A stretch of DNA of 63,818 bases, the filler included. It is 8 parts of 8 records of this genome, joined end to end, with 100 filler letters (N's around TTAATTAATTAA, not from the genome) between each part and the next. Parts side by side here need not be neighbours in the genome. Positions count along the whole stretch, not along the records: positions 28,168 to 38,149 come from SRR31147125_14582; 7 more parts are not named here. One strand, given 5' to 3'. Under the pieces are notes generated by a model that was not told the origin of the DNA, did no database searches, and saw nothing but the letters and a program-made list of their open reading frames with translations. Both the position numbers and the translations under genes were made by a program. Below are positions 1-63,818 of the stretch, piece after piece (within the stretch, counting starts at the first letter, position 1; each line of letters begins with the position of its first letter).

Positions 1-1511
1 CTAATGTCAATCAATTTCTGATGCATTTCCTTTTGAACATCAGCATAGTCAGGATTATTATATACGTTATTCATTTCTGAAGGGTCTTTCTCCATATCGT
101 ACAACTCCCATGTATCCGAGTCGTAATAAAAATGAATGAGTTTATACCTGCTGGTGCAAATACCATGATGACGTTGCACATTGTGTTCGCCAGGATATTC
201 ATAATAAGTGTAATAAATAGCATCGCGCCATTCGTTGGTTTTTCCGCTTACAACATCGCGGAACGATTCCCCCTGAATATCTTCAGGAATGGGCGTGTTG
301 GCATAATCTAAAAAGGTGGGTGCAAAATCGAGGTTTTGAATTAATTGGTCAACAACAGTTCCCGGTTTAATTTCTTTAGGATAACGCATTAATAGTGGTG
401 TACGGAACGACTCTTCGTACATAAAACGTTTATCGAACCAACCGTGTTCGCCCAAATAAAATCCCTGGTCAGAAGTGTAAACCACAATGGTATTTTCGGC
501 TAAACCAGCCTCTTCTAAATAATCCAGCATTTCTCCAACTCCATCGTCAACCGATTGAATGGTTGCCAGGTAATCGCGCATGTAGCGGTTAAATTTCCAA
601 AGTGCCAAATCTTTACCTTCCAGATTAAGCGACTTAAATTCTTCGATTAATGGTTTGTAATGGGCATCCCAGGCAGCGCGTTGTTCATCGTCCATTCGGT
701 TATACATGTTTTGCGCATACTTTCTGTATTTGGTTTGAATGTCGCCTTCCTCGTCCAGCATTTTCAAATCGTACACCAAATCCATGTGCTCGAAAACTCC
801 CATTTCGTGTTCCGCCGCCACCGGACGGTTTTCGTAATTATCGAAAAAGTTTGCCGGTGGTGTAAAGTTCTTATCATCGAATAAGTCCAAATATTTCTTT
901 TCAGGCATCCAGGTGCGGTGTGGCGCTTTTTGGTGATACAGCATCAAAAACGGTTTTTCTTTATCTCGTTTATTTTTCAACCAATCCAATGCAATGTCGG
1001 TTGTAATTTTTGTACAATAACCGTGGTATTGTTTCTTCTCACCATTTTCAATAAAATCGGGATTATAATATTGTCCTTGCCCAATCACCACATTCGAATA
1101 ATCGAAACCTTGTGGCAAGCCATTTAGGTGAATTTTTCCTACCATAGCAGTTTCGTATCCGGCGTTTTGAAGCTGCCTGGCAAAGTTATCCTGTTCCCAG
1201 TTAAAAGGAAGAACATTATCTACTTTACCATTTACAAAACTGTGTTTTCCGGTAAGCATAACCGCACGGCTTGGTGCACAAATTGAATTGCTAACGTAAC
1301 CACGTGTAAAAATGGCTCCTTCTTCAGCAATTCTATCAATATTCGGCGTTTTATTTAAACCATGCCCATAGGCACTAATGGCCTGATAAGCGTGGTCGTC
1401 GCTCATTATAAAAACGATGTTGGGTTGGATTGCAGGTTCTTCTTTTACAGCACACCCTACTGCAAATATTGTTGCAAAAAACAGTACGAATAAATAATTT
1501 AAAGACTTCAT
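1..1511 (-). CDS. Cys-type sulfatase (lipoprotein), 3' end runs off the window
   Basis: Absent from the ORF track. My translation from the ATG at 1511 gives MKSLNYLFVLFFATIFAVGC...PNIVFIMSDDHAYQAISAYG...SICAPSRAVMLTGK, which contains the CxPxR formylglycine motif. The frame is open to position 1. Confidence 0.93.
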   Translation of the reverse strand, partial: MKSLNYLFVLFFATIFAVGCAVKEEPAIQPNIVFIMSDDHAYQAISAYGHGLNKTPNIDRIAEEGAIFTRGYVSNSICAPSRAVMLTGKHSFVNGKVDNVLPFNWEQDNFARQLQNAGYETAMVGKIHLNGLPQGFDYSNVVIGQGQYYNPDFIENGEKKQYHGYCTKITTDIALDWLKNKRDKEKPFLMLYHQKAPHRTWMPEKKYLDLFDDKNFTPPANFFDNYENRPVAAEHEMGVFEHMDLVYDLKMLDEEGDIQTKYRKYAQNMYNRMDDEQRAAWDAHYKPLIEEFKSLNLEGKDLALWKFNRYMRDYLATIQSVDDGVGEMLDYLEEAGLAENTIVVYTSDQGFYLGEHGWFDKRFMYEESFRTPLLMRYPKEIKPGTVVDQLIQNLDFAPTFLDYANTPIPEDIQGESFRDVVSGKTNEWRDAIYYTYYEYPGEHNVQRHHGICTSRYKLIHFYYDSDTWELYDMEKDPSEMNNVYNNPDYADVQKEMHQKLIDI

Positions 1512-1530
1512 ATTTTATTTTTTTAGAATT

Positions 1531-3867
1531 TTACAGAACTATTATTTCATCCACCATAAGGTACGATTGGTTACCCGCCTGATGATGTCCTTCGGAAATT
1601 GGATTTAATAATTTGGCTTTCACCCTGATTTTAGAAATTGCTTTAGCCTGGCATTCAACAGCGGTAACAATTTTGTTTCGTCCTTGTTCCAAACAGGTTT
1701 CCTGAAAACCGGAATCTCCTATTTTATCAAATTTACCATCTGCTCCGGCGCCAAACACTTCAACTTGTTTTGCAGGGTAAATTCCGCCAATGGTCTTTTT
1801 TAACGAAGTAAGTTGTATCTCGCTTATATCGGTTGGTTTTTCCAATTCAATTGTCACATCGAAATTATCGCTAAAGCCCTGCCAGTTTTTATCGCCTTTT
1901 GCCAGAAGCTGCCCATAATTAAGGTCGGTAAGCGATTGTTCTTTTGCAGCAACATCTCTTTCAGAATACGGATAATTATAGATTACTTTTGCTCCGGCAG
2001 CCTTGTGAATCGGGAACATGGCTTCAATTACATTTCCCAGGCATTCTCCATCTTTAAAAATAGCTGCTTTAACTGTTTTGGTTTCGGTTAAGGAAAAAGG
2101 AGCAGAATAAAGGGTGCTGTTTGCATTCGGTTCAGAGCCATCTAAAGTATACCTGATTTCTGGAGAATTTAATTCCGAATCGAAGCTTATTTCGATAGTT
2201 TTGCCGTTTCCCTTTTGGTGAATCCAGGGATTAAAAACACTTTTTGCATACCGAACATTTTTTGCATCGAAGCTTTTTAAACGAGCTTGCAGGCGTTTAA
2301 TAAAATTATCGAAATTTTGTTGACTTTCGGCTGTCCAGCCATTTTCGGCAACAGCAAACAAACGCGGAAAAGTCATATACGTTAATTTGCTCCAGTCGGA
2401 AATGGATTCCGTCCAGAGGTTGCCCTGAATTCCCAATATTTTTTCAGCTTCTTCGTCAGTAAAACCTTCGGGAATTACCGAATAATTGTATGTTGCAGAA
2501 AGTAAAGCTTCGGCATATCCCAGGTTGGGTTCATAATCGGGTTGCCCCTGTTTCAAATCTAGATAATTAGCGTAGTTGGGAGTCATAATTACATCGTGTC
2601 CGGCTTTGGCAGCAGCAATTCCGCCTTTTTCCCCTTGCCACGACATTACCGTTGCATTGGGCGCCAAACCGCCTTGCAAAATTTCGTTCCATCCAATCAG
2701 GTTTTTCCCTTTCGCATTTACAATTTTCTCTACCTCTTTTATAAAATAACTTTGCAATTCGTGCTCATCTTTCAAGCCATTTGCTTTCATAAAATCCTGG
2801 CACTGTTTGTGGTTTTTCCAACCATCTTTGTTGCATTCATCGCCGCCAATATGTATATAATTCAGAGGAAACAAGTCCACTACTTCGCCCAAAACATCAT
2901 CCAAAAATTTGTATGTAAAAGGATTCGAGGCACAAAGGGCATTGTTTTTATTCACGCCTCCGGTTCCCACAAAATATTTATGCGAAGGATTACACGATAA
3001 TTCAGGGTAAGAAGCAAGAATTTCCAACGAATGGCCGGGCACATCAATTTCAGGTAAAATTTCGATGTGCCGCTCTTTTGCATAGGCCACAATTTCCTTA
3101 ATATCTTCCTGCGTATAAAACCCACCGTAAGTTGCTTTTTCACCTTCTTTCTGAACGGGGCGCCCCCACCAGTTACTAATATTTTCATCGGTAACATTAT
3201 AATCAACGCGCCAGGCTCCAACCTCTGTTAGTTTCGGATATTTTTTTATCTCAATGCGCCAGCCCTGATCGTCAGTCAGGTGCCAATGAAAACGATTGAG
3301 TTTAAGCTCGGCCATAAAATCGAGCACCTCCTTTATTTTCTCCTTCCCATAGAAATGACGCGAAACATCGAGCATGTAACCGCGCCAGGCAAAAGCAGGT
3401 TTATCACTTATTTTCACTGCAGGAATCGGGCAGTTCTTTTTGTCTTTTGAATTGATTGGAATAAGCTGTTTCAAAGTTTGAAGTGCGTAATAAGCACCGC
3501 CTCCGGAATTTGCTTTTATGTTTATTCCTTTTGTTGTAACCTCCATTAAGTATTCTTCCGGCAGAAGATCTTCCTGTTTATCAATTTTTATACAATTCGA
3601 TGTAGCCTCTTTATCAACCTTCAACAGAATACCACTTTCCTCTTTTAATTCTTCGAGAAAACGTTCCTGAAGTGAAACTTCGGTATTGAAAGATTCGGAA
3701 ATACTCAGACAGGTTTTCTCATTCATACTGAAAAAACCGTTACCTACACTTACTTCCCCGGGCTGAGGAATAATATTAATATCGTTTAAAGTAACTGCTT
3801 TTTCATTATTACATGCTGTACACCAAATAAGAAAAAGTAATAAGATTGGAATAATTGGTTTCTTCAT
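1531..3867 (-). CDS. GH20 beta-N-acetylhexosaminidase (lipoprotein) with C-terminal Fn3-associated/chitobiase-like and F5/8-like domains
   Basis: Motifs WRGYMLDVSRHF, HWHLTDDQGWR and catalytic HIGGDE; EIRYTLDGSEP; lipobox TAC. Confidence 0.95.
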   Translation of the reverse strand: MKKPIIPILLLFLIWCTACNNEKAVTLNDINIIPQPGEVSVGNGFFSMNEKTCLSISESFNTEVSLQERFLEELKEESGILLKVDKEATSNCIKIDKQEDLLPEEYLMEVTTKGINIKANSGGGAYYALQTLKQLIPINSKDKKNCPIPAVKISDKPAFAWRGYMLDVSRHFYGKEKIKEVLDFMAELKLNRFHWHLTDDQGWRIEIKKYPKLTEVGAWRVDYNVTDENISNWWGRPVQKEGEKATYGGFYTQEDIKEIVAYAKERHIEILPEIDVPGHSLEILASYPELSCNPSHKYFVGTGGVNKNNALCASNPFTYKFLDDVLGEVVDLFPLNYIHIGGDECNKDGWKNHKQCQDFMKANGLKDEHELQSYFIKEVEKIVNAKGKNLIGWNEILQGGLAPNATVMSWQGEKGGIAAAKAGHDVIMTPNYANYLDLKQGQPDYEPNLGYAEALLSATYNYSVIPEGFTDEEAEKILGIQGNLWTESISDWSKLTYMTFPRLFAVAENGWTAESQQNFDNFIKRLQARLKSFDAKNVRYAKSVFNPWIHQKGNGKTIEISFDSELNSPEIRYTLDGSEPNANSTLYSAPFSLTETKTVKAAIFKDGECLGNVIEAMFPIHKAAGAKVIYNYPYSERDVAAKEQSLTDLNYGQLLAKGDKNWQGFSDNFDVTIELEKPTDISEIQLTSLKKTIGGIYPAKQVEVFGAGADGKFDKIGDSGFQETCLEQGRNKIVTAVECQAKAISKIRVKAKLLNPISEGHHQAGNQSYLMVDEIIVL

Positions 3868-3917
3868 AAAGGAATTTATTAAAGGCTTATTTTACAAACA
3901 ACTAAGCGGAAAAGTGT

Positions 3918-3999
3918 GAAAAGACTCCCGTCGTTCAGGTAGGAAATCTTTTCATAAAAATAACTTTACCTAACACTATTGATTGCAAGGTCAAATTTA
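3918..3999 (-). promoter_or_regulatory. Bacteroidota-type promoter (-7 box TAAATTTG) followed by a 5' leader hairpin upstream of the GH20 gene
   Basis: The minus strand reads TAAATTTG at 3999-3992, matching the TAnnTTTG consensus. A stem TGAAAAGATTTCC...GGGAGTCTTTTCA lies at about 3955-3918. Confidence 0.45.
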
Positions 4000-4083
4000 A
4001 ATATTATTCGTATAAGACAATAACCTTTTGTATTTTTTTACGAAGTATTTTCGATTATTTTGTTGCTTTAGCCAATATTATCT

Positions 4084-5364
4084 TCATTTTTTCGATAAAT
4101 CAGCGCAAATCAATTCTTTATCGTTTCTAATAAAAATATGTTTGTTAGAAAATGCCGGATGCGACCAGCAAACGCCGCGTGGCAATTGTTTCCGTGTTGG
4201 TTGAATTAAAAAGGCCCTGTCAATTTCATTAAATCCGTCAGGAGATAATTCCGTAATTAGCAACTCGCCCTGTTCGTTAAACATCCAAATTTTATCCTCT
4301 TTTTGTATGAAGTGAATGTTTGCCCAGCGCCCACGTTTTACAGCAGTTTGGTCTTCCCAAATCCTGTCGCCGGTATTAAAATCGAGGCAACGCAATTCGC
4401 CGTAACTGTCAACACCATAAATATATTCGCCCAAAATTACCGGAGTATTCATTACACAATGCAGCGCATCGGTTTTGCGTTCGCTTGCTCCGCTTCGTTG
4501 CCAAACTTTTTCGGCAGTTGTATAATCGTCGCCCAGTTTTACAAGTAGCGAACCGCTGTAAAAAGCACTCACAAAAATATGGTCGTTTGCCAGCGCCGGC
4601 GTTGCAATGCTCATTCCCGAACCTGTTTTCCAAGGAAATCGCCAGTACACTTCGCCATTTTCAGGATTAAGTCCCGATAAGCTGTGCTCTGTCCAGTTTA
4701 CTACCACTCGTTTCCCATTCTTTTCAATAAGAATTGGAGCGGAGTATCCGGCACGATCATCAAGATTTCGCCAAATTTCTTTCCCCGAGTTTTTATCGAA
4801 AGCTACAATTGACGCGTTGTTACTTCCACTTACATGAACAATAATTTTGTCGTCGATAATTAAAGGGGTAGCTGCAATTCCCCAAATGGGCATTACAATT
4901 TCGTATTCAGTGTTCAGGTCTTTTTGCCAAAGCACTTTTCCACTTGCAGAATCGAAACAATAAAAATGCCCCATGCTTCCCAACGAATATGCTTTGCCAT
5001 TGTTAATAATCACCGAAGCCCGGGGACCGGCAGGGTATCCTATTCCCGAATATTCGCAATCATACGAAAACTCCCAGATATGTTTTCCCGTTTTTTCATC
5101 GAAACACAATATTCGTTCTACTTGCTTAGGTTTCTCAATACGATCGCTTACATAAACCCGTCCGTTGGCAACTGTTGGGCCTGAATAGCCCGGATTAATC
5201 GAAACTCGCCACTTTACAGGAATTGTATCCGTCTCAAATTTTTCAACAATTCCTGATTCCGTCCAAACTGCATCGCGATTAGCTCCCCGCCAATCGGGCC
5301 AGTCTTGAGCTGTCAGCGAACAAACAGAAAAAATCAATACAACAAAGGCAAACTGCTTTTTCAT
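4084..5364 (-). CDS. PQQ-binding-like (BamB-like) beta-propeller repeat protein, secreted
   Basis: Signal peptide then DWPDWRG; repeated 'xCFDxxTGKxxW' blades; C-terminal WSHPA...RND. Confidence 0.88.
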   Translation of the reverse strand: MKKQFAFVVLIFSVCSLTAQDWPDWRGANRDAVWTESGIVEKFETDTIPVKWRVSINPGYSGPTVANGRVYVSDRIEKPKQVERILCFDEKTGKHIWEFSYDCEYSGIGYPAGPRASVIINNGKAYSLGSMGHFYCFDSASGKVLWQKDLNTEYEIVMPIWGIAATPLIIDDKIIVHVSGSNNASIVAFDKNSGKEIWRNLDDRAGYSAPILIEKNGKRVVVNWTEHSLSGLNPENGEVYWRFPWKTGSGMSIATPALANDHIFVSAFYSGSLLVKLGDDYTTAEKVWQRSGASERKTDALHCVMNTPVILGEYIYGVDSYGELRCLDFNTGDRIWEDQTAVKRGRWANIHFIQKEDKIWMFNEQGELLITELSPDGFNEIDRAFLIQPTRKQLPRGVCWSHPAFSNKHIFIRNDKELICADLSKK

Positions 5365-5413
5365 TCGTTTATTATTTTTACATGTTATACCATTTATGAA
5401 AAAGGATAGGCTA

Positions 5414-5513
5414 NNNNNNNNNNNNNNNNNNNNNNNNNNNNNNNNNNNNNNNNNNNNTTAATTAATTAANNNNNNNNNNNNNNNNNNNNNNNNNNNNNNN
5501 NNNNNNNNNNNNN
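5414..5513. other. Artificial contig spacer
   Basis: N44-TTAATTAATTAA-N44, which has stops in all six frames. Identical to the six other spacers. Confidence 0.99.
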
Positions 5514-5920
5514 AAAAAAACGATTCTATTGTTTGTGCAATAGACGAAGCTTCTAATAGAAAAAAGAAGATCTATACGATAACAGAAAAAGGAAAGCTAG
5601 AATTTTTTAATTGGATGGAAAGTCCTGATATCGAAAACAACTTTGAAGCATATATTATAAATCGTATTTTCTTTTTTGGGCTAATAGATTTAGATAAAAG
5701 ATTAAAAGTTGTAGAAAACCTAATAGATTATTTAGAAACTGAGATTATTAAATATGAGCAGGAATTAATAAAAAATGCTAATAATGATTTTCCTGATAAC
5801 TTTAGCCAAATTGCAAAATACCAACTTAAGACGTTGGATTTAGGAATAAGCAACCACAGAAGCACACTTTTATGGTGTGAAGAATTATTAATAGAACTAA
5901 AAGCAGAAAGGAATAAATAA
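5514..5920 (+). CDS. PadR-family transcriptional regulator, 5' truncated
   Basis: The frame is open upstream of the tracked ATG at 5615 and reads ...NRKKKIYTITEKGKLEFFNWM, the PadR wing motif. A helical C-terminus follows. Confidence 0.85.
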
Positions 5921-5921
5921 G

Positions 5922-6713
5922 ATGAATAATAAGAAAGTATTAGATTTTAAAGGAGCAAAGATCGTTTATTACGCGAATGGAGAAAAAACAAATACAGCAA
6001 TTGTATTTTTACACCCAGCGTTTGGAGATAGTGATATCTTTGTAAAACAAGTGGATTTTTTTAAGCAAAATTATTTTACTATCTGTATAGATTTAATCGG
6101 TCATGGTGAGAGTTTGCAAGATAAACCAGTTGTTAATATGGGAGATATGCCAAAGATTATATCCGAAGTTCTTGAGCAAGAGCAAGTTTTACAGGCACAT
6201 ATAGCAGGCGTATCGCTTGGCTCTCTTATTGCACAAGGGTTTGCACATTACTGCCCACAAAAAACACTATCTGTTACAACATGTGGAGGATATTCTATCC
6301 ATAAAGATAATGAAAAAATTATGAAAGCGCAAAACAAGGAAATAGGCAAATGGTTGTTTTTAATGCTGTTTTCTATGAAAAAGTTTAGAGAAATGGTTGT
6401 AAAGCAATCGTCTTATTCCGAAGATTGTAAAAACACTATGACAAGTGGTGCTGAAAAATTCACTCGTAAATCTTTTTTATCTATGGGTGGGCAAGATAAA
6501 TTGTTTATTAAAAAACAAGATGCCGTCATCTATCCTCTGCTGTTAGTAGTTGGCGAACACGACTTAGAACTGGCACTTGAAGCCAATAAAAGCTTACATA
6601 GTATAGAGCCAAAATCGCAGCTTAAAATAATAGAAGATGCTGGTCATTGTGCTAATATTGATAATGCAGACGAATTTAATAAAATATTTAAAGCTTTTAT
6701 AGAAAGCAACTAG
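5922..6713 (+). CDS. Alpha/beta hydrolase
   Basis: FLHP, DLIGHG, nucleophile motif GVSLG, VGEHD and AGH. Confidence 0.92.
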   Translation: MNNKKVLDFKGAKIVYYANGEKTNTAIVFLHPAFGDSDIFVKQVDFFKQNYFTICIDLIGHGESLQDKPVVNMGDMPKIISEVLEQEQVLQAHIAGVSLGSLIAQGFAHYCPQKTLSVTTCGGYSIHKDNEKIMKAQNKEIGKWLFLMLFSMKKFREMVVKQSSYSEDCKNTMTSGAEKFTRKSFLSMGGQDKLFIKKQDAVIYPLLLVVGEHDLELALEANKSLHSIEPKSQLKIIEDAGHCANIDNADEFNKIFKAFIESN

Positions 6714-6755
6714 GATGATATAATACATATATAAAATCTTTGCTGGAGTGGCTAT

Positions 6756-7646
6756 ATGAAAATAGACAGGCTTCTTGGTATTTTAATTGTATTATCTAAA
6801 AAGGAATCGGTTACCGCACCTTATCTTGCGCAATATTTTGAGGTCTCTAGAAGAACGATAAACAGAGATATTGAATCTTTATGTATGGCTGGTGTGCCTA
6901 TTATTACAAGACAAGGTAATAACGGGGGAATATCGATTGAAAAAGGATATAAATTAGATAAGAATATATTCAAAAAGCAAGAGCTTACTCAAATAATGTC
7001 TGGTCTAAAGGCTCTTTCCAGCATCGAAAACAACAGTGAATCTGATAATCTTATTAGAAAAATCGGACTTGACCAAGATGAAATTGTTAAGATTGAGCTG
7101 GGATCCTTTTATAAAGATAGCCTTTCTTCAAAGATAGAAATAATAAAAGATGCAATATACAGCAGTCATAAAATAGCATTTACTTACTACAACAAAAATG
7201 GCGAATTTAAAAAATGCGTTAATCCTTATTATGTTATCTATAAATGGAGCGATTGGTATGTTTATGCCTTTGATGATCAATTTAGATTGTTTAAACTGAA
7301 CAGGTTATGGGATCTTAAATTATCCGATGAATTTTTTGATAAAATAGAAATTCCTAAAGGTAGTCTTGATAAGCTTAATGATATTTTTATGAGCAACTAT
7401 CACTTAAAGGTTTATATTGAACCAAGCGAGCAATATAAGTTAGTTGAATCTTACGGTAACAAATGCTTTACCAAGACAAATGACGGAAAACTATTGTTTG
7501 AACGCGATTTTACAAACTTTAACTTCATGCTGGAATTTGTTCTTAGTTTTTCAAACAAAGCAAAAGTAATTGAACCAAAAGAGCTCATAGATAGAATAAA
7601 AGAAATAGCGCAAGATTTGACTACGCAATACGAACATGACATATAG
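6756..7646 (+). CDS. YafY-family HTH-WYL transcriptional regulator
   Basis: HTH_11 segment LAQYFEVSRRTINRDIESL; WYL region DWYVYAF...FRLFKLNRL; C-terminal WCX-like VIEPKEL. Confidence 0.93.
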   Translation: MKIDRLLGILIVLSKKESVTAPYLAQYFEVSRRTINRDIESLCMAGVPIITRQGNNGGISIEKGYKLDKNIFKKQELTQIMSGLKALSSIENNSESDNLIRKIGLDQDEIVKIELGSFYKDSLSSKIEIIKDAIYSSHKIAFTYYNKNGEFKKCVNPYYVIYKWSDWYVYAFDDQFRLFKLNRLWDLKLSDEFFDKIEIPKGSLDKLNDIFMSNYHLKVYIEPSEQYKLVESYGNKCFTKTNDGKLLFERDFTNFNFMLEFVLSFSNKAKVIEPKELIDRIKEIAQDLTTQYEHDI

Positions 7647-7670
7647 TTGACATGTTTGTATTGCTATACT
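7633..7670 (+). promoter_or_regulatory. Putative WYL-regulator operator plus extended -10 promoter
   Basis: Inverted repeat AACATGACA-N6-TGACATGTT (7633-7656, one mismatch), then TGcTATACT (7662-7670), SD GGAGG and ATG at 7703. Confidence 0.6.
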
Positions 7671-7702
7671 GGTTTTATTAAATAATCTTTTGGAGGAAAA
7701 TC

Positions 7703-8128
7703 ATGAGCAATAAAGAAATAATCGCAAGGTCAAATGAAATAATTTCAAAATCAGAAAATTGTTATGTTGCAGTAGTACAAAAAGATGGGTTTCCACATGT
7801 TGCAACACGCTCTTTTTGCACATCTGGCAATGTTAAAAAAATCTACATTAGTACAAACACAAGCGGTAATCTTGCAAGTATCGTTTCAAATAATAATAAA
7901 ATGAGCATTTGCGTTAGTAATGGAAACGATAATATAACTATGATAGGAACATCTAGAGTAATCGATGATCTAGAAACAAAGAAAAAGATGTGGAAGGATT
8001 GGTTTATCGACCATTTTTCTGGTGGTGTATCTGATCCAGAGTTTTGCGTTATAGAATTTACTACAAACAGACTATCTTTATGGGTAAACAGACAAGTAGT
8101 AAAACTATCTGTAGATGAAATAGAATAG
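7703..8128 (+). CDS. Pyridoxamine 5'-phosphate oxidase-like FMN-binding (general stress protein 26-like) protein
   Basis: DGFPH...IYISTN...KKKMWKDWFIDHFSGGVSDPEFCVIEF is typical of the family. Confidence 0.85.
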   Translation: MSNKEIIARSNEIISKSENCYVAVVQKDGFPHVATRSFCTSGNVKKIYISTNTSGNLASIVSNNNKMSICVSNGNDNITMIGTSRVIDDLETKKKMWKDWFIDHFSGGVSDPEFCVIEFTTNRLSLWVNRQVVKLSVDEIE

Positions 8129-8153
8129 CTTTATTTTAAGAAAAACTTAATAT

Positions 8154-8201
8154 AATAACTCGTATTTTTTTATATTAGATGAAAATATGAGTTATTTTTT
8201 T
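8154..8201 (+). terminator. Probable intrinsic terminator
   Basis: Stem AATAACTCGTATTT / AAATATGAGTTATT followed by a T-run, downstream of the stop at 8128. Confidence 0.6.
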
Positions 8202-8263
8202 ATATTAAAGATTGGTGTACTCATCTATGTTATAATATACTATATTTTTTACAGGAGATATAT

Positions 8264-9712
8264 ATGAGCCAAAACGGTTATAGTATGAATGAAGAAGAAA
8301 TATTAGATAAATGTATGGAAGCCTATGAAAATGGGGATTTAGTAACAGCAATTAATTTGATTTCTGAAGAAAAATATACAATACCAAGAGATGAACATGA
8401 AATAGCCGATATCAAATATACTCTTGCTGTTTATTTTTATGATACTTATAACGAAGAATATGCGATGGAACTATTTGACGAGCTTATAGCCTACGGTAAA
8501 AAAGAATATGGTGATACACATGAAAATACACTCATCTATATGCTTAGAAAAGTAGCCTGTTGTTTTGCTTTATTTGTAGATATGGAAGAATCATTAAAAA
8601 CATGCATTTTTGTCTATAATACGCGAGCAAAGCAACTGGGTAAAAATCATACAAGTACACTTACAGCGTTAAACTGGGTGGCTTCGTTTTATGAAAAACT
8701 TTGTGATTTTGAATCCGCTTTAGCTAGTTTTAAAAAAGTATATCAGTTAAGAAGCAAAACACTTGGCAAAAATAATGATTTAACTTTAAACACACTGGCA
8801 CATATAGCACATTTGTATTATAACAATAACAACAAGAAAAAAGCTTACGAGATATTTAAGGAATGTTATGAGCTTCGCAGCATAGCAAGTGGTAAAGCAA
8901 GCGAAAAAGCTCTTGCTCTTAAAAACTGGATGGGAAATTGCCTAACTGATTTTGAAGATTATGAGAGCGCATTACAAGTTTTTAAAGAAATCAGATCAGA
9001 TATTAAAACAGCAGGTGTTTCCAGTTTAGAAGGCCACAATGCAAATGCTTGGATAACGCATCTTGAGTCTTTGCTTTCCTATAAAAAACAGCAAAAATTT
9101 CTTTCTAAAAGTGAAGCAAACAATATGCTTACAAAAGCAAGAGAGTATGATGGAAAGTACAAGAATTTTGGATGTTCAAAACACAGATATATACTGAATC
9201 CCTGCTTGTCGCTGAATGAAGTAGAAGGATTTGAAACTAAACATAAAATTTCACTCCCTGATGATTTTAGATACTTTTTATTACACATAGCAAATGGTGG
9301 AGCAGGACCTCATTATGGCATTTTACCAATAGATAAATTTATGATAGAAGGCAGACCTTCTACTCCTATGCACTTTGCTTCAGATACAACATTGGATGAA
9401 TGGTTTGATATTGTAGATTATGCATTAGAAAGGGAACAAAACGAAAAAGATTTTGACGCTTATGCCTATATGTTTGATGGTATGATTGGCATATCGGTGC
9501 AAGGCTGCGGGTTTAATGCTTTTCTTTGTGTAACAGGAAAAGATAGAGGTAAAGTTTTTTACACAGATGATACATTCGATACTTCTCCAGCGTCAAGACC
9601 CTGTATTGAGTTTTTGGAATGGTACAAATGCTGGCTCCATTTTGTTTCACATAATAATGATTCTGGCGGTTTTGACAAATACTTGTTTAAAAAATATAAA
9701 TTTAACATTTAA
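8264..9712 (+). CDS. TPR (kinesin-light-chain-type) repeat protein fused to a C-terminal SMI1/KNR4 (SUKH) domain
   Basis: Repeats of about 42 aa such as GKNHTSTLTALNWVASFY. The C-terminal part has EVEGFETKHKISLPDDFRYFLLHIANGGAGPHYG and ...GKDRGKVF...FLEWY. Upstream TGTTATAAT and AGGAG. Confidence 0.8.
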   Translation: MSQNGYSMNEEEILDKCMEAYENGDLVTAINLISEEKYTIPRDEHEIADIKYTLAVYFYDTYNEEYAMELFDELIAYGKKEYGDTHENTLIYMLRKVACCFALFVDMEESLKTCIFVYNTRAKQLGKNHTSTLTALNWVASFYEKLCDFESALASFKKVYQLRSKTLGKNNDLTLNTLAHIAHLYYNNNNKKKAYEIFKECYELRSIASGKASEKALALKNWMGNCLTDFEDYESALQVFKEIRSDIKTAGVSSLEGHNANAWITHLESLLSYKKQQKFLSKSEANNMLTKAREYDGKYKNFGCSKHRYILNPCLSLNEVEGFETKHKISLPDDFRYFLLHIANGGAGPHYGILPIDKFMIEGRPSTPMHFASDTTLDEWFDIVDYALEREQNEKDFDAYAYMFDGMIGISVQGCGFNAFLCVTGKDRGKVFYTDDTFDTSPASRPCIEFLEWYKCWLHFVSHNNDSGGFDKYLFKKYKFNI

Positions 9713-9719
9713 CTTTAAA

Positions 9720-9755
9720 AAAACAGATGATTATATAAACTTAATCATCTGTTTT
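9720..9755. terminator. Bidirectional terminator between convergent genes
   Basis: Perfect 14-bp inverted repeat AAAACAGATGATTA / TAATCATCTGTTTT. Confidence 0.8.
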
Positions 9756-9771
9756 ATGTTATCTTCACTTT

Positions 9772-10410
9772 TTATAGTTCATCATGCGAATAGATACCTT
9801 CTGTCCGTAATGATTTTTCTAACACTTCCATTTCTACCTTTAAATCCAAATAATCATTATCCAAAAGCTTTTGCTTTTGCTTTTTAAAGTACTCATGTAA
9901 CAGTTTAATTGTACGCTTTGCTTTTTTAAATGCATCCATTTCATTCTCTGATAAAACATCTAGTTTTTCAAACTGTAAATATTGCGAAACTATAGTAAGT
10001 GAACTTTCAAGATAATACGAAAAAAACTTTTTACATGTTCTGTAATCTGCAGGATTCGCCTTTAAATTATCTACAATCCACCTTGTAATATTCGCCATAT
10101 CCTTTACGTGATCACTAAAAACTCTATCTTCAATTTTATATGCATATCTTTTAAGCGTCGAAATTTTAATATTCTTATCCTTAACAAAACTATTAAAGTC
10201 CTTATTTGTAAGGTTCGATTCGTTTATAGTATTTTGCTTCTTTCTACCCTTGAAAACAAATATCAAAACAATTAAAGCAATGATTCCTGCAATTACACCA
10301 AAACCTATTAATAAAAACTTCATAATACCCGTTTTGATTAATATAACAATAATTGCAATAAATATAAGAAAACCAAAACATCCGCCCTTAAGAAACGATT
10401 GATCGTTCAT
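9772..10410 (-). CDS. XpaC-like 5-bromo-4-chloroindolyl phosphate hydrolysis family membrane protein
   Basis: Two N-terminal TM helices; NPADYRTCKKFFSYYLES and KLLDNDYLDLKVEMEVL. Confidence 0.8.
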   Translation of the reverse strand: MNDQSFLKGGCFGFLIFIAIIVILIKTGIMKFLLIGFGVIAGIIALIVLIFVFKGRKKQNTINESNLTNKDFNSFVKDKNIKISTLKRYAYKIEDRVFSDHVKDMANITRWIVDNLKANPADYRTCKKFFSYYLESSLTIVSQYLQFEKLDVLSENEMDAFKKAKRTIKLLHEYFKKQKQKLLDNDYLDLKVEMEVLEKSLRTEGIYSHDEL

Positions 10411-10587
10411 TTTTTCCTCCTATTTCTTTGTACTATTTATTATACCATATCTAGCAAAACATAATAGTCTTGATATAAAATAAAAGATAATCTATATATC
10501 TTTTCTAACAAGTTGCTAACTTTATATTGATACATGCAGTATAATTTTATATAATGGAATACATGATTTATCCAAGAGAGATTATAT

Positions 10588-11130
10588 ATGAATAGTATTA
10601 AAGCAAAAATAAGCAAATTATTCGACGACAATAAAGTATACATAGGTCTTGCCGTGCGTACTGGTATTGCTGTTGCTTTGTGTATTATAGCTACAAAGGG
10701 ATTATCGCTAGAATCCCCTTTTTATGCTTCTCTTGCTGCCTTTATCACTATGGAAATAGACCACAAAGAATCCTTCTACAAGGGGCTTTTAAGGCTTATT
10801 GGTACAGTTTTAGGTGCTACAGTTGCTATCACTATGATAAAGCTTGGATTCGTCAATCATTATGCTGTAGGAATAGGCATAGCAATCATCATCTATCTTT
10901 CTCACTTCCTTTCAGCAAAACCGTTAAAAAACGTCGCTTGTATTGTATTTGTTGCAATAATGTATAATATAAGACCAGAAGTGTCTCCAATGGAGTATAC
11001 ATTGATTAGATTCATTGATACTTTTATTGGTGTCATAATCGCGACTTCCATCGCATATATCTCTAGGATTCCAATTAAGCCTATATTTGATAAATTAAAA
11101 ACTTCAAATCACAATAAAACAAGTCATTAA
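10588..11130 (+). CDS. FUSC / aromatic acid exporter family membrane protein
   Basis: RTGIAVALC, SPFYA, RLIGTVLGA and RFIDTFIG motifs. Confidence 0.85.
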   Translation: MNSIKAKISKLFDDNKVYIGLAVRTGIAVALCIIATKGLSLESPFYASLAAFITMEIDHKESFYKGLLRLIGTVLGATVAITMIKLGFVNHYAVGIGIAIIIYLSHFLSAKPLKNVACIVFVAIMYNIRPEVSPMEYTLIRFIDTFIGVIIATSIAYISRIPIKPIFDKLKTSNHNKTSH

Positions 11131-11194
11131 TCTATTGCGTGTTTTCGTCACTCTTAACAATGTTTTTTGTTTCATACCTTAAAAATAAACTTAA

Positions 11195-11228
11195 AAAAGG
11201 CAAACTGAAAGATCAGATTGCCTCTTTT
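11195..11228. terminator. Probable bidirectional terminator
   Basis: AAAAGGCAAACTGA-aaga-TCAGATTGCCTCTTTT between convergent genes. Confidence 0.6.
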
Positions 11229-11332
11229 GTTATAAGGGAGTTTAGTTGTAATTATACTCTAACATCTACCACCTCCGTTTCTTAGACATTTTCGTCTTTA
11301 CCACATATATCTAACCTTAATGGTTAATCTGG

Positions 11333-11803
11333 TTACTCTGGTTTTTCTGGTCTTTCACCATTCGGCGGCATTTCTGGTCTTTCGCCATCCGCTGGCATTT
11401 CTGGTCTTTCGCCGTCCTCTGGCATTTCTGGTCTTTCACCATCTTCCGGCATTTCTGGCAAGCTTTCTTCAATACCCTCAGAAATAGCATCCGCTTGGTC
11501 TTGAGTGATGATACCTTCTTCTACAGCACCTTCAAACATATCCGGTCTTTCTTCCCCATCGCCCAGTTGCTTGTCATCTTCTGGCTCTTCTGGCTTGTTT
11601 TCTTCAAGATATTCAATAAGTGCATCAGCTTCTTCTTGTGTAATTGTACCTGCACTTACTTGTTCTTCGAGCACAGTCTCAAATTGCTCTGCTATACCCT
11701 CTTGTTTTTGTATTGCGCTATCAGTATCATCTGCAAACGCTGTTATAGTAAACATTAAAGATAATACAATCGCCATTGTTAAAATTCTTTTTAAGTTTTT
11801 CAT
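11333..11803 (-). CDS. Secreted acidic protein with 'GxITQEEAD' motifs and a C-terminal EMPEDGERP repeat
   Basis: Signal peptide (…TAFA|DD), two GxITQx(E/Q)AD motifs and an AGGAG SD. Confidence 0.8.
   Translation of the reverse strand: MKNLKRILTMAIVLSLMFTITAFADDTDSAIQKQEGIAEQFETVLEEQVSAGTITQEEADALIEYLEENKPEEPEDDKQLGDGEERPDMFEGAVEEGIITQDQADAISEGIEESLPEMPEDGERPEMPEDGERPEMPADGERPEMPPNGERPEKPE
11344..11459 (-). repeat. 27-bp tandem repeat, about 4 copies, coding PEMP(E/A/P)(D/N)GER
   Basis: GGCATTTCTGG recurs on the + strand with a 27-nt period. Confidence 0.9.
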
Positions 11804-11926
11804 GTTTTAATCTCCTTTTTTATATTAATTAGGCTTACTCTTATACACATAATAGCGCTCTCATGCCTTTATAAAGTCCACCTAAAAAATTAAAACTAAA
11901 ATTAACTTGTTTCTTATTACAGGTGT

Positions 11927-11959
11927 AATTTAACATTTGAAGCTTAAAGAATCCTTAAA
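11927..11959 (-). promoter_or_regulatory. OmpR-family (CiaR-box-like) direct-repeat promoter
   Basis: The minus strand reads TTTAAG-GATTC-TTTAAG, then 10 nt, then TAAATT preceded by TGn. Confidence 0.55.
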
Positions 11960-11975
11960 ATAATATTAAGGAATT

Positions 11976-12016
11976 AAAAACACTGTAATTCGCTATAGAT
12001 CAGCAAATTACAGTGT
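11976..12016 (-). terminator. Intrinsic terminator of the RND operon
   Basis: Stem ACACTGTAATT(c)GCT / AGC(a)AATTACAGTGT with an adjacent A-tract, which is a U-tract on the minus strand. Confidence 0.75.
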
Positions 12017-12050
12017 CAGTTTTTAAATAAATTCTAAATACGTATCCCTA

Positions 12051-15000
12051 TTATTCTTTTTCAATAATACTATTCATTTTTTGTTTCTCTTTTAATCTTT
12101 CTAGCTTTCTGTCCTGCCTTTTCTTTCTAAACTCAATCCATCTTTGTCTAAGGCTTCTTTTCTCTGAATCTTTACTTTCTAATTCTAGCTGAACAATCTC
12201 TTTGCTTTCCCTCTCTTCGCGGTGCTTTTTCTCTGCATGTTTCTTTCTTCTCTCTTTTCTTTCTCTTTTCTTATGCCTCTTACTCATAATCATAAGATAA
12301 AAAGTCGGCATCAAAATCAAAATTAGAACTGTCGATGCTAAAAGACCACCAATAATTATTATCCCCATGCTTTTAAGATCCTCCGCACCAATCCCAATGC
12401 TCAAAGGAACCATAGATAGTACTGTTGTCATTGTTGTCATAAGTATTGGTCTTAAACGAATAGATCCACTTTCTACTACTGCTTGCTCAATAGGCATATC
12501 TTTTACCATCTGATTAGCTGTATCTACAAACAAGATACCATTGTTAACAACAATACCAACAAGCATCAAAACACCCATCATACCGATTGTAGAAAGCTCT
12601 TCTCCAGATATAAACATTAATCCAAAGGAACCTACCAAGCTAAATACTACGCTTAGCATAACCATAAGCGATAACTTTGGTGATTCAAACTGAATACCCA
12701 TAACTAAAAACACTAAAAATATAGCTGTCAGTATTGCTTGATAAAGCTTTGGCATCTCGGTACTCATCATCTGATCCGTAAAACTCTGTCCAAGGCTTAC
12801 GCTCTTATACAAAACCGAAGTTTCCATATGTTCATCTATTTGTTCGCGAACCTCTTTTTTTGCTTTTTTACTAACCCATATGCTTACAGTCTCAGAAAAC
12901 CTACCCTCACTTTTGTTAATGACTTGTTTTTCATCAGTATACTTAAGCTCCGCTATTTCACTTAGCGGAACCATACCGCTACTTGTGGGTATTTCCATCT
13001 GCATTATTGCATTAAAATCACTAAATGTATCTTTTTCATACTCCAGCATAACTGAAATCTCACTGGTCGCATCTTCAAAGGTCAAAACCTCTTCTTGGTT
13101 ATTTAAACCACGAACCATACCAGCAACAACGACTGGCGAAACTCCATAATTGGCTGCCTTTGTTGTGTCCACTTCAATCTCAGCCCTTGTCCTTGTGTCT
13201 TCACTAGCGAAGCTAAACTTTGAAACCGAATCTAATCCAGTAGAAAAGCTTTTCATATCCTCAATTGCCAACATCAAATCGTCATAATTATTTGATTCTA
13301 ATATCAAACTTATCTTCGAATCTGATGCGCTTTCAAAAGGAGAATCTGACCCAGCATCTGCCTCAACACTCATTCCAATCATCGATGAATATTTTTTATT
13401 TGCTCTTTCAGCAAATTCTTCAACAGTTATTTTTGCGTTTTCATAAAGATACACACTCACCGTAGCCCCATCGCTTGTGATCGTTACACTGTAGTTTTCA
13501 ACTTCACTATCAGTTGCAATGTCGTTCTCAATTTCCTTTATCTTTTCATCCATCACCTCAACCTTGGTTCCTGGTCTAAAGTCTGCGTTTATCTTTACAA
13601 CACCAGTCCCAAAACCAGGCATAAATGACATTGGTATTTGAGTAACAAGGAAAAAGGAGCCAATAAGAAGCACAACAGCAGTACCAATAACTAAAAGTTT
13701 TTTATTTAGCAACTTTGGAATATATTTTCTATATTCTCCAGAAAGCCAGTTTAAAGCTCTTGTCATTGGAGCTCTTTCTTTTTCTATAGGCATAAACTCA
13801 TAAAAACAAAGAGGAATAAGTACAATAGCTACAAGCAAAGATGAACTCATCGCTAGCATAATCGTATAACCCAAATGCTTAAACATTTGTCCCATAAATC
13901 CATCAATTATTGAGATAGGTAAGTAAACAACTATAGTAGTGATGGTTGAAGCTACAACCGAAAGCCCAACAATTTCAACTCCCCTGATGGCCGCTTCTTT
14001 AAAACTTAATCCGTCTTGCCTAGCATGAAAACAGCTATCAATAACAACAATAGAGTTATCAACCATCATACCTATAGCAATAAGCAACGAAGTTGATGTC
14101 ATTAAGTTCAGCTCAAAGTCGAGAAATCCCATAATAACTATGGTAATAAGCAACGAAACCGGCATTGAGCTTCCTACTATTAAGCTAGCTTTTATATCAC
14201 CAAAGAACAAATAAAGTACAAGCATGGATAAAAATATACCAAGCAACAAAGTTTGCCCTACAGCAAATAGTGAAGATAGTATATCATCGCTATCATCATA
14301 CTCAATTTTCATATTGAAATCTGGATAATCGTTTTCTAATTGTTTTAAAACATCTTTTGCATGTCTTGCAACGGTAACTGGGCTTTCACCTTGGTCAGCA
14401 ATAATATCTAGGCTAACGTTTTCGTTTCCATTATATCTACTTATACTTGTAGGATCTTGCTTATCATAAGAAATTTGTGCAACATCCGTTAATAAAATCT
14501 GCGATCCACTTGAAGTTGATATTTTAACCTTAATAAGCTCTTGAATGTTTTCTATGCTAGATGAAGTGGATAAATTTATTGCTTGTGTTCCTTGGTCTAT
14601 ACTATTAGCTGGAACTGTAAAGTTAATTGCATCAATATCTGCTTTAATACTACTTACAGAAACTCCATACTCATCCATTTTAGTTTTGTCTAGCAACACA
14701 CTTATATAATATTCCGAGCCACCAGATACATTTACTGATGATACATCCGTTAAATTTTCAAGTTCTGGTACAACTTTATCGTTTGCAAAATCCAAAACTC
14801 CACTGCTGTCTTCTCCGTTTATTATTACTTTTAAAATAGCTTCATCTTCCATTGCAGCTTCAATAATAAATGGATCCAGTGCATCATCTGGCAAACTCAG
14901 CTTATCAAGCGCAGCCTTTACATCCATATATATATTGTCTATATCTGTTCCGTATTCAAACTGGTATATAACAACCGACTGACTTTCATTGGAATACGAA

Positions 15001-15242
15001 CTACCAGTCGTATAACCTTCTATAGTCATCCCAACATCTTCTATCGGCGAAGTTATAAGTTCTTCGATAACATCTGGACTTGCTCCATTGTATACTGTAA
15101 CAACACCAAGTATTGGCATATCCATCTCTGGCATATACCCAAGATCAAATCCTAAAATTGTTGTGAAGCCAAATATTACAAGCGCAATAATTAATAACAG
15201 TACTGATACTGGTCTGTTTACGGCAATTCTCGTTAATCTCAT
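12051..15242 (-). CDS. RND efflux permease (AcrB/AcrD/AcrF family)
   Basis: MRLTRIAVNRPV, GMMVDNSIVV, GIVVNNGIL and RLRPILMT motifs; 1063 aa with a charged C-terminal tail. Confidence 0.96.
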   Translation of the reverse strand: MRLTRIAVNRPVSVLLLIIALVIFGFTTILGFDLGYMPEMDMPILGVVTVYNGASPDVIEELITSPIEDVGMTIEGYTTGSSYSNESQSVVIYQFEYGTDIDNIYMDVKAALDKLSLPDDALDPFIIEAAMEDEAILKVIINGEDSSGVLDFANDKVVPELENLTDVSSVNVSGGSEYYISVLLDKTKMDEYGVSVSSIKADIDAINFTVPANSIDQGTQAINLSTSSSIENIQELIKVKISTSSGSQILLTDVAQISYDKQDPTSISRYNGNENVSLDIIADQGESPVTVARHAKDVLKQLENDYPDFNMKIEYDDSDDILSSLFAVGQTLLLGIFLSMLVLYLFFGDIKASLIVGSSMPVSLLITIVIMGFLDFELNLMTSTSLLIAIGMMVDNSIVVIDSCFHARQDGLSFKEAAIRGVEIVGLSVVASTITTIVVYLPISIIDGFMGQMFKHLGYTIMLAMSSSLLVAIVLIPLCFYEFMPIEKERAPMTRALNWLSGEYRKYIPKLLNKKLLVIGTAVVLLIGSFFLVTQIPMSFMPGFGTGVVKINADFRPGTKVEVMDEKIKEIENDIATDSEVENYSVTITSDGATVSVYLYENAKITVEEFAERANKKYSSMIGMSVEADAGSDSPFESASDSKISLILESNNYDDLMLAIEDMKSFSTGLDSVSKFSFASEDTRTRAEIEVDTTKAANYGVSPVVVAGMVRGLNNQEEVLTFEDATSEISVMLEYEKDTFSDFNAIMQMEIPTSSGMVPLSEIAELKYTDEKQVINKSEGRFSETVSIWVSKKAKKEVREQIDEHMETSVLYKSVSLGQSFTDQMMSTEMPKLYQAILTAIFLVFLVMGIQFESPKLSLMVMLSVVFSLVGSFGLMFISGEELSTIGMMGVLMLVGIVVNNGILFVDTANQMVKDMPIEQAVVESGSIRLRPILMTTMTTVLSMVPLSIGIGAEDLKSMGIIIIGGLLASTVLILILMPTFYLMIMSKRHKKRERKERRKKHAEKKHREERESKEIVQLELESKDSEKRSLRQRWIEFRKKRQDRKLERLKEKQKMNSIIEKE

Positions 15243-15259
15243 AGTCTATCTAATCCTCT

Positions 15260-16807
15260 CTACTTCGCAGAAACCAATGAGCCGTTTTCCAAGTTTGGCG
15301 CCCATGAGCAAATAATTTCATCACCATTATCTATACCAGAAGTTATTAATATTTCGTTATCATTAAAACTACCTGTTTCAACATATTTTTTTATCGCAAC
15401 GCCGTTCTCTATAGCAAAAACGTATGCTTTATCACCAGAAAAATATACGCTATCATACGGAATAGCTAACCCGCTATTATCGCGTAATGTTATTGTCTTT
15501 ACATCAACAGATATATCACTTAAAAATGCATCTGTATTCCCCAGTATCTTTGCTTCAATCTTATATAGCCCCTTTTGAGCATTTTTAACAACAGCAATTA
15601 GCGATATCATACCTTTTCTAGTTTCAGAACCAAAATCTATTTCAACTTCCTCATCAAGTTTTAAATTATCTCTAACTTTTTTGCTGACATAAAACTCAAC
15701 TATCATATGTGATTTATCAGAAACCACTATTGAGTATGAACTTTGAGATAACAGTTCATCTTCTGTTACATTGATTGTTTCAACCGTCCCATTTATGGGT
15801 GAAGTAATTGTATAACCCTCCAGTTGCAATTCAGCAGCTTCTATGCCTATTTCCGCCGTACGCAGCTGTTGGTTATATATAGATGCCGTTTCATCGTTCA
15901 TTTTATCGGCGATAACTTTTCTATGGGTAGTTGCATCTTTTTGCTCTTTTATATCTTTTATACTGCTATTTATCTCAGCAATTTGAGCAGTGTTAGATGC
16001 TATTTGTGCACTATCTGCTGCTATCTGAGCATATTCGTCCAAATCTGCCTGAATTGCTGCAAGTCCATATGCAGTTATATCATTTTCACTTATAGGATAG
16101 GTCTCACTCTGCATACTATTCCATATCTGTTGGGCATCCGCATTACTCGTTGCCGAAATAAGCACACCAACTGTATTAGTTGGGTCGTTTAATTTTACAA
16201 TTTCGTATTCATTTGCATATTGAGTTGCTTTGATATATTTTTCTCTTGCCTCATTCTCTCCATCAGTTGTATATTTTGCGCTTAAGGCAGCTTCTCTAGC
16301 TGCAACAGAAGCAGCAAGGTTAGTATTCGCCTTTGTTAAAGCTTTTTTAGTAGATTCTAGGTCTGATACTGAATCATTAAAGCTTCTAATAGTTGTATCA
16401 TAGTTATACTGTTCAAGCTCAACTTTAGCACCAAGCATCTGGTCTTTAGACTTTTTTGTTTGATCATACGAAGATTCGGCTCTATCTAATGAATTCTGCG
16501 CTAGATCATCATTAATCTTAAACAAAACTTGTCCTATAGTAACCTTTTCACCTTCCATAACCAATACCCTCTCAACAACTCCAGAGGCGGTTGGAATAAT
16601 TGCGACTCTATCCTGTGGTACAACCGTTCCAATATAATTGCTTACAATTGTAAGATCTTTTGGTTTAGCAATATAACTTTCAACCTCAATCCTCTGCTCA
16701 ACTTCCTCTTCAGCAGATTTCTTCCATGGTAAAAATCCATCCTCAGATGAACATGCTGAAAGAAATAATGTAATTGTTATCAAAAGTAAAACTAATATTT
16801 TTCTCAT
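15260..16807 (-). CDS. RND periplasmic adaptor / membrane fusion lipoprotein (HlyD family)
   Basis: Lipobox LSAC, lipoyl half-motifs (SGVVERVLVMEGEKV; ITSPINGTV) and a long coiled coil; adjacent to the RND gene. Confidence 0.9.
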   Translation of the reverse strand: MRKILVLLLITITLFLSACSSEDGFLPWKKSAEEEVEQRIEVESYIAKPKDLTIVSNYIGTVVPQDRVAIIPTASGVVERVLVMEGEKVTIGQVLFKINDDLAQNSLDRAESSYDQTKKSKDQMLGAKVELEQYNYDTTIRSFNDSVSDLESTKKALTKANTNLAASVAAREAALSAKYTTDGENEAREKYIKATQYANEYEIVKLNDPTNTVGVLISATSNADAQQIWNSMQSETYPISENDITAYGLAAIQADLDEYAQIAADSAQIASNTAQIAEINSSIKDIKEQKDATTHRKVIADKMNDETASIYNQQLRTAEIGIEAAELQLEGYTITSPINGTVETINVTEDELLSQSSYSIVVSDKSHMIVEFYVSKKVRDNLKLDEEVEIDFGSETRKGMISLIAVVKNAQKGLYKIEAKILGNTDAFLSDISVDVKTITLRDNSGLAIPYDSVYFSGDKAYVFAIENGVAIKKYVETGSFNDNEILITSGIDNGDEIICSWAPNLENGSLVSAK

Positions 16808-16824
16808 TTGCAGCTCCTAATCTG

Positions 16825-18057
16825 TTATTCGGTCAAAAAACAATATCCAACAACATCGTTTAAAGTTAAATAATTGTCAATTTGTCCGTTCGTATATGTG
16901 GTTTTAAATCTATCAATAACAGCACCTTTACCGCCATTGTTATAAGGGCTTATAACAACAAGACTTTCAAGGTCGCCATTTTCATCTTTTACATAGTCTA
17001 CAGCAAGCATTGACGTTACATATTTAAATGTCCCGTCACTATCATAACTGCCCCTGCTTTGTTCTATCTTATATGCATTGTGTCTTGGTATATATCTATA
17101 CCCGCCGCCACCAGCACGGTGATCCAAAACAAAAGAACAATTGTCATCAAATGTCTTGTTATCAAAATAAACCATAACAGGCGAAATATCTTGCTTGTAC
17201 TTATATTGCTTCACTCTTCGCCTAAGCTGATGTTCATCATAACCTAAAAATATTTCATTTACTTTCAAATCATAATATTCTGCAATATTCTCTTTGTTGT
17301 TTATTATCTTATCATAATTTTTAGTCTTAATCATATTATCATCACTTTTACCATGATCATCCACAATCAAAACATCCTCTGTACTAACCGCTCCTGTATA
17401 AATAGATTCAATCATCATCGTAATATTGCATGTAAATCCATCTACAGAAACATTTCCTCTCTCATCTTCCTCTTGCAATCTCCAAACAAATCCACTTACA
17501 TCTACATAGTCTGGCTTTGTAATTTCAAGTTGATATGCAAAAATAGCTGTAATATCGTCTAAAGTATAGCTATTCTCTTTTTCACCGTTTGTATATACCA
17601 TTTCAGCATTGGAAATAACCGCTCCTTTTCCAAACTCAGACGTAATATCATATACAATCAGGCTGACAATCTCGTCATTATTATCCAAGTTATAGTCCGC
17701 AATCAATACATAGTGCTCTCCATTAAGCTCTATAACTGGGTTGGTTATTTTTTGATATGCAAAATTATTAAGCATATCACAAAGTAAGTTCTTATCATCC
17801 GTTTGATTTAACAGTAAATACGTACTGTCATTCCCGCTCGCATGAGCAGATATTTCTAACAAATCATCCTTTAAAACATCTTTATAGTCACTGCTTTTTA
17901 CTTCATAATCTAAAACATAAAAATCCAAATTATCAGATTCATATATTTCAACCTGTTCGGCTGTTGCATATTTTGGATTTATTAAAGCACATATAATAAA
18001 AAGTACTATTATTAGCTTTTTCAAAACCTTCCTCCTATTTATTATCATAGCTTTCAA
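16825..18057 (-). CDS. Hypothetical secreted protein
   Basis: 410-aa ORF with an N-terminal signal/TM segment, sitting between the kinase and adaptor genes. No family recognised. Confidence 0.7.
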   Translation of the reverse strand: MKAMIINRRKVLKKLIIVLFIICALINPKYATAEQVEIYESDNLDFYVLDYEVKSSDYKDVLKDDLLEISAHASGNDSTYLLLNQTDDKNLLCDMLNNFAYQKITNPVIELNGEHYVLIADYNLDNNDEIVSLIVYDITSEFGKGAVISNAEMVYTNGEKENSYTLDDITAIFAYQLEITKPDYVDVSGFVWRLQEEDERGNVSVDGFTCNITMMIESIYTGAVSTEDVLIVDDHGKSDDNMIKTKNYDKIINNKENIAEYYDLKVNEIFLGYDEHQLRRRVKQYKYKQDISPVMVYFDNKTFDDNCSFVLDHRAGGGGYRYIPRHNAYKIEQSRGSYDSDGTFKYVTSMLAVDYVKDENGDLESLVVISPYNNGGKGAVIDRFKTTYTNGQIDNYLTLNDVVGYCFLTE

Positions 18058-18058
18058 A

Positions 18059-19111
18059 TTATAAAGCCATGCTTATTACAACTTCTGTTCCTTGCTCTGG
18101 TTTGCTTGAAACAGCAATTTGTGCATCATACAATTCGCATATCTGCTTTACTATAGAAAGCCCTATACCACTACCATTTGTATGATGCGTTTTATCTCCT
18201 TGATAAAATTGCAAAAACATCTTTTGGCAAACCTCTTCACTCATTCCAATTCCATAGTCCTTGACAGTAAAAATAACTCTGTCATTTTTTCTATATAAAT
18301 TAACATCTATAATGCTGAATTCATATGAAAACTTAATAGCATTATTTATAATGTTGATGATCATCTGTTTAATAAAATCTTCGTTTTTATTCCAATCAAT
18401 CTCTTCAATATCTATATTAAAGTCAATATTTTTCTTCGTCCACATCGGCTCTAACAGCAATATACACTGTCTAACTTGCTCAGAAAGGTTATAATTGTGT
18501 TCATCAATCACAATCTCTTGGTTTTCCAACTTACAAAGCAACAGCATATTCTCAGAAAGCTGAGTCAATCTTTCAGATTCCTCGTATATTATCCTGGTGT
18601 AGTTTTCTCTTTCTTCTTTCGATAATTTCACATCCAACAAAAGTTTAGCGAACCCCTTTATGGATGATATTGGCGTTTTAAACTCATGAGAAAAACTATT
18701 AATAAAATCCTTACGCAATAATTCTGTATTACCAAGCTCTTTTGCCAGTTTATTAAAAGACTCTTCAACAGCATCAAGGTTATAAAAGCTTAGTTTTTGT
18801 TTATGCGAAAGCCTAACATCATATTGACCATCTGCTAATTTTTCCATACCTAATATCAGTTTTCTAAACGTTATAAGCTGCAAGCTTCCAAGAGATATCC
18901 CTACTAATAGTGCGCAAGTCATATAAACAATCAACGGCGAAACAGCTATTATCTTGTTTTTTAACTCAATAGTTCTTTCTTCTTTAAAAATTTCGCTATC
19001 ATGATATTTTGCAATAAGAATAAACTGCGCTGCAAAAAACATAAGTTGAATCAATATCATTATTAATACAAGTATAAGCGGTAGTATCTTTACGCTAGTT
19101 TTATTCTTCAT
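18059..19111 (-). CDS. HAMP sensor histidine kinase (HssS/BaeS-like)
   Basis: H-box FSHEFKTP, N-box NAIKFS, G-boxes DYGIGM and GSGIGL. Confidence 0.95.
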   Translation of the reverse strand: MKNKTSVKILPLILVLIMILIQLMFFAAQFILIAKYHDSEIFKEERTIELKNKIIAVSPLIVYMTCALLVGISLGSLQLITFRKLILGMEKLADGQYDVRLSHKQKLSFYNLDAVEESFNKLAKELGNTELLRKDFINSFSHEFKTPISSIKGFAKLLLDVKLSKEERENYTRIIYEESERLTQLSENMLLLCKLENQEIVIDEHNYNLSEQVRQCILLLEPMWTKKNIDFNIDIEEIDWNKNEDFIKQMIINIINNAIKFSYEFSIIDVNLYRKNDRVIFTVKDYGIGMSEEVCQKMFLQFYQGDKTHHTNGSGIGLSIVKQICELYDAQIAVSSKPEQGTEVVISMAL

Positions 19112-19403
19112 TTTTCACCAACTTATATCCAAGCCCCTTAACAGTAACGATATCAAATTCAGGGAAATTGCCAAATTTTTTTCTAAGCCTATTTATATGC
19201 ACTGTTACAGTATTATCAAAACTATCGTTACAAACTCCCCATATTTCATCCATAAGCTGAACTCTTGTAAAAATCTTATTTGGATAAGACATCAGTTTAA
19301 ACAATAAATAAAACTCCTTTGGAGGAAGCGTAATAACATCATCATCACGAACAACAGTATGAGAATCCGCAACCAAAGTTACTTTTCCAACCTCTATCTT
19401 TTT
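19101..19403 (-). CDS. OmpR-family response regulator, C-terminal winged helix (5' truncated by the contig edge)
   Basis: LPPKEFYLL...FTRVQLMDEIWG...TVTVHINRLR...TVKGLGY. Confidence 0.93.
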   Translation of the reverse strand, partial: KKIEVGKVTLVADSHTVVRDDDVITLPPKEFYLLFKLMSYPNKIFTRVQLMDEIWGVCNDSFDNTVTVHINRLRKKFGNFPEFDIVTVKGLGYKLVKNEE

Positions 19404-19503
19404 NNNNNNNNNNNNNNNNNNNNNNNNNNNNNNNNNNNNNNNNNNNNTTAATTAATTAANNNNNNNNNNNNNNNNNNNNNNNNNNNNNNNNNNNNNNNNN
19501 NNN
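19404..19503. other. Artificial contig spacer
   Basis: N44-TTAATTAATTAA-N44. Confidence 0.99.
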
Positions 19504-21261
19504 CCCCATTTACATAGGCTTCCGGATTTTTTTCATTTAAAGTCAACAAACAATACGCAGGGGAGCTTTTTAGCAGAGCTACGGAGTTGATTGCAGCCAT
19601 TCGACTGGCACCTAAACGGTTTAACTTACTTAGCTTGCTCCAGTCCGCCAAGAATGGGAACATGAGCTTTTGAAGCGAACTGATCTCCAAGTTAATCAAA
19701 TCCATCCCCTCATTCCTTTCATTTTCCACCAGATTGATCCATTTAAACAGCCCTTGGTGAAGCCGCTTCTCTTCAAATAAAATCCGGTCCGCATCATATA
19801 CAATTTTTTGCATTCGTTTTTTCGCATCCGGAGAGTCAATCCAAGCGATATTTACATTGGGATCGTCCTGAAGGATCGAGAGCAATTGATTTTTTGTTTC
19901 ACCTTCAATGGGTTGTTTTTCAAATGGATTTCTATTGACACATCTTGAAAAAAGGGAGGCGTGAAGCAGATCCTCATCAATGGAAACATCCTCAAAAGTG
20001 ATCTGAACGACCAATTCCGAATCAATGCCCTTTGGAAACATCTCACAATTGGCTCTCAAACCAAAATGGGACGCCGCAATCGACATATTTTCCGTAAAAG
20101 CCCCGAGTGTCATCAAAGTGGACTCTCCGTTGATATCATAAAAAAATCCGTTTTTCTCCAGATCTTTATACACATACAGTGTTTGATTTTCCCACTGAAC
20201 GATCCAAGGTTGAATGTTATCCGCAGACGGAGCCCATGTACCGGCCGCCACAAGATAGTTTACGACTTCTAAAGGAATTTCAGCTGTTCTGTTTTCCCAA
20301 GGTTGTGAAGGCAATTGTGGAAAATTGATGCCATCCGCTTTGTTGCCGGTTTTATTTTTATTGAGCATTCTCTTCACAACCATTGCTTTTATTTTCTGAA
20401 AAGGATGACGATTCCCCATATATAGTTTTTTACAGATATATTGCTGTGTGAATGGATCGAATTGAAAGTAATAAGGAACACCTTTGACTCCCTTTTTGCC
20501 TAAAATAATTCTGACCGCTTCCGTTCCTGCCATGGAAGAACAAAGTTGACACGCGATATTCAACGAGGGACCTTTTCCCGCTTTAAAGCTCACTTTTGAC
20601 ATATCCATATACTTGAACTGTATCGCTTTTGGAGCCAGTCCAAGTGCAAAGGCAAGATATTGCTCTTCCGGCTCCATATCATCTACAATGTTGAAATACT
20701 CATCAAACCCCATTCCCTGATCCGGTGCAAATATCAGCATCGCCGAACTGTATCCCAACGGCCCTGCGGTAATCACATGTACGCCTTTTTCACGGGCCCT
20801 TGTAAATAATAATCTACGAACGTCAAACGCAAAAAGTCTAAAGAATCAATAACCACATCGACCCCTTCAAGAAATGCATCGACATTCTCTTCACTAATTC
20901 CGGAAGGAAACTCTTTAAACCGGGTGTACGGATTGATGGTAAGCGCTTGCTCTTTCATGACCTCCAATTTGGGGCGCCCAAAATCAGGAATCCGGGCACC
21001 AAACTGCCGGTTCACATTCGCAGCTTCGTAAACGTCAAAATCCGAAATGTGAAAGTTTGAAACCCCAGTCCTCACCATGGTGATCAAATGAATCCCACCC
21101 ACCCCTCCCATTCCGGGAATGGCAACCTTGGCGTTTCCTAACTTACGCTGTTCATCTTCTGTAAAAAGCCCGATATTTCTTGAGAACGCTTCGTTCCGAT
21201 ATTCTTGTTCTGTAAATATACCAAAGGTTTTCAACTTTTCATAAAGCGTGGTTCTTTCCAT
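19504..21261 (-). CDS. ThiF adenylyltransferase-nitroreductase fusion (OxzB-like), split by a 1-nt indel at 20831-20835, 3' truncated
   Basis: ThiF part has AFSRNIG, GMGGVGG, DFD and NVNRQ. One extra T in the T5 run restores DSLDFFAFDVRRLLF...VITAGPLG and joins the second ORF, which has KGPSL and the nitroreductase motif WAPSADNIQPW. The ATG at 21261 has a GGAG SD. Confidence 0.85.
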
Positions 21262-23572
21262 TTGCAAGTTCTCCGGATTGAATATTTGATTTCCTTTTTT
21301 CATTAAAAAGATAGTGCATTACGGCCGGTAGGACAACAAGATCTCCAATAACTGCCAGCATCATTACAATTGCACTCAAAACACCAAAATATACGATTGG
21401 GACAAACCGACTAAACACCATGACGCCAAAACCATAGGTCAAAATAATTGATGAGGTCAGTATTGCTCTCCCTTTACCCATGATGATTTTCTCAATTGAG
21501 TCCGACACACGACCATTTTTAGTTTTTTGCCGTTTATATTCAAATAAAAAATGGATTGTATCGTCGACAGCAATACCGATGGCAACCGCTGAAATAAGCG
21601 AGGTTGCCGTATTGAGAGAAATACTGAACAGCCCCATGATCCCAAAGTTAAGTATTATGGGAAAAAGATTCGGTATGATACTCAAGAACCCTATGGAAAC
21701 CGAGCGCAGCACAATAAAAATAAAGGCAAAAATAACTATGACAGCAATGGTCAAACTATAAACTTGCCCCTCAACCAAAGCCGTGATGGTGTTTACCTCA
21801 TATACCGCTCGCCCGGTCACAAGGATTTCCAGATTTCCATGTGACGGCATCTCGGCAATATATTTTCGAATAGCGTCCACCATTATTTTTTGGTTTGCAG
21901 AACTATACTCATGGGTTCTTGCCGAAATCCTTGCGTGAGTATAGTCACTGTTAATAAAATCATCAACATCATCCGAATCATACAGCAACATGTATTGCGA
22001 AATGAGCTTTTGAGAGTCAGGTATCCTGTAATAGAGTTCATCCTCTGAGTGAAAAGACTGATTGATATCTTTAATAAAATCTACAAATGAAAGCGTTACA
22101 TCCACCATCGGTAACTGCTTCACATAGTTTTGAACTTCTTCCATGATTTTTAAGTTAGTCGGATCTTTAAATGCATCTTCATCATTCGACCGAAATGAAA
22201 CATCAACAGTTCCGACACCGCTCAGGCGTTTCTCTATTTGTGCAAGTGAGTGCCTTACCGGGCTGCTTGCTTTAAAGAATTCAAGCAAATTGGTTTCAAC
22301 ACGAATTTGAAAGGCACAAATAACGGAAAACAGAACAATCCCCCCACTGATCCAAAAAATAATCCGATTGAATTTCAAATTGAAATGCACCATTTTTTCC
22401 AACATTATTGTCACCCATTTACTATCGGACATTTTAAAAAACACTTTTTCAGACGGTAGCATAACTAAAAGGGGGACCATGAAAAAGAAAGAAAATATAA
22501 ATTCGAAGACCATACCTGCAGAAGCCATAAGAGCAAATTGTCTAATCGGTTCAATTGAGCTTGTCGCCAACGAAAGAAATCCAATGGCCGTCGTCAATGT
22601 CGTAAGAACACATGGTACAAAGATGCTCTGCAGGACATGGCACAGTGCCTTTTTTTTGTCTTGATAGCGTTGCAGCAGCCGAATATCCATATGTGAGAAG
22701 ATATGAACCGTATCACAAAGCGCCAACGCCATGATCAGAGGGGGGACAATTGACGTTACATTGTTCATGGCAATACCGGCAAGGTAAAACAACCCCATTG
22801 TCGATCCCATACACAAGCTGATATTGGCAAGACTCAGCAAGGTAATAGATAATTTACCGAAAAAAACAAAGATCGATACGGTAATCAATAAGTACGTCAG
22901 AGGGATAAAAATTGTCATATCCTCTTTCAGATACTTGCTCAAATAGTAATTGGTGGTTGTCCATCCGGCAACCCAGAATGTCGTTTCTTCATCAGCAAAT
23001 TGATCGATGATCTCGTTGCACCGTTCAAGTACAATGCGTCGATAATTCTCATCATCCGGCTTATCATAGATAAAAACGACGATCGCTGCAGTGTTCCCAT
23101 CTGCTGAAATCAAATTATTCAAATACAAGGGATTACCAATTGCCCGCTTTTTCAAACGTTCCAATGCGGTTGAATCCAAAGGGATCTCTCCTAAAAAGCT
23201 TCTAACTTCAAAATATTCATCTCCCCCAATTGTATCGTCGACATTCGCTAAACTCTTTACTTCACGAACGATATCAATTTCTTCAATTTTTTCTGTGATT
23301 TTTTTCAGCAATGTCAAGTTTTCATGGGTGAACAACTCATTTTTTTCAAAGGCAATGATAAAAAATTCATCATTGCCAAACACTTTCTTTACATTGTCAT
23401 AAATTTCGGTATTCGGATCATCATCGAGTGCGAAATAATCGACATTGTCGACAGTATCGACAAAAGGGGCGAACAAAGAAAAAAAGACCGCTAGTAACAC
23501 GGTGAATGTCAATAAAGCCTTATGGTATTTCAGTATTTTCTCAAAAAACATCATCATTCGGAATTCTTTCAT
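21239..23572 (-). CDS. MMPL/RND-superfamily lipid-type transporter
   Basis: Two repeats of a periplasmic loop plus TM bundle; TTLTTAIGF and GIAVDDTIHF motifs. Confidence 0.92.
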   Translation of the reverse strand: MKEFRMMMFFEKILKYHKALLTFTVLLAVFFSLFAPFVDTVDNVDYFALDDDPNTEIYDNVKKVFGNDEFFIIAFEKNELFTHENLTLLKKITEKIEEIDIVREVKSLANVDDTIGGDEYFEVRSFLGEIPLDSTALERLKKRAIGNPLYLNNLISADGNTAAIVVFIYDKPDDENYRRIVLERCNEIIDQFADEETTFWVAGWTTTNYYLSKYLKEDMTIFIPLTYLLITVSIFVFFGKLSITLLSLANISLCMGSTMGLFYLAGIAMNNVTSIVPPLIMALALCDTVHIFSHMDIRLLQRYQDKKKALCHVLQSIFVPCVLTTLTTAIGFLSLATSSIEPIRQFALMASAGMVFEFIFSFFFMVPLLVMLPSEKVFFKMSDSKWVTIMLEKMVHFNLKFNRIIFWISGGIVLFSVICAFQIRVETNLLEFFKASSPVRHSLAQIEKRLSGVGTVDVSFRSNDEDAFKDPTNLKIMEEVQNYVKQLPMVDVTLSFVDFIKDINQSFHSEDELYYRIPDSQKLISQYMLLYDSDDVDDFINSDYTHARISARTHEYSSANQKIMVDAIRKYIAEMPSHGNLEILVTGRAVYEVNTITALVEGQVYSLTIAVIVIFAFIFIVLRSVSIGFLSIIPNLFPIILNFGIMGLFSISLNTATSLISAVAIGIAVDDTIHFLFEYKRQKTKNGRVSDSIEKIIMGKGRAILTSSIILTYGFGVMVFSRFVPIVYFGVLSAIVMMLAVIGDLVVLPAVMHYLFNEKRKSNIQSGELANGKNHAL

Positions 23573-23593
23573 TTTTTAATTCTTCGTTTGATT

Positions 23594-23867
23594 ATGTCCA
23601 ACTCTTCAACCGTTCAAAACGCAGCCAATTTTTCCATGTTTATGGTGAACGTTTCCCAAGCGCTTGGAAGAACGACATCAGAAAAGACACCTTTCAGTGT
23701 CAATGATCTGAAAGCCAGATTTCACGGGGTTTTCTATATCAAAGAACTATTAAAAACTGACCCACGCTTTGACGGATCAGATATTTTTGATCGACTATAT
23801 GAGAAAATTGGCCGTATAGGCTGTATTCATCAACAACCTAAGACGGCATAATTGGCGAAGGTATTTG
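23594..23867 (+). mobile_element. C-terminal remnant of a DDE (IS4/IS701-like) transposase with a possible terminal inverted repeat
   Basis: VQNAANFSMFMVNVSQAL...FSVNDLKARFHG...IGRIGCIH resembles a DDE transposase C-terminus (recalled from memory, not searched). TTGGCGAAGGTATTTG follows the stop directly. Confidence 0.55.
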
Positions 23868-24089
23868 TTAATACGAAAGCGTATTTTCATTTTTCTTGAC
23901 TTATTTCACTTAAAAAATATAAATAGATAAATAGCGATTACTAATCAACAATTTTTATAATATTTAATACTGAGCTCACGCAATTCTTCGAACTCGACAT
24001 TGAATTTTCACAAGAATCCTGTCATGGCAACACTTTTCGATGCAAGCTGATACAAAAAAATATCTATAAAGACCAAAGGTGCCCCTAAC

Positions 24090-24812
24090 ATGTTAAAATA
24101 TGATCGATTCACATTCGGAGAGGCTGGCCCGGAAATATTAGACAAAATATACCGTTTGCGATATGAAGTCTACGCTTTGGAATTCGGCTTTGAAAACCCG
24201 AATGATTTTCCGGACAAACGAGAAACGGATCAATACGATCCGTACTCAATACATTTTATCGCTATGAATGAAGATCAGGATGTTATTGGTACGGTGAGAA
24301 TGATTCTACACTCTGAAGAAAATGGTTTTCCCATAGAACATGCATCCGAGATAACGGATTTTCATGACAAACCAGACAATAAAGCAATTACGGAAGTCTC
24401 GAGGCTCACTGTTTCAAAACTTCTCCGAAGAAGACCTGAAGATGGAATGCATGGTGTTGAGTCTTACATCAAAAAATCCCAAGGTGGGGTTTTGGATGAA
24501 CAGCAGCAATATCAAAATGAAAAAAGAAAGCGCCCGGCCATTGTTCTGGGTCTTTATCGTGCTGTTTATCAGAAGTGCAAAGAACTCGGCATCACCCATA
24601 TGTACATGATTACCGAAAATAAGCTCTTTCACGCGCTATATAAGTTTGGATTTATTTTTTCAAAGGTGGGAGCCACGGTCGAGTACCATGGTCAGCGCAC
24701 GCCCTATGCGACATCATGGCGAACCATAGAAGAGCATATGCATGTGCATCACCCTGGGCTTCTCGAATTTTTGTTATTCGGACTTGACCAAAAGTATCAT
24801 CCAAAATTTTGA
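24090..24812 (+). CDS. PEP-CTERM/exosortase-associated acyltransferase (ExoAT-type N-acyl amino acid synthase)
   Basis: IYRLRYEVYALEFGFE, ETDQYD, EVSRL...RRR and VEYHGQRTPY. Confidence 0.88.
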   Translation: MLKYDRFTFGEAGPEILDKIYRLRYEVYALEFGFENPNDFPDKRETDQYDPYSIHFIAMNEDQDVIGTVRMILHSEENGFPIEHASEITDFHDKPDNKAITEVSRLTVSKLLRRRPEDGMHGVESYIKKSQGGVLDEQQQYQNEKRKRPAIVLGLYRAVYQKCKELGITHMYMITENKLFHALYKFGFIFSKVGATVEYHGQRTPYATSWRTIEEHMHVHHPGLLEFLLFGLDQKYHPKF

Positions 24813-25635
24813 AACATGGCAATGTATTTGTAGTAACTCTGCAATGCACTGTATCTCTCTAAACCCTCAGCAGTATCGTTGGTTGTGAAAATTGTCGAGT
24901 CCGAGTTCTCTTTAAACAAGAAATGATACAGATTTTTCTCCGACTTCTTTTCACCATAGACCTTTTTGTATTTTTGCTCAATTGTTCTTAAATTGAGACG
25001 CATGGCAACAGCCGGGTTGTCATTCACATAGCCATACGCTTTTATCTCGCCGATCTTTTCAAAAAGCAAGATATCCTCATATAGCCATAAATATTTCGGA
25101 TGCGTTGTAATCACAAGATCATCGGCATCCATATACTCTTTTGAATAAAGAATTGTCATTCGACTCCCCAACATGGGAATCTTCATATTTCTTTGTCGAA
25201 ATAACGGCTCAGATGCTAAACATCCTGCCTCAACCAGAGAACGCCCCTCAGCCCGCATTTCATCCAGAACATCTTTAAATGCGCAATCCATGGGCAAACC
25301 ATCTTCTCGTGAATCCGGAAAAACACTGATTGTATATATAGGTACTTCTTGCCCACTTCCATCATTGAACATGCCTAAAAAACCCTCGAATCCGGATGCG
25401 AATGGTGTGGAATGATTCTCAATGCCGTAGAAGATGGCTGAATATAACCGGATTCAACATAGACATCATGAACCAAGCGAAAAGATTTGACATAGTGATC
25501 AAATGTTTCTGCCGGTCTAAAAGTAATGTTTTTCACATTTAATTGGAGTGGTTGCAGGTAATATCGGCTCAACCGAGAGCGAATCGCTTTTGGCATACAT
25601 CTTACAAACCATTTTCGAATCTTTTTCAAGTTCAA
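24797..25635 (-). CDS. FeeM-type N-acyl amino acid synthase (OxzA-like), split by a 1-nt indel at 25377-25382
   Basis: The first half has SFRLVHDVYVESGYI. The second half has DSREDGLPMD, LVEAGCLA, ITTHPKY...YEDILLFE and VNDNPAV. One extra T in the T6 run joins SRVF-LG-MFND. Probable TTG start at 25635. Confidence 0.82.
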
Positions 25636-25868
25636 GTATCTATACCTTTTCACAAATTTGTCAATAAATTGAATCCGACAGTAGCTCTTTTTCCATACAA
25701 GGTCAAGTAAAACGATTGCCAATCAATTTCAAAAATGTTTCCAAACCATCGATCCCGTTTTGACTTACCTGAAAACCGATTTCAAGATTCACAATACCAT
25801 ATGAATACACGACAAGGTTTCTGAAGCCGATAAATTGGATTATTCGCATGGTCGGCAAGTGGGATCAC

Positions 25869-25970
25869 CTAAGCTTCCGGGAAAAACTCATCATCCATGA
25901 TCTCGTCTTAGGAAAAAGGGCACTCCATGGGAAATTGATTTTTGTCGACACCGGTTTCCTTTTTAACCAA
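25869..25970 (-). pseudogene. DUF29-family C-terminal remnant
   Basis: Reads LVKKETGVDKNQFPMECPFS*DEIMDDEFFPEA*, matching the DUF29 C-terminal pattern ETGxxxxxFPxxCPyxxxxixDxdFxP (from memory). It has an internal stop and no start. Confidence 0.6.
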
Positions 25971-27946
25971 TCAAATCAACTGCCGAATCTCATCCAGGCG
26001 CTCTTTGGTTGCCATCATTCCCCGCTCCATCAACACCCGGCCTTTATGGAAATCATCCCAGGCAAAGCCTTGCACATCGGGATAAAGAACAATATCGGCT
26101 TGTTCCGCATAATTACTGACAGCCCGGCCATGAACGATACTCATGGTACTGGAGATGACGCTCATTATCCCGGGCGGTTTGCCGTCGATTATCCCTTCTT
26201 GCGTCTGCTTTTCCACACAAACGGCAATCACTCGGTCCGCCCCTTTTTGAATCAATCGATCCACCGGAACAGGATTGAGCAACCCTCCATCCACCATCCA
26301 ACGACCATTGTATCCATAGGGTTCAAAAATACCGGGAATGGAGATACTGGCCCTAACCGCCTTGGCCACGCTCCCCTGCTCCATCAACACCTCTTCGCCG
26401 TTCAGGATATCCACCCCTACAAAATAAGACGGAATCTTCAAATCCAGAAAATCGGCATCATCGATGGCATTGGCCACCAGGTGCATGGCCTTTCTTCCTT
26501 TCAGCACCCCCTGGAAGGGCAATGTATAATCGAAAATTTCTCTCCTTGCAATTTTTCTGGACGGGAACAGGTCAATGGTGTTGCGCTTCAAGTGGTCAAC
26601 AGATGCCGCTGCCCCGTAAATCCCCCCCACCAGTGCCCCCATGCTGGTTCCGGCGATCATGTCGATGGGAATACCTTCATCTTCCAACACCTTGAGCACT
26701 CCGATATGGGCCCATCCCCTGGCAGCGCCGGCGCCAAGAGCAAGTCCGACCCGCACCCCGGCAATCTCCCGGGCCACGGCCCGTGAGCCTTTGATGGGAA
26801 ATCGCTTTTCCGTATCGATGCGATCCTGATAGGCACTGTCCGACCGCTCCACCCAAATTTGCGGCACCTCGGACAAATTGAGTCGTTCCTGAAGATCCTG
26901 CCGCGCCATTCCCCGTTCACCTAAAAGGTGGCTTACCCCCACACGTATTCGATCAAGTCCCGGCCCGGTGATCTTCTCGATTTCATTGAGGCGCTGCCGA
27001 ACTTGAGGCAATGCCTGTTTTGTATTGTTGATCAACACCAGATTTTTATCGCATAAACGAACCAGCAGCCGCTCCAACGCATTGAACTCATGGGAGAGCG
27101 TAAAAAAAGACAAATCAAACCGATCCCTGAAACTCTCCATCAGATGGGGCAAACAATTTGAAAGATGGTGGGAAAAGCCTTGATTCACCTGCAGCACGGT
27201 AAACCCGGATGGATGCTGAAACCAATGAAAATCCTTTGCTTTGTAGAGCCCGGCGGGGAGTAGGTCAAACAGCGTTGTATCCGGACAGATCACATCGTAC
27301 AAGCCCAGTTTATGCATAACATTTCGAAGCTCATGCTGGGGTTCCACAATCAACACCTTTTTAGGAGATTCGGTGGAGATGTGAAAAGCGACGGAGTAAA
27401 GAAAATGATGAAGTCCCAAACCGGGATCGGTTGCCGATACCGCATAAAAACCGGTTTGGGGGGTGTGCCGCTGCCTCGACACGCCATATCGACACTGCCG
27501 TCATTGACCATGCGACGCGCATAATAGCGACTGAGATAGAGCCCCATGCTTTTATGCTTCACCAACAGAGCCTCAAACTCCGGACGATGGATGGAGTAGA
27601 TGGTGGCATCCAGACTCACACGGGCAGTGGCATTTCTGAGCCCTTCTGAAAGTAGTGCCATCTCACCGAAAAAATCCCCCCGTCTCAACTCTGAAAGAAA
27701 GACTTCACTACGGCCCTTCCCTGCCGATATGACCACCACACCGGAACGGATAATGAACATGGCATCGCCGAACTCCCCTTCCCGGCAAATCACCTCCCCT
27801 TTTTCATAAGCGGTGCACTTAAATTGAAGTGCCATATCTTGAATTTGAGAAAAGGGGATTGATGAAAAGAGAGGAATTTTGGAAAGAAAGCGTTTCAGGT
27901 CATGGTGTTGATCACGATTATTCGTAGTCATTTTCAACAGCCCCAT
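25971..27946 (-). CDS. cNMP-binding domain + patatin-like phospholipase (NTE/RssA-like), split by a 1-nt indel at 27446-27450
   Basis: cNMP domain GDFFGEMALL...RNATA; patatin motifs GAGAARG, GTSMG and DGG. One extra T joins PKPVF-YAVSATD. Confidence 0.88.
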
Positions 27947-28035
27947 TCAAATACATTATAACCAATGAATTACAAAAAAAATTGAATTCACCTATCGCAG
28001 GTCTCAACAATTTCCGGTGTACCACAACCTGTCGT

Positions 28036-28067
28036 TTCCTCTCCATTCATGGAGAGGGGGAGGGGTG
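28036..28067. repeat. REP-like palindrome at the contig end
   Basis: CCTCTCCAT-tc-ATGGAGAGG followed by GGGAGGGGTG. The assembly breaks here. Confidence 0.5.
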
Positions 28068-28167
28068 NNNNNNNNNNNNNNNNNNNNNNNNNNNNNNNNN
28101 NNNNNNNNNNNTTAATTAATTAANNNNNNNNNNNNNNNNNNNNNNNNNNNNNNNNNNNNNNNNNNNN
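28068..28167. other. Artificial contig spacer
   Basis: N44-TTAATTAATTAA-N44. Confidence 0.99.
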
Positions 28168-28247
28168 CAGGCTGTTCCGGTGCATGCCCCGTTATTTACT
28201 TCGTTTATTCCAAGTTGTTTTAGTTCTTTTGAAATGTTGATTTTCAT
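28168..28247 (-). CDS. N-terminus of a probable ALDH7/AmaB-like aldehyde dehydrogenase (2-aminoadipate semialdehyde/P6C dehydrogenase), cut by the contig edge
   Basis: Reads MKINISKELKQLGINEVNNGACTGTA(W), resembling the 'LkqLGIxxxNxGxsTG' start of Bacteroidota ALDH7 proteins as I recall it. Only 26 codons are visible. Confidence 0.5.
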
Positions 28248-28280
28248 AATTTATTATTTTCTATTTTATTCTATTATTAC

Positions 28281-28487
28281 ACCACCCCACCGCTGAAAAC
28301 GCGGTACCCCCCTCCTCGAAAAGGAGGGGAAATTCGTGGTCCAAATCATATTTGTTCTTTCAAATTTTAAAACTCAATTCATTTTCTTTAGTCAAATAAT
28401 TTCCACTTCGCTATATCCTTTCACCGGCCCAGTTTCTACTCCTTTTCGAGGAGGAGTATCCCGATGGTTAGTCGGGAGGAGGTAGTG
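28281..28487. repeat. Inverted pair of REP-like double-hairpin elements
   Basis: Copies at 28281-28330 (+) and about 28435-28487 (-) share an identical core CTCCTCGAAAAGGAG, each preceded by a second GC-rich hairpin. Confidence 0.7.
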
Positions 28488-28501
28488 TTTTATTAATTAA
28501 C

Positions 28502-29704
28502 TTATACTCTCTCCAAAACCATAGAAAGTCCCTGCCCCACACCAACACACATTGTACATAAAGCATATTTGGCATTTGAATCCTGCAGCTGATAAAAAGC
28601 TGAAGTAATCAAACGTGCACCAGACATCCCCAGCGGATGGCCAAGTGCAATTGCTCCACCAAGCGGATTTAATCGTTCATCATTGTCATCCAATCCAAAC
28701 TCACGGATGCAAGCCAGCGATTGTGCAGCAAATGCTTCATTTAATTCGATTACGTCCATCTGATTGAGCGACATTCCTAATCTTCGCATTAGTTTATCGG
28801 TTGCGGGAACCGGCCCTATTCCCATAATGTAAGGAGGAACACCGGCTGCCTGAACACCCAGAATACGAACTTTAGGAGTTATATTGTATCTTTTTACAGC
28901 GGCTTTGGAAGCCACAATTACCGCAGCAGCACCATCGTTTATTCCCGATGCATTTCCGGCAGTTACTGTACATCCTTCACCTAACACAGGTTTTAAAGTC
29001 CGCAATTTTTCCAACGAAGTTAAACGCGGGTGTTCGTCTTGTCCCACCAAAATTGGTTCACTTTTACGCTGCGGAATAGAAACAGGAATAATTTCTTTAG
29101 CCAGTTTACCGTTGTTTTGCGCTTCTGCTGTTTTTAATTGACTGTTGTGGGCAAACTTATCCTGGTCTTCGCGACTGATTTTACATTCAACAGCCAAATT
29201 CTCGGCAGTTTGAATTAATGGGTCGGTGCCAAATTGTTGTTGAAATTTCTTATTTACAAAGCGCCAGCCAATGGTTGAGTCGTACACTTCGGGATTTCGG
29301 GAAAAAGCTTGTGTAGCTTTGGCCATAACAATTGGTGCCCGCGACATACTTTCTGCACCTCCGGCAACAATAAGGTCAGCCTCGCCGGCCTTAATTGCAC
29401 GGGCTGCAAGCCCAACAGCTTCCATTCCCGACGAACACAAACGATTAACGGTAACGCCCGGAACCGACTCCGGGAATCCGGCCAGAAGCAGCGCCATTCG
29501 TGCAATATTTCGGTTGTCCTCGCCGGCTTGGTTGGCATTACCCAAAATAACATCGTCAACAGCGCTTAAATCCATTTGCAGATTTCGCTGAATTAGTGCC
29601 TTTAAAGGAATAGCCGCCAAATCATCGGCACGGATAGATGACAAAGCTCCGCCGTATTTTCCAACCGGCGTTCGGATAGCATCGCAAATAAAAACTTCGT
29701 TCAT
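28502..29704 (-). CDS. pcaF: 3-oxoadipyl-CoA thiolase (PcaF/PaaJ clade)
   Basis: ICDAIRTPVGKYGGALSSIRADDLAA, ANQAGEDNRN, catalytic NRLCSSG, DSTIGWRFVN, GHPLG and CVGVGQG. Confidence 0.9.
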   Translation of the reverse strand: MNEVFICDAIRTPVGKYGGALSSIRADDLAAIPLKALIQRNLQMDLSAVDDVILGNANQAGEDNRNIARMALLLAGFPESVPGVTVNRLCSSGMEAVGLAARAIKAGEADLIVAGGAESMSRAPIVMAKATQAFSRNPEVYDSTIGWRFVNKKFQQQFGTDPLIQTAENLAVECKISREDQDKFAHNSQLKTAEAQNNGKLAKEIIPVSIPQRKSEPILVGQDEHPRLTSLEKLRTLKPVLGEGCTVTAGNASGINDGAAAVIVASKAAVKRYNITPKVRILGVQAAGVPPYIMGIGPVPATDKLMRRLGMSLNQMDVIELNEAFAAQSLACIREFGLDDNDERLNPLGGAIALGHPLGMSGARLITSAFYQLQDSNAKYALCTMCVGVGQGLSMVLERV

Positions 29705-29706
29705 AT

Positions 29707-31041
29707 TTATAGCTTATTTAGTTTATCAATCTTCGGTTTGAACGCTTTAAAAGCCTTCAGAAGTCCTTCCGTTAGTTTGTCAATTTCATTCTGAGTAATA
29801 ACAGTTGAAAGCATACACGAAAAGGTATTTATCATCAAGGTATTTTCCTGGTAATACATAAAGTCGAGCAGCTTGTTAATCAATGTTTTTCCCTCATCGC
29901 TTAAGTAAGCCTCGCGATATGTAGTTGGAGGAGTTGCGCGCAAATGCATGCGAAACATAGACCCGGCACCGGTTACAGACATTGGAACATCTGCCAGCAT
30001 CATCGCTTCCCGAATCTGACTTACTGCTTTTTCCGTCAAGGCATTCAATCTTTCCACGGCTTCCCTGTCGTAATATTTCATTGCTTCGTAGCCGGCTGTC
30101 ATTGTGATCGGGTTGGCCGAAAATGTTCCGGAATGAGGCAACAAAAGGCTCTTTTCATGCGGGTCGAAAACTTTCATCACTTCGGCTCTTCCGGCCACTG
30201 CTCCCACCGGAAATCCGCCACCGATAATTTTTCCAAGGGAAGTGAGGTCAGGTTTTACACTATATTTTTCCTGTGCTCCGCCGTAATTTACCCTGAATGT
30301 TATTACCTCATCGAAAACCAGCAAAGCCTCATTTTTACGGGTCCAGTCATAAAGGGCTTCAATAAAATCGTTGTTTCCGGGAACAAGTCCCACTCTGTGC
30401 GGAACAGGATCTACTATTACACAAGCAATATCAGCGGCTTGTTTATCGAGAATACTTAAGGTGCGTTCAATGTCGTTGTACGGATAAATAATTACATCTT
30501 TCGAGACACAGGGCGGCGTACCGTGAGCCAAAGGAACGCTGTGTGGTTTGTCTTCTTTTCCCCAGTTAGAAGGATTGGCAGTTTGGCTGACTTCTGCAAA
30601 ATCGTAGGTTCCATGATAAGCACCTTCGGCTTTGGCAATTTTTGGCCGGCCGGTGTAAGCGCGCGAAGCTTTTATCATTGCCATAACCGCTTCGGTACCG
30701 GAGTTTACAAACCGAATGCGTTCCAGACTTTGTACACGCTCGATTAAATGTGTGGCAAAGGCCACCTCAATTTCAGAGGCAAGTGTGTAGGCCGTTCCTT
30801 TTTTCAGCTGTTCGATAACCGCATTTACAATTGGCGCGAACGAATGCCCGTGAATTAAAGCTGCCATATTATTGGCAAAATCTATTCGTTTTGTGCCATC
30901 AATATCAGTTATGTAACAGCCTGACGCAGTGTTGGCATAGTTGGGATATGGTTTTCGGAAAATGGTATTCCGACTCACACCACCAACAATAACATTGCGT
31001 GCTTTACTGTACAATTCCTCGCTATTTTCTTTTTCTGACAT
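29707..31041 (-). CDS. Class III PLP aminotransferase, GSA-aminomutase-like, probable beta-amino-acid transaminase
   Basis: NSGTEA, GAYHG, FDEVIT, LGKIIGGGFPVGA (PLP lysine) and HSGTFSANP. The N-terminus reads GGVSRNTIF rather than the HemL GGVNSPVRAF. Confidence 0.85.
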   Translation of the reverse strand: MSEKENSEELYSKARNVIVGGVSRNTIFRKPYPNYANTASGCYITDIDGTKRIDFANNMAALIHGHSFAPIVNAVIEQLKKGTAYTLASEIEVAFATHLIERVQSLERIRFVNSGTEAVMAMIKASRAYTGRPKIAKAEGAYHGTYDFAEVSQTANPSNWGKEDKPHSVPLAHGTPPCVSKDVIIYPYNDIERTLSILDKQAADIACVIVDPVPHRVGLVPGNNDFIEALYDWTRKNEALLVFDEVITFRVNYGGAQEKYSVKPDLTSLGKIIGGGFPVGAVAGRAEVMKVFDPHEKSLLLPHSGTFSANPITMTAGYEAMKYYDREAVERLNALTEKAVSQIREAMMLADVPMSVTGAGSMFRMHLRATPPTTYREAYLSDEGKTLINKLLDFMYYQENTLMINTFSCMLSTVITQNEIDKLTEGLLKAFKAFKPKIDKLNKL

Positions 31042-31060
31042 AGCTTCAGTTTTTATTGAA

Positions 31061-31717
31061 TTATGACAAATGCAATTCAGCTTCGGTATGTTCCTGCAGA
31101 AACTTAAAATCCACTCCGGGAGCTAATTCCCTGACGAAAAGCTTTTTATCTTTCACATCAATTATTGCGAAGTTGGTATAGATTCTACTTACCACATTTT
31201 TACCCGTTAAAGGGTAAGTGCATTGTTTTACAATTTTAGGCACACCCGTTTTTGTGATGTGTTTTGTAATAACAAAAATGGTTTTTACGCCGGCTACCAA
31301 ATCCATGGCGCCACCAACTGCCGGAATATCATTTGGATTACCGGTAGACCAGTTGGCTAAATCGCCCTCTTCAGAGACCTGATAGGCTCCCAAAACACAA
31401 ATATCAATGTGTCCTCCACGTATCATCGAAAAGCTGTCGGCATGATGAAAATAAGCAGCACCGGGAATTGCCGTAACGTATTTTTTACCGGCGTTTACCA
31501 ATTCCGGATCTTGCTTGCCCTCATCGGCAACTTTGCCCATTCCGAGCAAACCGTTTTCGGTGTGGTAAATAACCTCGCGGCCTTCGGGAATAAAACCGGC
31601 CACCATTTCAGGAATCCCAATTCCAAGATTCACATACGCACCATCGTAAATATCCATGGCCACTTTTTGTGCCATTTCTGCGGTGGTCCAGCCAATGGTT
31701 TTAGTATTTAATTCCAT
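31061..31717 (-). CDS. pcaJ: 3-oxoacid (3-oxoadipate) CoA-transferase subunit B
   Basis: YVNLGIGIP, catalytic Glu in HTENG, SFSMIRGGH and PAVGGAMDL. The start is more likely the ATG at 31717 than 31753. Confidence 0.85.
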   Translation of the reverse strand: MELNTKTIGWTTAEMAQKVAMDIYDGAYVNLGIGIPEMVAGFIPEGREVIYHTENGLLGMGKVADEGKQDPELVNAGKKYVTAIPGAAYFHHADSFSMIRGGHIDICVLGAYQVSEEGDLANWSTGNPNDIPAVGGAMDLVAGVKTIFVITKHITKTGVPKIVKQCTYPLTGKNVVSRIYTNFAIIDVKDKKLFVRELAPGVDFKFLQEHTEAELHLS

Positions 31718-32423
31718 GATATTTTTCGTTTTTTGCAACCAGTTTCGATTCATCTGCCGGATTATTAACCTCCACTACGCGATGCACAAAAATGCCCGGT
31801 GTAATTACGTGTTCCGGATTTATTTCGCCCAATTCTACAACTTGTTTTGCCTGAACAATTGTTGTTTTTGCAGCCATGCACATTACCGGTCCAAAATTTC
31901 GGGCGGTTTTGTTGTAAATCAGATTTCCATATTTGTCGGCAGCAGCGCATTTTACCAATGCAAAATCGGCTTGAATGGCTTTTTCCATTACATAGCTTTT
32001 CCCATTAAATTGGCGTTGTTCCTTTCCATCGGCCAAGGGAGTATTTACCGAAGTAGGTGTAAAAAATGCGGGGATTCCTGCTCCGGCAGCGCGGATTCTT
32101 TCAGCTAAAGTTCCCTGCGGAACCAGTTCCAGTTCAATCTCTCCGGCACGATACAATTCAGGAAAAACCACCGAAATTGCGGTACGTGGGAAAGAGCAGA
32201 GAATCTTTTTCACCTGACGATTTTCAATTAACGCTGCCAATCCAACATGACCACTACCTGCATTATTGCTTACAATGGTTAGGTTTTTAGCTCCTTGATC
32301 TACCAAGGCATGAATAAGCTCAACCGGACTGCCGGCTTCACCAAATCCGCTAATCATTACAGTTGCACCGTCGAAAATTCCTGACACTGCTTCTTGTGCT
32401 GTTCCAACAACCTTGTTAATCAT
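31701..32423 (-). CDS. pcaI: 3-oxoacid (3-oxoadipate) CoA-transferase subunit A
   Basis: MINKV...GFGEAGSP, SNNAG, the PcaI-type CSFPR, PQGTLAERIRAAGAGIPAFFTPT and ARNFGPVM. Confidence 0.87.
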   Translation of the reverse strand: MINKVVGTAQEAVSGIFDGATVMISGFGEAGSPVELIHALVDQGAKNLTIVSNNAGSGHVGLAALIENRQVKKILCSFPRTAISVVFPELYRAGEIELELVPQGTLAERIRAAGAGIPAFFTPTSVNTPLADGKEQRQFNGKSYVMEKAIQADFALVKCAAADKYGNLIYNKTARNFGPVMCMAAKTTIVQAKQVVELGEINPEHVITPGIFVHRVVEVNNPADESKLVAKNEKYHGIKY

Positions 32424-32429
32424 TAGAAT

Positions 32430-33987
32430 CTAACTTTTTTGTTTCTCTCTTTTCAATGCTTCCTCAAGCTGGCTTTCAATAATTTCCAGCTCATCCTCGT
32501 AGAAATATTTATCTGCTTTGTAGGGCTTCAGTTTTTCAATGGTATTTTCCTGTTCGTCGTATTCAGCAAAATACACGTCGCTCATCCAGGTCATATTCCG
32601 TGCTTCGTTAAACTTCAGTGCAAAAACCTTTTCGCCATTAATTTTGGTAGTACCGAGCAACGATGTTTTTCCGGCCGACGAGGTCATGGTAATATATCTC
32701 GACGGGCGGTTTATGGAAGCTAATCCCTGAAAAACTTTATTGAAAATTTTTGCAATCTCTGCCAGTGGAGCAGTAAAATAATGATGTTCGCCGGTAGGTC
32801 GTGCACAGTACATCGAGTGGAAACCAATTCCCAACATGGCCATAATATTGCCAAGGTCGATCCAGTTTTGTGCCGAGCGGTCGATATCTACTTTGCCATT
32901 TTCGTCTTTAAAAAGGCTAATGTGGTTCATTATCGGACTTTGACTTTTAATATTCAGCCCGTACTTTTTTAAACGACGCACCGCAGCAACAGCTCCCGGA
33001 TTCATTAATTCGCGCGGAGTAGAAAGGTGTGCCATCCACATTACCTGGATCTCCATTATCGACCACATTTCTCAGTAATTCCAGAATCTTTTTGAAGCTA
33101 TTACTCAACAAAAATTCGGGATGAAAGGTAATTGCTCGCGAACCAATTCTAACTGTTCGAATGTGTTGCAATTCCTCATCTTTAATTAAAGGTGTAAGGT
33201 ATTCTTTCAGACGTTCGTAACTAATATAACCGCCATCGCCACCGGTAATTAAAATATCGGTAACTTCTTTGTGCTTTCTTAAATAATTATGTACTTGTTT
33301 TATGTCTTTCTGAACAAACATATCCTCGTCGCCACGAACCTGTGCATGGCGGAAACAGTAGGTACAAAAAGCAAAACAGTTTTGAGTTCCGGCATCCAAG
33401 ATCAATTTGATAGGCGGATATTTGTGCTGGCTGCCCTCCAGAATTTCAAGCTGACCTTCGTCGTTGTAGAAGAAAGGCTTATTTAGTTTTTGTTTGCCAT
33501 CGTGCGGGTTGGTTTTCAGCTGATAAGCTTCAACCACTTTCTTTCGTTCCACATCGCTGGTGGCATCGAGATATTTTTGCACATCATCTTTGTTAATCAT
33601 TCCGGCCTGTGGAAAAATTAAATGATAAAGTGAGTCGTTTTTATAATTCTCACGGTCTATGGTGTTCAAAATATGTTTTGTTGCCATAAAACGGTACACT
33701 TCCAGAAAAAACTCACGTTCCTTTTCATCGCCTATTTTTATGCCTTTTCCCTTCAGAATTTGCATAATCTCGCGAAATCCTTTCAATCCGGTATAATGAG
33801 TTTTCCCCGTGAACATTGCTTCGCCGGTCTTCTGAAATCCGGAATACTGCGGATAACAACTTTGCAAACGATTCAGCAGTCCCAGTGGAAGTAATTCTTC
33901 GTCTTCAATAGTTTTAATGGTTTCCGGTGCAAAATCGTAGGCACCCAACATTGTTCTGATATCAGAGCTTTTTATTTCTCTCTTCAT
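32430..33987 (-). CDS. KamA-family radical-SAM/PLP amino-acid 2,3-aminomutase, about 518 aa, split by a 1-nt insertion near 33051
   Basis: QHKYP, CFAFCTYCFR (CxxxCxxC), DILITGGD, QSPIMNHI and the PLP-lysine motif SSAGK. Removing one base from GAT AAT GGA G ATC CAG gives continuous VVDNGIQVMWMAHLSTPRE. Confidence 0.88.
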
Positions 33988-34491
33988 CGTTTATAATCTG
34001 TTTAAGTATGTAGTAATTTCAAATAAAATATAGCACAGAGTATACGTGCTGACTCATTCCGAAGTTCTCTTATCGACATTCAATAAGAAAAAGAAAACAG
34101 AAATAAATAAGATGGCAAATGCCAATAAGAGTATGGAACATAAATTGTTGCGGCTGCAACTAATGCGAAACCAAATCATCATCGAGACACTCGGGCATGC
34201 CTTGATAAAAAAATACGGGACATGAATACGATTGTACCATGAGCACAATTTATGAAAATTATGATTGACAGACCATGATATTTTAGATGTTTTATAAAAC
34301 AGTAAAACATCAGGCTTTTTCTAATAAAAAATCGCCAACTTACAAGGCTTGAAAAATGAGTTTATTTAGTCGGATAACATTAATCAACAAAACAAGATTA
34401 TTCAACATCAACTCAAATTAGTAATTAAAAAATTGAACGAATATCAAATTTTTTCGTTTGAGGGAGTAGAAACAATTAAGGAAACAGAAAG

Positions 34492-35817
34492 ATGAAAGTA
34501 TTATTACTTGGCGCCGGTATGGTTGCCAAACCCATTGCAGATTTTATTTTAAACAACAATATTGAACTTACTATTGCCAGCCGTACAGTTTCGAAAGCTG
34601 AAAAGCTGATTAAAGACCGCCCAAACGGGAAAGCTTTGGAATGGACCGTTGAAGATATTGAGACACTCGACAAACTGATTGCTGAACACGACCTGGCAGT
34701 AAGCCTTTTACCTTATACATATCATGTAACGGTAGCCAAACTTTGTATTAAGCACAAAAAAAACATGGTTACCACCTCGTATGTTTCGGAAGAAATGAAA
34801 GCACTTGATGCCGAAGCCAAAGAAGCTGGAATTATTATTCTGAATGAAATTGGGGTTGATCCGGGCTTCGACCACATGACAGCCATGCGTATAATCGATA
34901 AGGTTCAGGCTGAAGGTGGAAAGATTAAAGAATTCTACTCGTTGTGTGGAGCCTTGCCGGCACCCGAAGAAGCAGACAATCCGCTTGGGTACAAATTTTC
35001 GTGGTCGCCACGAGGTGTGATTATGGCCGGTAACAATGGTGCAAAATTCAAAAAAGAAGGAGAGATCGTAGAAATTCCGACCGAAAATCTTTTTAAGAAT
35101 CCACTGAAAATTAATTTCCCGGAAGTAGGAAAAATGCAGGTTTATCCGAACCGAGACTCGCTGGCTTATATTGATATTTACAAGCTGCCAAACGTAGAAA
35201 CAATGTACCGTGGCACTTTCCGTTTCCCGAACTGGTGCGAAACTATGGATGCCTTAAAAACATTAGGACTTACTACTTCCGAGCAAAAATCTTTTGAAGG
35301 AAAAACCTACCGAAAAGTTATGGCTCGCCGACTGCAGGTTTACCCAGCTAATCTTAAAGAAAAAGTTGCCGAACGATTAAATTTAACACTTGGAAGTCCG
35401 GCAATGGAAGCCATGGAGTGGCTTGGCTTATTCTGCGACGACCTGGTACGAATGGAAGAAGGTTCGAACTTAGACTTGCTTACCGACCTAATGCTACAAA
35501 AAATGATGCTGCCCGAGGGTGCACGCGATATGGTAATTATGCTCCACTCCTTCCTGGTTGAAAAGGCCGACGGAACAAAAGAGGTAATTAAATCGCGCCT
35601 GCTTGATTTCGCTACCAAAGAAGACACATCGATTGCCCGAACGGTTGCTTTGCCTGCTGCCATTGCAGTTAAAATGATTCTGGATGGAAAAATTACAGAC
35701 ACAGGAGTTCATATTCCGGTAGCCAAAACAATTTACGAACCAATTTTGAACGAATTGGAAAAATTAGGAATTGCGATGGTTGAAGAATGGGGACTTTCGG
35801 AGGAATTTAAGATTTAG
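34492..35817 (+). CDS. Saccharopine dehydrogenase (Lys9 / AASS SDH-domain-like, glutamate-forming)
   Basis: LLLGAGMV, SLLPY, MVTTSY, NEIGVDPGFDHM, CGALPAPE..DNPLGYKFSWSPRG, YPNRDS, RGTFR and IARTVALP. Confidence 0.92.
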   Translation: MKVLLLGAGMVAKPIADFILNNNIELTIASRTVSKAEKLIKDRPNGKALEWTVEDIETLDKLIAEHDLAVSLLPYTYHVTVAKLCIKHKKNMVTTSYVSEEMKALDAEAKEAGIIILNEIGVDPGFDHMTAMRIIDKVQAEGGKIKEFYSLCGALPAPEEADNPLGYKFSWSPRGVIMAGNNGAKFKKEGEIVEIPTENLFKNPLKINFPEVGKMQVYPNRDSLAYIDIYKLPNVETMYRGTFRFPNWCETMDALKTLGLTTSEQKSFEGKTYRKVMARRLQVYPANLKEKVAERLNLTLGSPAMEAMEWLGLFCDDLVRMEEGSNLDLLTDLMLQKMMLPEGARDMVIMLHSFLVEKADGTKEVIKSRLLDFATKEDTSIARTVALPAAIAVKMILDGKITDTGVHIPVAKTIYEPILNELEKLGIAMVEEWGLSEEFKI

Positions 35818-35840
35818 AGTATAGAAATCGAGGTAGATAT

Positions 35841-35889
35841 AAAGACCGGGGCTGTGTAAAAATAGAAAATACAGCCCCGGTCTTTTTTT
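35841..35889. terminator. Strong intrinsic terminator, probably bidirectional
   Basis: Perfect 15-bp stem AAAGACCGGGGCTGT / ACAGCCCCGGTCTTT plus a T-run. Confidence 0.85.
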
Positions 35890-35904
35890 GCTAAATTTTT
35901 GCTT

Positions 35905-35946
35905 TTAAGAATGAATGCAAATATTTGAATCCAAGAGGTATTGCAT
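35905..35946 (-). pseudogene. Truncated VapC (PIN) toxin stub
   Basis: The ATG overlaps the upstream stop (TAATG) and encodes MQYLLDSNICIHS*, which matches the PIN N-terminal motif YLLDTNICI. Confidence 0.7.
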
Positions 35947-36185
35947 TAGAATTCAATCAAATCATTTTTATCAGTTCTCGAGTCTTTAATTTCTTTAATG
36001 ATTTCATCCGAATCTTTAGAATCTTCCCAAGCTCCAAACAGACTTTTTAAATCAAAATCTTTTCCTCTTTTTTCTTCAATTGATTCTGATAATTTCATAA
36101 TTAACTTTTTTTTCGAGCCTTTATCTAATCGAGTTAAAAATCTGAAATATCTATCTATCGTTCTATTTGATAAGGCAAGTCCCAT
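35946..36185 (-). CDS. Small probable antitoxin (VapB-like)
   Basis: 79 aa with LFGAWED...EIIKEI..SR; translationally coupled to the VapC stub. Confidence 0.65.
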   Translation of the reverse strand: MGLALSNRTIDRYFRFLTRLDKGSKKKLIMKLSESIEEKRGKDFDLKSLFGAWEDSKDSDEIIKEIKDSRTDKNDLIEF

Positions 36186-36596
36186 AACTTATAATTGTTT
36201 CAGTTTCAAATATACTACATTCTATTTTATACGGTTCTGTGCCCTCATTCTTAATAAAATCAAGATCAATGCTTCTAAACTGATAATTATTTATCTTGTA
36301 TTAAAAAATAGGAGTAAAATGCCAATAAAACAAAAACTCTTAACAGCCCTCGAAACGGAAAAAGATGGCGAAAAGAACGGCCACGAAGTCTCCAAAACAC
36401 AAAATTTCACGAAGACTCGCATAAATCTGCTAACAATAAAAAATAACAAAGTTTCGCGTAAATGCGCTTAGCGCTTAACTGGCAGCAAAACAACAAGTAA
36501 CAGATTGTGAGATTCTTGAGAAAGTCTGTAACTAACAGCGTAATGCAATGGAATGAAAGAATCTTTCCAAATTCAGTTTTCAATAATCAATAGGAA

Positions 36597-37355
36597 TTAC
36601 ATCTTCAAATCCCTTTCTCGCCTCCTCAAAAACACCAAACTCGCCCCGGCTAAAATCAATCCAACAGTCAGCATCTCAACCGAGCCCAGATACAGGTTAA
36701 ACCGGTCCAGTTCGCCCAGGTATTTATCGGAGTTTAAAATATGATGATTACAGCCAAACATTACCACCATCCAGCCAAAATGCAGGGCCCATGAATATCC
36801 AATATGGCCTGTGGCAAAAATCAGGTTGTTGCGGGTAAAGCCAACCAGAAGCAGGGTAATTAAGGCAGTAAATTGCAGAGTTCCTCTATCGAGGAAAATC
36901 CATTTGTAGAATACAAAGTGAACCAGCGAAAAAATTACGGCAAAACCTAAAGAAATAACTAAGGGCGAAAATTTTGTACTTCTCTTCAACGAAAAAAGGG
37001 CAATGGCTCCCAGCACCATTTCCTCGTTTAAAATGTAAAAAACATCGTGAAAATAATTCTGCCAGGTTCCGGTTTCAATTTCAATGTTTTTGCTGCTGCC
37101 AATCCATTTCATAATTAAAAATGAAAAGGCGGTTATAACAGCCACTAAAACAGCAGTTTTAAAAATGGTTCTGCCATTTAGTTTTACCCCGAGCATTGGC
37201 AAAAATTCATCTTTCCAGCGTAACCAGCCCAAAAAGACAATTAAAATTGAGCCCAGCATTGAATACCACCAACCCTGAAAATAATAGTACGAAAAGGCCA
37301 AATGAACCAGAACTATCAGCGAAAACAGTGCTATTTTTTTATATCGGGTAAACAT
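36597..37355 (-). CDS. CPBP (CAAX protease-like) intramembrane metalloprotease family protein
   Basis: Multi-TM protein with EE (NEEMVLG), FxxxH (FSLVH) and a further His motif (ALHFGW). Confidence 0.65.
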   Translation of the reverse strand: MFTRYKKIALFSLIVLVHLAFSYYYFQGWWYSMLGSILIVFLGWLRWKDEFLPMLGVKLNGRTIFKTAVLVAVITAFSFLIMKWIGSSKNIEIETGTWQNYFHDVFYILNEEMVLGAIALFSLKRSTKFSPLVISLGFAVIFSLVHFVFYKWIFLDRGTLQFTALITLLLVGFTRNNLIFATGHIGYSWALHFGWMVVMFGCNHHILNSDKYLGELDRFNLYLGSVEMLTVGLILAGASLVFLRRRERDLKM

Positions 37356-37411
37356 GCCTGAATTTATTCATTATAAACGATTAACAAATTTATTCGAATA
37401 CAAAAACACAG

Positions 37412-37454
37412 TTCGACTACGCTCACTGTGACAGTCAGGCTGAACGAAGTCGAA
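37412..37454. repeat. REP-like palindromic element
   Basis: Imperfect inverted repeat TTCGACTACGCTCA...TGAACGAAGTCGAA, intergenic. Confidence 0.65.
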
Positions 37455-37497
37455 GTCAGACTTGATAATTTCAATTAAACCGTTTCTGGTGCATTTT

Positions 37498-37899
37498 TTA
37501 CTCATAATTCTCCGACAAAGCAAGCAAAACCGTCTCCGCTTTCTCGGCATCGTTTTTATCCACAAAAATATGGTCGTGATAGTAGCCGGAAACTACATTG
37601 CAACTTATGTTGTGTTTGGCCAGTTCGGTAGAAAAAATTGCTGTCAGCCCAACTGCTTCTAACGAAGAATGAATCCTCAGTGTAATCCACGATGCCACAA
37701 ACTCGTAATCGAGTTTTAAGCGGTCGGCATGTTGGCGGTCTATTACAAGTGTTATTCCTTCTGCCTCGCGAAACATACAAATACTTTGCGTGCAGGTTAT
37801 TTCATCGAGTTCTTCTACGGTGGTAAAAACATATTCGCCATCGTTTAGTTGGGGTTGCATTCCCCGTATTAGTTCTGTAATATTTTTTTCTCCGGCCAT
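37498..37899 (-). CDS. ACT domain-containing protein (DUF2241 / ACT_7 type)
   Basis: MAGEKN...FREAEGIT...ITLRIHSSLEAVGLTA...ISCNVVSGYYHDHIFV. Confidence 0.9.
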   Translation of the reverse strand: MAGEKNITELIRGMQPQLNDGEYVFTTVEELDEITCTQSICMFREAEGITLVIDRQHADRLKLDYEFVASWITLRIHSSLEAVGLTAIFSTELAKHNISCNVVSGYYHDHIFVDKNDAEKAETVLLALSENYE

Positions 37900-38080
37900 T
37901 CCGAAAGGTCTTTTGGTTTAGTGTAAAAGTAATGAAATGTTTTTTTGATTCTGGATATTGGATTTAGAGGGCTAAAATATTTGCATTTCGTCATTTGAGA
38001 TTATTCCGATAGCTTTTGTTGTTTCAATCCACTTCTTGGGAGTAAGAGAAAAACTGTTTGAACCAGATTCATTTCTAAAC

Positions 38081-38096
38081 CCATCGAATTCGATGG
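38081..38096. repeat. Perfect 16-bp palindrome (REP-like)
   Basis: CCATCGAATTCGATGG. Confidence 0.55.
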
Positions 38097-38149
38097 AGTT
38101 AAAATCCAGATTATTCAGAATGTTGATTTTCATCTGTATAATTTTTTTT

Positions 38150-38249
38150 NNNNNNNNNNNNNNNNNNNNNNNNNNNNNNNNNNNNNNNNNNNNTTAATTA
38201 ATTAANNNNNNNNNNNNNNNNNNNNNNNNNNNNNNNNNNNNNNNNNNNN
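38150..38249. other. Artificial contig spacer
   Basis: N44-TTAATTAATTAA-N44. Confidence 0.99.
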
Positions 38250-38743
38250 TGCTTGGAGAAAAAAATACCGGACTATTGTCAATTAGAAATTCAATTTTAC
38301 TTGAAAAAGAAGATTTTATATTTGATAATTTATATGTTGCTATTCAACCTGGAGTTGATTTGATTTGGGGAAATCAAACTTATTACAATAATAGGTTTGA
38401 GGTTTATTATGAAAATAACCCGGATGCCTTAGATCGACATTTAAATAAAATAAAAGAAGATCAACCTTTTAGATATAATCTAATAAAACAATATCTTATT
38501 AATAATCCTGACGTTGAAATTTACGATGTATTGATTTTATTTTTCCCAAATGCATATGATATAAAAGATGAATTTAACCTCAATGCATTAACCATAAATC
38601 TTCCTTTATTTTTTATGATTGGCTCTAAACTTTCTGTAATGGCAAATATGATGTATTACAAACCAATTAACACACCCGATTACATTGAAAATGACTGGAA
38701 ATTTTTATGGAACACAGGAATTTATTACACTTTCAATTTGTAA
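38250..38743 (+). CDS. C-terminal part of a probable outer-membrane beta-barrel protein
   Basis: The frame is open from the contig edge, with alternating beta-strand patterns and an aromatic terminus GIYYTFNL. Confidence 0.55.
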
Positions 38744-38746
38744 GAA

Positions 38747-39457
38747 TTATTTACACAAAGCCTTAAAATATTCTTCTGCCTCAGAATCACCAAGTTCACC
38801 GGCTTTTTCTAAATCAAGGCAAGCACTGGAGTCGAGTTTTAAATTAAACAAAACAATTGCCCTGTTATAATAATAGTCTGGCACCTCTCCTTCTAATTCA
38901 ATTGCCTTATTATAATCTAAAATAGCTTCTTCTAAATTTCCCATATTATATTTTGTGTTTGCCCTGTCGTAATAGCCATCTGCATAATTACCATTTAACT
39001 TAAGTCCCAAATCAAAATCTTCAAGTGCTTTTTCATATTCACCAAGCATGTATAGCGAATTACCACGATCGAAAAAATTATCGTAGTCTTTATCATTAAG
39101 TTCAATAGCTTTTGTAAAATCTTTTACTGCTTTTTCGAATTCACCCAATTCATAATACGAATTACCCCTGTTGTAATAAGCATCAGAATATGTTTTATCT
39201 AACTTCAATATCTGCGTGTAGTCTTTAATTGCACCATTGTAGTCAGCAAGTTCAAATTTTGCATTCCCTCTAAAATACAACGCTTCTTTATTACCAGGTT
39301 CTATGTTTAATGCATTGTTATAATCTTTAATTGCTGCTTCAAAATCCCCTTTTGATTGTTTTTTGTTGCCCGTATCAAGTAACGTATTCACCTGATTTTG
39401 TGAATACAATGAGGTTGATAAAAAAATCGAAATAATTGCTATATAATATTTTTTCAT
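38747..39457 (-). CDS. Secreted tetratricopeptide repeat protein
   Basis: Signal peptide, 5-6 TPRs (AYYNRG...A..DF.KAIEL) and an ACLDLEKAGELG cap. Confidence 0.92.
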   Translation of the reverse strand: MKKYYIAIISIFLSTSLYSQNQVNTLLDTGNKKQSKGDFEAAIKDYNNALNIEPGNKEALYFRGNAKFELADYNGAIKDYTQILKLDKTYSDAYYNRGNSYYELGEFEKAVKDFTKAIELNDKDYDNFFDRGNSLYMLGEYEKALEDFDLGLKLNGNYADGYYDRANTKYNMGNLEEAILDYNKAIELEGEVPDYYYNRAIVLFNLKLDSSACLDLEKAGELGDSEAEEYFKALCK

Positions 39458-39477
39458 GTCTTCCTTTCTAGAATTAA

Positions 39478-39849
39478 TTACCGACGTCTTATTCTTCGTT
39501 GCTGTTGTTGAATCATTTTTCGACGTAACATTCTTTGTTGTTGACGTTTAATCATTTCCTGCTGATTTCTTTTCATGTTAGGCGATCTTCGCATAGCTTG
39601 ATTATTGGACCTATTTGGCCTATTGTCTCTTTTAATTCTATGTTGATTTTGTATCCCCCTTTTTATCATAGAACGTGACTGGCGATTTTCCATTCGCCTA
39701 TGCATGTTGGATTTTCTGACTGGAGAATACTCCCTACTATTGGGGCGGATTGTTAACGTAGATTTATCAATATTTGTATTGGTATTTTCCTGGCTATAGC
39801 TCACCATGAATAAACCATACATCATTATAAATAATAACAGCTTTTTCAT
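39478..39849 (-). CDS. Hypothetical secreted Arg/Gln/Met-rich protein
   Basis: Signal peptide MKKLLLF...SYS|QE followed by a basic low-complexity mature part. Confidence 0.7.
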   Translation of the reverse strand: MKKLLLFIMMYGLFMVSYSQENTNTNIDKSTLTIRPNSREYSPVRKSNMHRRMENRQSRSMIKRGIQNQHRIKRDNRPNRSNNQAMRRSPNMKRNQQEMIKRQQQRMLRRKMIQQQQRRIRRR

Positions 39850-39934
39850 CTTATTAATTTTATACTTTTCCTATTGGATGAAGTAAAAAGGAAAAGGTTT
39901 AATCAAATTTATAAATTAATTAAAAAAGATTGAG

Positions 39935-40261
39935 TTAAATTAAATCTATCTTGGCAGCCAGAATAAAATCATTTTCACTAAGACCATCAATTGCGTGTGT
40001 CCAGAGATCTATTATAACCTTAGAATAATAAACATGCATTACCGGGTGGTGATTCTCTTCCTCTGCAAGAGCAGCAACTTTCTGAACAAAAGACATGGTA
40101 TGTTTAAAATTTACAAAAACGAATGTCCTCTGAAGGTCGTGATCATTTTTCACCACCCATTCAGAATTGATTTGTGGTTTTAGCGTATCAATTTCACTTC
40201 TGGTGAGTCTTGGTATTCCTCCTTCACACGGAACACACTTTTTGTTTGTTAATTGACTCAT
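39935..40261 (-). CDS. Pterin-4-alpha-carbinolamine dehydratase
   Basis: CVPCEGG, AEEENHHP and WTHAIDGLSENDFILAAKID. Confidence 0.93.
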   Translation of the reverse strand: MSQLTNKKCVPCEGGIPRLTRSEIDTLKPQINSEWVVKNDHDLQRTFVFVNFKHTMSFVQKVAALAEEENHHPVMHVYYSKVIIDLWTHAIDGLSENDFILAAKIDLI

Positions 40262-41112
40262 TCTTGAGCAACTTTTAAATTATTAAAATTACTGGTTTGC
40301 GTATTAGTTTTTATTACTTCATTTAAGCTGCCTTGTCTGTAGCCTTCCAAATCAACTGTAACGTAGGTATAACCAATTGATTTCATATAACTTATTATTT
40401 TATTGCGGGTATCATCTTCAAAAAATAACTTTATGTCATTAGGATCAACCTCAATTTTTATTGTGTCTTTTTGATGACGTGCCCGAATATTATGAAATCC
40501 ATTGTCTTTAAGAAAGTTTTCTGCTTTGTCTACCATCTTAAGTTTCTCAATATTGATGTTCTCACCGTACGGAAACCTTGATGATAAACAGGCAAGTGCT
40601 TCTTTTTCCCATGTAGGAAGACCTAATTCTTTCGATAACTCACGAATTTCAGCTTTTGTTAGTTCAGCTTCCTGAAGCGGACTCCGAACACTTAATTCTT
40701 TTAATGCCTTCATTCCCGGACGGTGATCTCCTTTGTCATCATGGTTGGATCCATCAACAAGATTCTTTAGGTTTTCCTTTTTTGCTATTTTGCTGATTTC
40801 TGTAAACAGCTCACTCTTACAGAAGTAACACCTGTTTACCGGATTTTTTATAAAATTTTGGTCTTCCAACTCGTTTGTTTCTATTACTCGTATTTTGGCA
40901 CCTATTAAATTTGCTACTTCTTTTGCCTTATCGTACTCCCTCGAAGGATATGTAGGAGAAACGGCTAACACACCATATGCATTTTCACCAAGAACGTCAT
41001 ATGCAACCTTCAATAGAAATGCACTATCAACTCCACCCGAATAGGCCACTACTACATGACCCATTTCACTGATTAAATCTTTTAGTTTTTGAAATTTTTC
41101 CTGTGTATTCAT
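40258..41112 (-). CDS. larE: LarE-family ATP-dependent sulfur transferase (PP-loop)
   Basis: AYSGGVDS, NRCYFCK, DHRPG, ACLSSRFPYG and DLEGYRQGS. Start probably at 41112. Confidence 0.9.
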   Translation of the reverse strand: MNTQEKFQKLKDLISEMGHVVVAYSGGVDSAFLLKVAYDVLGENAYGVLAVSPTYPSREYDKAKEVANLIGAKIRVIETNELEDQNFIKNPVNRCYFCKSELFTEISKIAKKENLKNLVDGSNHDDKGDHRPGMKALKELSVRSPLQEAELTKAEIRELSKELGLPTWEKEALACLSSRFPYGENINIEKLKMVDKAENFLKDNGFHNIRARHQKDTIKIEVDPNDIKLFFEDDTRNKIISYMKSIGYTYVTVDLEGYRQGSLNEVIKTNTQTSNFNNLKVAQE

Positions 41113-41249
41113 AATATAAATAAACAAAATTACTTCTTCAAGATAGCAAACCTGTTTAGAAAATGTTCAAAATAACCACAAAGTGGTGATTTATATTACC
41201 AACAAACTATGAGTAGTAACATTATTAATAGTTAATTTTAAAATATTAG

Positions 41250-41681
41250 ATGAAGGAGATGACAGGAATTTCTAGGGTTACTACGGAAAAAGCAGAAATT
41301 AAATTATTACAGAATAGAATTGTTAAGGTTGTAATTTTTTCTAATTCAACAATTGACTTACAATCAGCAAAAATTATCGCTAAATCTATTGATGATATGT
41401 CTGAAAGTGGTATTCGCGCAACATTATTTGATGTGCGAAAAATGGTGAATATTACGACTGACGCAAGAAGGTACTTTAAAAATTACAAAAAGAAAAACGT
41501 TGCAGCAATAGCTATATTAATTGATTCAGCAATACAAAAAACTATTATTAAAATGCTATTGCGACTTACACCTCCAAGAATTGTAACACGAGTTTTTGAT
41601 GATGAAAAATCTGCAAAAATTTGGCTTAGAGCAAAAATTAAAAATTCAAAAGTAAAAATTAGTTCTGATGTTCTTTCCTAA
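41250..41681 (+). CDS. Hypothetical STAS/SEC14-like small protein
   Basis: Pattern DVRKM..ITTDARRYF...AIAILI...TRVFDDEKSAKIWL. Confidence 0.6.
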   Translation: MKEMTGISRVTTEKAEIKLLQNRIVKVVIFSNSTIDLQSAKIIAKSIDDMSESGIRATLFDVRKMVNITTDARRYFKNYKKKNVAAIAILIDSAIQKTIIKMLLRLTPPRIVTRVFDDEKSAKIWLRAKIKNSKVKISSDVLS

Positions 41682-43191
41682 GTAAATCTAAAATAGTTTT
41701 TACCGGATTAAACGTTTCTACAGGCACTTCAACAAATAAGGTATTCCAATCAGACATTGCACCGTTCCATAAACCTGGTAGTTCTAGAGCTTTTAAATCT
41801 CTTCCTTCACTAGATTTTTTAGAAATAAAACCTGTTTCAGGATCACGAAAATCAAAAAGATTATATTTTTCGCCCTTATAATTTTTTGTTGAGCAAATTA
41901 AATCAACAGGGTTAAAATGTGTTGCGTTTTCTAAATAACTGTTTTGCTCAGAATCATTCGTATCAATTTGTGATGTTTCCACAACTTGTAACGAAATGGA
42001 ACCATCTGAATTGTAAGCTAAGAATGGTCCGCCTCCTGGTTCTCCTTCATTTTTCACCATTCCACAAACGCGAATCGGACGATTAACTTTAGATTTTAAA
42101 TAATCTCTCTTTTGAGAATTATCCCAATTTGAAAAATCCGCGGGGAAATGAAACGCAAATGTCTCTTTATAAAAAGTTTCTATTTCATTTATCATTTCAT
42201 CAGTTAACTCTTTTGAACTATCTATTATTGAAGCGAAATCAAAAAGTTTTTCCCTGAGTTCAATAAGCTTACCTGCTAATGCTTTTTTATATGTTATTGT
42301 TTCACCTTTTAATTTATCGGGAACAACATTATCAATATTTTTAACAAAAATAATATCAGCATCAATGTCGTTTAAATTATCTAGCAATGCTCCGTGGCCT
42401 CCGGGACGAAACAGTAAATCACCTTTATTTGTTCTAAATGGCTCATTACTCAAATCAACAGCAATCGTATCCGTTGATGTTTTTTGATTTGAATATGATA
42501 TTGAATAATTTACTTTAAACTCTTTTGAATATTTTTTCAAAACATCATCGACTTGTTTTTCAAATGCTTTCTGATGTTCTACTGATACGGTAAAATGCAA
42601 TCTTACTTTATTGTCTTGACTTTTTGCATACAAGGCTCCTTCAACAAGATGTTCTTCTAAGGCCGTTCTTGATTTTTTTCCATAACTATGAAAAGCAAGT
42701 AAAGCTTTTGGTAAACTCCCATAATTTAAACCTTCATTGCCAATAAGAGATTTTGCAATTTTTTTATATTCTTTCTCTTCAATAAGTTGATCAATAGATT
42801 TATTGTAAGTTTTATTACACGCTTCATCTAATTTATTGTAAAATGCAAAACGGGTAAGCCCTTCAAAAAATGGAAGTAAATTCTCTGGAATTTTGTTATC
42901 AGTACCATTTACAAACTCAAAAATTGCTTTAAACATTCTTGATGCAGCACCCGAAGCCGGTACAAATTTTACAAGCGAAAGTTTTTTTGATTTTTTATCG
43001 TAGTATTCTTTCAGGGAAATAATTTCATCGTTACTGAGTTTCTCAATACCATTTCCAACTGAAGCAAATGTCTTCAATGACAAAAAATTAATTCCCTTTT
43101 TAAATGTTTCTATTTGATTATTTACCGATTCAGGAGTTATATTTTTTTTGCTAAGAAACTGTAAGTCAATATCTGAGAATAATTTTTTCAT
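41659..43191 (-). CDS. DUF4301 family protein (nucleotidyltransferase-like)
   Basis: KFVPASGAASRMFK, FRPGGHGALL, KNIDNV, RVCGMVKNEGEPGGGPF and LELPGLWNGAM. Confidence 0.92.
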   Translation of the reverse strand: MKKLFSDIDLQFLSKKNITPESVNNQIETFKKGINFLSLKTFASVGNGIEKLSNDEIISLKEYYDKKSKKLSLVKFVPASGAASRMFKAIFEFVNGTDNKIPENLLPFFEGLTRFAFYNKLDEACNKTYNKSIDQLIEEKEYKKIAKSLIGNEGLNYGSLPKALLAFHSYGKKSRTALEEHLVEGALYAKSQDNKVRLHFTVSVEHQKAFEKQVDDVLKKYSKEFKVNYSISYSNQKTSTDTIAVDLSNEPFRTNKGDLLFRPGGHGALLDNLNDIDADIIFVKNIDNVVPDKLKGETITYKKALAGKLIELREKLFDFASIIDSSKELTDEMINEIETFYKETFAFHFPADFSNWDNSQKRDYLKSKVNRPIRVCGMVKNEGEPGGGPFLAYNSDGSISLQVVETSQIDTNDSEQNSYLENATHFNPVDLICSTKNYKGEKYNLFDFRDPETGFISKKSSEGRDLKALELPGLWNGAMSDWNTLFVEVPVETFNPVKTILDLLRKEHQN

Positions 43192-43302
43192 TACTGTTCA
43201 ATTTTAGTTTTAATAGAATAAGTTTTTTTTAAATTCAATAAATAGAAATTACAAAAAACATCTTTATAAATCTAGGAAACGGGATTAAGTTTTGGTAAAA
43301 TA

Positions 43303-43900
43303 TTAAATCAGTTCAGCCTTAATATTTTTTTGCTCATTAAATTTTTTCACAATTTGATCGCTTAATGATTTCCTAATTGTAAATAAAACAGAGCATGCTT
43401 CCATAAAATCCTGTTCTATGATTTTTATTTCAGGATGCTTTAGTTGCCTCATTACAAAATTCATTTCATTATAACCGAAAGAAACTTTAATTGTTTCATC
43501 AATAGTTTTTGTAATTATTTCTGCATTCGATAATGCATCCTCAGTTGCAATTTTATAGGCAGATATTAAACCGCCAACTCCGAGCAGGGTACCACCAAAA
43601 TATCGAACAACGACAACCAGAACATTGGTCAGTTCTTTTGAATATATCTGACCCAATATAGGTTTACCTGCTGATTTTGAAGGTTCTCCATCATCATTTG
43701 CACGAGTGAATTCTTGTTTGTTACCTATGGCATATGCATAACAATGATGCCGGGCATCGTGGTATTCTTTTTTTAAGAACTCAATGTTCTTTTTAACATC
43801 TTCTTCCCTATAAACAGGAAAAGCAAAGGAGAGAAATTTGCTTCCTTTGCTTTTATAAATTCCTTCTGATGGAGATTTTATTGTATGATAAAAATCTAGA
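43303..43900 (-). CDS. yigZ: YigZ/IMPACT-family protein; no start of its own, in frame with dnaA as assembled
   Basis: KGSKF, ARHHCYAY, NDDGEP..SAGKPIL and VVRYFGGTLLGVGGL. Confidence 0.9.
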
Positions 43901-44325
43901 TCTTTAATTTTTTTCTCTATTTCCTCGATTTGATGTTTGAAATGTTTATCGGTATCAACCAGGTTGTTTACTGTTTTACAAGCATGAAGAACTGTTGCAT
44001 GATCTTTTCCCCCAATTTGTGAACCAATTGTAGCTAAAGATGATTTTGTTAAACCTTTAGAAAAATACATAGCAACCTGACGCGCTTGTACAATCTCTCT
44101 TTTTCTAGTTCTTGATTGTATAAGCTCAACAGCAATGTTATAATAATTACAAACTACTTTTTGAATGTAATCGATTGAGATTTCTTTCTTGGTATTCTTT
44201 ATAAGTTTCTCAATCATTTCCCTTGCCAGGCTCAATGTAATTTCTTTTTTATTAAGCGTAGACTGGGCTAATAACGAGATGAGCGCACCTTCTAATTCTC
44301 TTACATTATTTGCAATATGTGTCGC
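43893..44325 (-). CDS. dnaA: Chromosomal replication initiator DnaA, end of domain III plus domain IV (5' truncated)
   Basis: The frame is open from the contig edge and reads NNVRELEGAL...RKREIVQARQVAMY...IGGKDHATVLHACK. Confidence 0.95.
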
Positions 44326-44425
44326 NNNNNNNNNNNNNNNNNNNNNNNNNNNNNNNNNNNNNNNNNNNNTTAATTAATTAANNNNNNNNNNNNNNNNNNN
44401 NNNNNNNNNNNNNNNNNNNNNNNNN
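44326..44425. other. Artificial contig spacer
   Basis: N44-TTAATTAATTAA-N44. Confidence 0.99.
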
Positions 44426-47400
44426 TTCGCTCATAATTGAAAAATAAAATGTACTACCCTTTCCTTTTTCTGATTCAAGGCGTATTCTACCGCCTAAAAA
44501 TTCTGCCAGATGTTTTGTAATGGTAAGTCCTAATCCGCCTCCTCTATAGAGCTTTTCTTTATCTCCCTCAAGTTTCCTGAATCGTTTGAAAATATTTTCC
44601 TGCTCTTCTTTTCTAATTCCTATCCCCGTATCTTTTACATAAAAAGTAATTTTATTCTCAATAGCATTTTCCAGCCCAAATGTTATTTCACCTTCGTGAG
44701 TAAACTTAATAGCATTGCTCAAAAGGTGCTTAAATATTTGATTAAAATAGTAACCATCTGTATATATTAACTTTCCATCGACAGGTTCTTTATGCTTTAT
44801 ATTCAATTTCACATCTTGTGAACTTATCCTGTTATTCCGTTCAAGATATTGTAAATTGGAACTATATAGTTCTTCCATCTCTTGTTCAATATTCACGCAA
44901 TCCGTTTTCTTAACAAGGGCGCCTGTTTCAATCCTGGAATAATCAATAATATCGTCTATAACTTTTTGTAGTGAATACCCACTCGATTTTATTAAGTCGA
45001 AATATCTTTTGTGTTCTTTACTATTTAACGCCTTGCTCACTATATCAGTAAAACCGATAATTGCATTAAGTGGCGTTCTGACTTCGTGGCTTATATTTTC
45101 TAAAAAAGCCGTTTTTAAGCGATCGCTCTCTTCTGCTTTTATTTTTGCATCTTCCAAATCGATTGTTCGTTCGTATACCTTTTGCTCCAATGAATTTGCA
45201 TGTCCAAGCAATAAATCATTCTTTTCTGCAATTGTATCTCGCTGTTGAAGTATCTCTTCTTTTTGTGCCAAAATCTCTTCGTTTTGTTCTACCAATTTTT
45301 TGTTTGATCGTATTAATTGTTTTGTTTGATCGTCTACAAGTTTTTGTAATATTTCTTTTTGTTTTGAAACACGTTGGGTTCGTGTACGAACAATAACAAG
45401 CACTAACAGAATTATTAGCACAATTGCTAATACCCTAAACCATAGCGCTTGCCAGAATGGGGGACGGACTTCTATGGTCAATTCCGCGGGTAATTCACTT
45501 TCGGTTCCATCTGAATTAATTCCATAAACAATTAAATCATATGTTCCGGGTTTTAAATCTCTAAATGTTAGTTTGTCAGCATTGGCATAAGTCCATTCAT
45601 CGGTTTCATTTAATTTGTATCTATACTTGTTTGCCTCTGCATTTGAATAATGAATTACATCAATATAAATTGAAAAAGATTTTACTTTATGACTCAATGA
45701 TAGTTTATCGGTATCAATCAGAGATTTATTTAGAATAATACTTCCATCATATTCTTTCGTTGGTATAACCTCTTTGTCTTCAACATATAAAGATGATAAG
45801 TAAATTTCAGGCTTATATGGATTTTCTTTTATTCTATCGGGTTGATATACAACAAAACCGTTATTCCCACCATAGTAAAACAAGCCATCAGCATCTTTAT
45901 GCATACTATTAAAGCTGACTTCCCCTGCATACATTCCATTTGATTTAGAATATAAATGAGGGGTTATTTTTTGGTCATCATGTATATTTTCAAGTTTTAG
46001 AAGTTTTTTGCTCTCTGAAATCCAAAGGTTATTTCTTTCACCTAAAATGTTGAAAACACTGGTATAATCAGAATTAAGACTGTTGTTATAGCTTTTAAAT
46101 TGTTTATTTTCAGAAATATACTTAACCAAGCCATGCTTGTTTACCAACCAAATATTATTTCCTGCATCTTTATAAAGCGATGATACCCTGGAAACTAAAG
46201 ATTCATTTTTGAATTCATAAAAAACATCTTTATCCCGGTCATATTCATAGAATCCACTTTTACCCCCCACATACAACGTATTATCATCAGACTCATAAAG
46301 CCCCAAAAAAAAGTCTTTATAGTAATGGATAAACGTTTCAGTATTTCTATCAAACCTACTCAGAATATACTTACTACGATCCCAGTCATCGAGTGAAATA
46401 ACCCACATTGTATTTTCACTATCGACTAAAACATTATATAATTTATCTGATGGAAGCGATGCTGTATCATTCGGAATATGGCGGTAGATTTTTTTTACAT
46501 TGTTATTATTGTCGAGTACATTTAACCCTCCCCTGTTTGTTGCTACCCAAACATTATCAAGACTATCTGTAGCAATTCCTTTAATGTCGTTGTAACTCAA
46601 TGATTTTTTATCGCTGGGGTTATTTGTCAGGTAAGAAAACACTCCTGTTTTTAGATTCAAAATATTTAAACCATTTGATGTTCCAACATAAAAATGATTT
46701 TCATTTTTGGCAAAACAATGGATCCCTCCATTATTCAAGAATTTTTCATTTCTTTTTATCGGCCTGTAGTGAATAAAATTCTTTTGCAGCATATTAAAAT
46801 AAGACACCCCCTGGAGTGGGTTCCCAACCAAACATTTTGATGTTTATCAATTAGGCTGTAAGTGATAGAATTTTGACTGAGTTTGGATACCTCATGATCT
46901 GTATTCGCGTATAATATGCATTCTTCTTTTTCCCTATCGAAATAGTACAATCCTAGCCGGCAACCAATAAACATTCTCCCATAAATATCTTCGAATATTA
47001 CACGTACGCGTTTTGAATATTCATGATTGGGATCAACAAGATACCTTGTAAATGTAGAATCTTGCTTATTTAATTTACAAAACCCTGAATTGTAAGTTCC
47101 AATCCATAATTCATTTTTTTTATCCAAATACAAATGATTTATCCAATCACCGGCAAGCGAATTATTCTTTTCTCTATTAAACCGAAACGATCTTATTTTC
47201 TCATTCTCCCTATCATAATAATGGAGTCCTCGCCGAAATGCGGAAATCCAAATATTATTCTTTTCATCAACCAGTATCCTGTAAATTGAATCATTTTTCA
47301 GCCCCAGTTTTTTTAAAGGAACCTGCTCAAAATCAGAATTATTATTTTTTCCGATAAACAATCCTTTTGATGTTGCAACTAATAGATTATCGGATTTATC

Positions 47401-47853
47401 TTCTGCCATCCTGAAAATCTCTCGCCCATTTAGATTTCCATTTATTTTAATCCTCTTAAAATTTTGTTTTCCATAGTTATATAGATGTAGCCCTTTTCTT
47501 GTCCCTACCCATAGGTTATCTTTTGAATCAAGAAATAATGATGAGACATAGTTGGAATCAATAGATGTGGAGTCTTTTTCATTTGAGAAAAAATTAATGG
47601 TTTCTAAACCGTTAAATCTTGATAAGCCAGATGAAGTCGCAATCCAGATATAGCCATATTTATCTTGCTCTATTGCTGTTATGTGATTGTCTGCTATCCC
47701 GTCTTCAACTGTTAAATGTCTAAACATCCACTGAGCATGAATGTTATTTTCAACGTCTTTTAATAAATCCTGTTGAGTATAGCATACCTCATGTGCAGCA
47801 AAAAAGGAAAGTACAATTATCATTAAATACAGAATGCTGGACCGTAATTTCAT
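44426..47853 (-). CDS. Sensor histidine kinase with periplasmic beta-propeller (Reg_prop) and Y_Y_Y domains, split by a 1-nt indel at 46807-46811, 3' truncated
   Basis: Repeated 'D..xnlWxGT..GL' blades, YRYKL...LKPGTY, a TM helix, SHEVRTPLN, NAIKFT and DTGIGI. One extra G joins WLGTHSRG-VSYFN. Confidence 0.9.
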
Positions 47854-48108
47854 ATAACCCCAAGGAACTTCTCATTTAACTTGAATTCTTATACAAGATT
47901 TAGATGCAGAATGTTACTTTTATGTTATTTATTATTTAAATTTTGTATACTTTTTTTATAATAGACATTATCGACTGCCTTTTTTTCTTGATCATGGCCA
48001 TAATTCATTAACTTGATATAACTATTAAACATCCTTAACTATGATATCAGTTAGTATGTGAATCTATTATTATATATAACTTGCGCACTTATTTTTAAAA
48101 ATTTATTT

Positions 48109-49329
48109 GTGAGTATTAAGAAATCCAGCAAGATATTTATTCCGACAATTACAATTATGTTAGCTGCACTTGTAGCCATGTCTCCATTGGCTATTGATAC
48201 GTATATTGCAGCCATGCCAATCATGGCAGACTATTTTGGGGTGAAATTTAACATCGTAGAGTTAACCATTACATTATATTTTCTGGGCTTTGCCACGGGT
48301 AATTTTTTTGGTGGCCCATTATCTGATTCATTTGGAAGAAAAACAATTGCACTATTTGGTATTTCTCTTTATGGGCTGTCTGCCTTTTCAATTCCCTTTT
48401 GCCAAAAAATTGAATATATCTTAATACTAAGGGTTATTCAGGCTTTTGGTGGTGGATTTGCTACAGTAACAGCAAATATCTTTGTTCGCGATTGGTATTC
48501 CGGAAAACAGGTAGCGAGGTTTCTTACAATTATTAGCATGATTATGATGCTTGCACCATTAGTTGCTCCTGTTCTTGGTACAGGTCTGCTCCATTGGAAA
48601 GGATGGCAAAGTATTTTCTTTTTCTTGTTTGGTTTTGCATTGGTATTATTTACTACTTTCTTAATTATCATCCCTGAATCGAGGGATAAATCACTAATAA
48701 CAAGAAAAATAACAGGCAAGCAGCTCATTTCAAAATACAAAGTTTTCTTTTCAGACAAACTTTCGGTTTTGATGCTTTTTGCAATTAGTTTCCCTATGGC
48801 AGGTCTTTATATCTTCATAAGCAGTGCATCATTTATGTACCTCGAATATTTTAAAATAGACCAATTACATTTCCCGTTAGTTTTTGGTGCTAATGTAGTT
48901 CTCAACATTCTTCTTTCGCTCCTTAATACTTACTTATTAAAAAAACACGAACCGAGCCAGATTTTAAAAACCGGACTGCTCATTCAGTTATTATCCGGTA
49001 TTACTTTAGCCATTTCAATTTTATTTCCCGAACCATCTTTCTGGATTATTTTCTCATCAATTGTACTATTTGTAGGTAGCCTGGGGCTCGTGTTTGGCAA
49101 TGGTACTGCTGTAATACTTAATATTAATCCGGAAGTAAGTGGTTCAGCCAATGCCACCATTGGTATAACACGTTTTATTCTTGGATTTCTTATTGGAAGC
49201 CTTATCGCTATGTTTCATACAGGAAACCTTAAACCCATCGGAGCATTTATGTTCTTATGTACTTTTACTGGAAATATTCTATACTTTATAGCTCTCAATA
49301 AGACAAAAACTCAAACTGAATCCACATAA
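48109..49329 (+). CDS. Bcr/CflA-family MFS drug efflux transporter
   Basis: PLAIDTY, GPLSDSFGRK, RVIQAFGGG, VRDWY and LAPLVAPVLG. GTG at 48109 is the likelier start; the track gives 48058. Confidence 0.92.
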   Translation: MSIKKSSKIFIPTITIMLAALVAMSPLAIDTYIAAMPIMADYFGVKFNIVELTITLYFLGFATGNFFGGPLSDSFGRKTIALFGISLYGLSAFSIPFCQKIEYILILRVIQAFGGGFATVTANIFVRDWYSGKQVARFLTIISMIMMLAPLVAPVLGTGLLHWKGWQSIFFFLFGFALVLFTTFLIIIPESRDKSLITRKITGKQLISKYKVFFSDKLSVLMLFAISFPMAGLYIFISSASFMYLEYFKIDQLHFPLVFGANVVLNILLSLLNTYLLKKHEPSQILKTGLLIQLLSGITLAISILFPEPSFWIIFSSIVLFVGSLGLVFGNGTAVILNINPEVSGSANATIGITRFILGFLIGSLIAMFHTGNLKPIGAFMFLCTFTGNILYFIALNKTKTQTEST

Positions 49330-49344
49330 TTTATCATTCACAAA

Positions 49345-49548
49345 CTAGTCCCACAGAAGGTAACCATCCACAAGTTCCAGGGAGTTAAAACCACCAACTT
49401 TCTGATTTTTAAAATTAATCGGGAAATTCATGTGAAAATTAACCGGTTCTCCTTCATGAGTTGCAGGGCTCCAATCTTCAGGTACCTCATTAATTATCTC
49501 AACAAGCATTTTACTTAATGCAGGGTAATTGCTTTTTGCAACATGTAC
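49345..49548 (-). CDS. TonB C-terminal domain protein fragment (5' truncated)
   Basis: My translation: ...EIINEVPEDWSPATHEGEPVNFHMNFPINFKNQ...LLWD*. Confidence 0.65.
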   Translation of the reverse strand, partial: VHVAKSNYPALSKMLVEIINEVPEDWSPATHEGEPVNFHMNFPINFKNQKVGGFNSLELVDGYLLWD

Positions 49549-49648
49549 NNNNNNNNNNNNNNNNNNNNNNNNNNNNNNNNNNNNNNNNNNNNTTAATTAA
49601 TTAANNNNNNNNNNNNNNNNNNNNNNNNNNNNNNNNNNNNNNNNNNNN
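49549..49648. other. Artificial contig spacer
   Basis: N44-TTAATTAATTAA-N44. Confidence 0.99.
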
Positions 49649-50109
49649 ACCTTATGAACTTCAGGAGGGAAAAACCTGGGTAAAAAAAGAGTTTTCAAAA
49701 ATTTCGTCTATATTAAAAAGGTTCCCCTCCAATATATCTCACCCGCTTTTATACCTGGCTATGAATTTTGCTATCCGAAAAATGTGAGGTTAGATTATAA
49801 AAAATTATCCGGACAGAATTCCGAAATATTCGAATCACAAAGAGAGATTGAAACCATTCATCAAGTAGAAATCAAGTCATAATTTCTGAATAAAACAGCG
49901 AAATATAAACATTTTACTCTTGACCTTTTGATTAACATACCCTATCATTCTTTTTTACCTTTTTAAACAAATGAACAAAATGAATAAAGGTCATCTTTTC
50001 AGGACTTTTTCTCAAGTTATTCCTTAGAAAACAAGTTTGTCTATAACCAGGAATAGACACATACTTTTAAATTTTCCCAAAAATCAATCCAACCATTCAG
50101 GTAGATGTT

Positions 50110-51878
50110 ATGAAAAATCCAACATATGCTACTTTTATTCAGCAAGTTGACACCTTTATTTCTAATCGCTCACATGATGAACTAAAAAAAATCATTTTGG
50201 GCATTGCAGACAATCAAAGCATCGAGTCAAGAAATAACTTTCTTCTGCACATGCAAGAAAGCCTCGAGACAACCATAGAATCGAAAAAAGAACACCCTGT
50301 TCCAAAAAATGAGGCTAAAAAATTAATCCAAGACGTACAGCTATACAAAAAAAGAATGTTAGAGGGTGAATTCTTTGATGAGGACGAGCACTACAGGGCC
50401 ATGGAACGTGAAGACTACTATTATTGGAAAAGGAATAATGATTATTATGATGATGACGATGAAATTGACTTTTCCAAAAAAGAATATGTCCTGGAGGCCA
50501 TTGCATTGCTGAATAAAGCGAAACAATTTTTCCGATGCGGAGATATAAAAACATCTTTAAAAGCTTATGAAATCCTTTTTGATATTTTTGACAATGCCGA
50601 TTATTATGATGGGGAGGAATATTTTGTATATGGTTTTTCATATAAACAAGTAATTGATAAAGAGACACTAAAGGAACACAAGGCCATTTACCTTAGATGC
50701 AAATATCTTTCACATAGTAAACAAAATAATTATCAGGAAATCTACCATGAATTGAGTACATATAAAGATCTTCTTTTAACAGATTTTATTGAAAGTGATA
50801 AAAATCCTCTTCCCGACCTTGAAAATTTCATAAATGGTTTTATTCAATATATCAGCAAGGATGCAAGAAATGACCAACATCTGATCGATGCCTTGTTCGT
50901 CAAAGGCGGGATGGATGAAATAAAAGAATATGCTTATTCAAATGGAGAAAAACATCCGCCAGTATTTCTCTACTATTATCAATATGCCAAGGAAAATAAC
51001 TTTTCACAATCAGACCTGCTAAAGCTTATACTGGATGGCATTAATATCATCCCCGAAAAATATAAAAATCGTTCTAACCTTGGGCTTGATTTAGTAGAAA
51101 TTGCAAAAAAGATAAATGACAAAGGTAATTTACTAATTGGCTACTCAACAGCATTTTACAGTCATCCTTGTTTAAGCAATTTAGCCTTATTTACCCACTT
51201 TATATTTTCTGAAAATCTAACGGAAGAGATAACTAAACTGAAAGCATATTCAAGTGGGCAAAAAATAAAAAGAGATGAATACCCCCATTTTAACTTTTAT
51301 GATAGTATTCAGCAAAGAAATATTTATTCATTAGAAACAGCTATCATAGATATTTCTACCCTCCTCATTTGCAGATTTCTTTTAGAAGGATTAGAACCTT
51401 TGCTTCACATGATAGATCCCAAACAATACCTTGGATTTAAGGATACCAGGAAAAATGTGGCAATAGTCTCGGCTCTTGCCCTCAAAACAATAGCCCAGGA
51501 TTCTGATGTTGTCATTGTGAATAGATTGATGGATTTATACTGCCTAGATTGTGATTCAGAGGAGTATAGAATATTGAAAAAAATGATTTCAGATCGTTCA
51601 AAAGAGTCTCCACTAACTCAGAATCTTGGCAATACAATCCTGAAAAAATCGAATCCCTTGCCGTTAACAGGGTATCGCACATACTAGGCAATAAATTAAG
51701 AGGTGGTTATGAAAGCGCCTGCCTGCTACTGGTTGCCTGTGCAGAAGTCAAACAAATAGTAACGAACGATGGTAATGATTTGATAAAAAAAATTGACACA
51801 GAATTTAAACGATTTTCTGCTTTCAGGAGACCATTGAAAGATCTGACTGACGCAAGCAGCCATCTTGTTGCTGTATGA
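50110..51878 (+). CDS. Hypothetical alpha-helical protein, split by a 1-nt indel at 51643-51648
   Basis: 525-aa ORF. One extra A in the A6 run extends it with KKIESLAVNRVSHILGNKLRGGYESACLLLVACAE...FKRFSAFRRPLKDL to a TGA at 51878. Confidence 0.7.
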
Positions 51879-51980
51879 TAAACCAAATACAATCAAATAT
51901 ACTCTTATGGTTGATATCATATATTAAGGTCAATATATATTGGTTATTCCTTTAATGATAATTTTAGGTAGGACTACTTT

Positions 51981-52742
51981 ATGTTTTCAAAAGCAATCGT
52001 TCGTACACCATGTCGAAATTTTATAAATGGTTTGACAACAGCCAATCTGGGGCCTCCGGATTATGACAAAGCGTTAGGACAACATGCTAAATATATTGAA
52101 GCTTTGAAAACATGCGGACTCGATGTAACGGTGCTTCCTGCAGATGAAAGCTATCCGGACTCTACATTTGTTGAAGATACAGCCCTCCTGACACCTCATT
52201 GCGCCATTATTATGAATCCCGGAGCACCGTCCCGCAAGGGTGAAATTATGACCATTCGCATTGTATTAAAGAATTTTTATCAACATATTGAATCCATAAG
52301 TGATCCGGGAACGGTTGATGCCGGTGATATTTTGATGGTAGGGAATCATTATTATATTGGCCTGTCCGGCAGGACAAACGAGACAGGTGCTATCCAGCTA
52401 ATCGATATATTAAGGTCCTATAATTTGACCGGCTCCATGGTCAGGCTGAAAAAAGTTCTGCATCTTAAAACCAGCGTTGCTTATCTGGAAAACAACAATC
52501 TGGTAGTAACAGGTGAATTTTTGTCCAAACCGGAATTTCGACATTTTAACATATTACCAATAAAGGCAGATGAGAGCTATGCGGCCAATTGTATCTGGAT
52601 AAATAATGTTGTTCTTTTACCACAGGGATATCCAAATGCAAAAAAAACGATTCAAAACGCCGGTTATAAAACCATCGCTTTAGACGTGTCCGAATTTCGC
52701 AAGCTGGACGGTGGGTTGAGTTGTCTTTCACTCCGATTCTAA
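51981..52742 (+). CDS. ddaH: N(G),N(G)-dimethylarginine dimethylaminohydrolase (amidinotransferase fold)
   Basis: YPDSTFVEDTA, SRKGE, DAGDI, LHLKT and C-terminal KLDGGLSCLSLRF. Confidence 0.92.
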   Translation: MFSKAIVRTPCRNFINGLTTANLGPPDYDKALGQHAKYIEALKTCGLDVTVLPADESYPDSTFVEDTALLTPHCAIIMNPGAPSRKGEIMTIRIVLKNFYQHIESISDPGTVDAGDILMVGNHYYIGLSGRTNETGAIQLIDILRSYNLTGSMVRLKKVLHLKTSVAYLENNNLVVTGEFLSKPEFRHFNILPIKADESYAANCIWINNVVLLPQGYPNAKKTIQNAGYKTIALDVSEFRKLDGGLSCLSLRF

Positions 52743-52898
52743 AATTTTTCCATCAGGGCAGTAATAAAACATTTTTACCGGTAACGAATTTTGATAAGGT
52801 ATTTGATTTATCAAAATCTAACAATTGTATTTATTGTACAAGTTACTAAAAATCAATTTGACATTTATAATAAAATTTAATAAATGTTGTAAATTAAA

Positions 52899-53362
52899 TG
52901 ATCCGAATTATATCCTGCGAACATGCAGAGGTTGACAACCTTATTTTTGGTCTTTCACATTAAAAAATTCAATCTTCACAAATTCCATAGACCTGTTACA
53001 TTATTATTTTTGAAAACAGGATAATTCAACTGTAACACACAATTTCCAATATCAAAATATGAAATCGTTAAAAATTGCAAATATAGATCACCAATCCGAG
53101 CAATTAAATATAATAACATCTTTAAATGAATAAGGTCTTGAGGTGAAAATTGGGAGGATTCTTTTAGTTACACAAGCTAAAAAATGTCAGATAGCGCATG
53201 ATCCACGGTATTCCCAGTTAATAGAGTTTAAAAACCTTATTTTAGTCTTTTAAACCTAATAGAATCTATATTCACGAATTCCATCAACCTATTACATTAT
53301 TTTTTTAGAAAACAGAATATAAAAACCGTAATACCGAATATTCAACATCAAAATCTGACATC
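52899..53362 (+). repeat. Degenerate direct repeat with a period of about 296 nt in intergenic DNA
   Basis: 52975-53066 and 53271-53362 align without gaps at 72/92 identical by hand count. Similarity extends upstream (AACCTTATTTT..GTCTTT; ATGATCC). Confidence 0.75.
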
Positions 53363-53387
53363 AACAAGTTATTATAAAAGGATCATA

Positions 53388-53750
53388 ATGCCGATACTCA
53401 TAAAATCTCCCTCAACAATAAAATCAGCCGGAAACAAACCTAAATTAATAGAAGAATTTATCGGTCGTGTAAATTCAAACAATTTCAATATCAGTATCGC
53501 AAAAATGAAAAGCCCGGGAGGATGGAGCGAACCCGGCCAGACTCCTGAATTTGATGAATATACCATTGTGCTTAAAGGAAAGCTGCGCGTGAAAACGAAA
53601 AATGAGGCTATGAACGTCAGTGCAGGACAGGCTGTTATTGCTCATAAAGGGGAATGGATCCAATACAGCACCCCGGACCCGGAAGGAGCGGAATATATGG
53701 CCATTTGCTTACCGGCTTTTTCGCCCGACACGGTTAATAGAGACGATTAA
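53388..53750 (+). CDS. Cupin domain protein (EutQ-like)
   Basis: KPKLIEEFIGRVNS, GWSEPGQTPEFDEYT and CLPAFSPDTV. Confidence 0.88.
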   Translation: MPILIKSPSTIKSAGNKPKLIEEFIGRVNSNNFNISIAKMKSPGGWSEPGQTPEFDEYTIVLKGKLRVKTKNEAMNVSAGQAVIAHKGEWIQYSTPDPEGAEYMAICLPAFSPDTVNRDD

Positions 53751-54760
53751 TTATAACCAATTTGGCCTTTCCAAATCTAAAGTATTCATGTTTTTATTGG
53801 TGATTCCCGTAAACCTGTGTGGTTATCTTCCGGACTGGAAGACTTTTATTCCGGATACTTTTTTCATTCAAACAGGAAAAGATTTCACACAATTGCCAGT
53901 ATTGACCCATTTCGGTAGCAAGAATAACAGCTCTAGTGCTCATCCCTTACATGAAGATGACCCTTTATATGTTACAGAACGAATAGCATCTCACCGTCCG
54001 ATGTGATGAACAGTTTGGCGATAAGGAGTTTCATGATCCAAAAAAACAACATATTAGACTTATACATGGATCTATGAATGGTAATCTGCTGAACATGTTG
54101 ATATAAGCGAACCTGTTAATATGAGATATATTCTAGACGATAGCATGTCACAGTCTTTCGATGAAAATAATGCAACAATCGATTGTTCGGTAAGATTTTT
54201 GCAGGCATTATTTTGAAACATATGATTTTACAGTTGGAATAAAGCAATCCCAATGATCTGTGACAAATAACCTGATTTGTCCGTCTGATGAAAACATGTT
54301 CCGATTTTGGGCACTATCAAACTGTCATTTTTAAAAAATAGGTGTTTATTATTCCCTTGCAGATAATGGCTGACAATACAAGAATACCTTTTATCTCATT
54401 GATTTTCTCGGGTATTTTTTTATATTAGTGGTTTTGAATTAGCATAATCCGAATATTTACAAATAATCTAAATCATGTTTACGACAATACGCTAAATCAA
54501 TTGTTTAAATATTCTGCATAAATTCACTCGTTCTGATCAGCATTTTTTTATATACATCACCTTACAATTTCTTTTTACAAAAACAAATGCTATTGAACAT
54601 AAATAATCGGTTGGGACAAGATTACTCGCTTAAACCAGACTATCAAAAAATGACTCTTTTCAAAGAATTCATACAATGAACAGGTTCAAAAAAACAACAG
54701 AATATAAACCATATCCTGACAAAAAACAGCTTTTGATGTGTAAATTGAGGGGTTATTACC

Positions 54761-57058
54761 ATGTCAAAATTTATAATTGTTTTGCTCGTTTTTTCTATGG
54801 TTACGACGGAACTGATAGCAGAGGATGTTAATTTGAAACCAGCAAAATTAAAATCAGCCAAATTAGTCAACCACAATAAAATCCAAATCTCGCTAACTGA
54901 AAAAAAGGACAATCTCAAAAAACTCGATTTTCATATATTTCCTGCTCTGTCTATTAAAAAACTTGAAACAACGAATGGTAAAATATTATTAACAACAGAT
55001 ACTATTGATTTTACCCGCACTTACTTTTTAGAGTATGGCAACATACGTAAAGAGATACAACCGGACAAATATTTAAACCTCTTTTACTCTGAAAAGGACC
55101 TTGGTTGTACGTGGACCGATCATCAGACCATTTTCCGGATTTTTTCGCCGCGAGCCTCCTCTGTCACTCTTGTGATGTTCATAACTATTACGGATGAACC
55201 AGGCTCTGAATATAAAATGGTGAAAGACAAAGATGGCGTGTGGGAATGTGTTCTACCCGGGCATTATTTTGGCCAGTTTTACGCTTACAAGATCGATGGC
55301 CCAACAGGTCCTACAGAACTATTTGATGCATCAAGACTCATTGCAGATCCCTATTCCAGGGCTGTGGCGACAAAAAATGAATTTTTACATAGAGGAAAAA
55401 CGCTTATCCTCAACACGGATGACTACGATTGGCAAGGTGACACATGGCTTAAACATGACTGGGAAGATTTAATTATTTATGAATGTCATGTCAAAGGTTT
55501 AACCGCCCATCCAAGTTCCGGTGTAAATAATAATCTGGCTGGAACCTATAAAGGCCTGGTGAAAAAAGATGTCCGTGGTGGAATCGAACATATTAAATCC
55601 CTGGGAGTGAATGCCGTGGAATTTTTGCCGATACACGAATTCGGCAATATAGAAATTCCGGTTGGCATTCCGGTGAACGGTACAACCAACACATGGAATC
55701 TTTACGAACGAAACTATTGGGGTTACATGACCTCTTATTTTTTCGCTCCGGAATCATATTATGCAACGGGAAATTCTTTAAAGCCGGGTGACATATCGGG
55801 TATAAACGGCAATCAGGTGAATGAATTCAAAGATGTAGTTAAAGAGTTCCACAAGGCTGGTATCGCTGTTATTATGGATGTCGTTTACAATCACGTATCA
55901 GAATATGATCAAAATTGTTTTAAATTAACGGATAAAAAATATTACTTTCAGTTAGACGAGGATCAAAAATTTCGGACAACGAGCGGTTGTGGTAATGATT
56001 TTAAATCAGAGCGTCCTATGGCTCGCAGGCTCATTCTTGATAGCGTTAAATACTGGATGACAGAATATCATATAGACGGTTTTCGATTCGATTTGGCCAC
56101 CATTTTGGATTGGAAAACAATTGCCATGATCATCAAAGAGGCAAAAGCCATAAATCCGGATGTTATCATCATTGCCGAACCATGGGGTGGCGGCAAATAT
56201 GATCCAGCCAAATTTTCACGCTATGGATGGGCGGCCTGGAACGATCAATTTCGCAACGCCATAAAAGGTCAGAATCCTGAAAACGGCCAGGGATTTATTT
56301 TTGGCAAATACTGGGATTTTAACAATATCGATACCATCAAACGTTATATCTGCGGTAATCTGGTCCAGGACGGCGGTATATTTCGACAGCCGGATCACTC
56401 TGTCAATTATTTAGCATCTCATGATGATCATACCTTTGGAGATTTTATTCGAATAGGTAATGGGGATGTCAAACCAGATGAAATCATAAAAGATATCACC
56501 CAAAATGCCACGTTAACACCCCGGCAAATAAAACTGAATAAATTAGGTGCTTTGCTTCTCTTTACCAGCCAGGGTCCGGTGATGATGGCTGAAGGTCAGG
56601 AGTATGCTCGTAGCAAGGTTATTGCGAAAACTGCATTTAATAGTAAAATAGCCGGTCGAATCGATCATAATAGTTACAATAAAGATGATGAAACCAATTA
56701 TCTTAATTTTGAACATGCTGATTTAAACATTAAACTGGTAAATTATTACAAAGGTCTCATTGCTCTTCGTAAAAAACATCCTGCATTTAAAAAGAGCCCC
56801 AAAAAAGCAATCCGCTTTATCTATGGAGACAATCCTTTTGCTCTGGGTTTTAAAATTGACAAAACCTATTCTCATGACAGTCATGATTTCCTGGTACTGG
56901 TTAATGCAAGCAACGAGTATGAAGCCCATTTTAAATTGCCCAAAGGACCATGGTCTGTTGTGGTAGACGAAAACAACTCGGGTAACACGGTATTGGGCAA
57001 CATCACAAAAAACAGAATAACTCTGTCCCCAACAACCGGTATGGTGCTTATGAAATAG
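54761..57058 (+). CDS. GH13 pullulanase / debranching enzyme with CBM48, secreted
   Basis: DPYSRA, IYECHV, NYWGY, MDVVYNH, DGFRFDL, AEPW and SHDD. Confidence 0.92.
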   Translation: MSKFIIVLLVFSMVTTELIAEDVNLKPAKLKSAKLVNHNKIQISLTEKKDNLKKLDFHIFPALSIKKLETTNGKILLTTDTIDFTRTYFLEYGNIRKEIQPDKYLNLFYSEKDLGCTWTDHQTIFRIFSPRASSVTLVMFITITDEPGSEYKMVKDKDGVWECVLPGHYFGQFYAYKIDGPTGPTELFDASRLIADPYSRAVATKNEFLHRGKTLILNTDDYDWQGDTWLKHDWEDLIIYECHVKGLTAHPSSGVNNNLAGTYKGLVKKDVRGGIEHIKSLGVNAVEFLPIHEFGNIEIPVGIPVNGTTNTWNLYERNYWGYMTSYFFAPESYYATGNSLKPGDISGINGNQVNEFKDVVKEFHKAGIAVIMDVVYNHVSEYDQNCFKLTDKKYYFQLDEDQKFRTTSGCGNDFKSERPMARRLILDSVKYWMTEYHIDGFRFDLATILDWKTIAMIIKEAKAINPDVIIIAEPWGGGKYDPAKFSRYGWAAWNDQFRNAIKGQNPENGQGFIFGKYWDFNNIDTIKRYICGNLVQDGGIFRQPDHSVNYLASHDDHTFGDFIRIGNGDVKPDEIIKDITQNATLTPRQIKLNKLGALLLFTSQGPVMMAEGQEYARSKVIAKTAFNSKIAGRIDHNSYNKDDETNYLNFEHADLNIKLVNYYKGLIALRKKHPAFKKSPKKAIRFIYGDNPFALGFKIDKTYSHDSHDFLVLVNASNEYEAHFKLPKGPWSVVVDENNSGNTVLGNITKNRITLSPTTGMVLMK

Positions 57059-57136
57059 ATCCACATGGAATAGCAGGATTGTAACAAGAACAGAATTGGC
57101 AGTAATTTATACCCCATAAAATCATAAAAAAACTGT

Positions 57137-57164
57137 GGCCCGAATATGCTTTGGGCCTTTTTTT
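57137..57164 (+). terminator. Intrinsic terminator
   Basis: GGCCCGAA-tatgc-TTTGGGCC followed by T7. Confidence 0.75.
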
Positions 57165-57247
57165 ATTTGTTTTAAATATACGAATTGCTAATTTAAAGAT
57201 TACATATTTCAAATAATATAATTGAGATCATACAAGCGAGTCCTGAC

Positions 57248-58400
57248 ATGGATTTTACGTTTTATTCTGCCGGAGAAATAATTTTTGGCAGTGGCAAACT
57301 AGCCGATATTGGAACCCTGGCTGCCCGATTTGGGATAAAAGCCATGATTTGCTACCGCGGTACCAGCATGGTAGAAAACGGTACATTGAACAGGATTATC
57401 TCTACTCTGTCACAATCTAAGGTAGAATCTTTCAGCCTGGATTTCCCCTCACAAGAGCCCACAGCCCAGGACATTGATAACGGAGTAGAAATATCCCGAC
57501 AAGAAAAACCGCACGTGATAATCGGCATTGGAGGCGGGAGCACCATTGACACGGCAAAAGCCATATCCGGCCTGACAACAAATCCGGGTTCCGTTTTAGA
57601 CTATCTGGAAGGTGTGGGAAAAGGGCTGCACATTCAAAAGCCTTCTATACCCTATATCGCCATACCTACAACCGCCGGCACAGGTGCAGAAGTGACTAAA
57701 AATGCGGTTATATCATCCAGAGACAAAAAATTCAAAAAAAGCATCCGCAGTCCCTGGCTGATCCCGGATATCGCTTTACTGGATCCGGAATTAACTTTGA
57801 GTCTACCCAAACAAATCACGGCCGAGACAGGCATGGATGCACTCACGCAGCTCATGGAAGCTTTTATTTCTGCGAAAGCTCAACCAATACCATCTGCTCT
57901 GTCCATTTATGGAATTCGCCTGGCTGGTCAATTTCTTGAACGGGCGGTAACAAATGGTTCTGACCTGCAAGCAAGAGAAGGCATGATGCTCGCCAGTCTG
58001 CTGAGTGGCCTGGCATTAGCCAACTCTGGCCTGGGCGCGGCACACGGCATTGCTGCTGCGTTGGGTGCGATTATCAATATCCCCCATGGGCGCGCCTGTG
58101 CCATGCTTTTACCTAAAGTCCTGCAAGCCAATCATGCTCAGTGTCAGGAACAATACGCAGAAATAAGTGATGCTTTGACTTTGGGCGAAAATCGCTCGAT
58201 TGAAAGTAAAGCCAACAATGTAATCCAATATATAGAAGACCTTTGTGATAAAATAGATATCCCCAGAAAATGTAGTTTAGAACACATTGACGATAATCTT
58301 ATTAATGAATTAGTGATGGCTTCCCGCGGCTCAAGTATGAAAGGGAATCCTGTCCTGTTAACCGATGCACAAATTAAAGATATCATTAAAAGTATATTTT
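57248..58400 (+). CDS. Iron-containing alcohol dehydrogenase (3' end at the contig edge)
   Basis: GGGSTID, PTTAGTGAEVT, GMDALTQ and GAAHG...PHG. Confidence 0.93.
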
Positions 58401-58500
58401 NNNNNNNNNNNNNNNNNNNNNNNNNNNNNNNNNNNNNNNNNNNNTTAATTAATTAANNNNNNNNNNNNNNNNNNNNNNNNNNNNNNNNNNNNNNNNNNNN
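58401..58500. other. Artificial contig spacer
   Basis: N44-TTAATTAATTAA-N44. Confidence 0.99.
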
Positions 58501-59304
58501 AAAACTAAAACTCACACCTTCTTACTGCAAGGTCTTCTTCGTTGTGGTCGATGCGGTTCTGCTATGACTCCTCGTTGGGGTACGAGCCACACCAAAGAAC
58601 AATATTTCTATTATGAATGCGTAAAAAGAAGCAAAACTCAAAGACTGGAATGTAACACTAGGTATTTACCTGCTCCTGCCATTGAATCATTTGCTATTGA
58701 ACAGCTAAAGCAAGCAGTATTAAATGAAGATGAAATAAAATACATCATTGAAAAAGCCAATAAGTTGAGAAGTACTACGCTGCAAAGTATTAAAACAGAT
58801 ATTGGCAATGTAAAAAAAGCTCTAAATGAAGTGGAAGGTAGAATTAACAATATCGTAAAAATTGTCGAAGAAGGCGGGAATTTTAATGCCTTAAAAAAAC
58901 AACTAACTAAATTAGAGACTCAACAGAAAGAGCTTAAAGAAGATTTAGATTCCCTAAATCTGAAAAAAGATAAAACCGAAGCTAAGATTTTATCAGCAGA
59001 AGTTGTTACCAAAGAATACGCTTCTGTTCCTAAAATAGTTGATGAACTAATAGCAAGTCAAAACTGGAAAAGGCTCCAGTCACTTCTAAGACAATACATT
59101 AATATAGTTGAATGGACAGAGGATTTAGAAGATAGCAAAAAAGGTACAATGAAAATTATGCTTTATGAACATGCTCAACCATATTTGGAGCATAAAAATA
59201 AAATGCTCAGCGATCCACGTGAAAATGGTTCGCTGAGCTATAATACATGGCGACCCCAGGGGGACTTGAACCCCCGCCGCCGGCGTGAAAGGCCGGTGTC
59301 CTAA
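58501..59304 (+). mobile_element. Large serine recombinase/integrase, C-terminal zinc-ribbon and coiled-coil part (5' truncated)
   Basis: The frame is open from the contig edge: FLLQGLLRCGRCGSAM...YYECVKR...CNTRYLPA..IE, then a coiled coil. The last 18 codons and the stop lie antisense within tRNA-Glu. Confidence 0.88.
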
Positions 59305-59322
59305 CCACTAGACGATGGGGTC
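59248..59322 (-). tRNA. tRNA-Glu(TTC)
   Basis: GACCCCATCGTCTAGTGGTTAGGACACCGGCCTTTCACGCCGGCGGCGGGGGTTCAAGTCCCCCTGGGGTCGCCA folds as a cloverleaf with anticodon TTC and an encoded CCA. Confidence 0.97.
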
Positions 59323-59352
59323 GTATTTGACAAGGTCGCGTTTTAAAAGAAC

Positions 59353-59429
59353 TGGTGAGCCGGGGGAGATTCGAACTCCCGACCGACGGATTAAAAGTCC
59401 GCTGCTCTACCAAGCTGAGCTACCGGCCC
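59353..59429 (-). tRNA. tRNA-Lys(TTT)
   Basis: GGGCCGGTAGCTCAGCTTGGTAGAGCAGCGGACTTTTAATCCGTCGGTCGGGAGTTCGAATCTCCCCCGGCTCACCA, anticodon TTT. Confidence 0.97.
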
Positions 59430-59477
59430 ACAAATTCAAAGTGTTGCTATAGCTACTCGCCTGTGCAACGGACCAGT

Positions 59478-59506
59478 CATTTAGCAGTATCAGATTAGAA
59501 TGTCAA
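59478..59506 (-). promoter_or_regulatory. Possible sigma70 promoter of the tRNA pair
   Basis: Perfect TTGACA (59506-59501), a 17-nt spacer ending TGC, and a weak -10 (TAAATG). Confidence 0.4.
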
Positions 59507-60030
59507 GGAAAATGGAATGTTTTTATAAAGAATGTCAAAAAAAATGCAATTTTATTGAAATCAGGGTGTTTTTGGATGTTTTTGGTATCTTTGATACGAG
59601 TGATTTTTCTTCATAAAAGTGAATATTTTTATTAAAAAACGTCTAAAGAATTTGTATGAATTAATGCATATTCATAAAATCACAGTTTTGAAGGTTAAGA
59701 AAAAGTTACAATTTTCCTAAATCCGATTAAAATAAGTTGCATGATACATGTAATAAAGGTATCATCTGTCAGGTTAGTAGACTGAAATATATTATGAGTG
59801 GGAATTAGTAGATACTATTAATAGATAGCTTTTGTGTTGTAGATGTTGCGCGAAAGAGGGTGGTTTTTCCGGGTTTATATCTCGTATGGACTACTGTTGA
59901 CCGCAACAAGTATTTGACATATTGTGATGGTTTTGATAATAGATTGACATTTACCAGTAACCGTACAATCAATCTCGGAGGGATCTGTTGATTGGTAAAT
60001 GGATTCTTCACCGTGTACGGAGGAGAGATT

Positions 60031-60791
60031 ATGAAGGCAGCCAGGAATAGGATTTTTTGATTTTGCTTGTCGTTCTTATGAGTTCCAGCTTTGCCTGGGC
60101 GCAGGATGACGAACCTGAAGACACTGAAGGCAATACTCCAGACGCCGAAGAGGCTGAGGATGATGAGGCCGAAGAAGAAGATGAAGCAGAAGCTCCTGCT
60201 GAAGAAGATCAGGCGGAAGAACCGCAGGATTTGGCTACGGCAGATGAAGCCTATGACATCAAGCTTCGCGAACTAGAAGAAAAAGTACATCAGTTAAAGG
60301 AAAAGATCCACAGATCAAAAGCCAGACTGATGCTGCTTCGTGAAAAAGTCTTGCACGGAATTCTTGCTGGTTCCAAGGCTGTTTTGACTCACCAGAACGA
60401 CATTGGTGGATCTTATAAGCTCGAATCAGTTGCTTATTATCTTGATGGCGATCCCATTTACGGAAAAATCGACGTTGATGGAAGCCTTAATAAAGATGAT
60501 GAGATTGAAATTTTCAATGGCACGATACAACCAGGCAACCATCTTCTTTCTGTTTATATGGTTTATCGCGGTGATTCTTCTGTTTTTACATATGTTGAGG
60601 GAATTCAGGTTAAGCTGAAATCCAGCTACACGTTTAAAGCTGAAGAAGGAAAGATAATTAAAGTTTCCGCAAGAGGATACGATAAAGGTGGTGTAACTGC
60701 CAAGTTCAACGAGCGACCAGCTGTTGAATTCGATCATGCGTATCAGGATCTTGAAGAATCCGATACGGAAACACAAACTGAAGAAGAATAA
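60031..60791 (+). CDS. Myxococcota-type secreted protein with an acidic N-terminus, coiled coil and beta-sandwich; 1-nt indel near the start
   Basis: SD GGAGGAG and ATG at 60031. One extra T in the T6 run (60053-60058) gives the signal peptide MKAARNRIFLILLVVLMSSSFAWA. The core reads KLRELEEKVHQLKEKIHRSKARL. Confidence 0.75.
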
Positions 60792-60843
60792 GAAGTTCTT
60801 ATTTTTCGGTTGACTTGACTAAAACATGGAAGCGTAACTCGAT

Positions 60844-63183
60844 ATGGGTTTTAGTTTATTATCAAGGCTGTTTTTCGTAGGTATTGCATTGGTTGCGTTT
60901 GTGACGTTATCCAGTGTCTCCGCTTTTGCGGAAGTCGATCTGCAAAAAATCGAGAGAGAGCTTACATATGTAGAAGGCTCTTTGTCCGATTCGGGTTCCG
61001 AGTTGGCCAAACTTCGGGGCAGGCACATCAAGCCAATGGAAAAACAGGCCGAAGTTAAATTCAAGGACAGGTTTCACAGAGCAAAGTTTTTGTATAAAGA
61101 CAAGGATTATCTGAATGCATCCATCATTCTTATAGATTTGCTCGAATATCCTGATGTTGATAAGCGTAGCGAGTACTACGAATTAATGTGGTTTTTGGGT
61201 GATTCCTATTCTCGTACAAAAAACTACATTCCGGCAAGACAATGGCTGGAAAAGGTTGTGGACGAAGGTCAGATGGGCAAACATTTCAAGAATGCCATTG
61301 TTCGCCTGATTGAAATCGAACTGGAACTCGGCAGACTGGAAGAAGCCGAGACTTATTACAAGGTTATGAATCGTACTTCGGGTGCAGAAGGCTGGGATCT
61401 TATTCAATACGCCTTTGCCAAATCTTTACAAAAAGAAAAAGAGTACGACAGAGCAATTCGCACCTTCCGCAAAATCCCTGTGGATTCTGACAAAAGACAT
61501 CATGCCGACTATTTCATCGGTGTTGTATTGGTGCAGCAGAAAAAACTCGATGAAGCATTGACGACCTTTAAAGAACTACGCAAGGAACTAGAAGGACAGG
61601 AATTAGACGGCAAAAAGAAGATTCTTCACGAACTGACCATTTTGGCAATCGCCAGAATTCTTTTTGAAACCAAAAAGCATGATAAGGCTCTATCATTATA
61701 TAGACTGATTCCAGTTGAATCACCGCTTTTCGATGAAGCCTATTATGAAATCTGCTGGGTTTATATCGAGCAGGGGAAATATGAAGAAGCTGCCAGCACT
61801 TTGGATCTATTGCTTTTGGCCAGACCTGATTCATCATACGCTCCGAATGCTCAGGTTCTCAAGGGTAATATTCAGCTTTGGGAACAGAAATATAAAGATG
61901 CAAACTATAGCTTTGATATAGTCATCAACAAGTACGCCGATGTTATTAACATTATGGATAAGCTGCTTGAAGAAACAGAAGGCAAGAGAGCCGAAGAGAT
62001 TCAGCAGCATATTCTGGGTGATAACAAGAGTTTACCGGAAGTAGCCATTACATGGATTTCTGAAGAAGAAGACGTAAGAGCTGCTTTGAGTTTGAGCAAG
62101 GATTTACAACAAAGTGAAGAGGACAGCGAAAACTCGGAACGGGTTATCAAATTTTTACGATTGAATCTTGAGCAGAAATCGAAATCGAACATCTTCAAAC
62201 CGCTTAAGAAAGCTCGCGAGAGAGTGGTTGAGATACAGCTTGAGCTAACAGGAAATCGTAAACAGCTTGTAGATATCAGTATGGAGCTTTTCGGAAATAA
62301 AATTTCAGTTTCAGATAAACGCAGACTTGAGAACATGCAAAATGATCGTGATGGGCTGGATCAAAAATATGCAGATATTCCAAAGACTGCAGACGAGAGA
62401 AAAGCCAGACGTTTGGCTCAGACTGAAAAGATGGAAAAGCTTGAAAAATCGGTGTTTGATCTTCAGATTCAGTTGAAAAGTATTGACCATATTTCTGCCA
62501 CGATTATGGATCGCTATGAAATTATGAGAGGTGATCCAAAGCAATCGCAGACATTTTTGGAAAAAGCGAAAAAAGAAGTTGGTGAAGCTCTTGAAGAAAA
62601 CAGAGCTTTTGCCGATGAAGTTGCTGTGCTTGAAAATGATGTAATGGTGGGGCTTGAACAGATCAAGATCGGTGAAGAGTCCACTACAAGAGATTTGGCT
62701 ATCAAAAACGAGATAGAAAGCTCTCTTGAAGAAGAAGAAGAATTGATGTCAAGAATCAGACAGAATCTTTCACCTGGTGAAAAACTCTTGTTTGATCGCA
62801 TACAAAAAGACAAAAGAGAAGTATTGACACAAACCGATGAGTCCGAGAAATTTTTAACCGACCTCGACAATCTGGTAACAGATCAGGTTGATGAGTTGCG
62901 ACGGCAGGTTGATAATCTCGAACGTGAGATGAAAGAAAGTGACGAGGAGTTGGAGCAGTTTAGAGCTGAATCCAGCGACTTGGCTGCCTATATTGCTTAC
63001 CAGAATCTTAGAACAGTTAGAGACAGATTCTATGACGTAGTTCTTAAAGCTAATGTTGGTCAGATCGATATCGTCTGGGAGCAAAGAGAGGAAGTAAAGG
63101 ACAAAATTGGCGAGCTTCTCCAAAAACGTAGCGAAGAGAAAGAAGCTTTGAGTTATTCGTTCAGGGAGCTACGTGGTGAGTAA
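60844..63183 (+). CDS. Secreted TPR and coiled-coil protein (myxobacterial envelope/gliding-cluster-like)
   Basis: Signal peptide, multiple TPRs (FDEAYYEICWVY) and C-terminal FYDVVLKANVGQIDIVW. Confidence 0.8.
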   Translation: MGFSLLSRLFFVGIALVAFVTLSSVSAFAEVDLQKIERELTYVEGSLSDSGSELAKLRGRHIKPMEKQAEVKFKDRFHRAKFLYKDKDYLNASIILIDLLEYPDVDKRSEYYELMWFLGDSYSRTKNYIPARQWLEKVVDEGQMGKHFKNAIVRLIEIELELGRLEEAETYYKVMNRTSGAEGWDLIQYAFAKSLQKEKEYDRAIRTFRKIPVDSDKRHHADYFIGVVLVQQKKLDEALTTFKELRKELEGQELDGKKKILHELTILAIARILFETKKHDKALSLYRLIPVESPLFDEAYYEICWVYIEQGKYEEAASTLDLLLLARPDSSYAPNAQVLKGNIQLWEQKYKDANYSFDIVINKYADVINIMDKLLEETEGKRAEEIQQHILGDNKSLPEVAITWISEEEDVRAALSLSKDLQQSEEDSENSERVIKFLRLNLEQKSKSNIFKPLKKARERVVEIQLELTGNRKQLVDISMELFGNKISVSDKRRLENMQNDRDGLDQKYADIPKTADERKARRLAQTEKMEKLEKSVFDLQIQLKSIDHISATIMDRYEIMRGDPKQSQTFLEKAKKEVGEALEENRAFADEVAVLENDVMVGLEQIKIGEESTTRDLAIKNEIESSLEEEEELMSRIRQNLSPGEKLLFDRIQKDKREVLTQTDESEKFLTDLDNLVTDQVDELRRQVDNLEREMKESDEELEQFRAESSDLAAYIAYQNLRTVRDRFYDVVLKANVGQIDIVWEQREEVKDKIGELLQKRSEEKEALSYSFRELRGE

Positions 63184-63187
63184 ATTT

Positions 63188-63818
63188 ATGTATAAAAGCA
63201 TGAAGAAAAAAGCAAGTTTCATTCCGGGGCAGTGCTTCATCATATTAATGATGTTTATCCTGACAACCGGTTTTGCGTTTGCCCAGAAAACAGGTGAACG
63301 TCAACCGATAAAAGGAGTTTCACTATCTCCGGAAGAAGTCAAAGCAGTCGTGGACAATTTCAAGGCTCATTCAAGTGAATACGAGTCTGAAATTGAGTTG
63401 ATGATCGACGATCAGTTCAAGTACAAAGAAAAACAGATCGAAAAAAGGTACGAAGAACAATTGACAAAATATGAAACCATGGATGTCAAGTACATCATGG
63501 AGGCAATTGAGCGGCTTGAGAAATTTGTCAATGATTACCCTAACGAAAAAGAATATTCTCCTGATGCCATGTTCCGCTTGGCCGAGCTTTATTACAACAA
63601 AGCAGAAAAGGAATTTGCTCTTGTTCGTGAACAAAAACTGAAAGATTACGAACGTGATTTGGCATTGTTCGATGAAGGTGAAATTGATGACGAACCGACA
63701 CCTCCAAGACCTGAATATGATAAATCAGTAGCACTTTATAATGATATTGCTGAACGTTTTCCTGATTACCGTTATATTGATGCGGTCTATTACATGGCAG
63801 CCTATTGTTATCAGGAAT
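63188..63818 (+). CDS. Secreted TPR protein (GltD/AgmU-like), 3' truncated
   Basis: Absent from the track. My translation gives a signal peptide, AIERLEKFVNDYPNEKEYSPDAMFRLAELYY and FPDYRYIDAVYYMAAYCY, open to the window end. Confidence 0.8.
   Translation, partial: MYKSMKKKASFIPGQCFIILMMFILTTGFAFAQKTGERQPIKGVSLSPEEVKAVVDNFKAHSSEYESEIELMIDDQFKYKEKQIEKRYEEQLTKYETMDVKYIMEAIERLEKFVNDYPNEKEYSPDAMFRLAELYYNKAEKEFALVREQKLKDYERDLALFDEGEIDDEPTPPRPEYDKSVALYNDIAERFPDYRYIDAVYYMAAYCYQE

Follow-up and report, generated by a model that had tools for sequence, protein, structure and literature searches.

Introduction

KamA of Clostridium subterminale (2A5H; TIGR00238) and the mutase of the gene cassette reported here share, by alignment, a CxxxCxxC cluster motif, the GGD SAM motif, an Arg that follows the third Cys, and the lysine that binds PLP. 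However, the cassette mutase exceeds KamA by ~100 residues and has an additional helical region at its N-terminus, carries Arg and Thr in place of D293 and D330, and is encoded next to a transaminase, a CoA-transferase and a thiolase instead of kamDE/kdd/kce. Glutamate 2,3-aminomutase (TIGR04368), likewise related to KamA, has other residues in place of the lysine-binding aspartates and binds an acidic amino acid, as is proposed for the cassette mutase. It is said, in work attributed to Ruzicka and Frey in 2007, to have Lys/Asn replacing these aspartates, whereas the cassette mutase has Arg/Thr replacements, a different length and a different gene context.

The known continuations from 2-aminoadipate proceed via 2-oxoadipate to glutaryl-CoA or 2-hydroxyglutarate. 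The saccharopine and LAT-Pcd pathways resemble the present system upstream, as lysine-ketoglutarate reductase (LKR), a LYS9-type dehydrogenase, ALDH7 and lysine 6-transaminase are encoded beside or alongside the cassette, but they differ in the continuation, where the cassette route would shift the amine to C3. The product, 3-aminoadipate, is to our knowledge not an established metabolite. The lower beta-ketoadipate pathway (PcaIJ and PcaF) involves the same two families and the same proposed conversion of 3-oxoadipate to succinyl-CoA and acetyl-CoA; it is fed by aromatic ring cleavage, whereas the cassette would be fed by an amino acid via a beta-amino intermediate.

According to PMC3149608, the variant lysine fermentation of Ca. 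Cloacamonas acidaminovorans also combines a radical-SAM 2,3-aminomutase, a HemL-like beta-transaminase and a family I CoA-transferase, with a beta-ketoacyl-CoA as the end product in lysine breakdown. That route passes beta-lysine and 3,5-diaminohexanoate and, by way of Kce, ends in C4 units, while the cassette route would retain the C6 skeleton until thiolysis. The omega-transaminase 6K8H of Sphaerobacter thermophilus, as described in PMC10589169, acts on beta-/gamma-amino acids; its catalytic Lys and a proposed carboxylate-binding Arg are shared with the cassette transaminase. 6K8H has a broad substrate range and is not known to serve any particular pathway. A 3-aminoadipate activity is putative for both transaminases.

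Gene organization and proposed pathway

The window, i.e. the whole stretch of DNA analysed (63,818 nucleotides), consists of eight contigs joined by N44-TTAATTAATTAA-N44 spacers. The contig of interest occupies window positions 28168-38149 (10 kb), and the DNA to the left of 28168 is unrelated because the window joins separate contigs. The following features were assigned:

28168..28247, minus strand: ALDH7-type L-piperideine-6-carboxylate (2-aminoadipate semialdehyde) dehydrogenase, first 26 codons, gene cut by the contig end (ORF, tblastn)
28302..28463, no strand: intergenic inverted-repeat pair flanked by the thiolase and ALDH genes; each 31-nt arm contains a 16-nt palindrome
28502..29704, minus strand: predicted 3-oxoadipyl-CoA thiolase (PcaF/PaaJ type), 400 aa (TIGR02430, NF006551)
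29707..31041, minus strand: class III aminotransferase of GSAM-like type, 444 aa, putative transaminase of 3-aminoadipate or 3-aminoadipyl-CoA (PF00202)
31061..31717, minus strand: 3-oxoacid CoA-transferase subunit B, 218 aa (TIGR02428)
31701..32423, minus strand: 3-oxoacid CoA-transferase subunit A, 240 aa (TIGR02429)
32430..33987, minus strand: radical-SAM, PLP-type aminomutase, KamA-related, proposed 2-aminoadipate 2,3-aminomutase, frame split near 33051 (ORFs, hhalign, AF2 fold)
33988..34491, no strand: divergent intergenic region, 504 nt, presumed promoters (coordinates)
34492..35817, plus strand: saccharopine dehydrogenase, LYS9 / glutamate-forming type, 441 aa (PF16653, PF03435)

The minus-strand genes thus follow in the order mutase-like, CoA-transferase A, CoA-transferase B, class III transaminase, PcaF-type thiolase and ALDH7-type start. 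A preliminary description had claimed an operon of the first five, and the ORFs and family profile matches bore this out: the mutase and CoA-transferase A are 6 nt apart, subunits A and B overlap by 17 nt (with the B start at ATG 31717), and gaps of 19 and 2 nt precede the transaminase and the thiolase, respectively. The ALDH7-like start and the divergent saccharopine dehydrogenase of that description were also found, the former 254 nt beyond the thiolase (ORF start at 28247), the latter across 504 nt where ~500 bp had been stated. The divergent intergenic region gave no Rfam match, and promoter-like matches in it were no commoner than in shuffles. The inverted-repeat arm occurs in two exact copies in the window, versus 0.04 expected by chance.

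Based on gene content, family assignments, synteny, co-occurrence and active-site substitutions, it is proposed that the cassette probably serves the catabolism of L-2-aminoadipate via 3-aminoadipate, with the transaminase and CoA-transferase steps in either order. We infer all substrates and products, as well as the order of the second and third steps, from sequence. The radical-SAM, PLP-dependent 2,3-aminomutase would shift the amine from C2 to C3, converting 2-aminoadipate to 3-aminoadipate, which the GSAM-like class III transaminase would turn into 3-oxoadipate, likely with 2-oxoglutarate as the acceptor. The SCOT/PcaIJ-type transferase would then form 3-oxoadipyl-CoA from 3-oxoadipate and succinyl-CoA, and the PcaF-type thiolase would cleave it to acetyl-CoA and succinyl-CoA, regenerating the CoA donor. 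If true, such a route would dispense with oxygen and with both 2-oxoadipate dehydrogenase and glutaryl-CoA dehydrogenase. The same pathway had been put forward in the preliminary description, and the synteny, supply-gene linkage, mutase pocket and thiolase type now lend it computational support; those computational checks called for in that description which were run all favoured it. A search of full-text literature, which that description had also called for, found no prior report; this way of breaking down a lysine product is probably undescribed.

Conservation of the cassette

Related loci were compared as the best 80 of 167, a set weighted towards Prolixibacteraceae. Mutase, both CoA-transferase subunits, transaminase and thiolase kept the same order and strand in 65 of these 80, so that the synteny on which the preliminary description depended was found and the arrangement is therefore not due to chance. 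Fourteen loci of the same 80 were cut by contig ends less than 5.7 kb past the mutase start, and the one differing locus (L013) has ALDH7 directly after the mutase. By deposited labels the cassette occurs in Bacteroidota, Ignavibacteria, Chlorobi, Balneolales/Rhodothermaceae, Acidobacteria and Cloacimonadota.

The names of the PcaIJ and PcaF families come from an aromatic pathway, and the locus could be read as an ordinary lower beta-ketoadipate/phenylacetate pathway with the mutase and transaminase as unrelated neighbours. This is hardly credible, as the two genes flank or interrupt the CoA-transferase-thiolase genes in those 65 loci, across several phyla, and no aromatic-pathway gene was recurrent in the flanks of related loci. 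Among five cassette genomes searched, none had pcaD over its cut-off and none had PaaA; these genomes accordingly gave no sign of another known source of 3-oxoadipate.

The aminomutase

In the contig the mutase is present as two overlapping ORFs of 346 aa and 212 aa, with one extra base near 33051. The base is absent from an independently assembled Logan contig of X1, the likely source run (one contig, depth 5.9), and its removal gave an open frame of 518 aa with 86% identity to a full-length relative; therefore the 1-nt frameshift is probably an assembly error. The mutase belongs to a distinct KamA-related family, which comprises more than 1,312 relatives of ~520 aa.

The mutase is a distant, unnamed relative of KamA which scored under every NCBIfam cut-off, with 73.6 bits against the KamA family TIGR00238 (cut-off 199.2), 62.4 bits against the lysine 2,3-aminomutase model (cut-off 525.4) and 52 bits against the glutamate 2,3-aminomutase model TIGR04368 (cut-off 650). 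The earlier label of "KamA-family" accordingly holds at the superfamily level but not at the family level. Homology to KamA extended over ~317 columns (hhalign probability 99.9%, E 1e-32), and the best fold match of the AF2 model (pLDDT 93.1) was 2A5H with an E of 1.6e-16, the next match being at 3e-5.

Residues were mapped to the 2A5H numbering by aligning the mutase via a bona fide Draconibacterium KamA. The cluster cysteines C125/C129/C132 of KamA correspond to C205/C209/C212, R134 to R214, and the PLP lysine K337 to K441, while D293 and D330 are replaced by R397 and T434; all these mutase residues were invariant in 12/12 family members. Since D293 and D330 of KamA hold the epsilon-amine of lysine, their replacement by Arg and Thr suggests an acidic substrate for the mutase. 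Across the wider branch, paralogs without an assigned function included, 39/56 members likewise have an Arg at the D293 position, which is therefore not specific to the cassette clade.

The preliminary description had offered an alternative, in which the mutase would be a lysine 2,3-aminomutase and beta-lysine would be transaminated or oxidised, with C6 oxidation later. Some family members are indeed labelled lysine 2,3-aminomutase by JGI and UniRef, and lysine-pathway genes adjoin the cassette. We consider this order very improbable, given the Arg and Thr at the lysine-binding aspartate positions and the low score against the lysine 2,3-aminomutase model. Moreover, the substrates of saccharopine dehydrogenase and ALDH7 are alpha-amino compounds, and D. 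orientale holds a canonical KamA elsewhere in its genome (770.5 bits, over the cut-off), for which reason the cassette mutase, as judged from that genome, is not a spare KamA. Kce was found in 0/5 cassette genomes, which also counts against this alternative.

CoA-transferase and thiolase

CoA-transferase subunits A and B scored 364.7 bits against TIGR02429 (cut-off 128.5) and 295.3 bits against TIGR02428 (cut-off 243.55), respectively, the NCBIfam models being such that they do not separate 3-oxoadipate from acetoacetate transferases. The start of subunit B at ATG 31717 agrees in length with its relatives (214-225 aa); translation could also begin further upstream, at an ATG at 31753. The best solved relatives of subunit A were succinyl-CoA:3-ketoacid CoA-transferases (3CDK, 230.6 bits), with acetate CoA-transferase at 169 bits, and on these matches the cassette transferase is closest to succinyl-CoA-dependent enzymes.

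The thiolase of the window scored 641.8 bits against TIGR02430 (cut-off 597) and 666.6 bits against NF006551 (cut-off 605). For all 15 cassette thiolases taken from diverse lineages, the only matches at E<=1e-150 were three 3-oxoadipyl-CoA thiolase models, and by this assignment the cassette thiolases are of the 3-oxoadipyl-CoA type.

The transaminase and the order of steps

The transaminase scored 186.2 bits against PF00202 and remained under the HemL cut-off (346.7 vs 527.3). Among solved structures it is closest to 6K8H (375.7 bits; residues 8-424 aligned), and ForI, GSAMs and two beta-transaminases, 4AO9 and 2YKU, come next. R36 and K282 of 6K8H aligned with R24 and K271, so that both the Arg proposed for carboxylate binding and the catalytic Lys are kept. 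PMC10589169 describes free beta- and gamma-amino acids as substrates of 6K8H and proposes that the Arg holds the substrate carboxylate.

The transaminase could instead act on a CoA ester. The CoA-transferase would then make 3-aminoadipyl-CoA, the HemL-like transaminase would convert it to 3-oxoadipyl-CoA, and the thiolase would cleave the latter. With these steps the gene order is colinear in the 65 of the best 80 of 167 loci, and a possible precedent, likened by description, is Kat of Ca. Cloacamonas acidaminovorans, a "HemL-like" class III enzyme which, according to PMC3149608, transaminates 3-aminobutyryl-CoA and rejects free beta-amino acids. A free beta-keto acid, a kind of compound which easily decarboxylates as stated in PMC3149608 and PMC10589169, would also be avoided. 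Against this stand the use of free amino acids by 6K8H and the conserved R24. Furthermore, the transferase family is known for 3-oxoacids, and in the beta-ketoadipate pathway 3-oxoadipate normally occurs as a free intermediate. The CoA-ester order is thus a real but unlikely option, nested within the best explanation, of whose probability it takes about a third; the free-acid order is preferred as about twice as probable.

Supply of 2-aminoadipate

For this contig and other Prolixibacteraceae, 2-aminoadipate would be formed from lysine by LKR, saccharopine dehydrogenase and the ALDH7-type enzyme encoded beside the cassette. In tblastn, 25 residues of the ALDH start in the window matched the N-terminal end of the Draconibacterium (L007) L-piperideine-6-carboxylate dehydrogenase at 92% identity, and a full-length relative scored 803.1 bits against the NF050084 equivalog (cut-off 730) and matched human ALDH7A1 structures at ~540 bits. 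The saccharopine dehydrogenase matched PF16653 (267 bits) and PF03435 (93.3 bits); of the solved structures, saccharopine reductase 1E5L (322.8 bits) came closest, along with 2AXQ from yeast and 5L78, the dehydrogenase domain of human AASS.

Among the best 80 of 167 loci, the ALDH7 equivalog was present in 24, in 23 of which it was on the thiolase strand and no more than 2.5 kb downstream of that gene; a LYS9-type dehydrogenase was present in 26 and an LKR-like gene in three (L001, L002 and L074). LKR had been noted earlier as missing from the contig. An AlaDh_PNT_N (LKR/LYS1-like) gene was located inside the operon in Sunxiuqinia L001 and L002, between ALDH7 and the dehydrogenase, and in a rearranged position in L074 (a Cloacimonadota MAG), between the dehydrogenase and the mutase.

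The co-occurrence proposed for checking in the preliminary description was assessed by comparing 39 cassette genomes without an adjacent ALDH with an even sample of 301 Bacteroidota genomes; the p values ignore kinship, and some cassette genomes belong to phyla other than the comparison sample. LKR-like genes (30/39 vs 71/301; Fisher p 1e-10) and LYS9-type genes (29/39 vs 62/301; p 4e-11) were enriched, and the dehydrogenase subtype of the window itself (>430 bits) was found in 18/39 vs 4/301 (p 1e-15). Gene place lists, as read, put LKR and the dehydrogenase next to each other in 15/39 cassette genomes. However, the non-adjacent ALDH7 equivalog was not enriched (over the cut-off in 13/39 vs 150/301; p 0.06, in the wrong direction), with three further copies cut at contig ends. 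LKR, the dehydrogenase and ALDH7 were all absent in 4/39 genomes, which are MAGs of 2.1-3.7 Mb.

The lack of ALDH7 enrichment would suit a mutase with a different acidic substrate, L-glutamate being the most plausible, i.e. a second, convergent glutamate 2,3-aminomutase. Beta-glutamate would then give 3-oxoglutarate by transamination and, from it, malonyl-CoA and acetyl-CoA by activation and cleavage, or acetoacetate by decarboxylation for the transferase and thiolase. The Arg/Thr pocket indicates an anionic side chain only and not its length, most loci outside Prolixibacteraceae have no aminoadipate-forming gene adjoining the cassette, and no enzymes are closer to the transferase than the SCOT enzymes that use acetoacetate. 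We nevertheless judge glutamate distinctly improbable: the 15 thiolases best match 3-oxoadipyl-CoA thiolase models, with that of the window passing the equivalog cut-off, and the mutase scored just 52 bits against the glutamate 2,3-aminomutase model. The 2-aminoadipate-forming ALDH7 lies in the cassette transcription unit in 23 loci and directly after the mutase in L013, while LKR and saccharopine dehydrogenase are 3- to 35-fold enriched in cassette genomes. A glutamate route would also leave succinyl-CoA unregenerated.

For the preferred 2-aminoadipate route, the supply in at least one other lineage would run through lysine 6-transaminase and ALDH7. Cassette genome G003, without LKR and the dehydrogenase, has next to ALDH7 a gene that passes the lysine 6-transaminase equivalog (629.2 bits vs a cut-off of 520.8).

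Organization of the cassette

The window consists of eight contigs linked by seven N44-TTAATTAATTAA-N44 spacers (5414-5513, 19404-19503, 28068-28167, 38150-38249, 44326-44425, 49549-49648 and 58401-58500). As the contigs are separate, gene neighbourhoods are not readable across the spacers, and the analysis was centered on the contig at 28168-38149, referred to as the operon contig.

Features of the operon contig (window coordinates)
28247 (ORF start): start of a putative ALDH7-type (L-piperideine-6-carboxylate dehydrogenase) gene, 26 codons, cut by the contig end, 254 nt past the thiolase
28302-28332 and 28433-28463: pair of 31-nt inverted repeats separated by 100 nt, between the thiolase and ALDH genes
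28502-29704, minus strand: thiolase (TIGR02430, 641.8 bits, cut-off 597)
29707-31041, minus strand: class III aminotransferase (PF00202, 186.2 bits)
31061-31717, minus strand: CoA-transferase B (TIGR02428, 295.3 bits, cut-off 243.55)
31701-32423, minus strand: CoA-transferase A (TIGR02429, 364.7 bits, cut-off 128.5)
32430-33987, minus strand: radical-SAM aminomutase-like gene, found by ORFs and profile searches
34492-35817, divergent from the operon across 504 nt: saccharopine dehydrogenase, 441 aa
36597-37355: 252-aa ORF without a family, beyond the dehydrogenase
37498-37899: two-ACT-domain protein, 133 aa, beyond the dehydrogenase

The gaps of 6, -17, 19 and 2 nt described previously for the five cassette genes were reproduced from the ORF coordinates, and the measured 504 nt agreed with the earlier figure of about 500 bp for the divergent dehydrogenase. 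Each 31-nt repeat contained the same 16-nt palindrome, of which the window held two exact copies where 0.04 would be expected; the two arms could serve as paired terminators or attenuators or represent a small repeat element. Rfam gave no match to a riboswitch or to any other RNA on the operon contig, and promoter and terminator scans (21 vs 19.3 and 12 vs 8.8 in shuffles, respectively) performed no better than shuffled sequence.

The mutase gene was present as two overlapping ORFs of 346 aa and 212 aa. Alignment with full-length relatives located the break between residues VVDNG and IQVMW, with one extra base near position 33051. One public run contained 92% of the sampled words of the gene, and an independently assembled contig from that run (one contig, depth 5.9), covering 32430-33076, omitted exactly one letter at 33051. 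With this letter removed, the mutase frame was open for 518 aa and was 86% identical over 515 residues to P0001, a full-length relative. Based on the independent contig and the restored frame, the frameshift probably arose in assembling the MAG and is less likely to be a real variant.

The mutase and its substrate pocket

The preliminary description had assigned the mutase to the KamA family. The KamA-like motif, the PLP lysine and the fold were consistent with this assignment, but all NCBIfam cut-offs were missed, and the protein is better described as a distant relative. P0001 scored 73.6 bits on the KamA family model TIGR00238 and the N-terminal mutase ORF of the window scored 62.1 bits (cut-off 199.2). 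The scores of P0001 were also below the cut-offs of lysine 2,3-aminomutase TIGR03820 (62.4 vs 525.4 bits) and glutamate 2,3-aminomutase TIGR04368 (52 vs 650 bits). More than 1,312 relatives of ~520 aa formed a tight family, which collapsed at 50% clustering into essentially one representative and fragments; the next relatives were 25-39% identical. A search for longer, fused homologues of 607-2000 aa returned none, the full-length form being ~520 aa. Most members were labelled 'hypothetical' by their sources, and the Protein Atlas offered nothing more specific than 'hypothetical protein' or general aminomutase names.

A profile of 56 sequences (the family and its relatives) was compared with the KamA of Draconibacterium orientale (L081), a bona fide lysine 2,3-aminomutase scoring 770.5 bits on TIGR03820, and aligned over 317 columns with a probability of 99.9% and an E value of 1e-32. 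The AF2 model of the mutase built on the 56-sequence alignment had a pLDDT of 93.1, superseding a poor model from 12 close sequences (pLDDT 58.9). The top Foldseek match of the former was KamA 2A5H (E 1.6e-16, TM(target) 0.64), followed by a match at E 3e-5. The predicted structure thus points to a KamA fold. Residues of the mutase were mapped via the Draconibacterium KamA to the 2A5H numbering, with the family side numbered on P0001.

Corresponding residues of KamA 2A5H and the mutase
C125/C129/C132 to C205/C209/C212: Fe-S cysteines (CxxxCxxC)
R134 to R214: Arg two residues past the third Cys
K337 (K352 in the Draconibacterium KamA) to K441: PLP lysine
D293 to R397: presumed lysine epsilon-ammonium position
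D330 to T434: presumed lysine epsilon-ammonium position

None of the mutase residues listed (C205, C209, C212, R214, R397, T434 and K441) varied among the 12 family members compared, and the PLP lysine position was kept in 52 of the 56 sequences of the wider set. An arginine at the D293 position was also found in 39 of the 56 members of the wider branch and therefore is not diagnostic of the mutase clade alone. In KamA 2A5H, D293 and D330 are the residues that we take to bind the epsilon-ammonium of lysine. Ruzicka and Frey are said to have reported in 2007 that glutamate 2,3-aminomutase has Lys/Asn in place of D293/D330. Judged by the alignment, the fold and these replacements, the mutase is a KamA-type enzyme with a different substrate pocket, and given the roles presumed for D293 and D330, the Arg/Thr pair would fit amino acids carrying a distal carboxylate and not lysine.

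The preliminary description had offered an alternative order of reactions, in which beta-lysine is formed first. This order is now highly improbable, as the lysine-binding Asp positions are occupied by R397 and T434 and the TIGR03820 score is far below the cut-off. It is also improbable, though to a lesser degree, that the substrate is glutamate or another acidic amino acid; against glutamate stands the score of 52 bits on TIGR04368, where 650 are needed. The substrate proposed for the mutase is 2-aminoadipate.

The lower half of the proposed pathway

The window thiolase exceeded the cut-off of the 3-oxoadipyl-CoA thiolase equivalog TIGR02430 (PcaF/PaaJ; 641.8 vs 597 bits). Fifteen cassette thiolases representing different lineages were compared with the models, and in every case the only matches at E<=1e-150 were the three 3-oxoadipyl-CoA thiolase models. 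Both transferase subunits also scored over the cut-offs of TIGR02429 and TIGR02428, models which pool PcaIJ with ScoAB and leave 3-oxoadipate and acetoacetate unseparated. The nearest solved relatives of the transferase were succinyl-CoA:3-ketoacid transferases (230.6 bits vs 169 for acetate CoA-transferase).

The cassette transaminase scored below the cut-off on HemL TIGR00713 (346.7 vs 527.3 bits), and separate HemL-like genes, 32-36% identical to it, were present in the same genomes. Its nearest solved relative was the omega-transaminase 6K8H of Sphaerobacter thermophilus (375.7 bits), with 4AO9 and 2YKU at ~192 bits. The catalytic K271 and the proposed carboxylate-binding R24 aligned with K282 and R36 of 6K8H, which, according to PMC10589169, acts on free beta- and gamma-amino acids. 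The predicted activity of the cassette enzyme is that of the GSAM-like class III beta-amino-acid transaminases.

PcaIJ- and PcaF-like genes might also belong to an aromatic pathway lying beside unrelated neighbours. Such an explanation is scarcely credible, since in five cassette genomes the enol-lactonase pcaD (TIGR02427) was never over the cut-off (best 193.1 vs 255.85 bits) and PaaA (TIGR02156) was found in none. Kce was likewise found in 0 of 5 cassette genomes, and the clostridial kamDE/kdd/kce/kal route was not on the operon contig, as had been noted previously. Hence, judged by these five genomes, aromatic, phenylacetate and clostridial lysine routes do not explain the cassette genes.

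The proposed route, whose substrates we infer, would proceed as follows.

Lysine to saccharopine, 2-aminoadipate semialdehyde and 2-aminoadipate: via lysine-ketoglutarate reductase (LKR), the dehydrogenase and ALDH7
2-Aminoadipate to 3-aminoadipate: by the mutase
3-Aminoadipate to 3-oxoadipate: by the transaminase
3-Oxoadipate to 3-oxoadipyl-CoA: by the transferase with succinyl-CoA
3-Oxoadipyl-CoA to acetyl-CoA and succinyl-CoA: by the thiolase

Taken as a whole, with CoA transfer and transamination in either order, this route is rather probable. Within it, an order in which CoA transfer precedes transamination is unlikely but deserves consideration: it would agree with the gene order of the cassette, and a precedent is Kat, the acyl-CoA beta-transaminase of Ca. 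Cloacamonas acidaminovorans (PMC3149608).

Conservation of the cassette

Relatives were sought in one genome per species; 167 were obtained, the 80 best loci were retained, and genes were called by tblastn with the window proteins. The neighbourhood on which the preliminary description had built the pathway was found to be conserved: the mutase, CoA-transferase A, CoA-transferase B, transaminase and thiolase stood in this order on one strand in 65 of these 80 loci (best 80 of 167). Fourteen of the 80 ended less than 5.7 kb past the mutase start. In the one remaining locus, from a Tangfeifania MAG (L013:10-3269), an ALDH7-type gene directly followed the mutase, and the 6.1-kb contig carried no transferase, transaminase or thiolase.

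According to the record labels, the loci came from Prolixibacteraceae (Draconibacterium, Sunxiuqinia, Mariniphaga, Maribellus, Tangfeifania), other Bacteroidales, Ignavibacteria, Chlorobiaceae, Balneolales/Rhodothermaceae, Acidobacteria and Cloacimonadota. The complete locus was present in cultured strains, e.g., Draconibacterium orientale DSM 25947, D. sediminis, D. mangrovi and Maribellus sediminis, which makes the route hypothesis directly testable.

Among the same best 80 of 167 loci, 24 carried ALDH7 (in 23 just downstream of the thiolase), 26 a LYS9-type (glutamate-forming) saccharopine dehydrogenase and three an AlaDh_PNT_N (LYS1/LKR-like) gene. In Sunxiuqinia, the LKR-like gene separated the ALDH from the dehydrogenase; the Cloacimonadota locus L074 was arranged differently, with the LKR-like gene separating the dehydrogenase from the mutase. 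In 16 of the 80 loci (best 80 of 167), from non-Prolixibacteraceae lineages (e.g., L039:9392-9946), the gene immediately preceding the mutase, in the same orientation, encoded a regulator with HTH_3 and cupin domains, which may sense a ligand and control the cassette.

An ADP-forming acyl-CoA synthetase (CoA_binding, Succ_CoA_lig, ATP-grasp_5) was encoded two genes past the thiolase in Balneolales (L059:17612-19741, L065:13812-15872). This enzyme might allow ATP to be recovered from the acetyl-CoA or succinyl-CoA formed. In Draconibacterium, an AI-2E transporter occupied the position equivalent to the stretch of the ACT protein and the 252-aa ORF.

Supply of 2-aminoadipate

Over 25 residues, the putative ALDH7 fragment of the window, 26 codons only, shared 92% identity with the N-terminus of the protein from the Draconibacterium locus L007, and the full-length L007 enzyme scored 803.1 bits on NF050084 (cut-off 730). 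The window saccharopine dehydrogenase, which belongs to the LYS9 (glutamate-forming) type, matched Sacchrp_dh_NADP (93.3 bits) and Sacchrp_dh_C (267 bits). Among solved relatives it scored 322.8 bits with saccharopine reductase 1E5L, 315.4 with yeast LYS9 2AXQ and 269.4 with the human AASS domain; the lysine 6-dehydrogenase-like PH1688 gave just 59 bits.

The preliminary description had asked, as a check, whether the mutase subclade co-occurs with LKR, saccharopine dehydrogenase and ALDH7 (amaB). This was assessed in 39 full-cassette genomes without an adjacent ALDH and in 301 evenly sampled Bacteroidota genomes; the Fisher p values ignore kinship, and some cassette genomes lie outside Bacteroidota.

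Genes in 39 cassette genomes and 301 Bacteroidota genomes (Fisher p, kinship ignored)
LKR-like: 30/39 vs 71/301, p 1e-10
LYS9-type dehydrogenase: 29/39 vs 62/301, p 4e-11
Dehydrogenase subtype of the window (>430 bits): 18/39 vs 4/301, p 1e-15
ALDH7 equivalog: 13/39 (+3 cut at contig ends) vs 150/301, p 0.06

Enrichment was seen for LKR and the LYS9-type dehydrogenase, which adjoined in 15 of the 39 cassette genomes as read from place lists. It had also been expected for ALDH7, which was not enriched and deviated in the wrong direction. The latter result counts against the proposed route, and the ALDH7 gap would need another aldehyde dehydrogenase or incomplete MAGs.

Four of the 39 cassette genomes were without LKR, dehydrogenase and ALDH7. 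The cassette-bearing Ignavibacteriaceae genome G003 had neither LKR nor dehydrogenase, and a lysine 6-transaminase that passed the equivalog cut-off (629.2 vs 520.8 bits) lay next to its ALDH7. In this LAT/Pcd module (L104:7192-10862), the lysine 6-transaminase was divergent from an Rrf2 regulator and ALDH7. Classically, 2-aminoadipate is also made by the combination of lysine 6-transaminase and ALDH7.

With moderate confidence, we propose an oxygen-independent route from 2-aminoadipate via 3-aminoadipate and 3-oxoadipate or its CoA ester to succinyl-CoA and acetyl-CoA. It would depend on a ~520-aa mutase branch specific for 2-aminoadipate, would be encoded by a mobile cassette occurring in at least six phyla by record labels, and would be fed by saccharopine or by LAT/Pcd.

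Novelty and implications

The preliminary description knew of no account of this route. The full-text literature searched, consisting of the main texts of non-subscription articles, gave none either, containing no aminoadipate aminomutase and no 3-aminoadipate pathway. There, 3-aminoadipic acid occurred only in untargeted metabolomics and meteorite chemistry, and the lone 'beta-aminoadipic' match was a misprinted reference title. All the enzyme families are known; the specificity, the intermediate and the joining of the pieces would be new.

If the proposal is correct, 2-aminoadipate would become the fourth substrate class among the few radical-SAM 2,3-aminomutases, and 3-aminoadipate a new natural metabolite with a biological role. 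Lysine catabolism would be finished with the C6 skeleton kept and with no oxygen, 2-oxoadipate dehydrogenase complex or glutaryl-CoA dehydrogenase. Each lysine would give one acetyl-CoA and one succinate, with recycling of the CoA donor. This would explain an 'aerobic-looking' saccharopine pathway in fermentative or facultative sediment and digester bacteria (Prolixibacteraceae, Ignavibacteria, Cloacimonadota). More than 1,300 proteins labelled 'hypothetical' or, probably in error, 'lysine 2,3-aminomutase' would receive names as well. A possible use of the mutase and the beta-transaminase is the production of beta-amino dicarboxylic acids.

Additional observations

The contig to the left of the operon contig carried patatin-like phospholipase and cNMP-binding genes (25971-27946) and had a G+C content of ~0.50 vs ~0.41 in the operon contig; it may be a mis-binned contig.

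A second family of KamA-like paralogs of ~440-500 aa, with no Pfam hit and 220-290 bits on the mutase profile, was represented by the following genes.

G002:C55 (L117:6286-7638), in Draconibacterium orientale
G003:C108 (L116:7128-8456), in the Ignavibacteriaceae genome, then a class I/II aminotransferase
G005:C75 (L118:2019-3515)

A true mutase ortholog was found in only three of the 301 sampled Bacteroidota genomes; the second family occurred in 39 further genomes of this sample and as a second copy in the three with the true ortholog. The contexts of the other KamA-like paralogs were unrelated to the cassette. Apart from the cassette, D. orientale (no Kce found) carried the canonical lysine 2,3-aminomutase at L081:1432-2766, which might provide beta-lysine for an osmolyte or for EF-P.

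Follow-up and report, generated by a model that had tools for sequence, protein, structure and literature searches.

The gene at positions 32430..33987 (minus strand) of the window, by which we mean the whole 63,818-nucleotide stretch of DNA analysed, encodes a KamA-like, radical-SAM and PLP-dependent aminomutase. Its active-site alignments and the operon that it heads suggest that the enzyme probably acts on 2-aminoadipate and would thereby allow lysine to be broken down to succinyl-CoA and acetyl-CoA without oxygen. A dicarboxylic substrate such as 2-aminoadipate had been put forward in the original prediction, and both the alignments and the operon context support it.

A KamA-like family and its split copy in the window

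Within the KamA superfamily, the aminomutase belongs to a compact and conserved family that is so far uncharacterised. At E<=0.001 there are 1462 related proteins, the best 120 of which show 66-86% identity and are 498-547 amino acids long, and relatives are encoded in 471 of the 492 matched stretches of species-representative genomes. The family records come from Bacteroidota, Ignavibacteria, Chlorobi-type bacteria, Acidobacteria and Cloacimonadota, and cultured strains of Draconibacterium and Maribellus have intact operons, that of Draconibacterium orientale DSM 25947 being locus L003. The organisms carrying the operon are mostly anaerobes of sediment and digesters. The family is well set off from its surroundings: a library clustered at 50% identity holds one close full-length representative (873 bits), followed by one at 372 bits and others at 263 bits or less. 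Among the matches listed, members are labelled either 'hypothetical' or 'L-lysine 2,3-aminomutase'.

By sequence, the aminomutase is homologous to the KamA family yet falls outside its curated family model, TIGR00238 (cut-off 199.2 bits), on which the N-terminal open reading frame of the window scores 62.1 bits and the intact relative P0121 73.5 bits. The more specific models are likewise far from being reached: lysine 2,3-aminomutase (TIGR03820, cut-off 525.4; window 59.3, P0121 60.3), glutamate 2,3-aminomutase (TIGR04368, cut-off 650; window 50.2, P0121 51.7), arginine 2,3-aminomutase (TIGR04468, cut-off 600; window 43.0) and EpmB (TIGR03821, cut-off 369.3; window 41.9). None of the 42 relatives scanned reached any of the KamA-family cut-offs.

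In the window the gene is carried as two open reading frames in different frames of the minus strand, 32947..33987 (346 aa) and 32430..33068 (212 aa). The indel that had been suspected near 33051 is a single extra base, which DNA alignment with five relatives places at 33051..33053 (minus strand). All five loci (L001, L002, L003, L004 and L007) have a one-column gap relative to the window at about 33052, where the window reads AATGGaGATCCAGG and the relatives read AATGG-GATCCAGG or GG-TATCCAGG; the same comparison of the window with the five loci revealed no other length change. Across the break the proteins of the relatives read VVDNG-IQVMWMAHL and are of the same length. Reading through the +1 frameshift gives a protein of 518 aa, in which GATC, a unique site, was taken as Asp, where the relatives have Ile. 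Once repaired in this way, the protein could be aligned with 16 intact relatives, to which both halves, free of stop codons, are 67-85% identical, with the motifs kept.

This copy of the gene is either inactive in its host or mis-assembled, and we give about even chances to the break being an assembly or sequencing error, with the gene whole in the organism. The lone one-base insertion with no further lesion in two well-conserved halves speaks for such an error, as do the full length of the remaining operon genes in the window and the presence of a second conserved gene, at 44378..47853, which is also split, around 46756..46831, and which in its relatives encodes one unbroken protein of 1145-1299 aa. 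Against it, the extra base at about 33052 stands outside any homopolymer run, and the window lacks, after the thiolase gene, the piperidine-6-carboxylate (P6C) dehydrogenase gene and the second saccharopine-dehydrogenase-like gene that the 23 closest operon-bearing relatives both have, an absence also compatible with a decaying pathway.

Fold and active-site residues

The AlphaFold2 model of P0001, a protein 86% identical to that of the window, was of high confidence (pLDDT 92.3, pTM 0.92). Its best and only strong match in the PDB is lysine 2,3-aminomutase (LAM, KamA) of Clostridium subterminale, entry 2a5h, with 419 aligned columns, E 1.5e-16 and a target-normalised TM-score of 0.65; the runner-up reaches E 9e-6 and TM 0.28. 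This close relative is thus modelled with a LAM-like overall fold, at about 20% identity to LAM.

The catalytic motifs, which had been described as intact, were located and aligned with those of LAM. The CxxxCxxC motif of the [4Fe-4S]/SAM cluster, CFAFCTYC (33355..33378, minus strand), aligns with LAM CSMYCRHCTRR, its cysteines falling opposite LAM C125, C129 and C132. These three cysteines stay invariant when intermediate relatives are included and are at least 90% conserved in a further alignment. The next-but-one residue after the motif, a conserved Arg, aligns with LAM Arg134, the binder of the alpha-carboxylate, and a GGD segment also aligns between LAM and the family. The segment before and including the PLP lysine is YITMTSSAGK (32667..32696, minus strand), whose Lys (codon 32667..32669; window K440, corresponding to P0001 K441 and P0130 K437) falls opposite the PLP lysine of LAM, Lys337; it is invariant in 17 family members and at least 90% conserved in broader alignments. 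Taken together, the motifs shared with LAM and the structural match indicate that the family very probably catalyses the same radical 1,2-amino shift.

The substrate pocket differs. LAM Asp293 and Asp330 are the residues that bind the epsilon-amine of lysine, and the original prediction held that the acidic residues of this pocket had been lost. The alignments agree with it at both positions. Asp293 is opposite the invariant Arg of 'CARP' (codon 32799..32801) in the substrate-pocket segment HSMYCARPTGEHHYF (32775..32819, minus strand), where LAM Y290-Q-C-D293 is matched, via intermediate relatives, with F-v-e-R. Asp330 is opposite the invariant Thr of 'ITMT' (window T433, codon 32688..32690) in the 17 family members. 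In addition, LAM Tyr287-Tyr288 is replaced by His-Ser. Both the substrate segment and the pre-lysine segment read as first reported, and, like CFAFCTYC, they are invariant or nearly so across the 17 aligned members; the LAM motifs that had been given for comparison, YYIYQCDLSLG and VVDAPGGGGK, are found unchanged in the sequence of 2a5h. As judged from the alignments, the change goes beyond the retention of an Arg nearby, a basic residue taking the acidic residue's own position.

The Asp330 and Lys337 equivalences were taken via intermediate relatives because the direct searches with the family stopped short: the family profile by itself aligns with LAM over residues 107-262 only, and the C-terminal open reading frame by itself gave no match in the PDB at E<=10. 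LAM VVDAPGGGGK was therefore aligned with GPSMSAGPGK of P0130, and the positions were then mapped to the family by a second alignment. Another intermediate relative, P0164, aligns with LAM only up to residue 313.

Glutamate 2,3-aminomutase (TIGR04368) offers a parallel, being likewise a member of the KamA family that acts on an acidic amino acid. In that enzyme neither LAM aspartate is kept: the residues at the two positions are Lys and Asn, a basic and a non-acidic one, which would be the same logic as here, as against Arg and Thr in the present family. A second parallel comes from other long, uncharacterised KamA-like proteins (for example P0129-P0131, about 410-530 aa), which contain PYYMFVERDTG and RGPVMSxxxGK. 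The YYMFVERDTG named earlier for such proteins is indeed the consensus of the intermediate relatives. These proteins are 21-33% identical to the family, lie below all KamA cut-offs as it does, and share with it the PLP lysine and the Arg at the position of LAM Asp293, which is followed by Asp in them and by Pro in the family. Since the Arg is also found in these distant 'ERD' proteins, it points to a substrate other than lysine and not to 2-aminoadipate specifically.

The family is further distinguished from LAM by about 80-100 extra N-terminal residues and by a 12-residue insertion. LAM residue 107 is opposite family position 184, and these more distant KamA-like proteins, which lack both features, match the family profile only over positions of about 100-505, so the N-terminal extension that had been anticipated is real. 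The family-specific insertion lies within SLFKDENGKVDIDRSAQNW (32862..32918, minus strand; alignment columns 466-490), at the site where LAM and the intermediate relatives carry a short '(G/H)(I/V)ND' loop, and all 30 intermediate relatives have a 12-residue gap opposite this segment.

The operon and its links to lysine-pathway genes

The aminomutase gene heads a nearly universal operon of five genes, in the order aminomutase, PcaI-type and PcaJ-type CoA-transferase subunits, HemL-like aminotransferase and PcaF-type thiolase. Of the 68 loci whose downstream sequence extends to 4 kb or more, 67 have all four downstream genes in this order and on the same strand, and in the window everything in the operon apart from the aminomutase gene is intact.

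The gene immediately after the aminomutase is that for 3-oxoacid CoA-transferase subunit A of the PcaI/ScoA type (window 31701..32423, minus strand; in this place in 76 of 80 loci), followed by that for subunit B of the PcaJ/ScoB type (31061..31753, minus strand; 73 of 80 loci). Subunit A scores 364.7 bits on TIGR02429 (cut-off 128.5) and subunit B 295.3 bits on TIGR02428 (cut-off 243.55), two models that do not separate a 3-oxoadipate from an acetoacetate substrate; with the AtoD-type model subunit A reaches 203.5 bits, under the cut-off of 315.

The third downstream gene (29707..31041, minus strand; 72 of 80 loci) encodes a class III (HemL-like) aminotransferase of PF00202, which scores 346.7 bits on the hemL equivalog, under its cut-off of 527.3. 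Among solved structures it comes closest to 6k8h, ForI and glutamate-1-semialdehyde aminomutases (GSAMs), with beta-Phe aminotransferases and beta-transaminases at about 1e-55. Relatives among its best 120 matches are labelled 'glutamate-1-semialdehyde 2,1-aminomutase'; we propose that the enzyme is a transaminase of 3-aminoadipate (or 3-aminoadipyl-CoA).

The last gene (28502..29704, minus strand; 70 of 80 loci) encodes a 3-oxoadipyl-CoA thiolase of the PcaF type. The window protein passes both NF006551 (666.6 bits, cut-off 605) and the TIGR02430 equivalog (641.8 bits, cut-off 597), and so do the thiolases of distant loci (nine of nine, at 644-680 bits on TIGR02430), these PcaF-type models giving high scores to related thiolases too.

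A large group of genomes, and a single record from Cloacimonadota, carry this operon joined to genes of the saccharopine route to 2-aminoadipate. In 23 loci the thiolase gene is followed by an aldehyde dehydrogenase gene whose product scores 808.5 bits on the L-piperidine-6-carboxylate dehydrogenase equivalog (cut-off 730); with the exceptional locus L012, where a 73%-identical relative with an Aldedh domain lies directly after the aminomutase, the P6C-dehydrogenase-type gene is present in 24 of 80 loci. L-piperidine-6-carboxylate (2-aminoadipate semialdehyde) dehydrogenase makes 2-aminoadipate. A second saccharopine-dehydrogenase-like gene likewise occurs in 24 of 80 loci, and a gene of the AlaDh_PNT type (lysine-oxoglutarate-reductase-like) in L001, L002 and L076. 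The last of these is the Cloacimonadota locus, where the operon is directly preceded by Sacchrp_dh and AlaDh_PNT genes on the same strand. The window itself has no aldehyde dehydrogenase gene, and its only saccharopine-dehydrogenase-like gene (Sacchrp_dh_NADP + Sacchrp_dh_C; 34492..35817, plus strand) is upstream of the aminomutase and divergently transcribed, a position held by its orthologues (72-81% identity) in 17 of 80 loci. Saccharopine and P6C-dehydrogenase genes were absent from the 10 kb searched in 56 of the 80 loci, and no other pca genes were found among the conserved neighbours of the 80 loci.

A proposed route through 3-aminoadipate and competing readings

The operon of PcaI/J-type, beta-transaminase-like and PcaF-type genes, with its linkage to P6C-dehydrogenase and saccharopine genes, supports 2-aminoadipate independently of the active site. 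In the route that we propose, lysine would be converted via saccharopine and 2-aminoadipate semialdehyde (piperideine-6-carboxylate) to L-2-aminoadipate, which the aminomutase would take as the PLP aldimine with the distal carboxylate on the Arg. 5'-Deoxyadenosyl-radical chemistry would then shift the amino group from C2 to C3, and the resulting 3-aminoadipate would be converted to 3-oxoadipate by the aminotransferase. The CoA-transferase would use succinyl-CoA to make 3-oxoadipyl-CoA, which the thiolase would cleave to acetyl-CoA and regenerated succinyl-CoA; transamination and CoA transfer may also take place in the reversed order. The last two steps would be identical to those of the lower beta-ketoadipate pathway (PcaIJ, PcaF), the difference being that the source of 3-oxoadipate would be an amino acid and not aromatic ring cleavage.

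We lean slightly towards the wider reading of these sequence comparisons, in which an L-2-aminoadipate 2,3-aminomutase founds a branch of lysine catabolism, so far undescribed and independent of oxygen, that runs through 3-aminoadipate in at least five bacterial phyla. The literature yielded neither a 2-aminoadipate aminomutase nor a metabolism of 3-aminoadipate nor a route from lysine to 3-oxoadipate, the search being weak for names that contain '2,3-'. A match to 'beta-aminoadipic' proved to be a misprint in a reference list, and the 'KamA' matches in PMC7661554 were to the author name Kamagata.

If true, the proposed branch would form a link between the saccharopine route and the lower beta-ketoadipate pathway and bypass 2-oxoadipate dehydrogenase and glutaryl-CoA dehydrogenase. 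It would explain the conversion of lysine to succinate and acetyl-CoA in many anaerobic or facultative Bacteroidota, Ignavibacteria and their relatives, with no need for the oxidative decarboxylations by which 2-aminoadipate is degraded in known routes, add 3-aminoadipate to bacterial metabolism as a new metabolite, and give the KamA aminomutases a fourth amino-acid specificity, after lysine, glutamate and arginine. Widespread mislabelling of the family and of the aminotransferase would be corrected, the metabolism of sediment and digester communities could be reconstructed more accurately, and the enzyme could be useful for making beta-amino dicarboxylic acids.

The family might instead consist of true lysine 2,3-aminomutases that take part in a variant lysine fermentation of the Kat type, Kat being its characterised 3-aminobutyryl-CoA transaminase; we think this unlikely. 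Such a route would pass through beta-lysine, 3,5-diaminohexanoate, 3-keto-5-aminohexanoate, 3-aminobutyryl-CoA and acetoacetyl-CoA, and the operon neighbours would be an acetoacetate CoA-transferase, a 3-aminobutyryl-CoA transaminase and an acetoacetyl-CoA thiolase. Several sources do call family members 'L-lysine 2,3-aminomutase', and the operon shows the same gene types as Kat fermentation. Perret et al. (2011, PMC3149608) showed transamination of 3-aminobutyryl-CoA by a HemL-like protein encoded beside a thiolase in a Cloacimonadota genome, and by its homologue in Bacteroidetes. Kat fermentation as presented there is found in anaerobic members of these same two groups and has in common with the operon a HemL-like aminotransferase gene by a thiolase gene, a signature of this fermentation, together with a two-subunit CoA-transferase and an upstream aminomutase step. 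However, both LAM aspartates are replaced here (by Arg and Thr), the lysine 2,3-aminomutase equivalog gives about 60 bits where 525 are required, and no conserved cluster of the kamD/E, kdd or kce type appears among the neighbours that recur within 10 kb in at least 6 of the 80 loci. The thiolases pass the 3-oxoadipyl-CoA equivalog, the transferase is of the PcaI/J type and not of the AtoD type, and the operon is linked to P6C dehydrogenase and saccharopine genes. The primer-derived termini of Kat, of its Bacteroidetes homologue, of AtoA and of AtoD, taken from the same paper, had no match among the open reading frames of at least 110 aa in the 80 loci, the termini of the operon proteins being different, and among the 120 proteins most similar to the operon aminotransferase of Cloacimonadota (72% identity or more) none bears the Kat name. 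The comparisons of termini and names lower the probability of a Kat-type role without settling it.

Similarly doubtful is an aminomutase for another acidic amino acid, glutamate or 2-aminopimelate; in the case of glutamate, beta-glutamate would give 3-oxoglutarate and its CoA ester, to be cleaved to malonyl-CoA and acetyl-CoA. A basic residue at the Asp293 position would suit any distal carboxylate, and 56 of the 80 loci show no gene of the lysine pathway nearby; but the glutamate 2,3-aminomutase equivalog is missed by a wide margin (50 bits against 650), the thiolase and transferase types indicate a C6 3-oxo-dicarboxylate, and the sole recurrently linked feeder genes yield 2-aminoadipate. Least probable of all, and in our view very improbable, is an order of events in which beta-lysine is made first and its epsilon end is then oxidised to 3-aminoadipate by the saccharopine-type enzymes and the aldehyde dehydrogenase. 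The same set of genes would be enough for this on paper. Both epsilon-amine-binding aspartates of LAM are gone, however, with Arg at one of the positions, and the aldehyde dehydrogenase passes the equivalog cut-off of the ordinary piperideine-6-carboxylate enzyme.

The aminomutase gene and its family

The KamA-like gene (33987..32430, minus strand) lies in two minus-strand ORFs in different frames: an N-terminal ORF (32947..33987, 346 aa), which carries CFAFCTYC (33355..33378), and a C-terminal ORF (32430..33068, 212 aa), which carries HSMYCARPTGEHHYF (32775..32819) and YITMTSSAGK (32667..32696). Every NCBIfam KamA-family model matched the N-terminal ORF weakly (42-62 bits versus cut-offs of 199-650), and scans with domain and NCBIfam models gave no match for the C-terminal ORF. 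DNA alignment with five related loci revealed one surplus base near 33052 in the window, the sequences being otherwise of equal length, and unbroken relatives read ...VVDNG-IQVMWMAHL... across the break in the protein alignment. The window copy of the gene is broken. As whole-protein query we used the read-through at the break, with GATC, unique in frame, read as Asp (relatives have Ile). We rate a recent pseudogene and an assembly error about equal, because the surplus base lies outside any homopolymer run, both halves are free of further lesions, the remaining operon genes are full length, and the window holds a second split gene. The latter (44378..47853, minus strand) encodes, in two overlapping ORFs of different frames (46756..47853, 365 aa, and 44378..46831, 817 aa), a sensor histidine kinase that contains two-component regulator propeller repeats; in the nearest relatives of its upstream piece, one protein of 1145-1299 aa contains all the domains divided here between two ORFs.

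With the read-through as query, 1462 proteins had E<=0.001; the top 120 are 498-547 aa long, 66-86% identical, and named 'hypothetical protein' or 'L-lysine 2,3-aminomutase' in their sources. A relative is encoded in 471 of the 492 matched stretches (one genome per species). The 80 top-ranking loci belong to Prolixibacteraceae (Draconibacterium, Sunxiuqinia, Maribellus and Mariniphaga), other Bacteroidales, Lentimicrobiaceae, Ignavibacteria, Chlorobiaceae-labelled MAGs, an Acidobacteria MAG, Cloacimonadota and 'Edwardsbacteria'. When a library clustered at 50% identity was searched with the family profile, the family appeared as one full-length representative (873 bits), followed by the sister protein P0124 (608 aa, 372 bits) and a broad set of 400-530 aa proteins with at most 263 bits, aligned only to profile positions ~100 to 505. 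KamA models matched 41 of 42 scanned proteins from this library, none of which reached a curated cut-off (top TIGR00238 score 149.2 versus 199.2). Family members have an N-terminal extension of ~80-100 residues and, in a 37-sequence alignment, a 12-residue insertion inside the segment ...SLFKDENGKVDxDRSAQNW.... From the library clustering, the bit-score gaps and the KamA scores below cut-off, the family is sharply delimited and highly conserved, and lies within a large part of the KamA superfamily that is still uncharacterised. Its more distant relatives P0129-P0264 ('intermediates') are numerous KamA-like proteins, 400-530 aa long, that carry the motifs PYYMFVERDTG and RGPVMSxxxGK and score below all curated KamA cut-offs; one of them, P0153 (882 aa), is a fusion to a histamine-N-monooxygenase-like domain.

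Substrate pocket compared with lysine 2,3-aminomutase

The sole solved relative is clostridial lysine 2,3-aminomutase (LAM, PDB 2a5h). An AlphaFold2 model of P0001, an intact relative 86% identical to the window read-through, was built from a 64-sequence alignment (mean pLDDT 92.3, pTM 0.92) and had LAM as its top PDB match (E 1.5e-16, TM-score 0.65 on target, 419 aligned columns, 20% identity); generic radical-SAM enzymes followed, with E values of 9e-6 or worse and TM-scores of ~0.3. The family profile alone aligned to LAM 107-262 only. Inclusion of 30 intermediates and the sister P0124 extended the alignment to LAM 99-324 (E 2.4e-39), and the intermediate P0130 aligned to LAM 104-337. Carried to the family via the 37-sequence alignment, and with window residues numbered along the read-through, LAM C125, C129 and C132 correspond to the three Cys of CFAFCTYC, R134 to the Arg of CFRH, Y287-Y288 to His-Ser, D293 to the Arg of CARP (R396), D330 to the first Thr of ITMT (T433) and K337 to the Lys of AGK (K440). 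R396, T433 and K440 are invariant in 17 aligned family members.

LAM D293 and D330 reportedly hold the epsilon-ammonium of lysine, and glutamate 2,3-aminomutase is said to have Lys and Asn at these positions. The LAM motifs quoted in the original prediction match the 2a5h sequence, and the YYMFVERDTG it ascribed to related long KamA proteins is present in the intermediates. Arg at the D293 position is common to the family and the intermediates, the next residue being Pro in the former and Asp in the latter. As judged from the alignment, this Arg speaks for a substrate with an anionic side chain rather than lysine; because the intermediates have it too, the Arg alone is not enough to identify the substrate. 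Our analysis supports the proposal that loss of the acidic residues, with an Arg kept, suggests a dicarboxylic substrate such as 2-aminoadipate, and gene context carries most of the functional argument.

Gene context and proposed pathway

Four same-strand genes follow the aminomutase gene in the window: CoA-transferase subunit A (above the PcaI/ScoA subfamily cut-off, below that of the AtoD model), subunit B (above the PcaJ/ScoB cut-off), a HemL-like class III aminotransferase (under the hemL cut-off) and a thiolase (above both 3-oxoadipyl-CoA thiolase cut-offs). Across the 80 loci they are present in 76, 73, 72 and 70 cases, respectively, and of the 68 loci whose downstream DNA extends for at least 4 kb, 67 have all four in this order and on the same strand. 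In the sole exception, L012, the aminomutase gene is directly followed by an Aldedh-domain protein, 73% identical to the piperideine-6-carboxylate (P6C) dehydrogenase of L001. All nine thiolases sampled from distant loci passed the PcaF equivalog cut-off. The closest solved relatives of the aminotransferase are an unnamed class III enzyme, ForI and GSAMs, and then beta-phenylalanine aminotransferase and beta-transaminases at ~1e-55. In 23 of the 80 loci (L018, L023, L024, L028 and 19 others), which lie outside the Prolixibacteraceae-type group, the aminomutase gene is closely preceded on its own strand by a gene for an HTH_3 plus cupin protein, a candidate for an operon regulator that senses an effector.

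L-Piperidine-6-carboxylate dehydrogenase converts 2-aminoadipate semialdehyde to 2-aminoadipate. An aldehyde dehydrogenase of this type (808.5 bits versus the equivalog cut-off of 730) lies 3' of the thiolase gene in 23 loci, all of the Prolixibacteraceae-type group closest to the window (L001-L011, L013-L017, L020, L021, L025, L026, L038, L051 and L052), and is followed in each by a second saccharopine-dehydrogenase-like gene. By domain scan, the window has a divergent saccharopine-dehydrogenase-like gene upstream of the aminomutase gene, as do 17 of the 80 loci; L001 and L002 have an AlaDh_PNT-type gene instead. In L076 (Cloacimonadota), Sacchrp_dh and AlaDh_PNT genes directly precede the aminomutase gene on its own strand, an independent linkage of feeder genes in another phylum. 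The remaining 56 of the 80 loci have no feeder gene within 10 kb. The window has no aldehyde dehydrogenase and no second saccharopine-dehydrogenase-like gene at 27946..28502 or elsewhere in its 64 kb; together with the frameshift, this could reflect decay of the pathway in the window organism.

From the observed homologies, residue replacements and synteny we infer the following route. Lysine would be converted via saccharopine and 2-aminoadipate semialdehyde to L-2-aminoadipate, whose amino group the aminomutase would move to C3 by the usual SAM-radical, PLP-aldimine mechanism, the distal carboxylate being bound by the Arg that replaces LAM Asp293. The HemL-like aminotransferase would then form 3-oxoadipate, the PcaI/J-type transferase would spend succinyl-CoA to give 3-oxoadipyl-CoA, and the PcaF-type thiolase would release acetyl-CoA and regain succinyl-CoA. 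The net conversion would be of 2-aminoadipate and an amino acceptor to succinate and acetyl-CoA, without oxidative decarboxylation. By analogy with the characterised 3-aminobutyryl-CoA transaminase (Kat), CoA transfer might come first, with the transaminase acting on the CoA ester. Searches of open-access full texts yielded neither a 2-aminoadipate aminomutase nor any account of 3-aminoadipate metabolism or of a lysine-to-3-oxoadipate route; a single 'beta-aminoadipic' match was rejected as a misprint in a reference list. The chemistry and fold are known, and the substrate and pathway are apparently new.

The main rival reading, that the operon serves Kat-type lysine fermentation with a genuine lysine aminomutase, draws on Perret et al. 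2011 (PMC3149608), who describe Kat as a characterised HemL-like transaminase whose gene adjoins a thiolase gene in a Cloacimonadota genome, as in our operon, and place a Bacteroidetes homologue within a lysine-fermentation cluster. We consider this reading improbable, however: both LAM aspartates are replaced in the family, the thiolase and transferase are of 3-oxoadipate type, the operon is linked to 2-aminoadipate-forming genes, and neighbour clusters present in at least six loci include no kamDE, kdd or kce. Furthermore, no ORF of the loci matched the protein ends deduced from primers for Kat, its homologue, AtoA and AtoD, and when relatives of the operon aminotransferase from Cloacimonadota were listed, none of the best 120 (at least 72% identity) bore the Kat name. 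Two further rivals to 2-aminoadipate as substrate would be that the enzyme acts on a different acidic compound, such as glutamate, or that the steps run in a different order and 3-aminoadipate is reached via beta-lysine.

Other features of the window

Two minus-strand ORFs at 25971..27946, one for a cNMP-binding protein (198 aa) and one for a patatin-like phospholipase (503 aa), share 132 nt; the segment has ~50% G+C (37-44% in its neighbourhood, 29-44% across the window). A further frameshift, a misassigned start codon or acquisition of foreign DNA could account for this. A cluster at 19448..25722, perhaps a small locus for lipids or N-acyl amino acids, contains two genes that resemble FeeM/GNAT-type N-acyl amino acid synthases (24090..24812, plus strand, and 24797..25372, minus strand), adjoined by an MMPL/sterol-sensing-domain transporter (21239..23572) and a short ThiF-domain ORF (20773..21303). 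The minus strand at 41659..43191 encodes a DUF4301 protein of full length, which scores 739 bits against the Pfam model.
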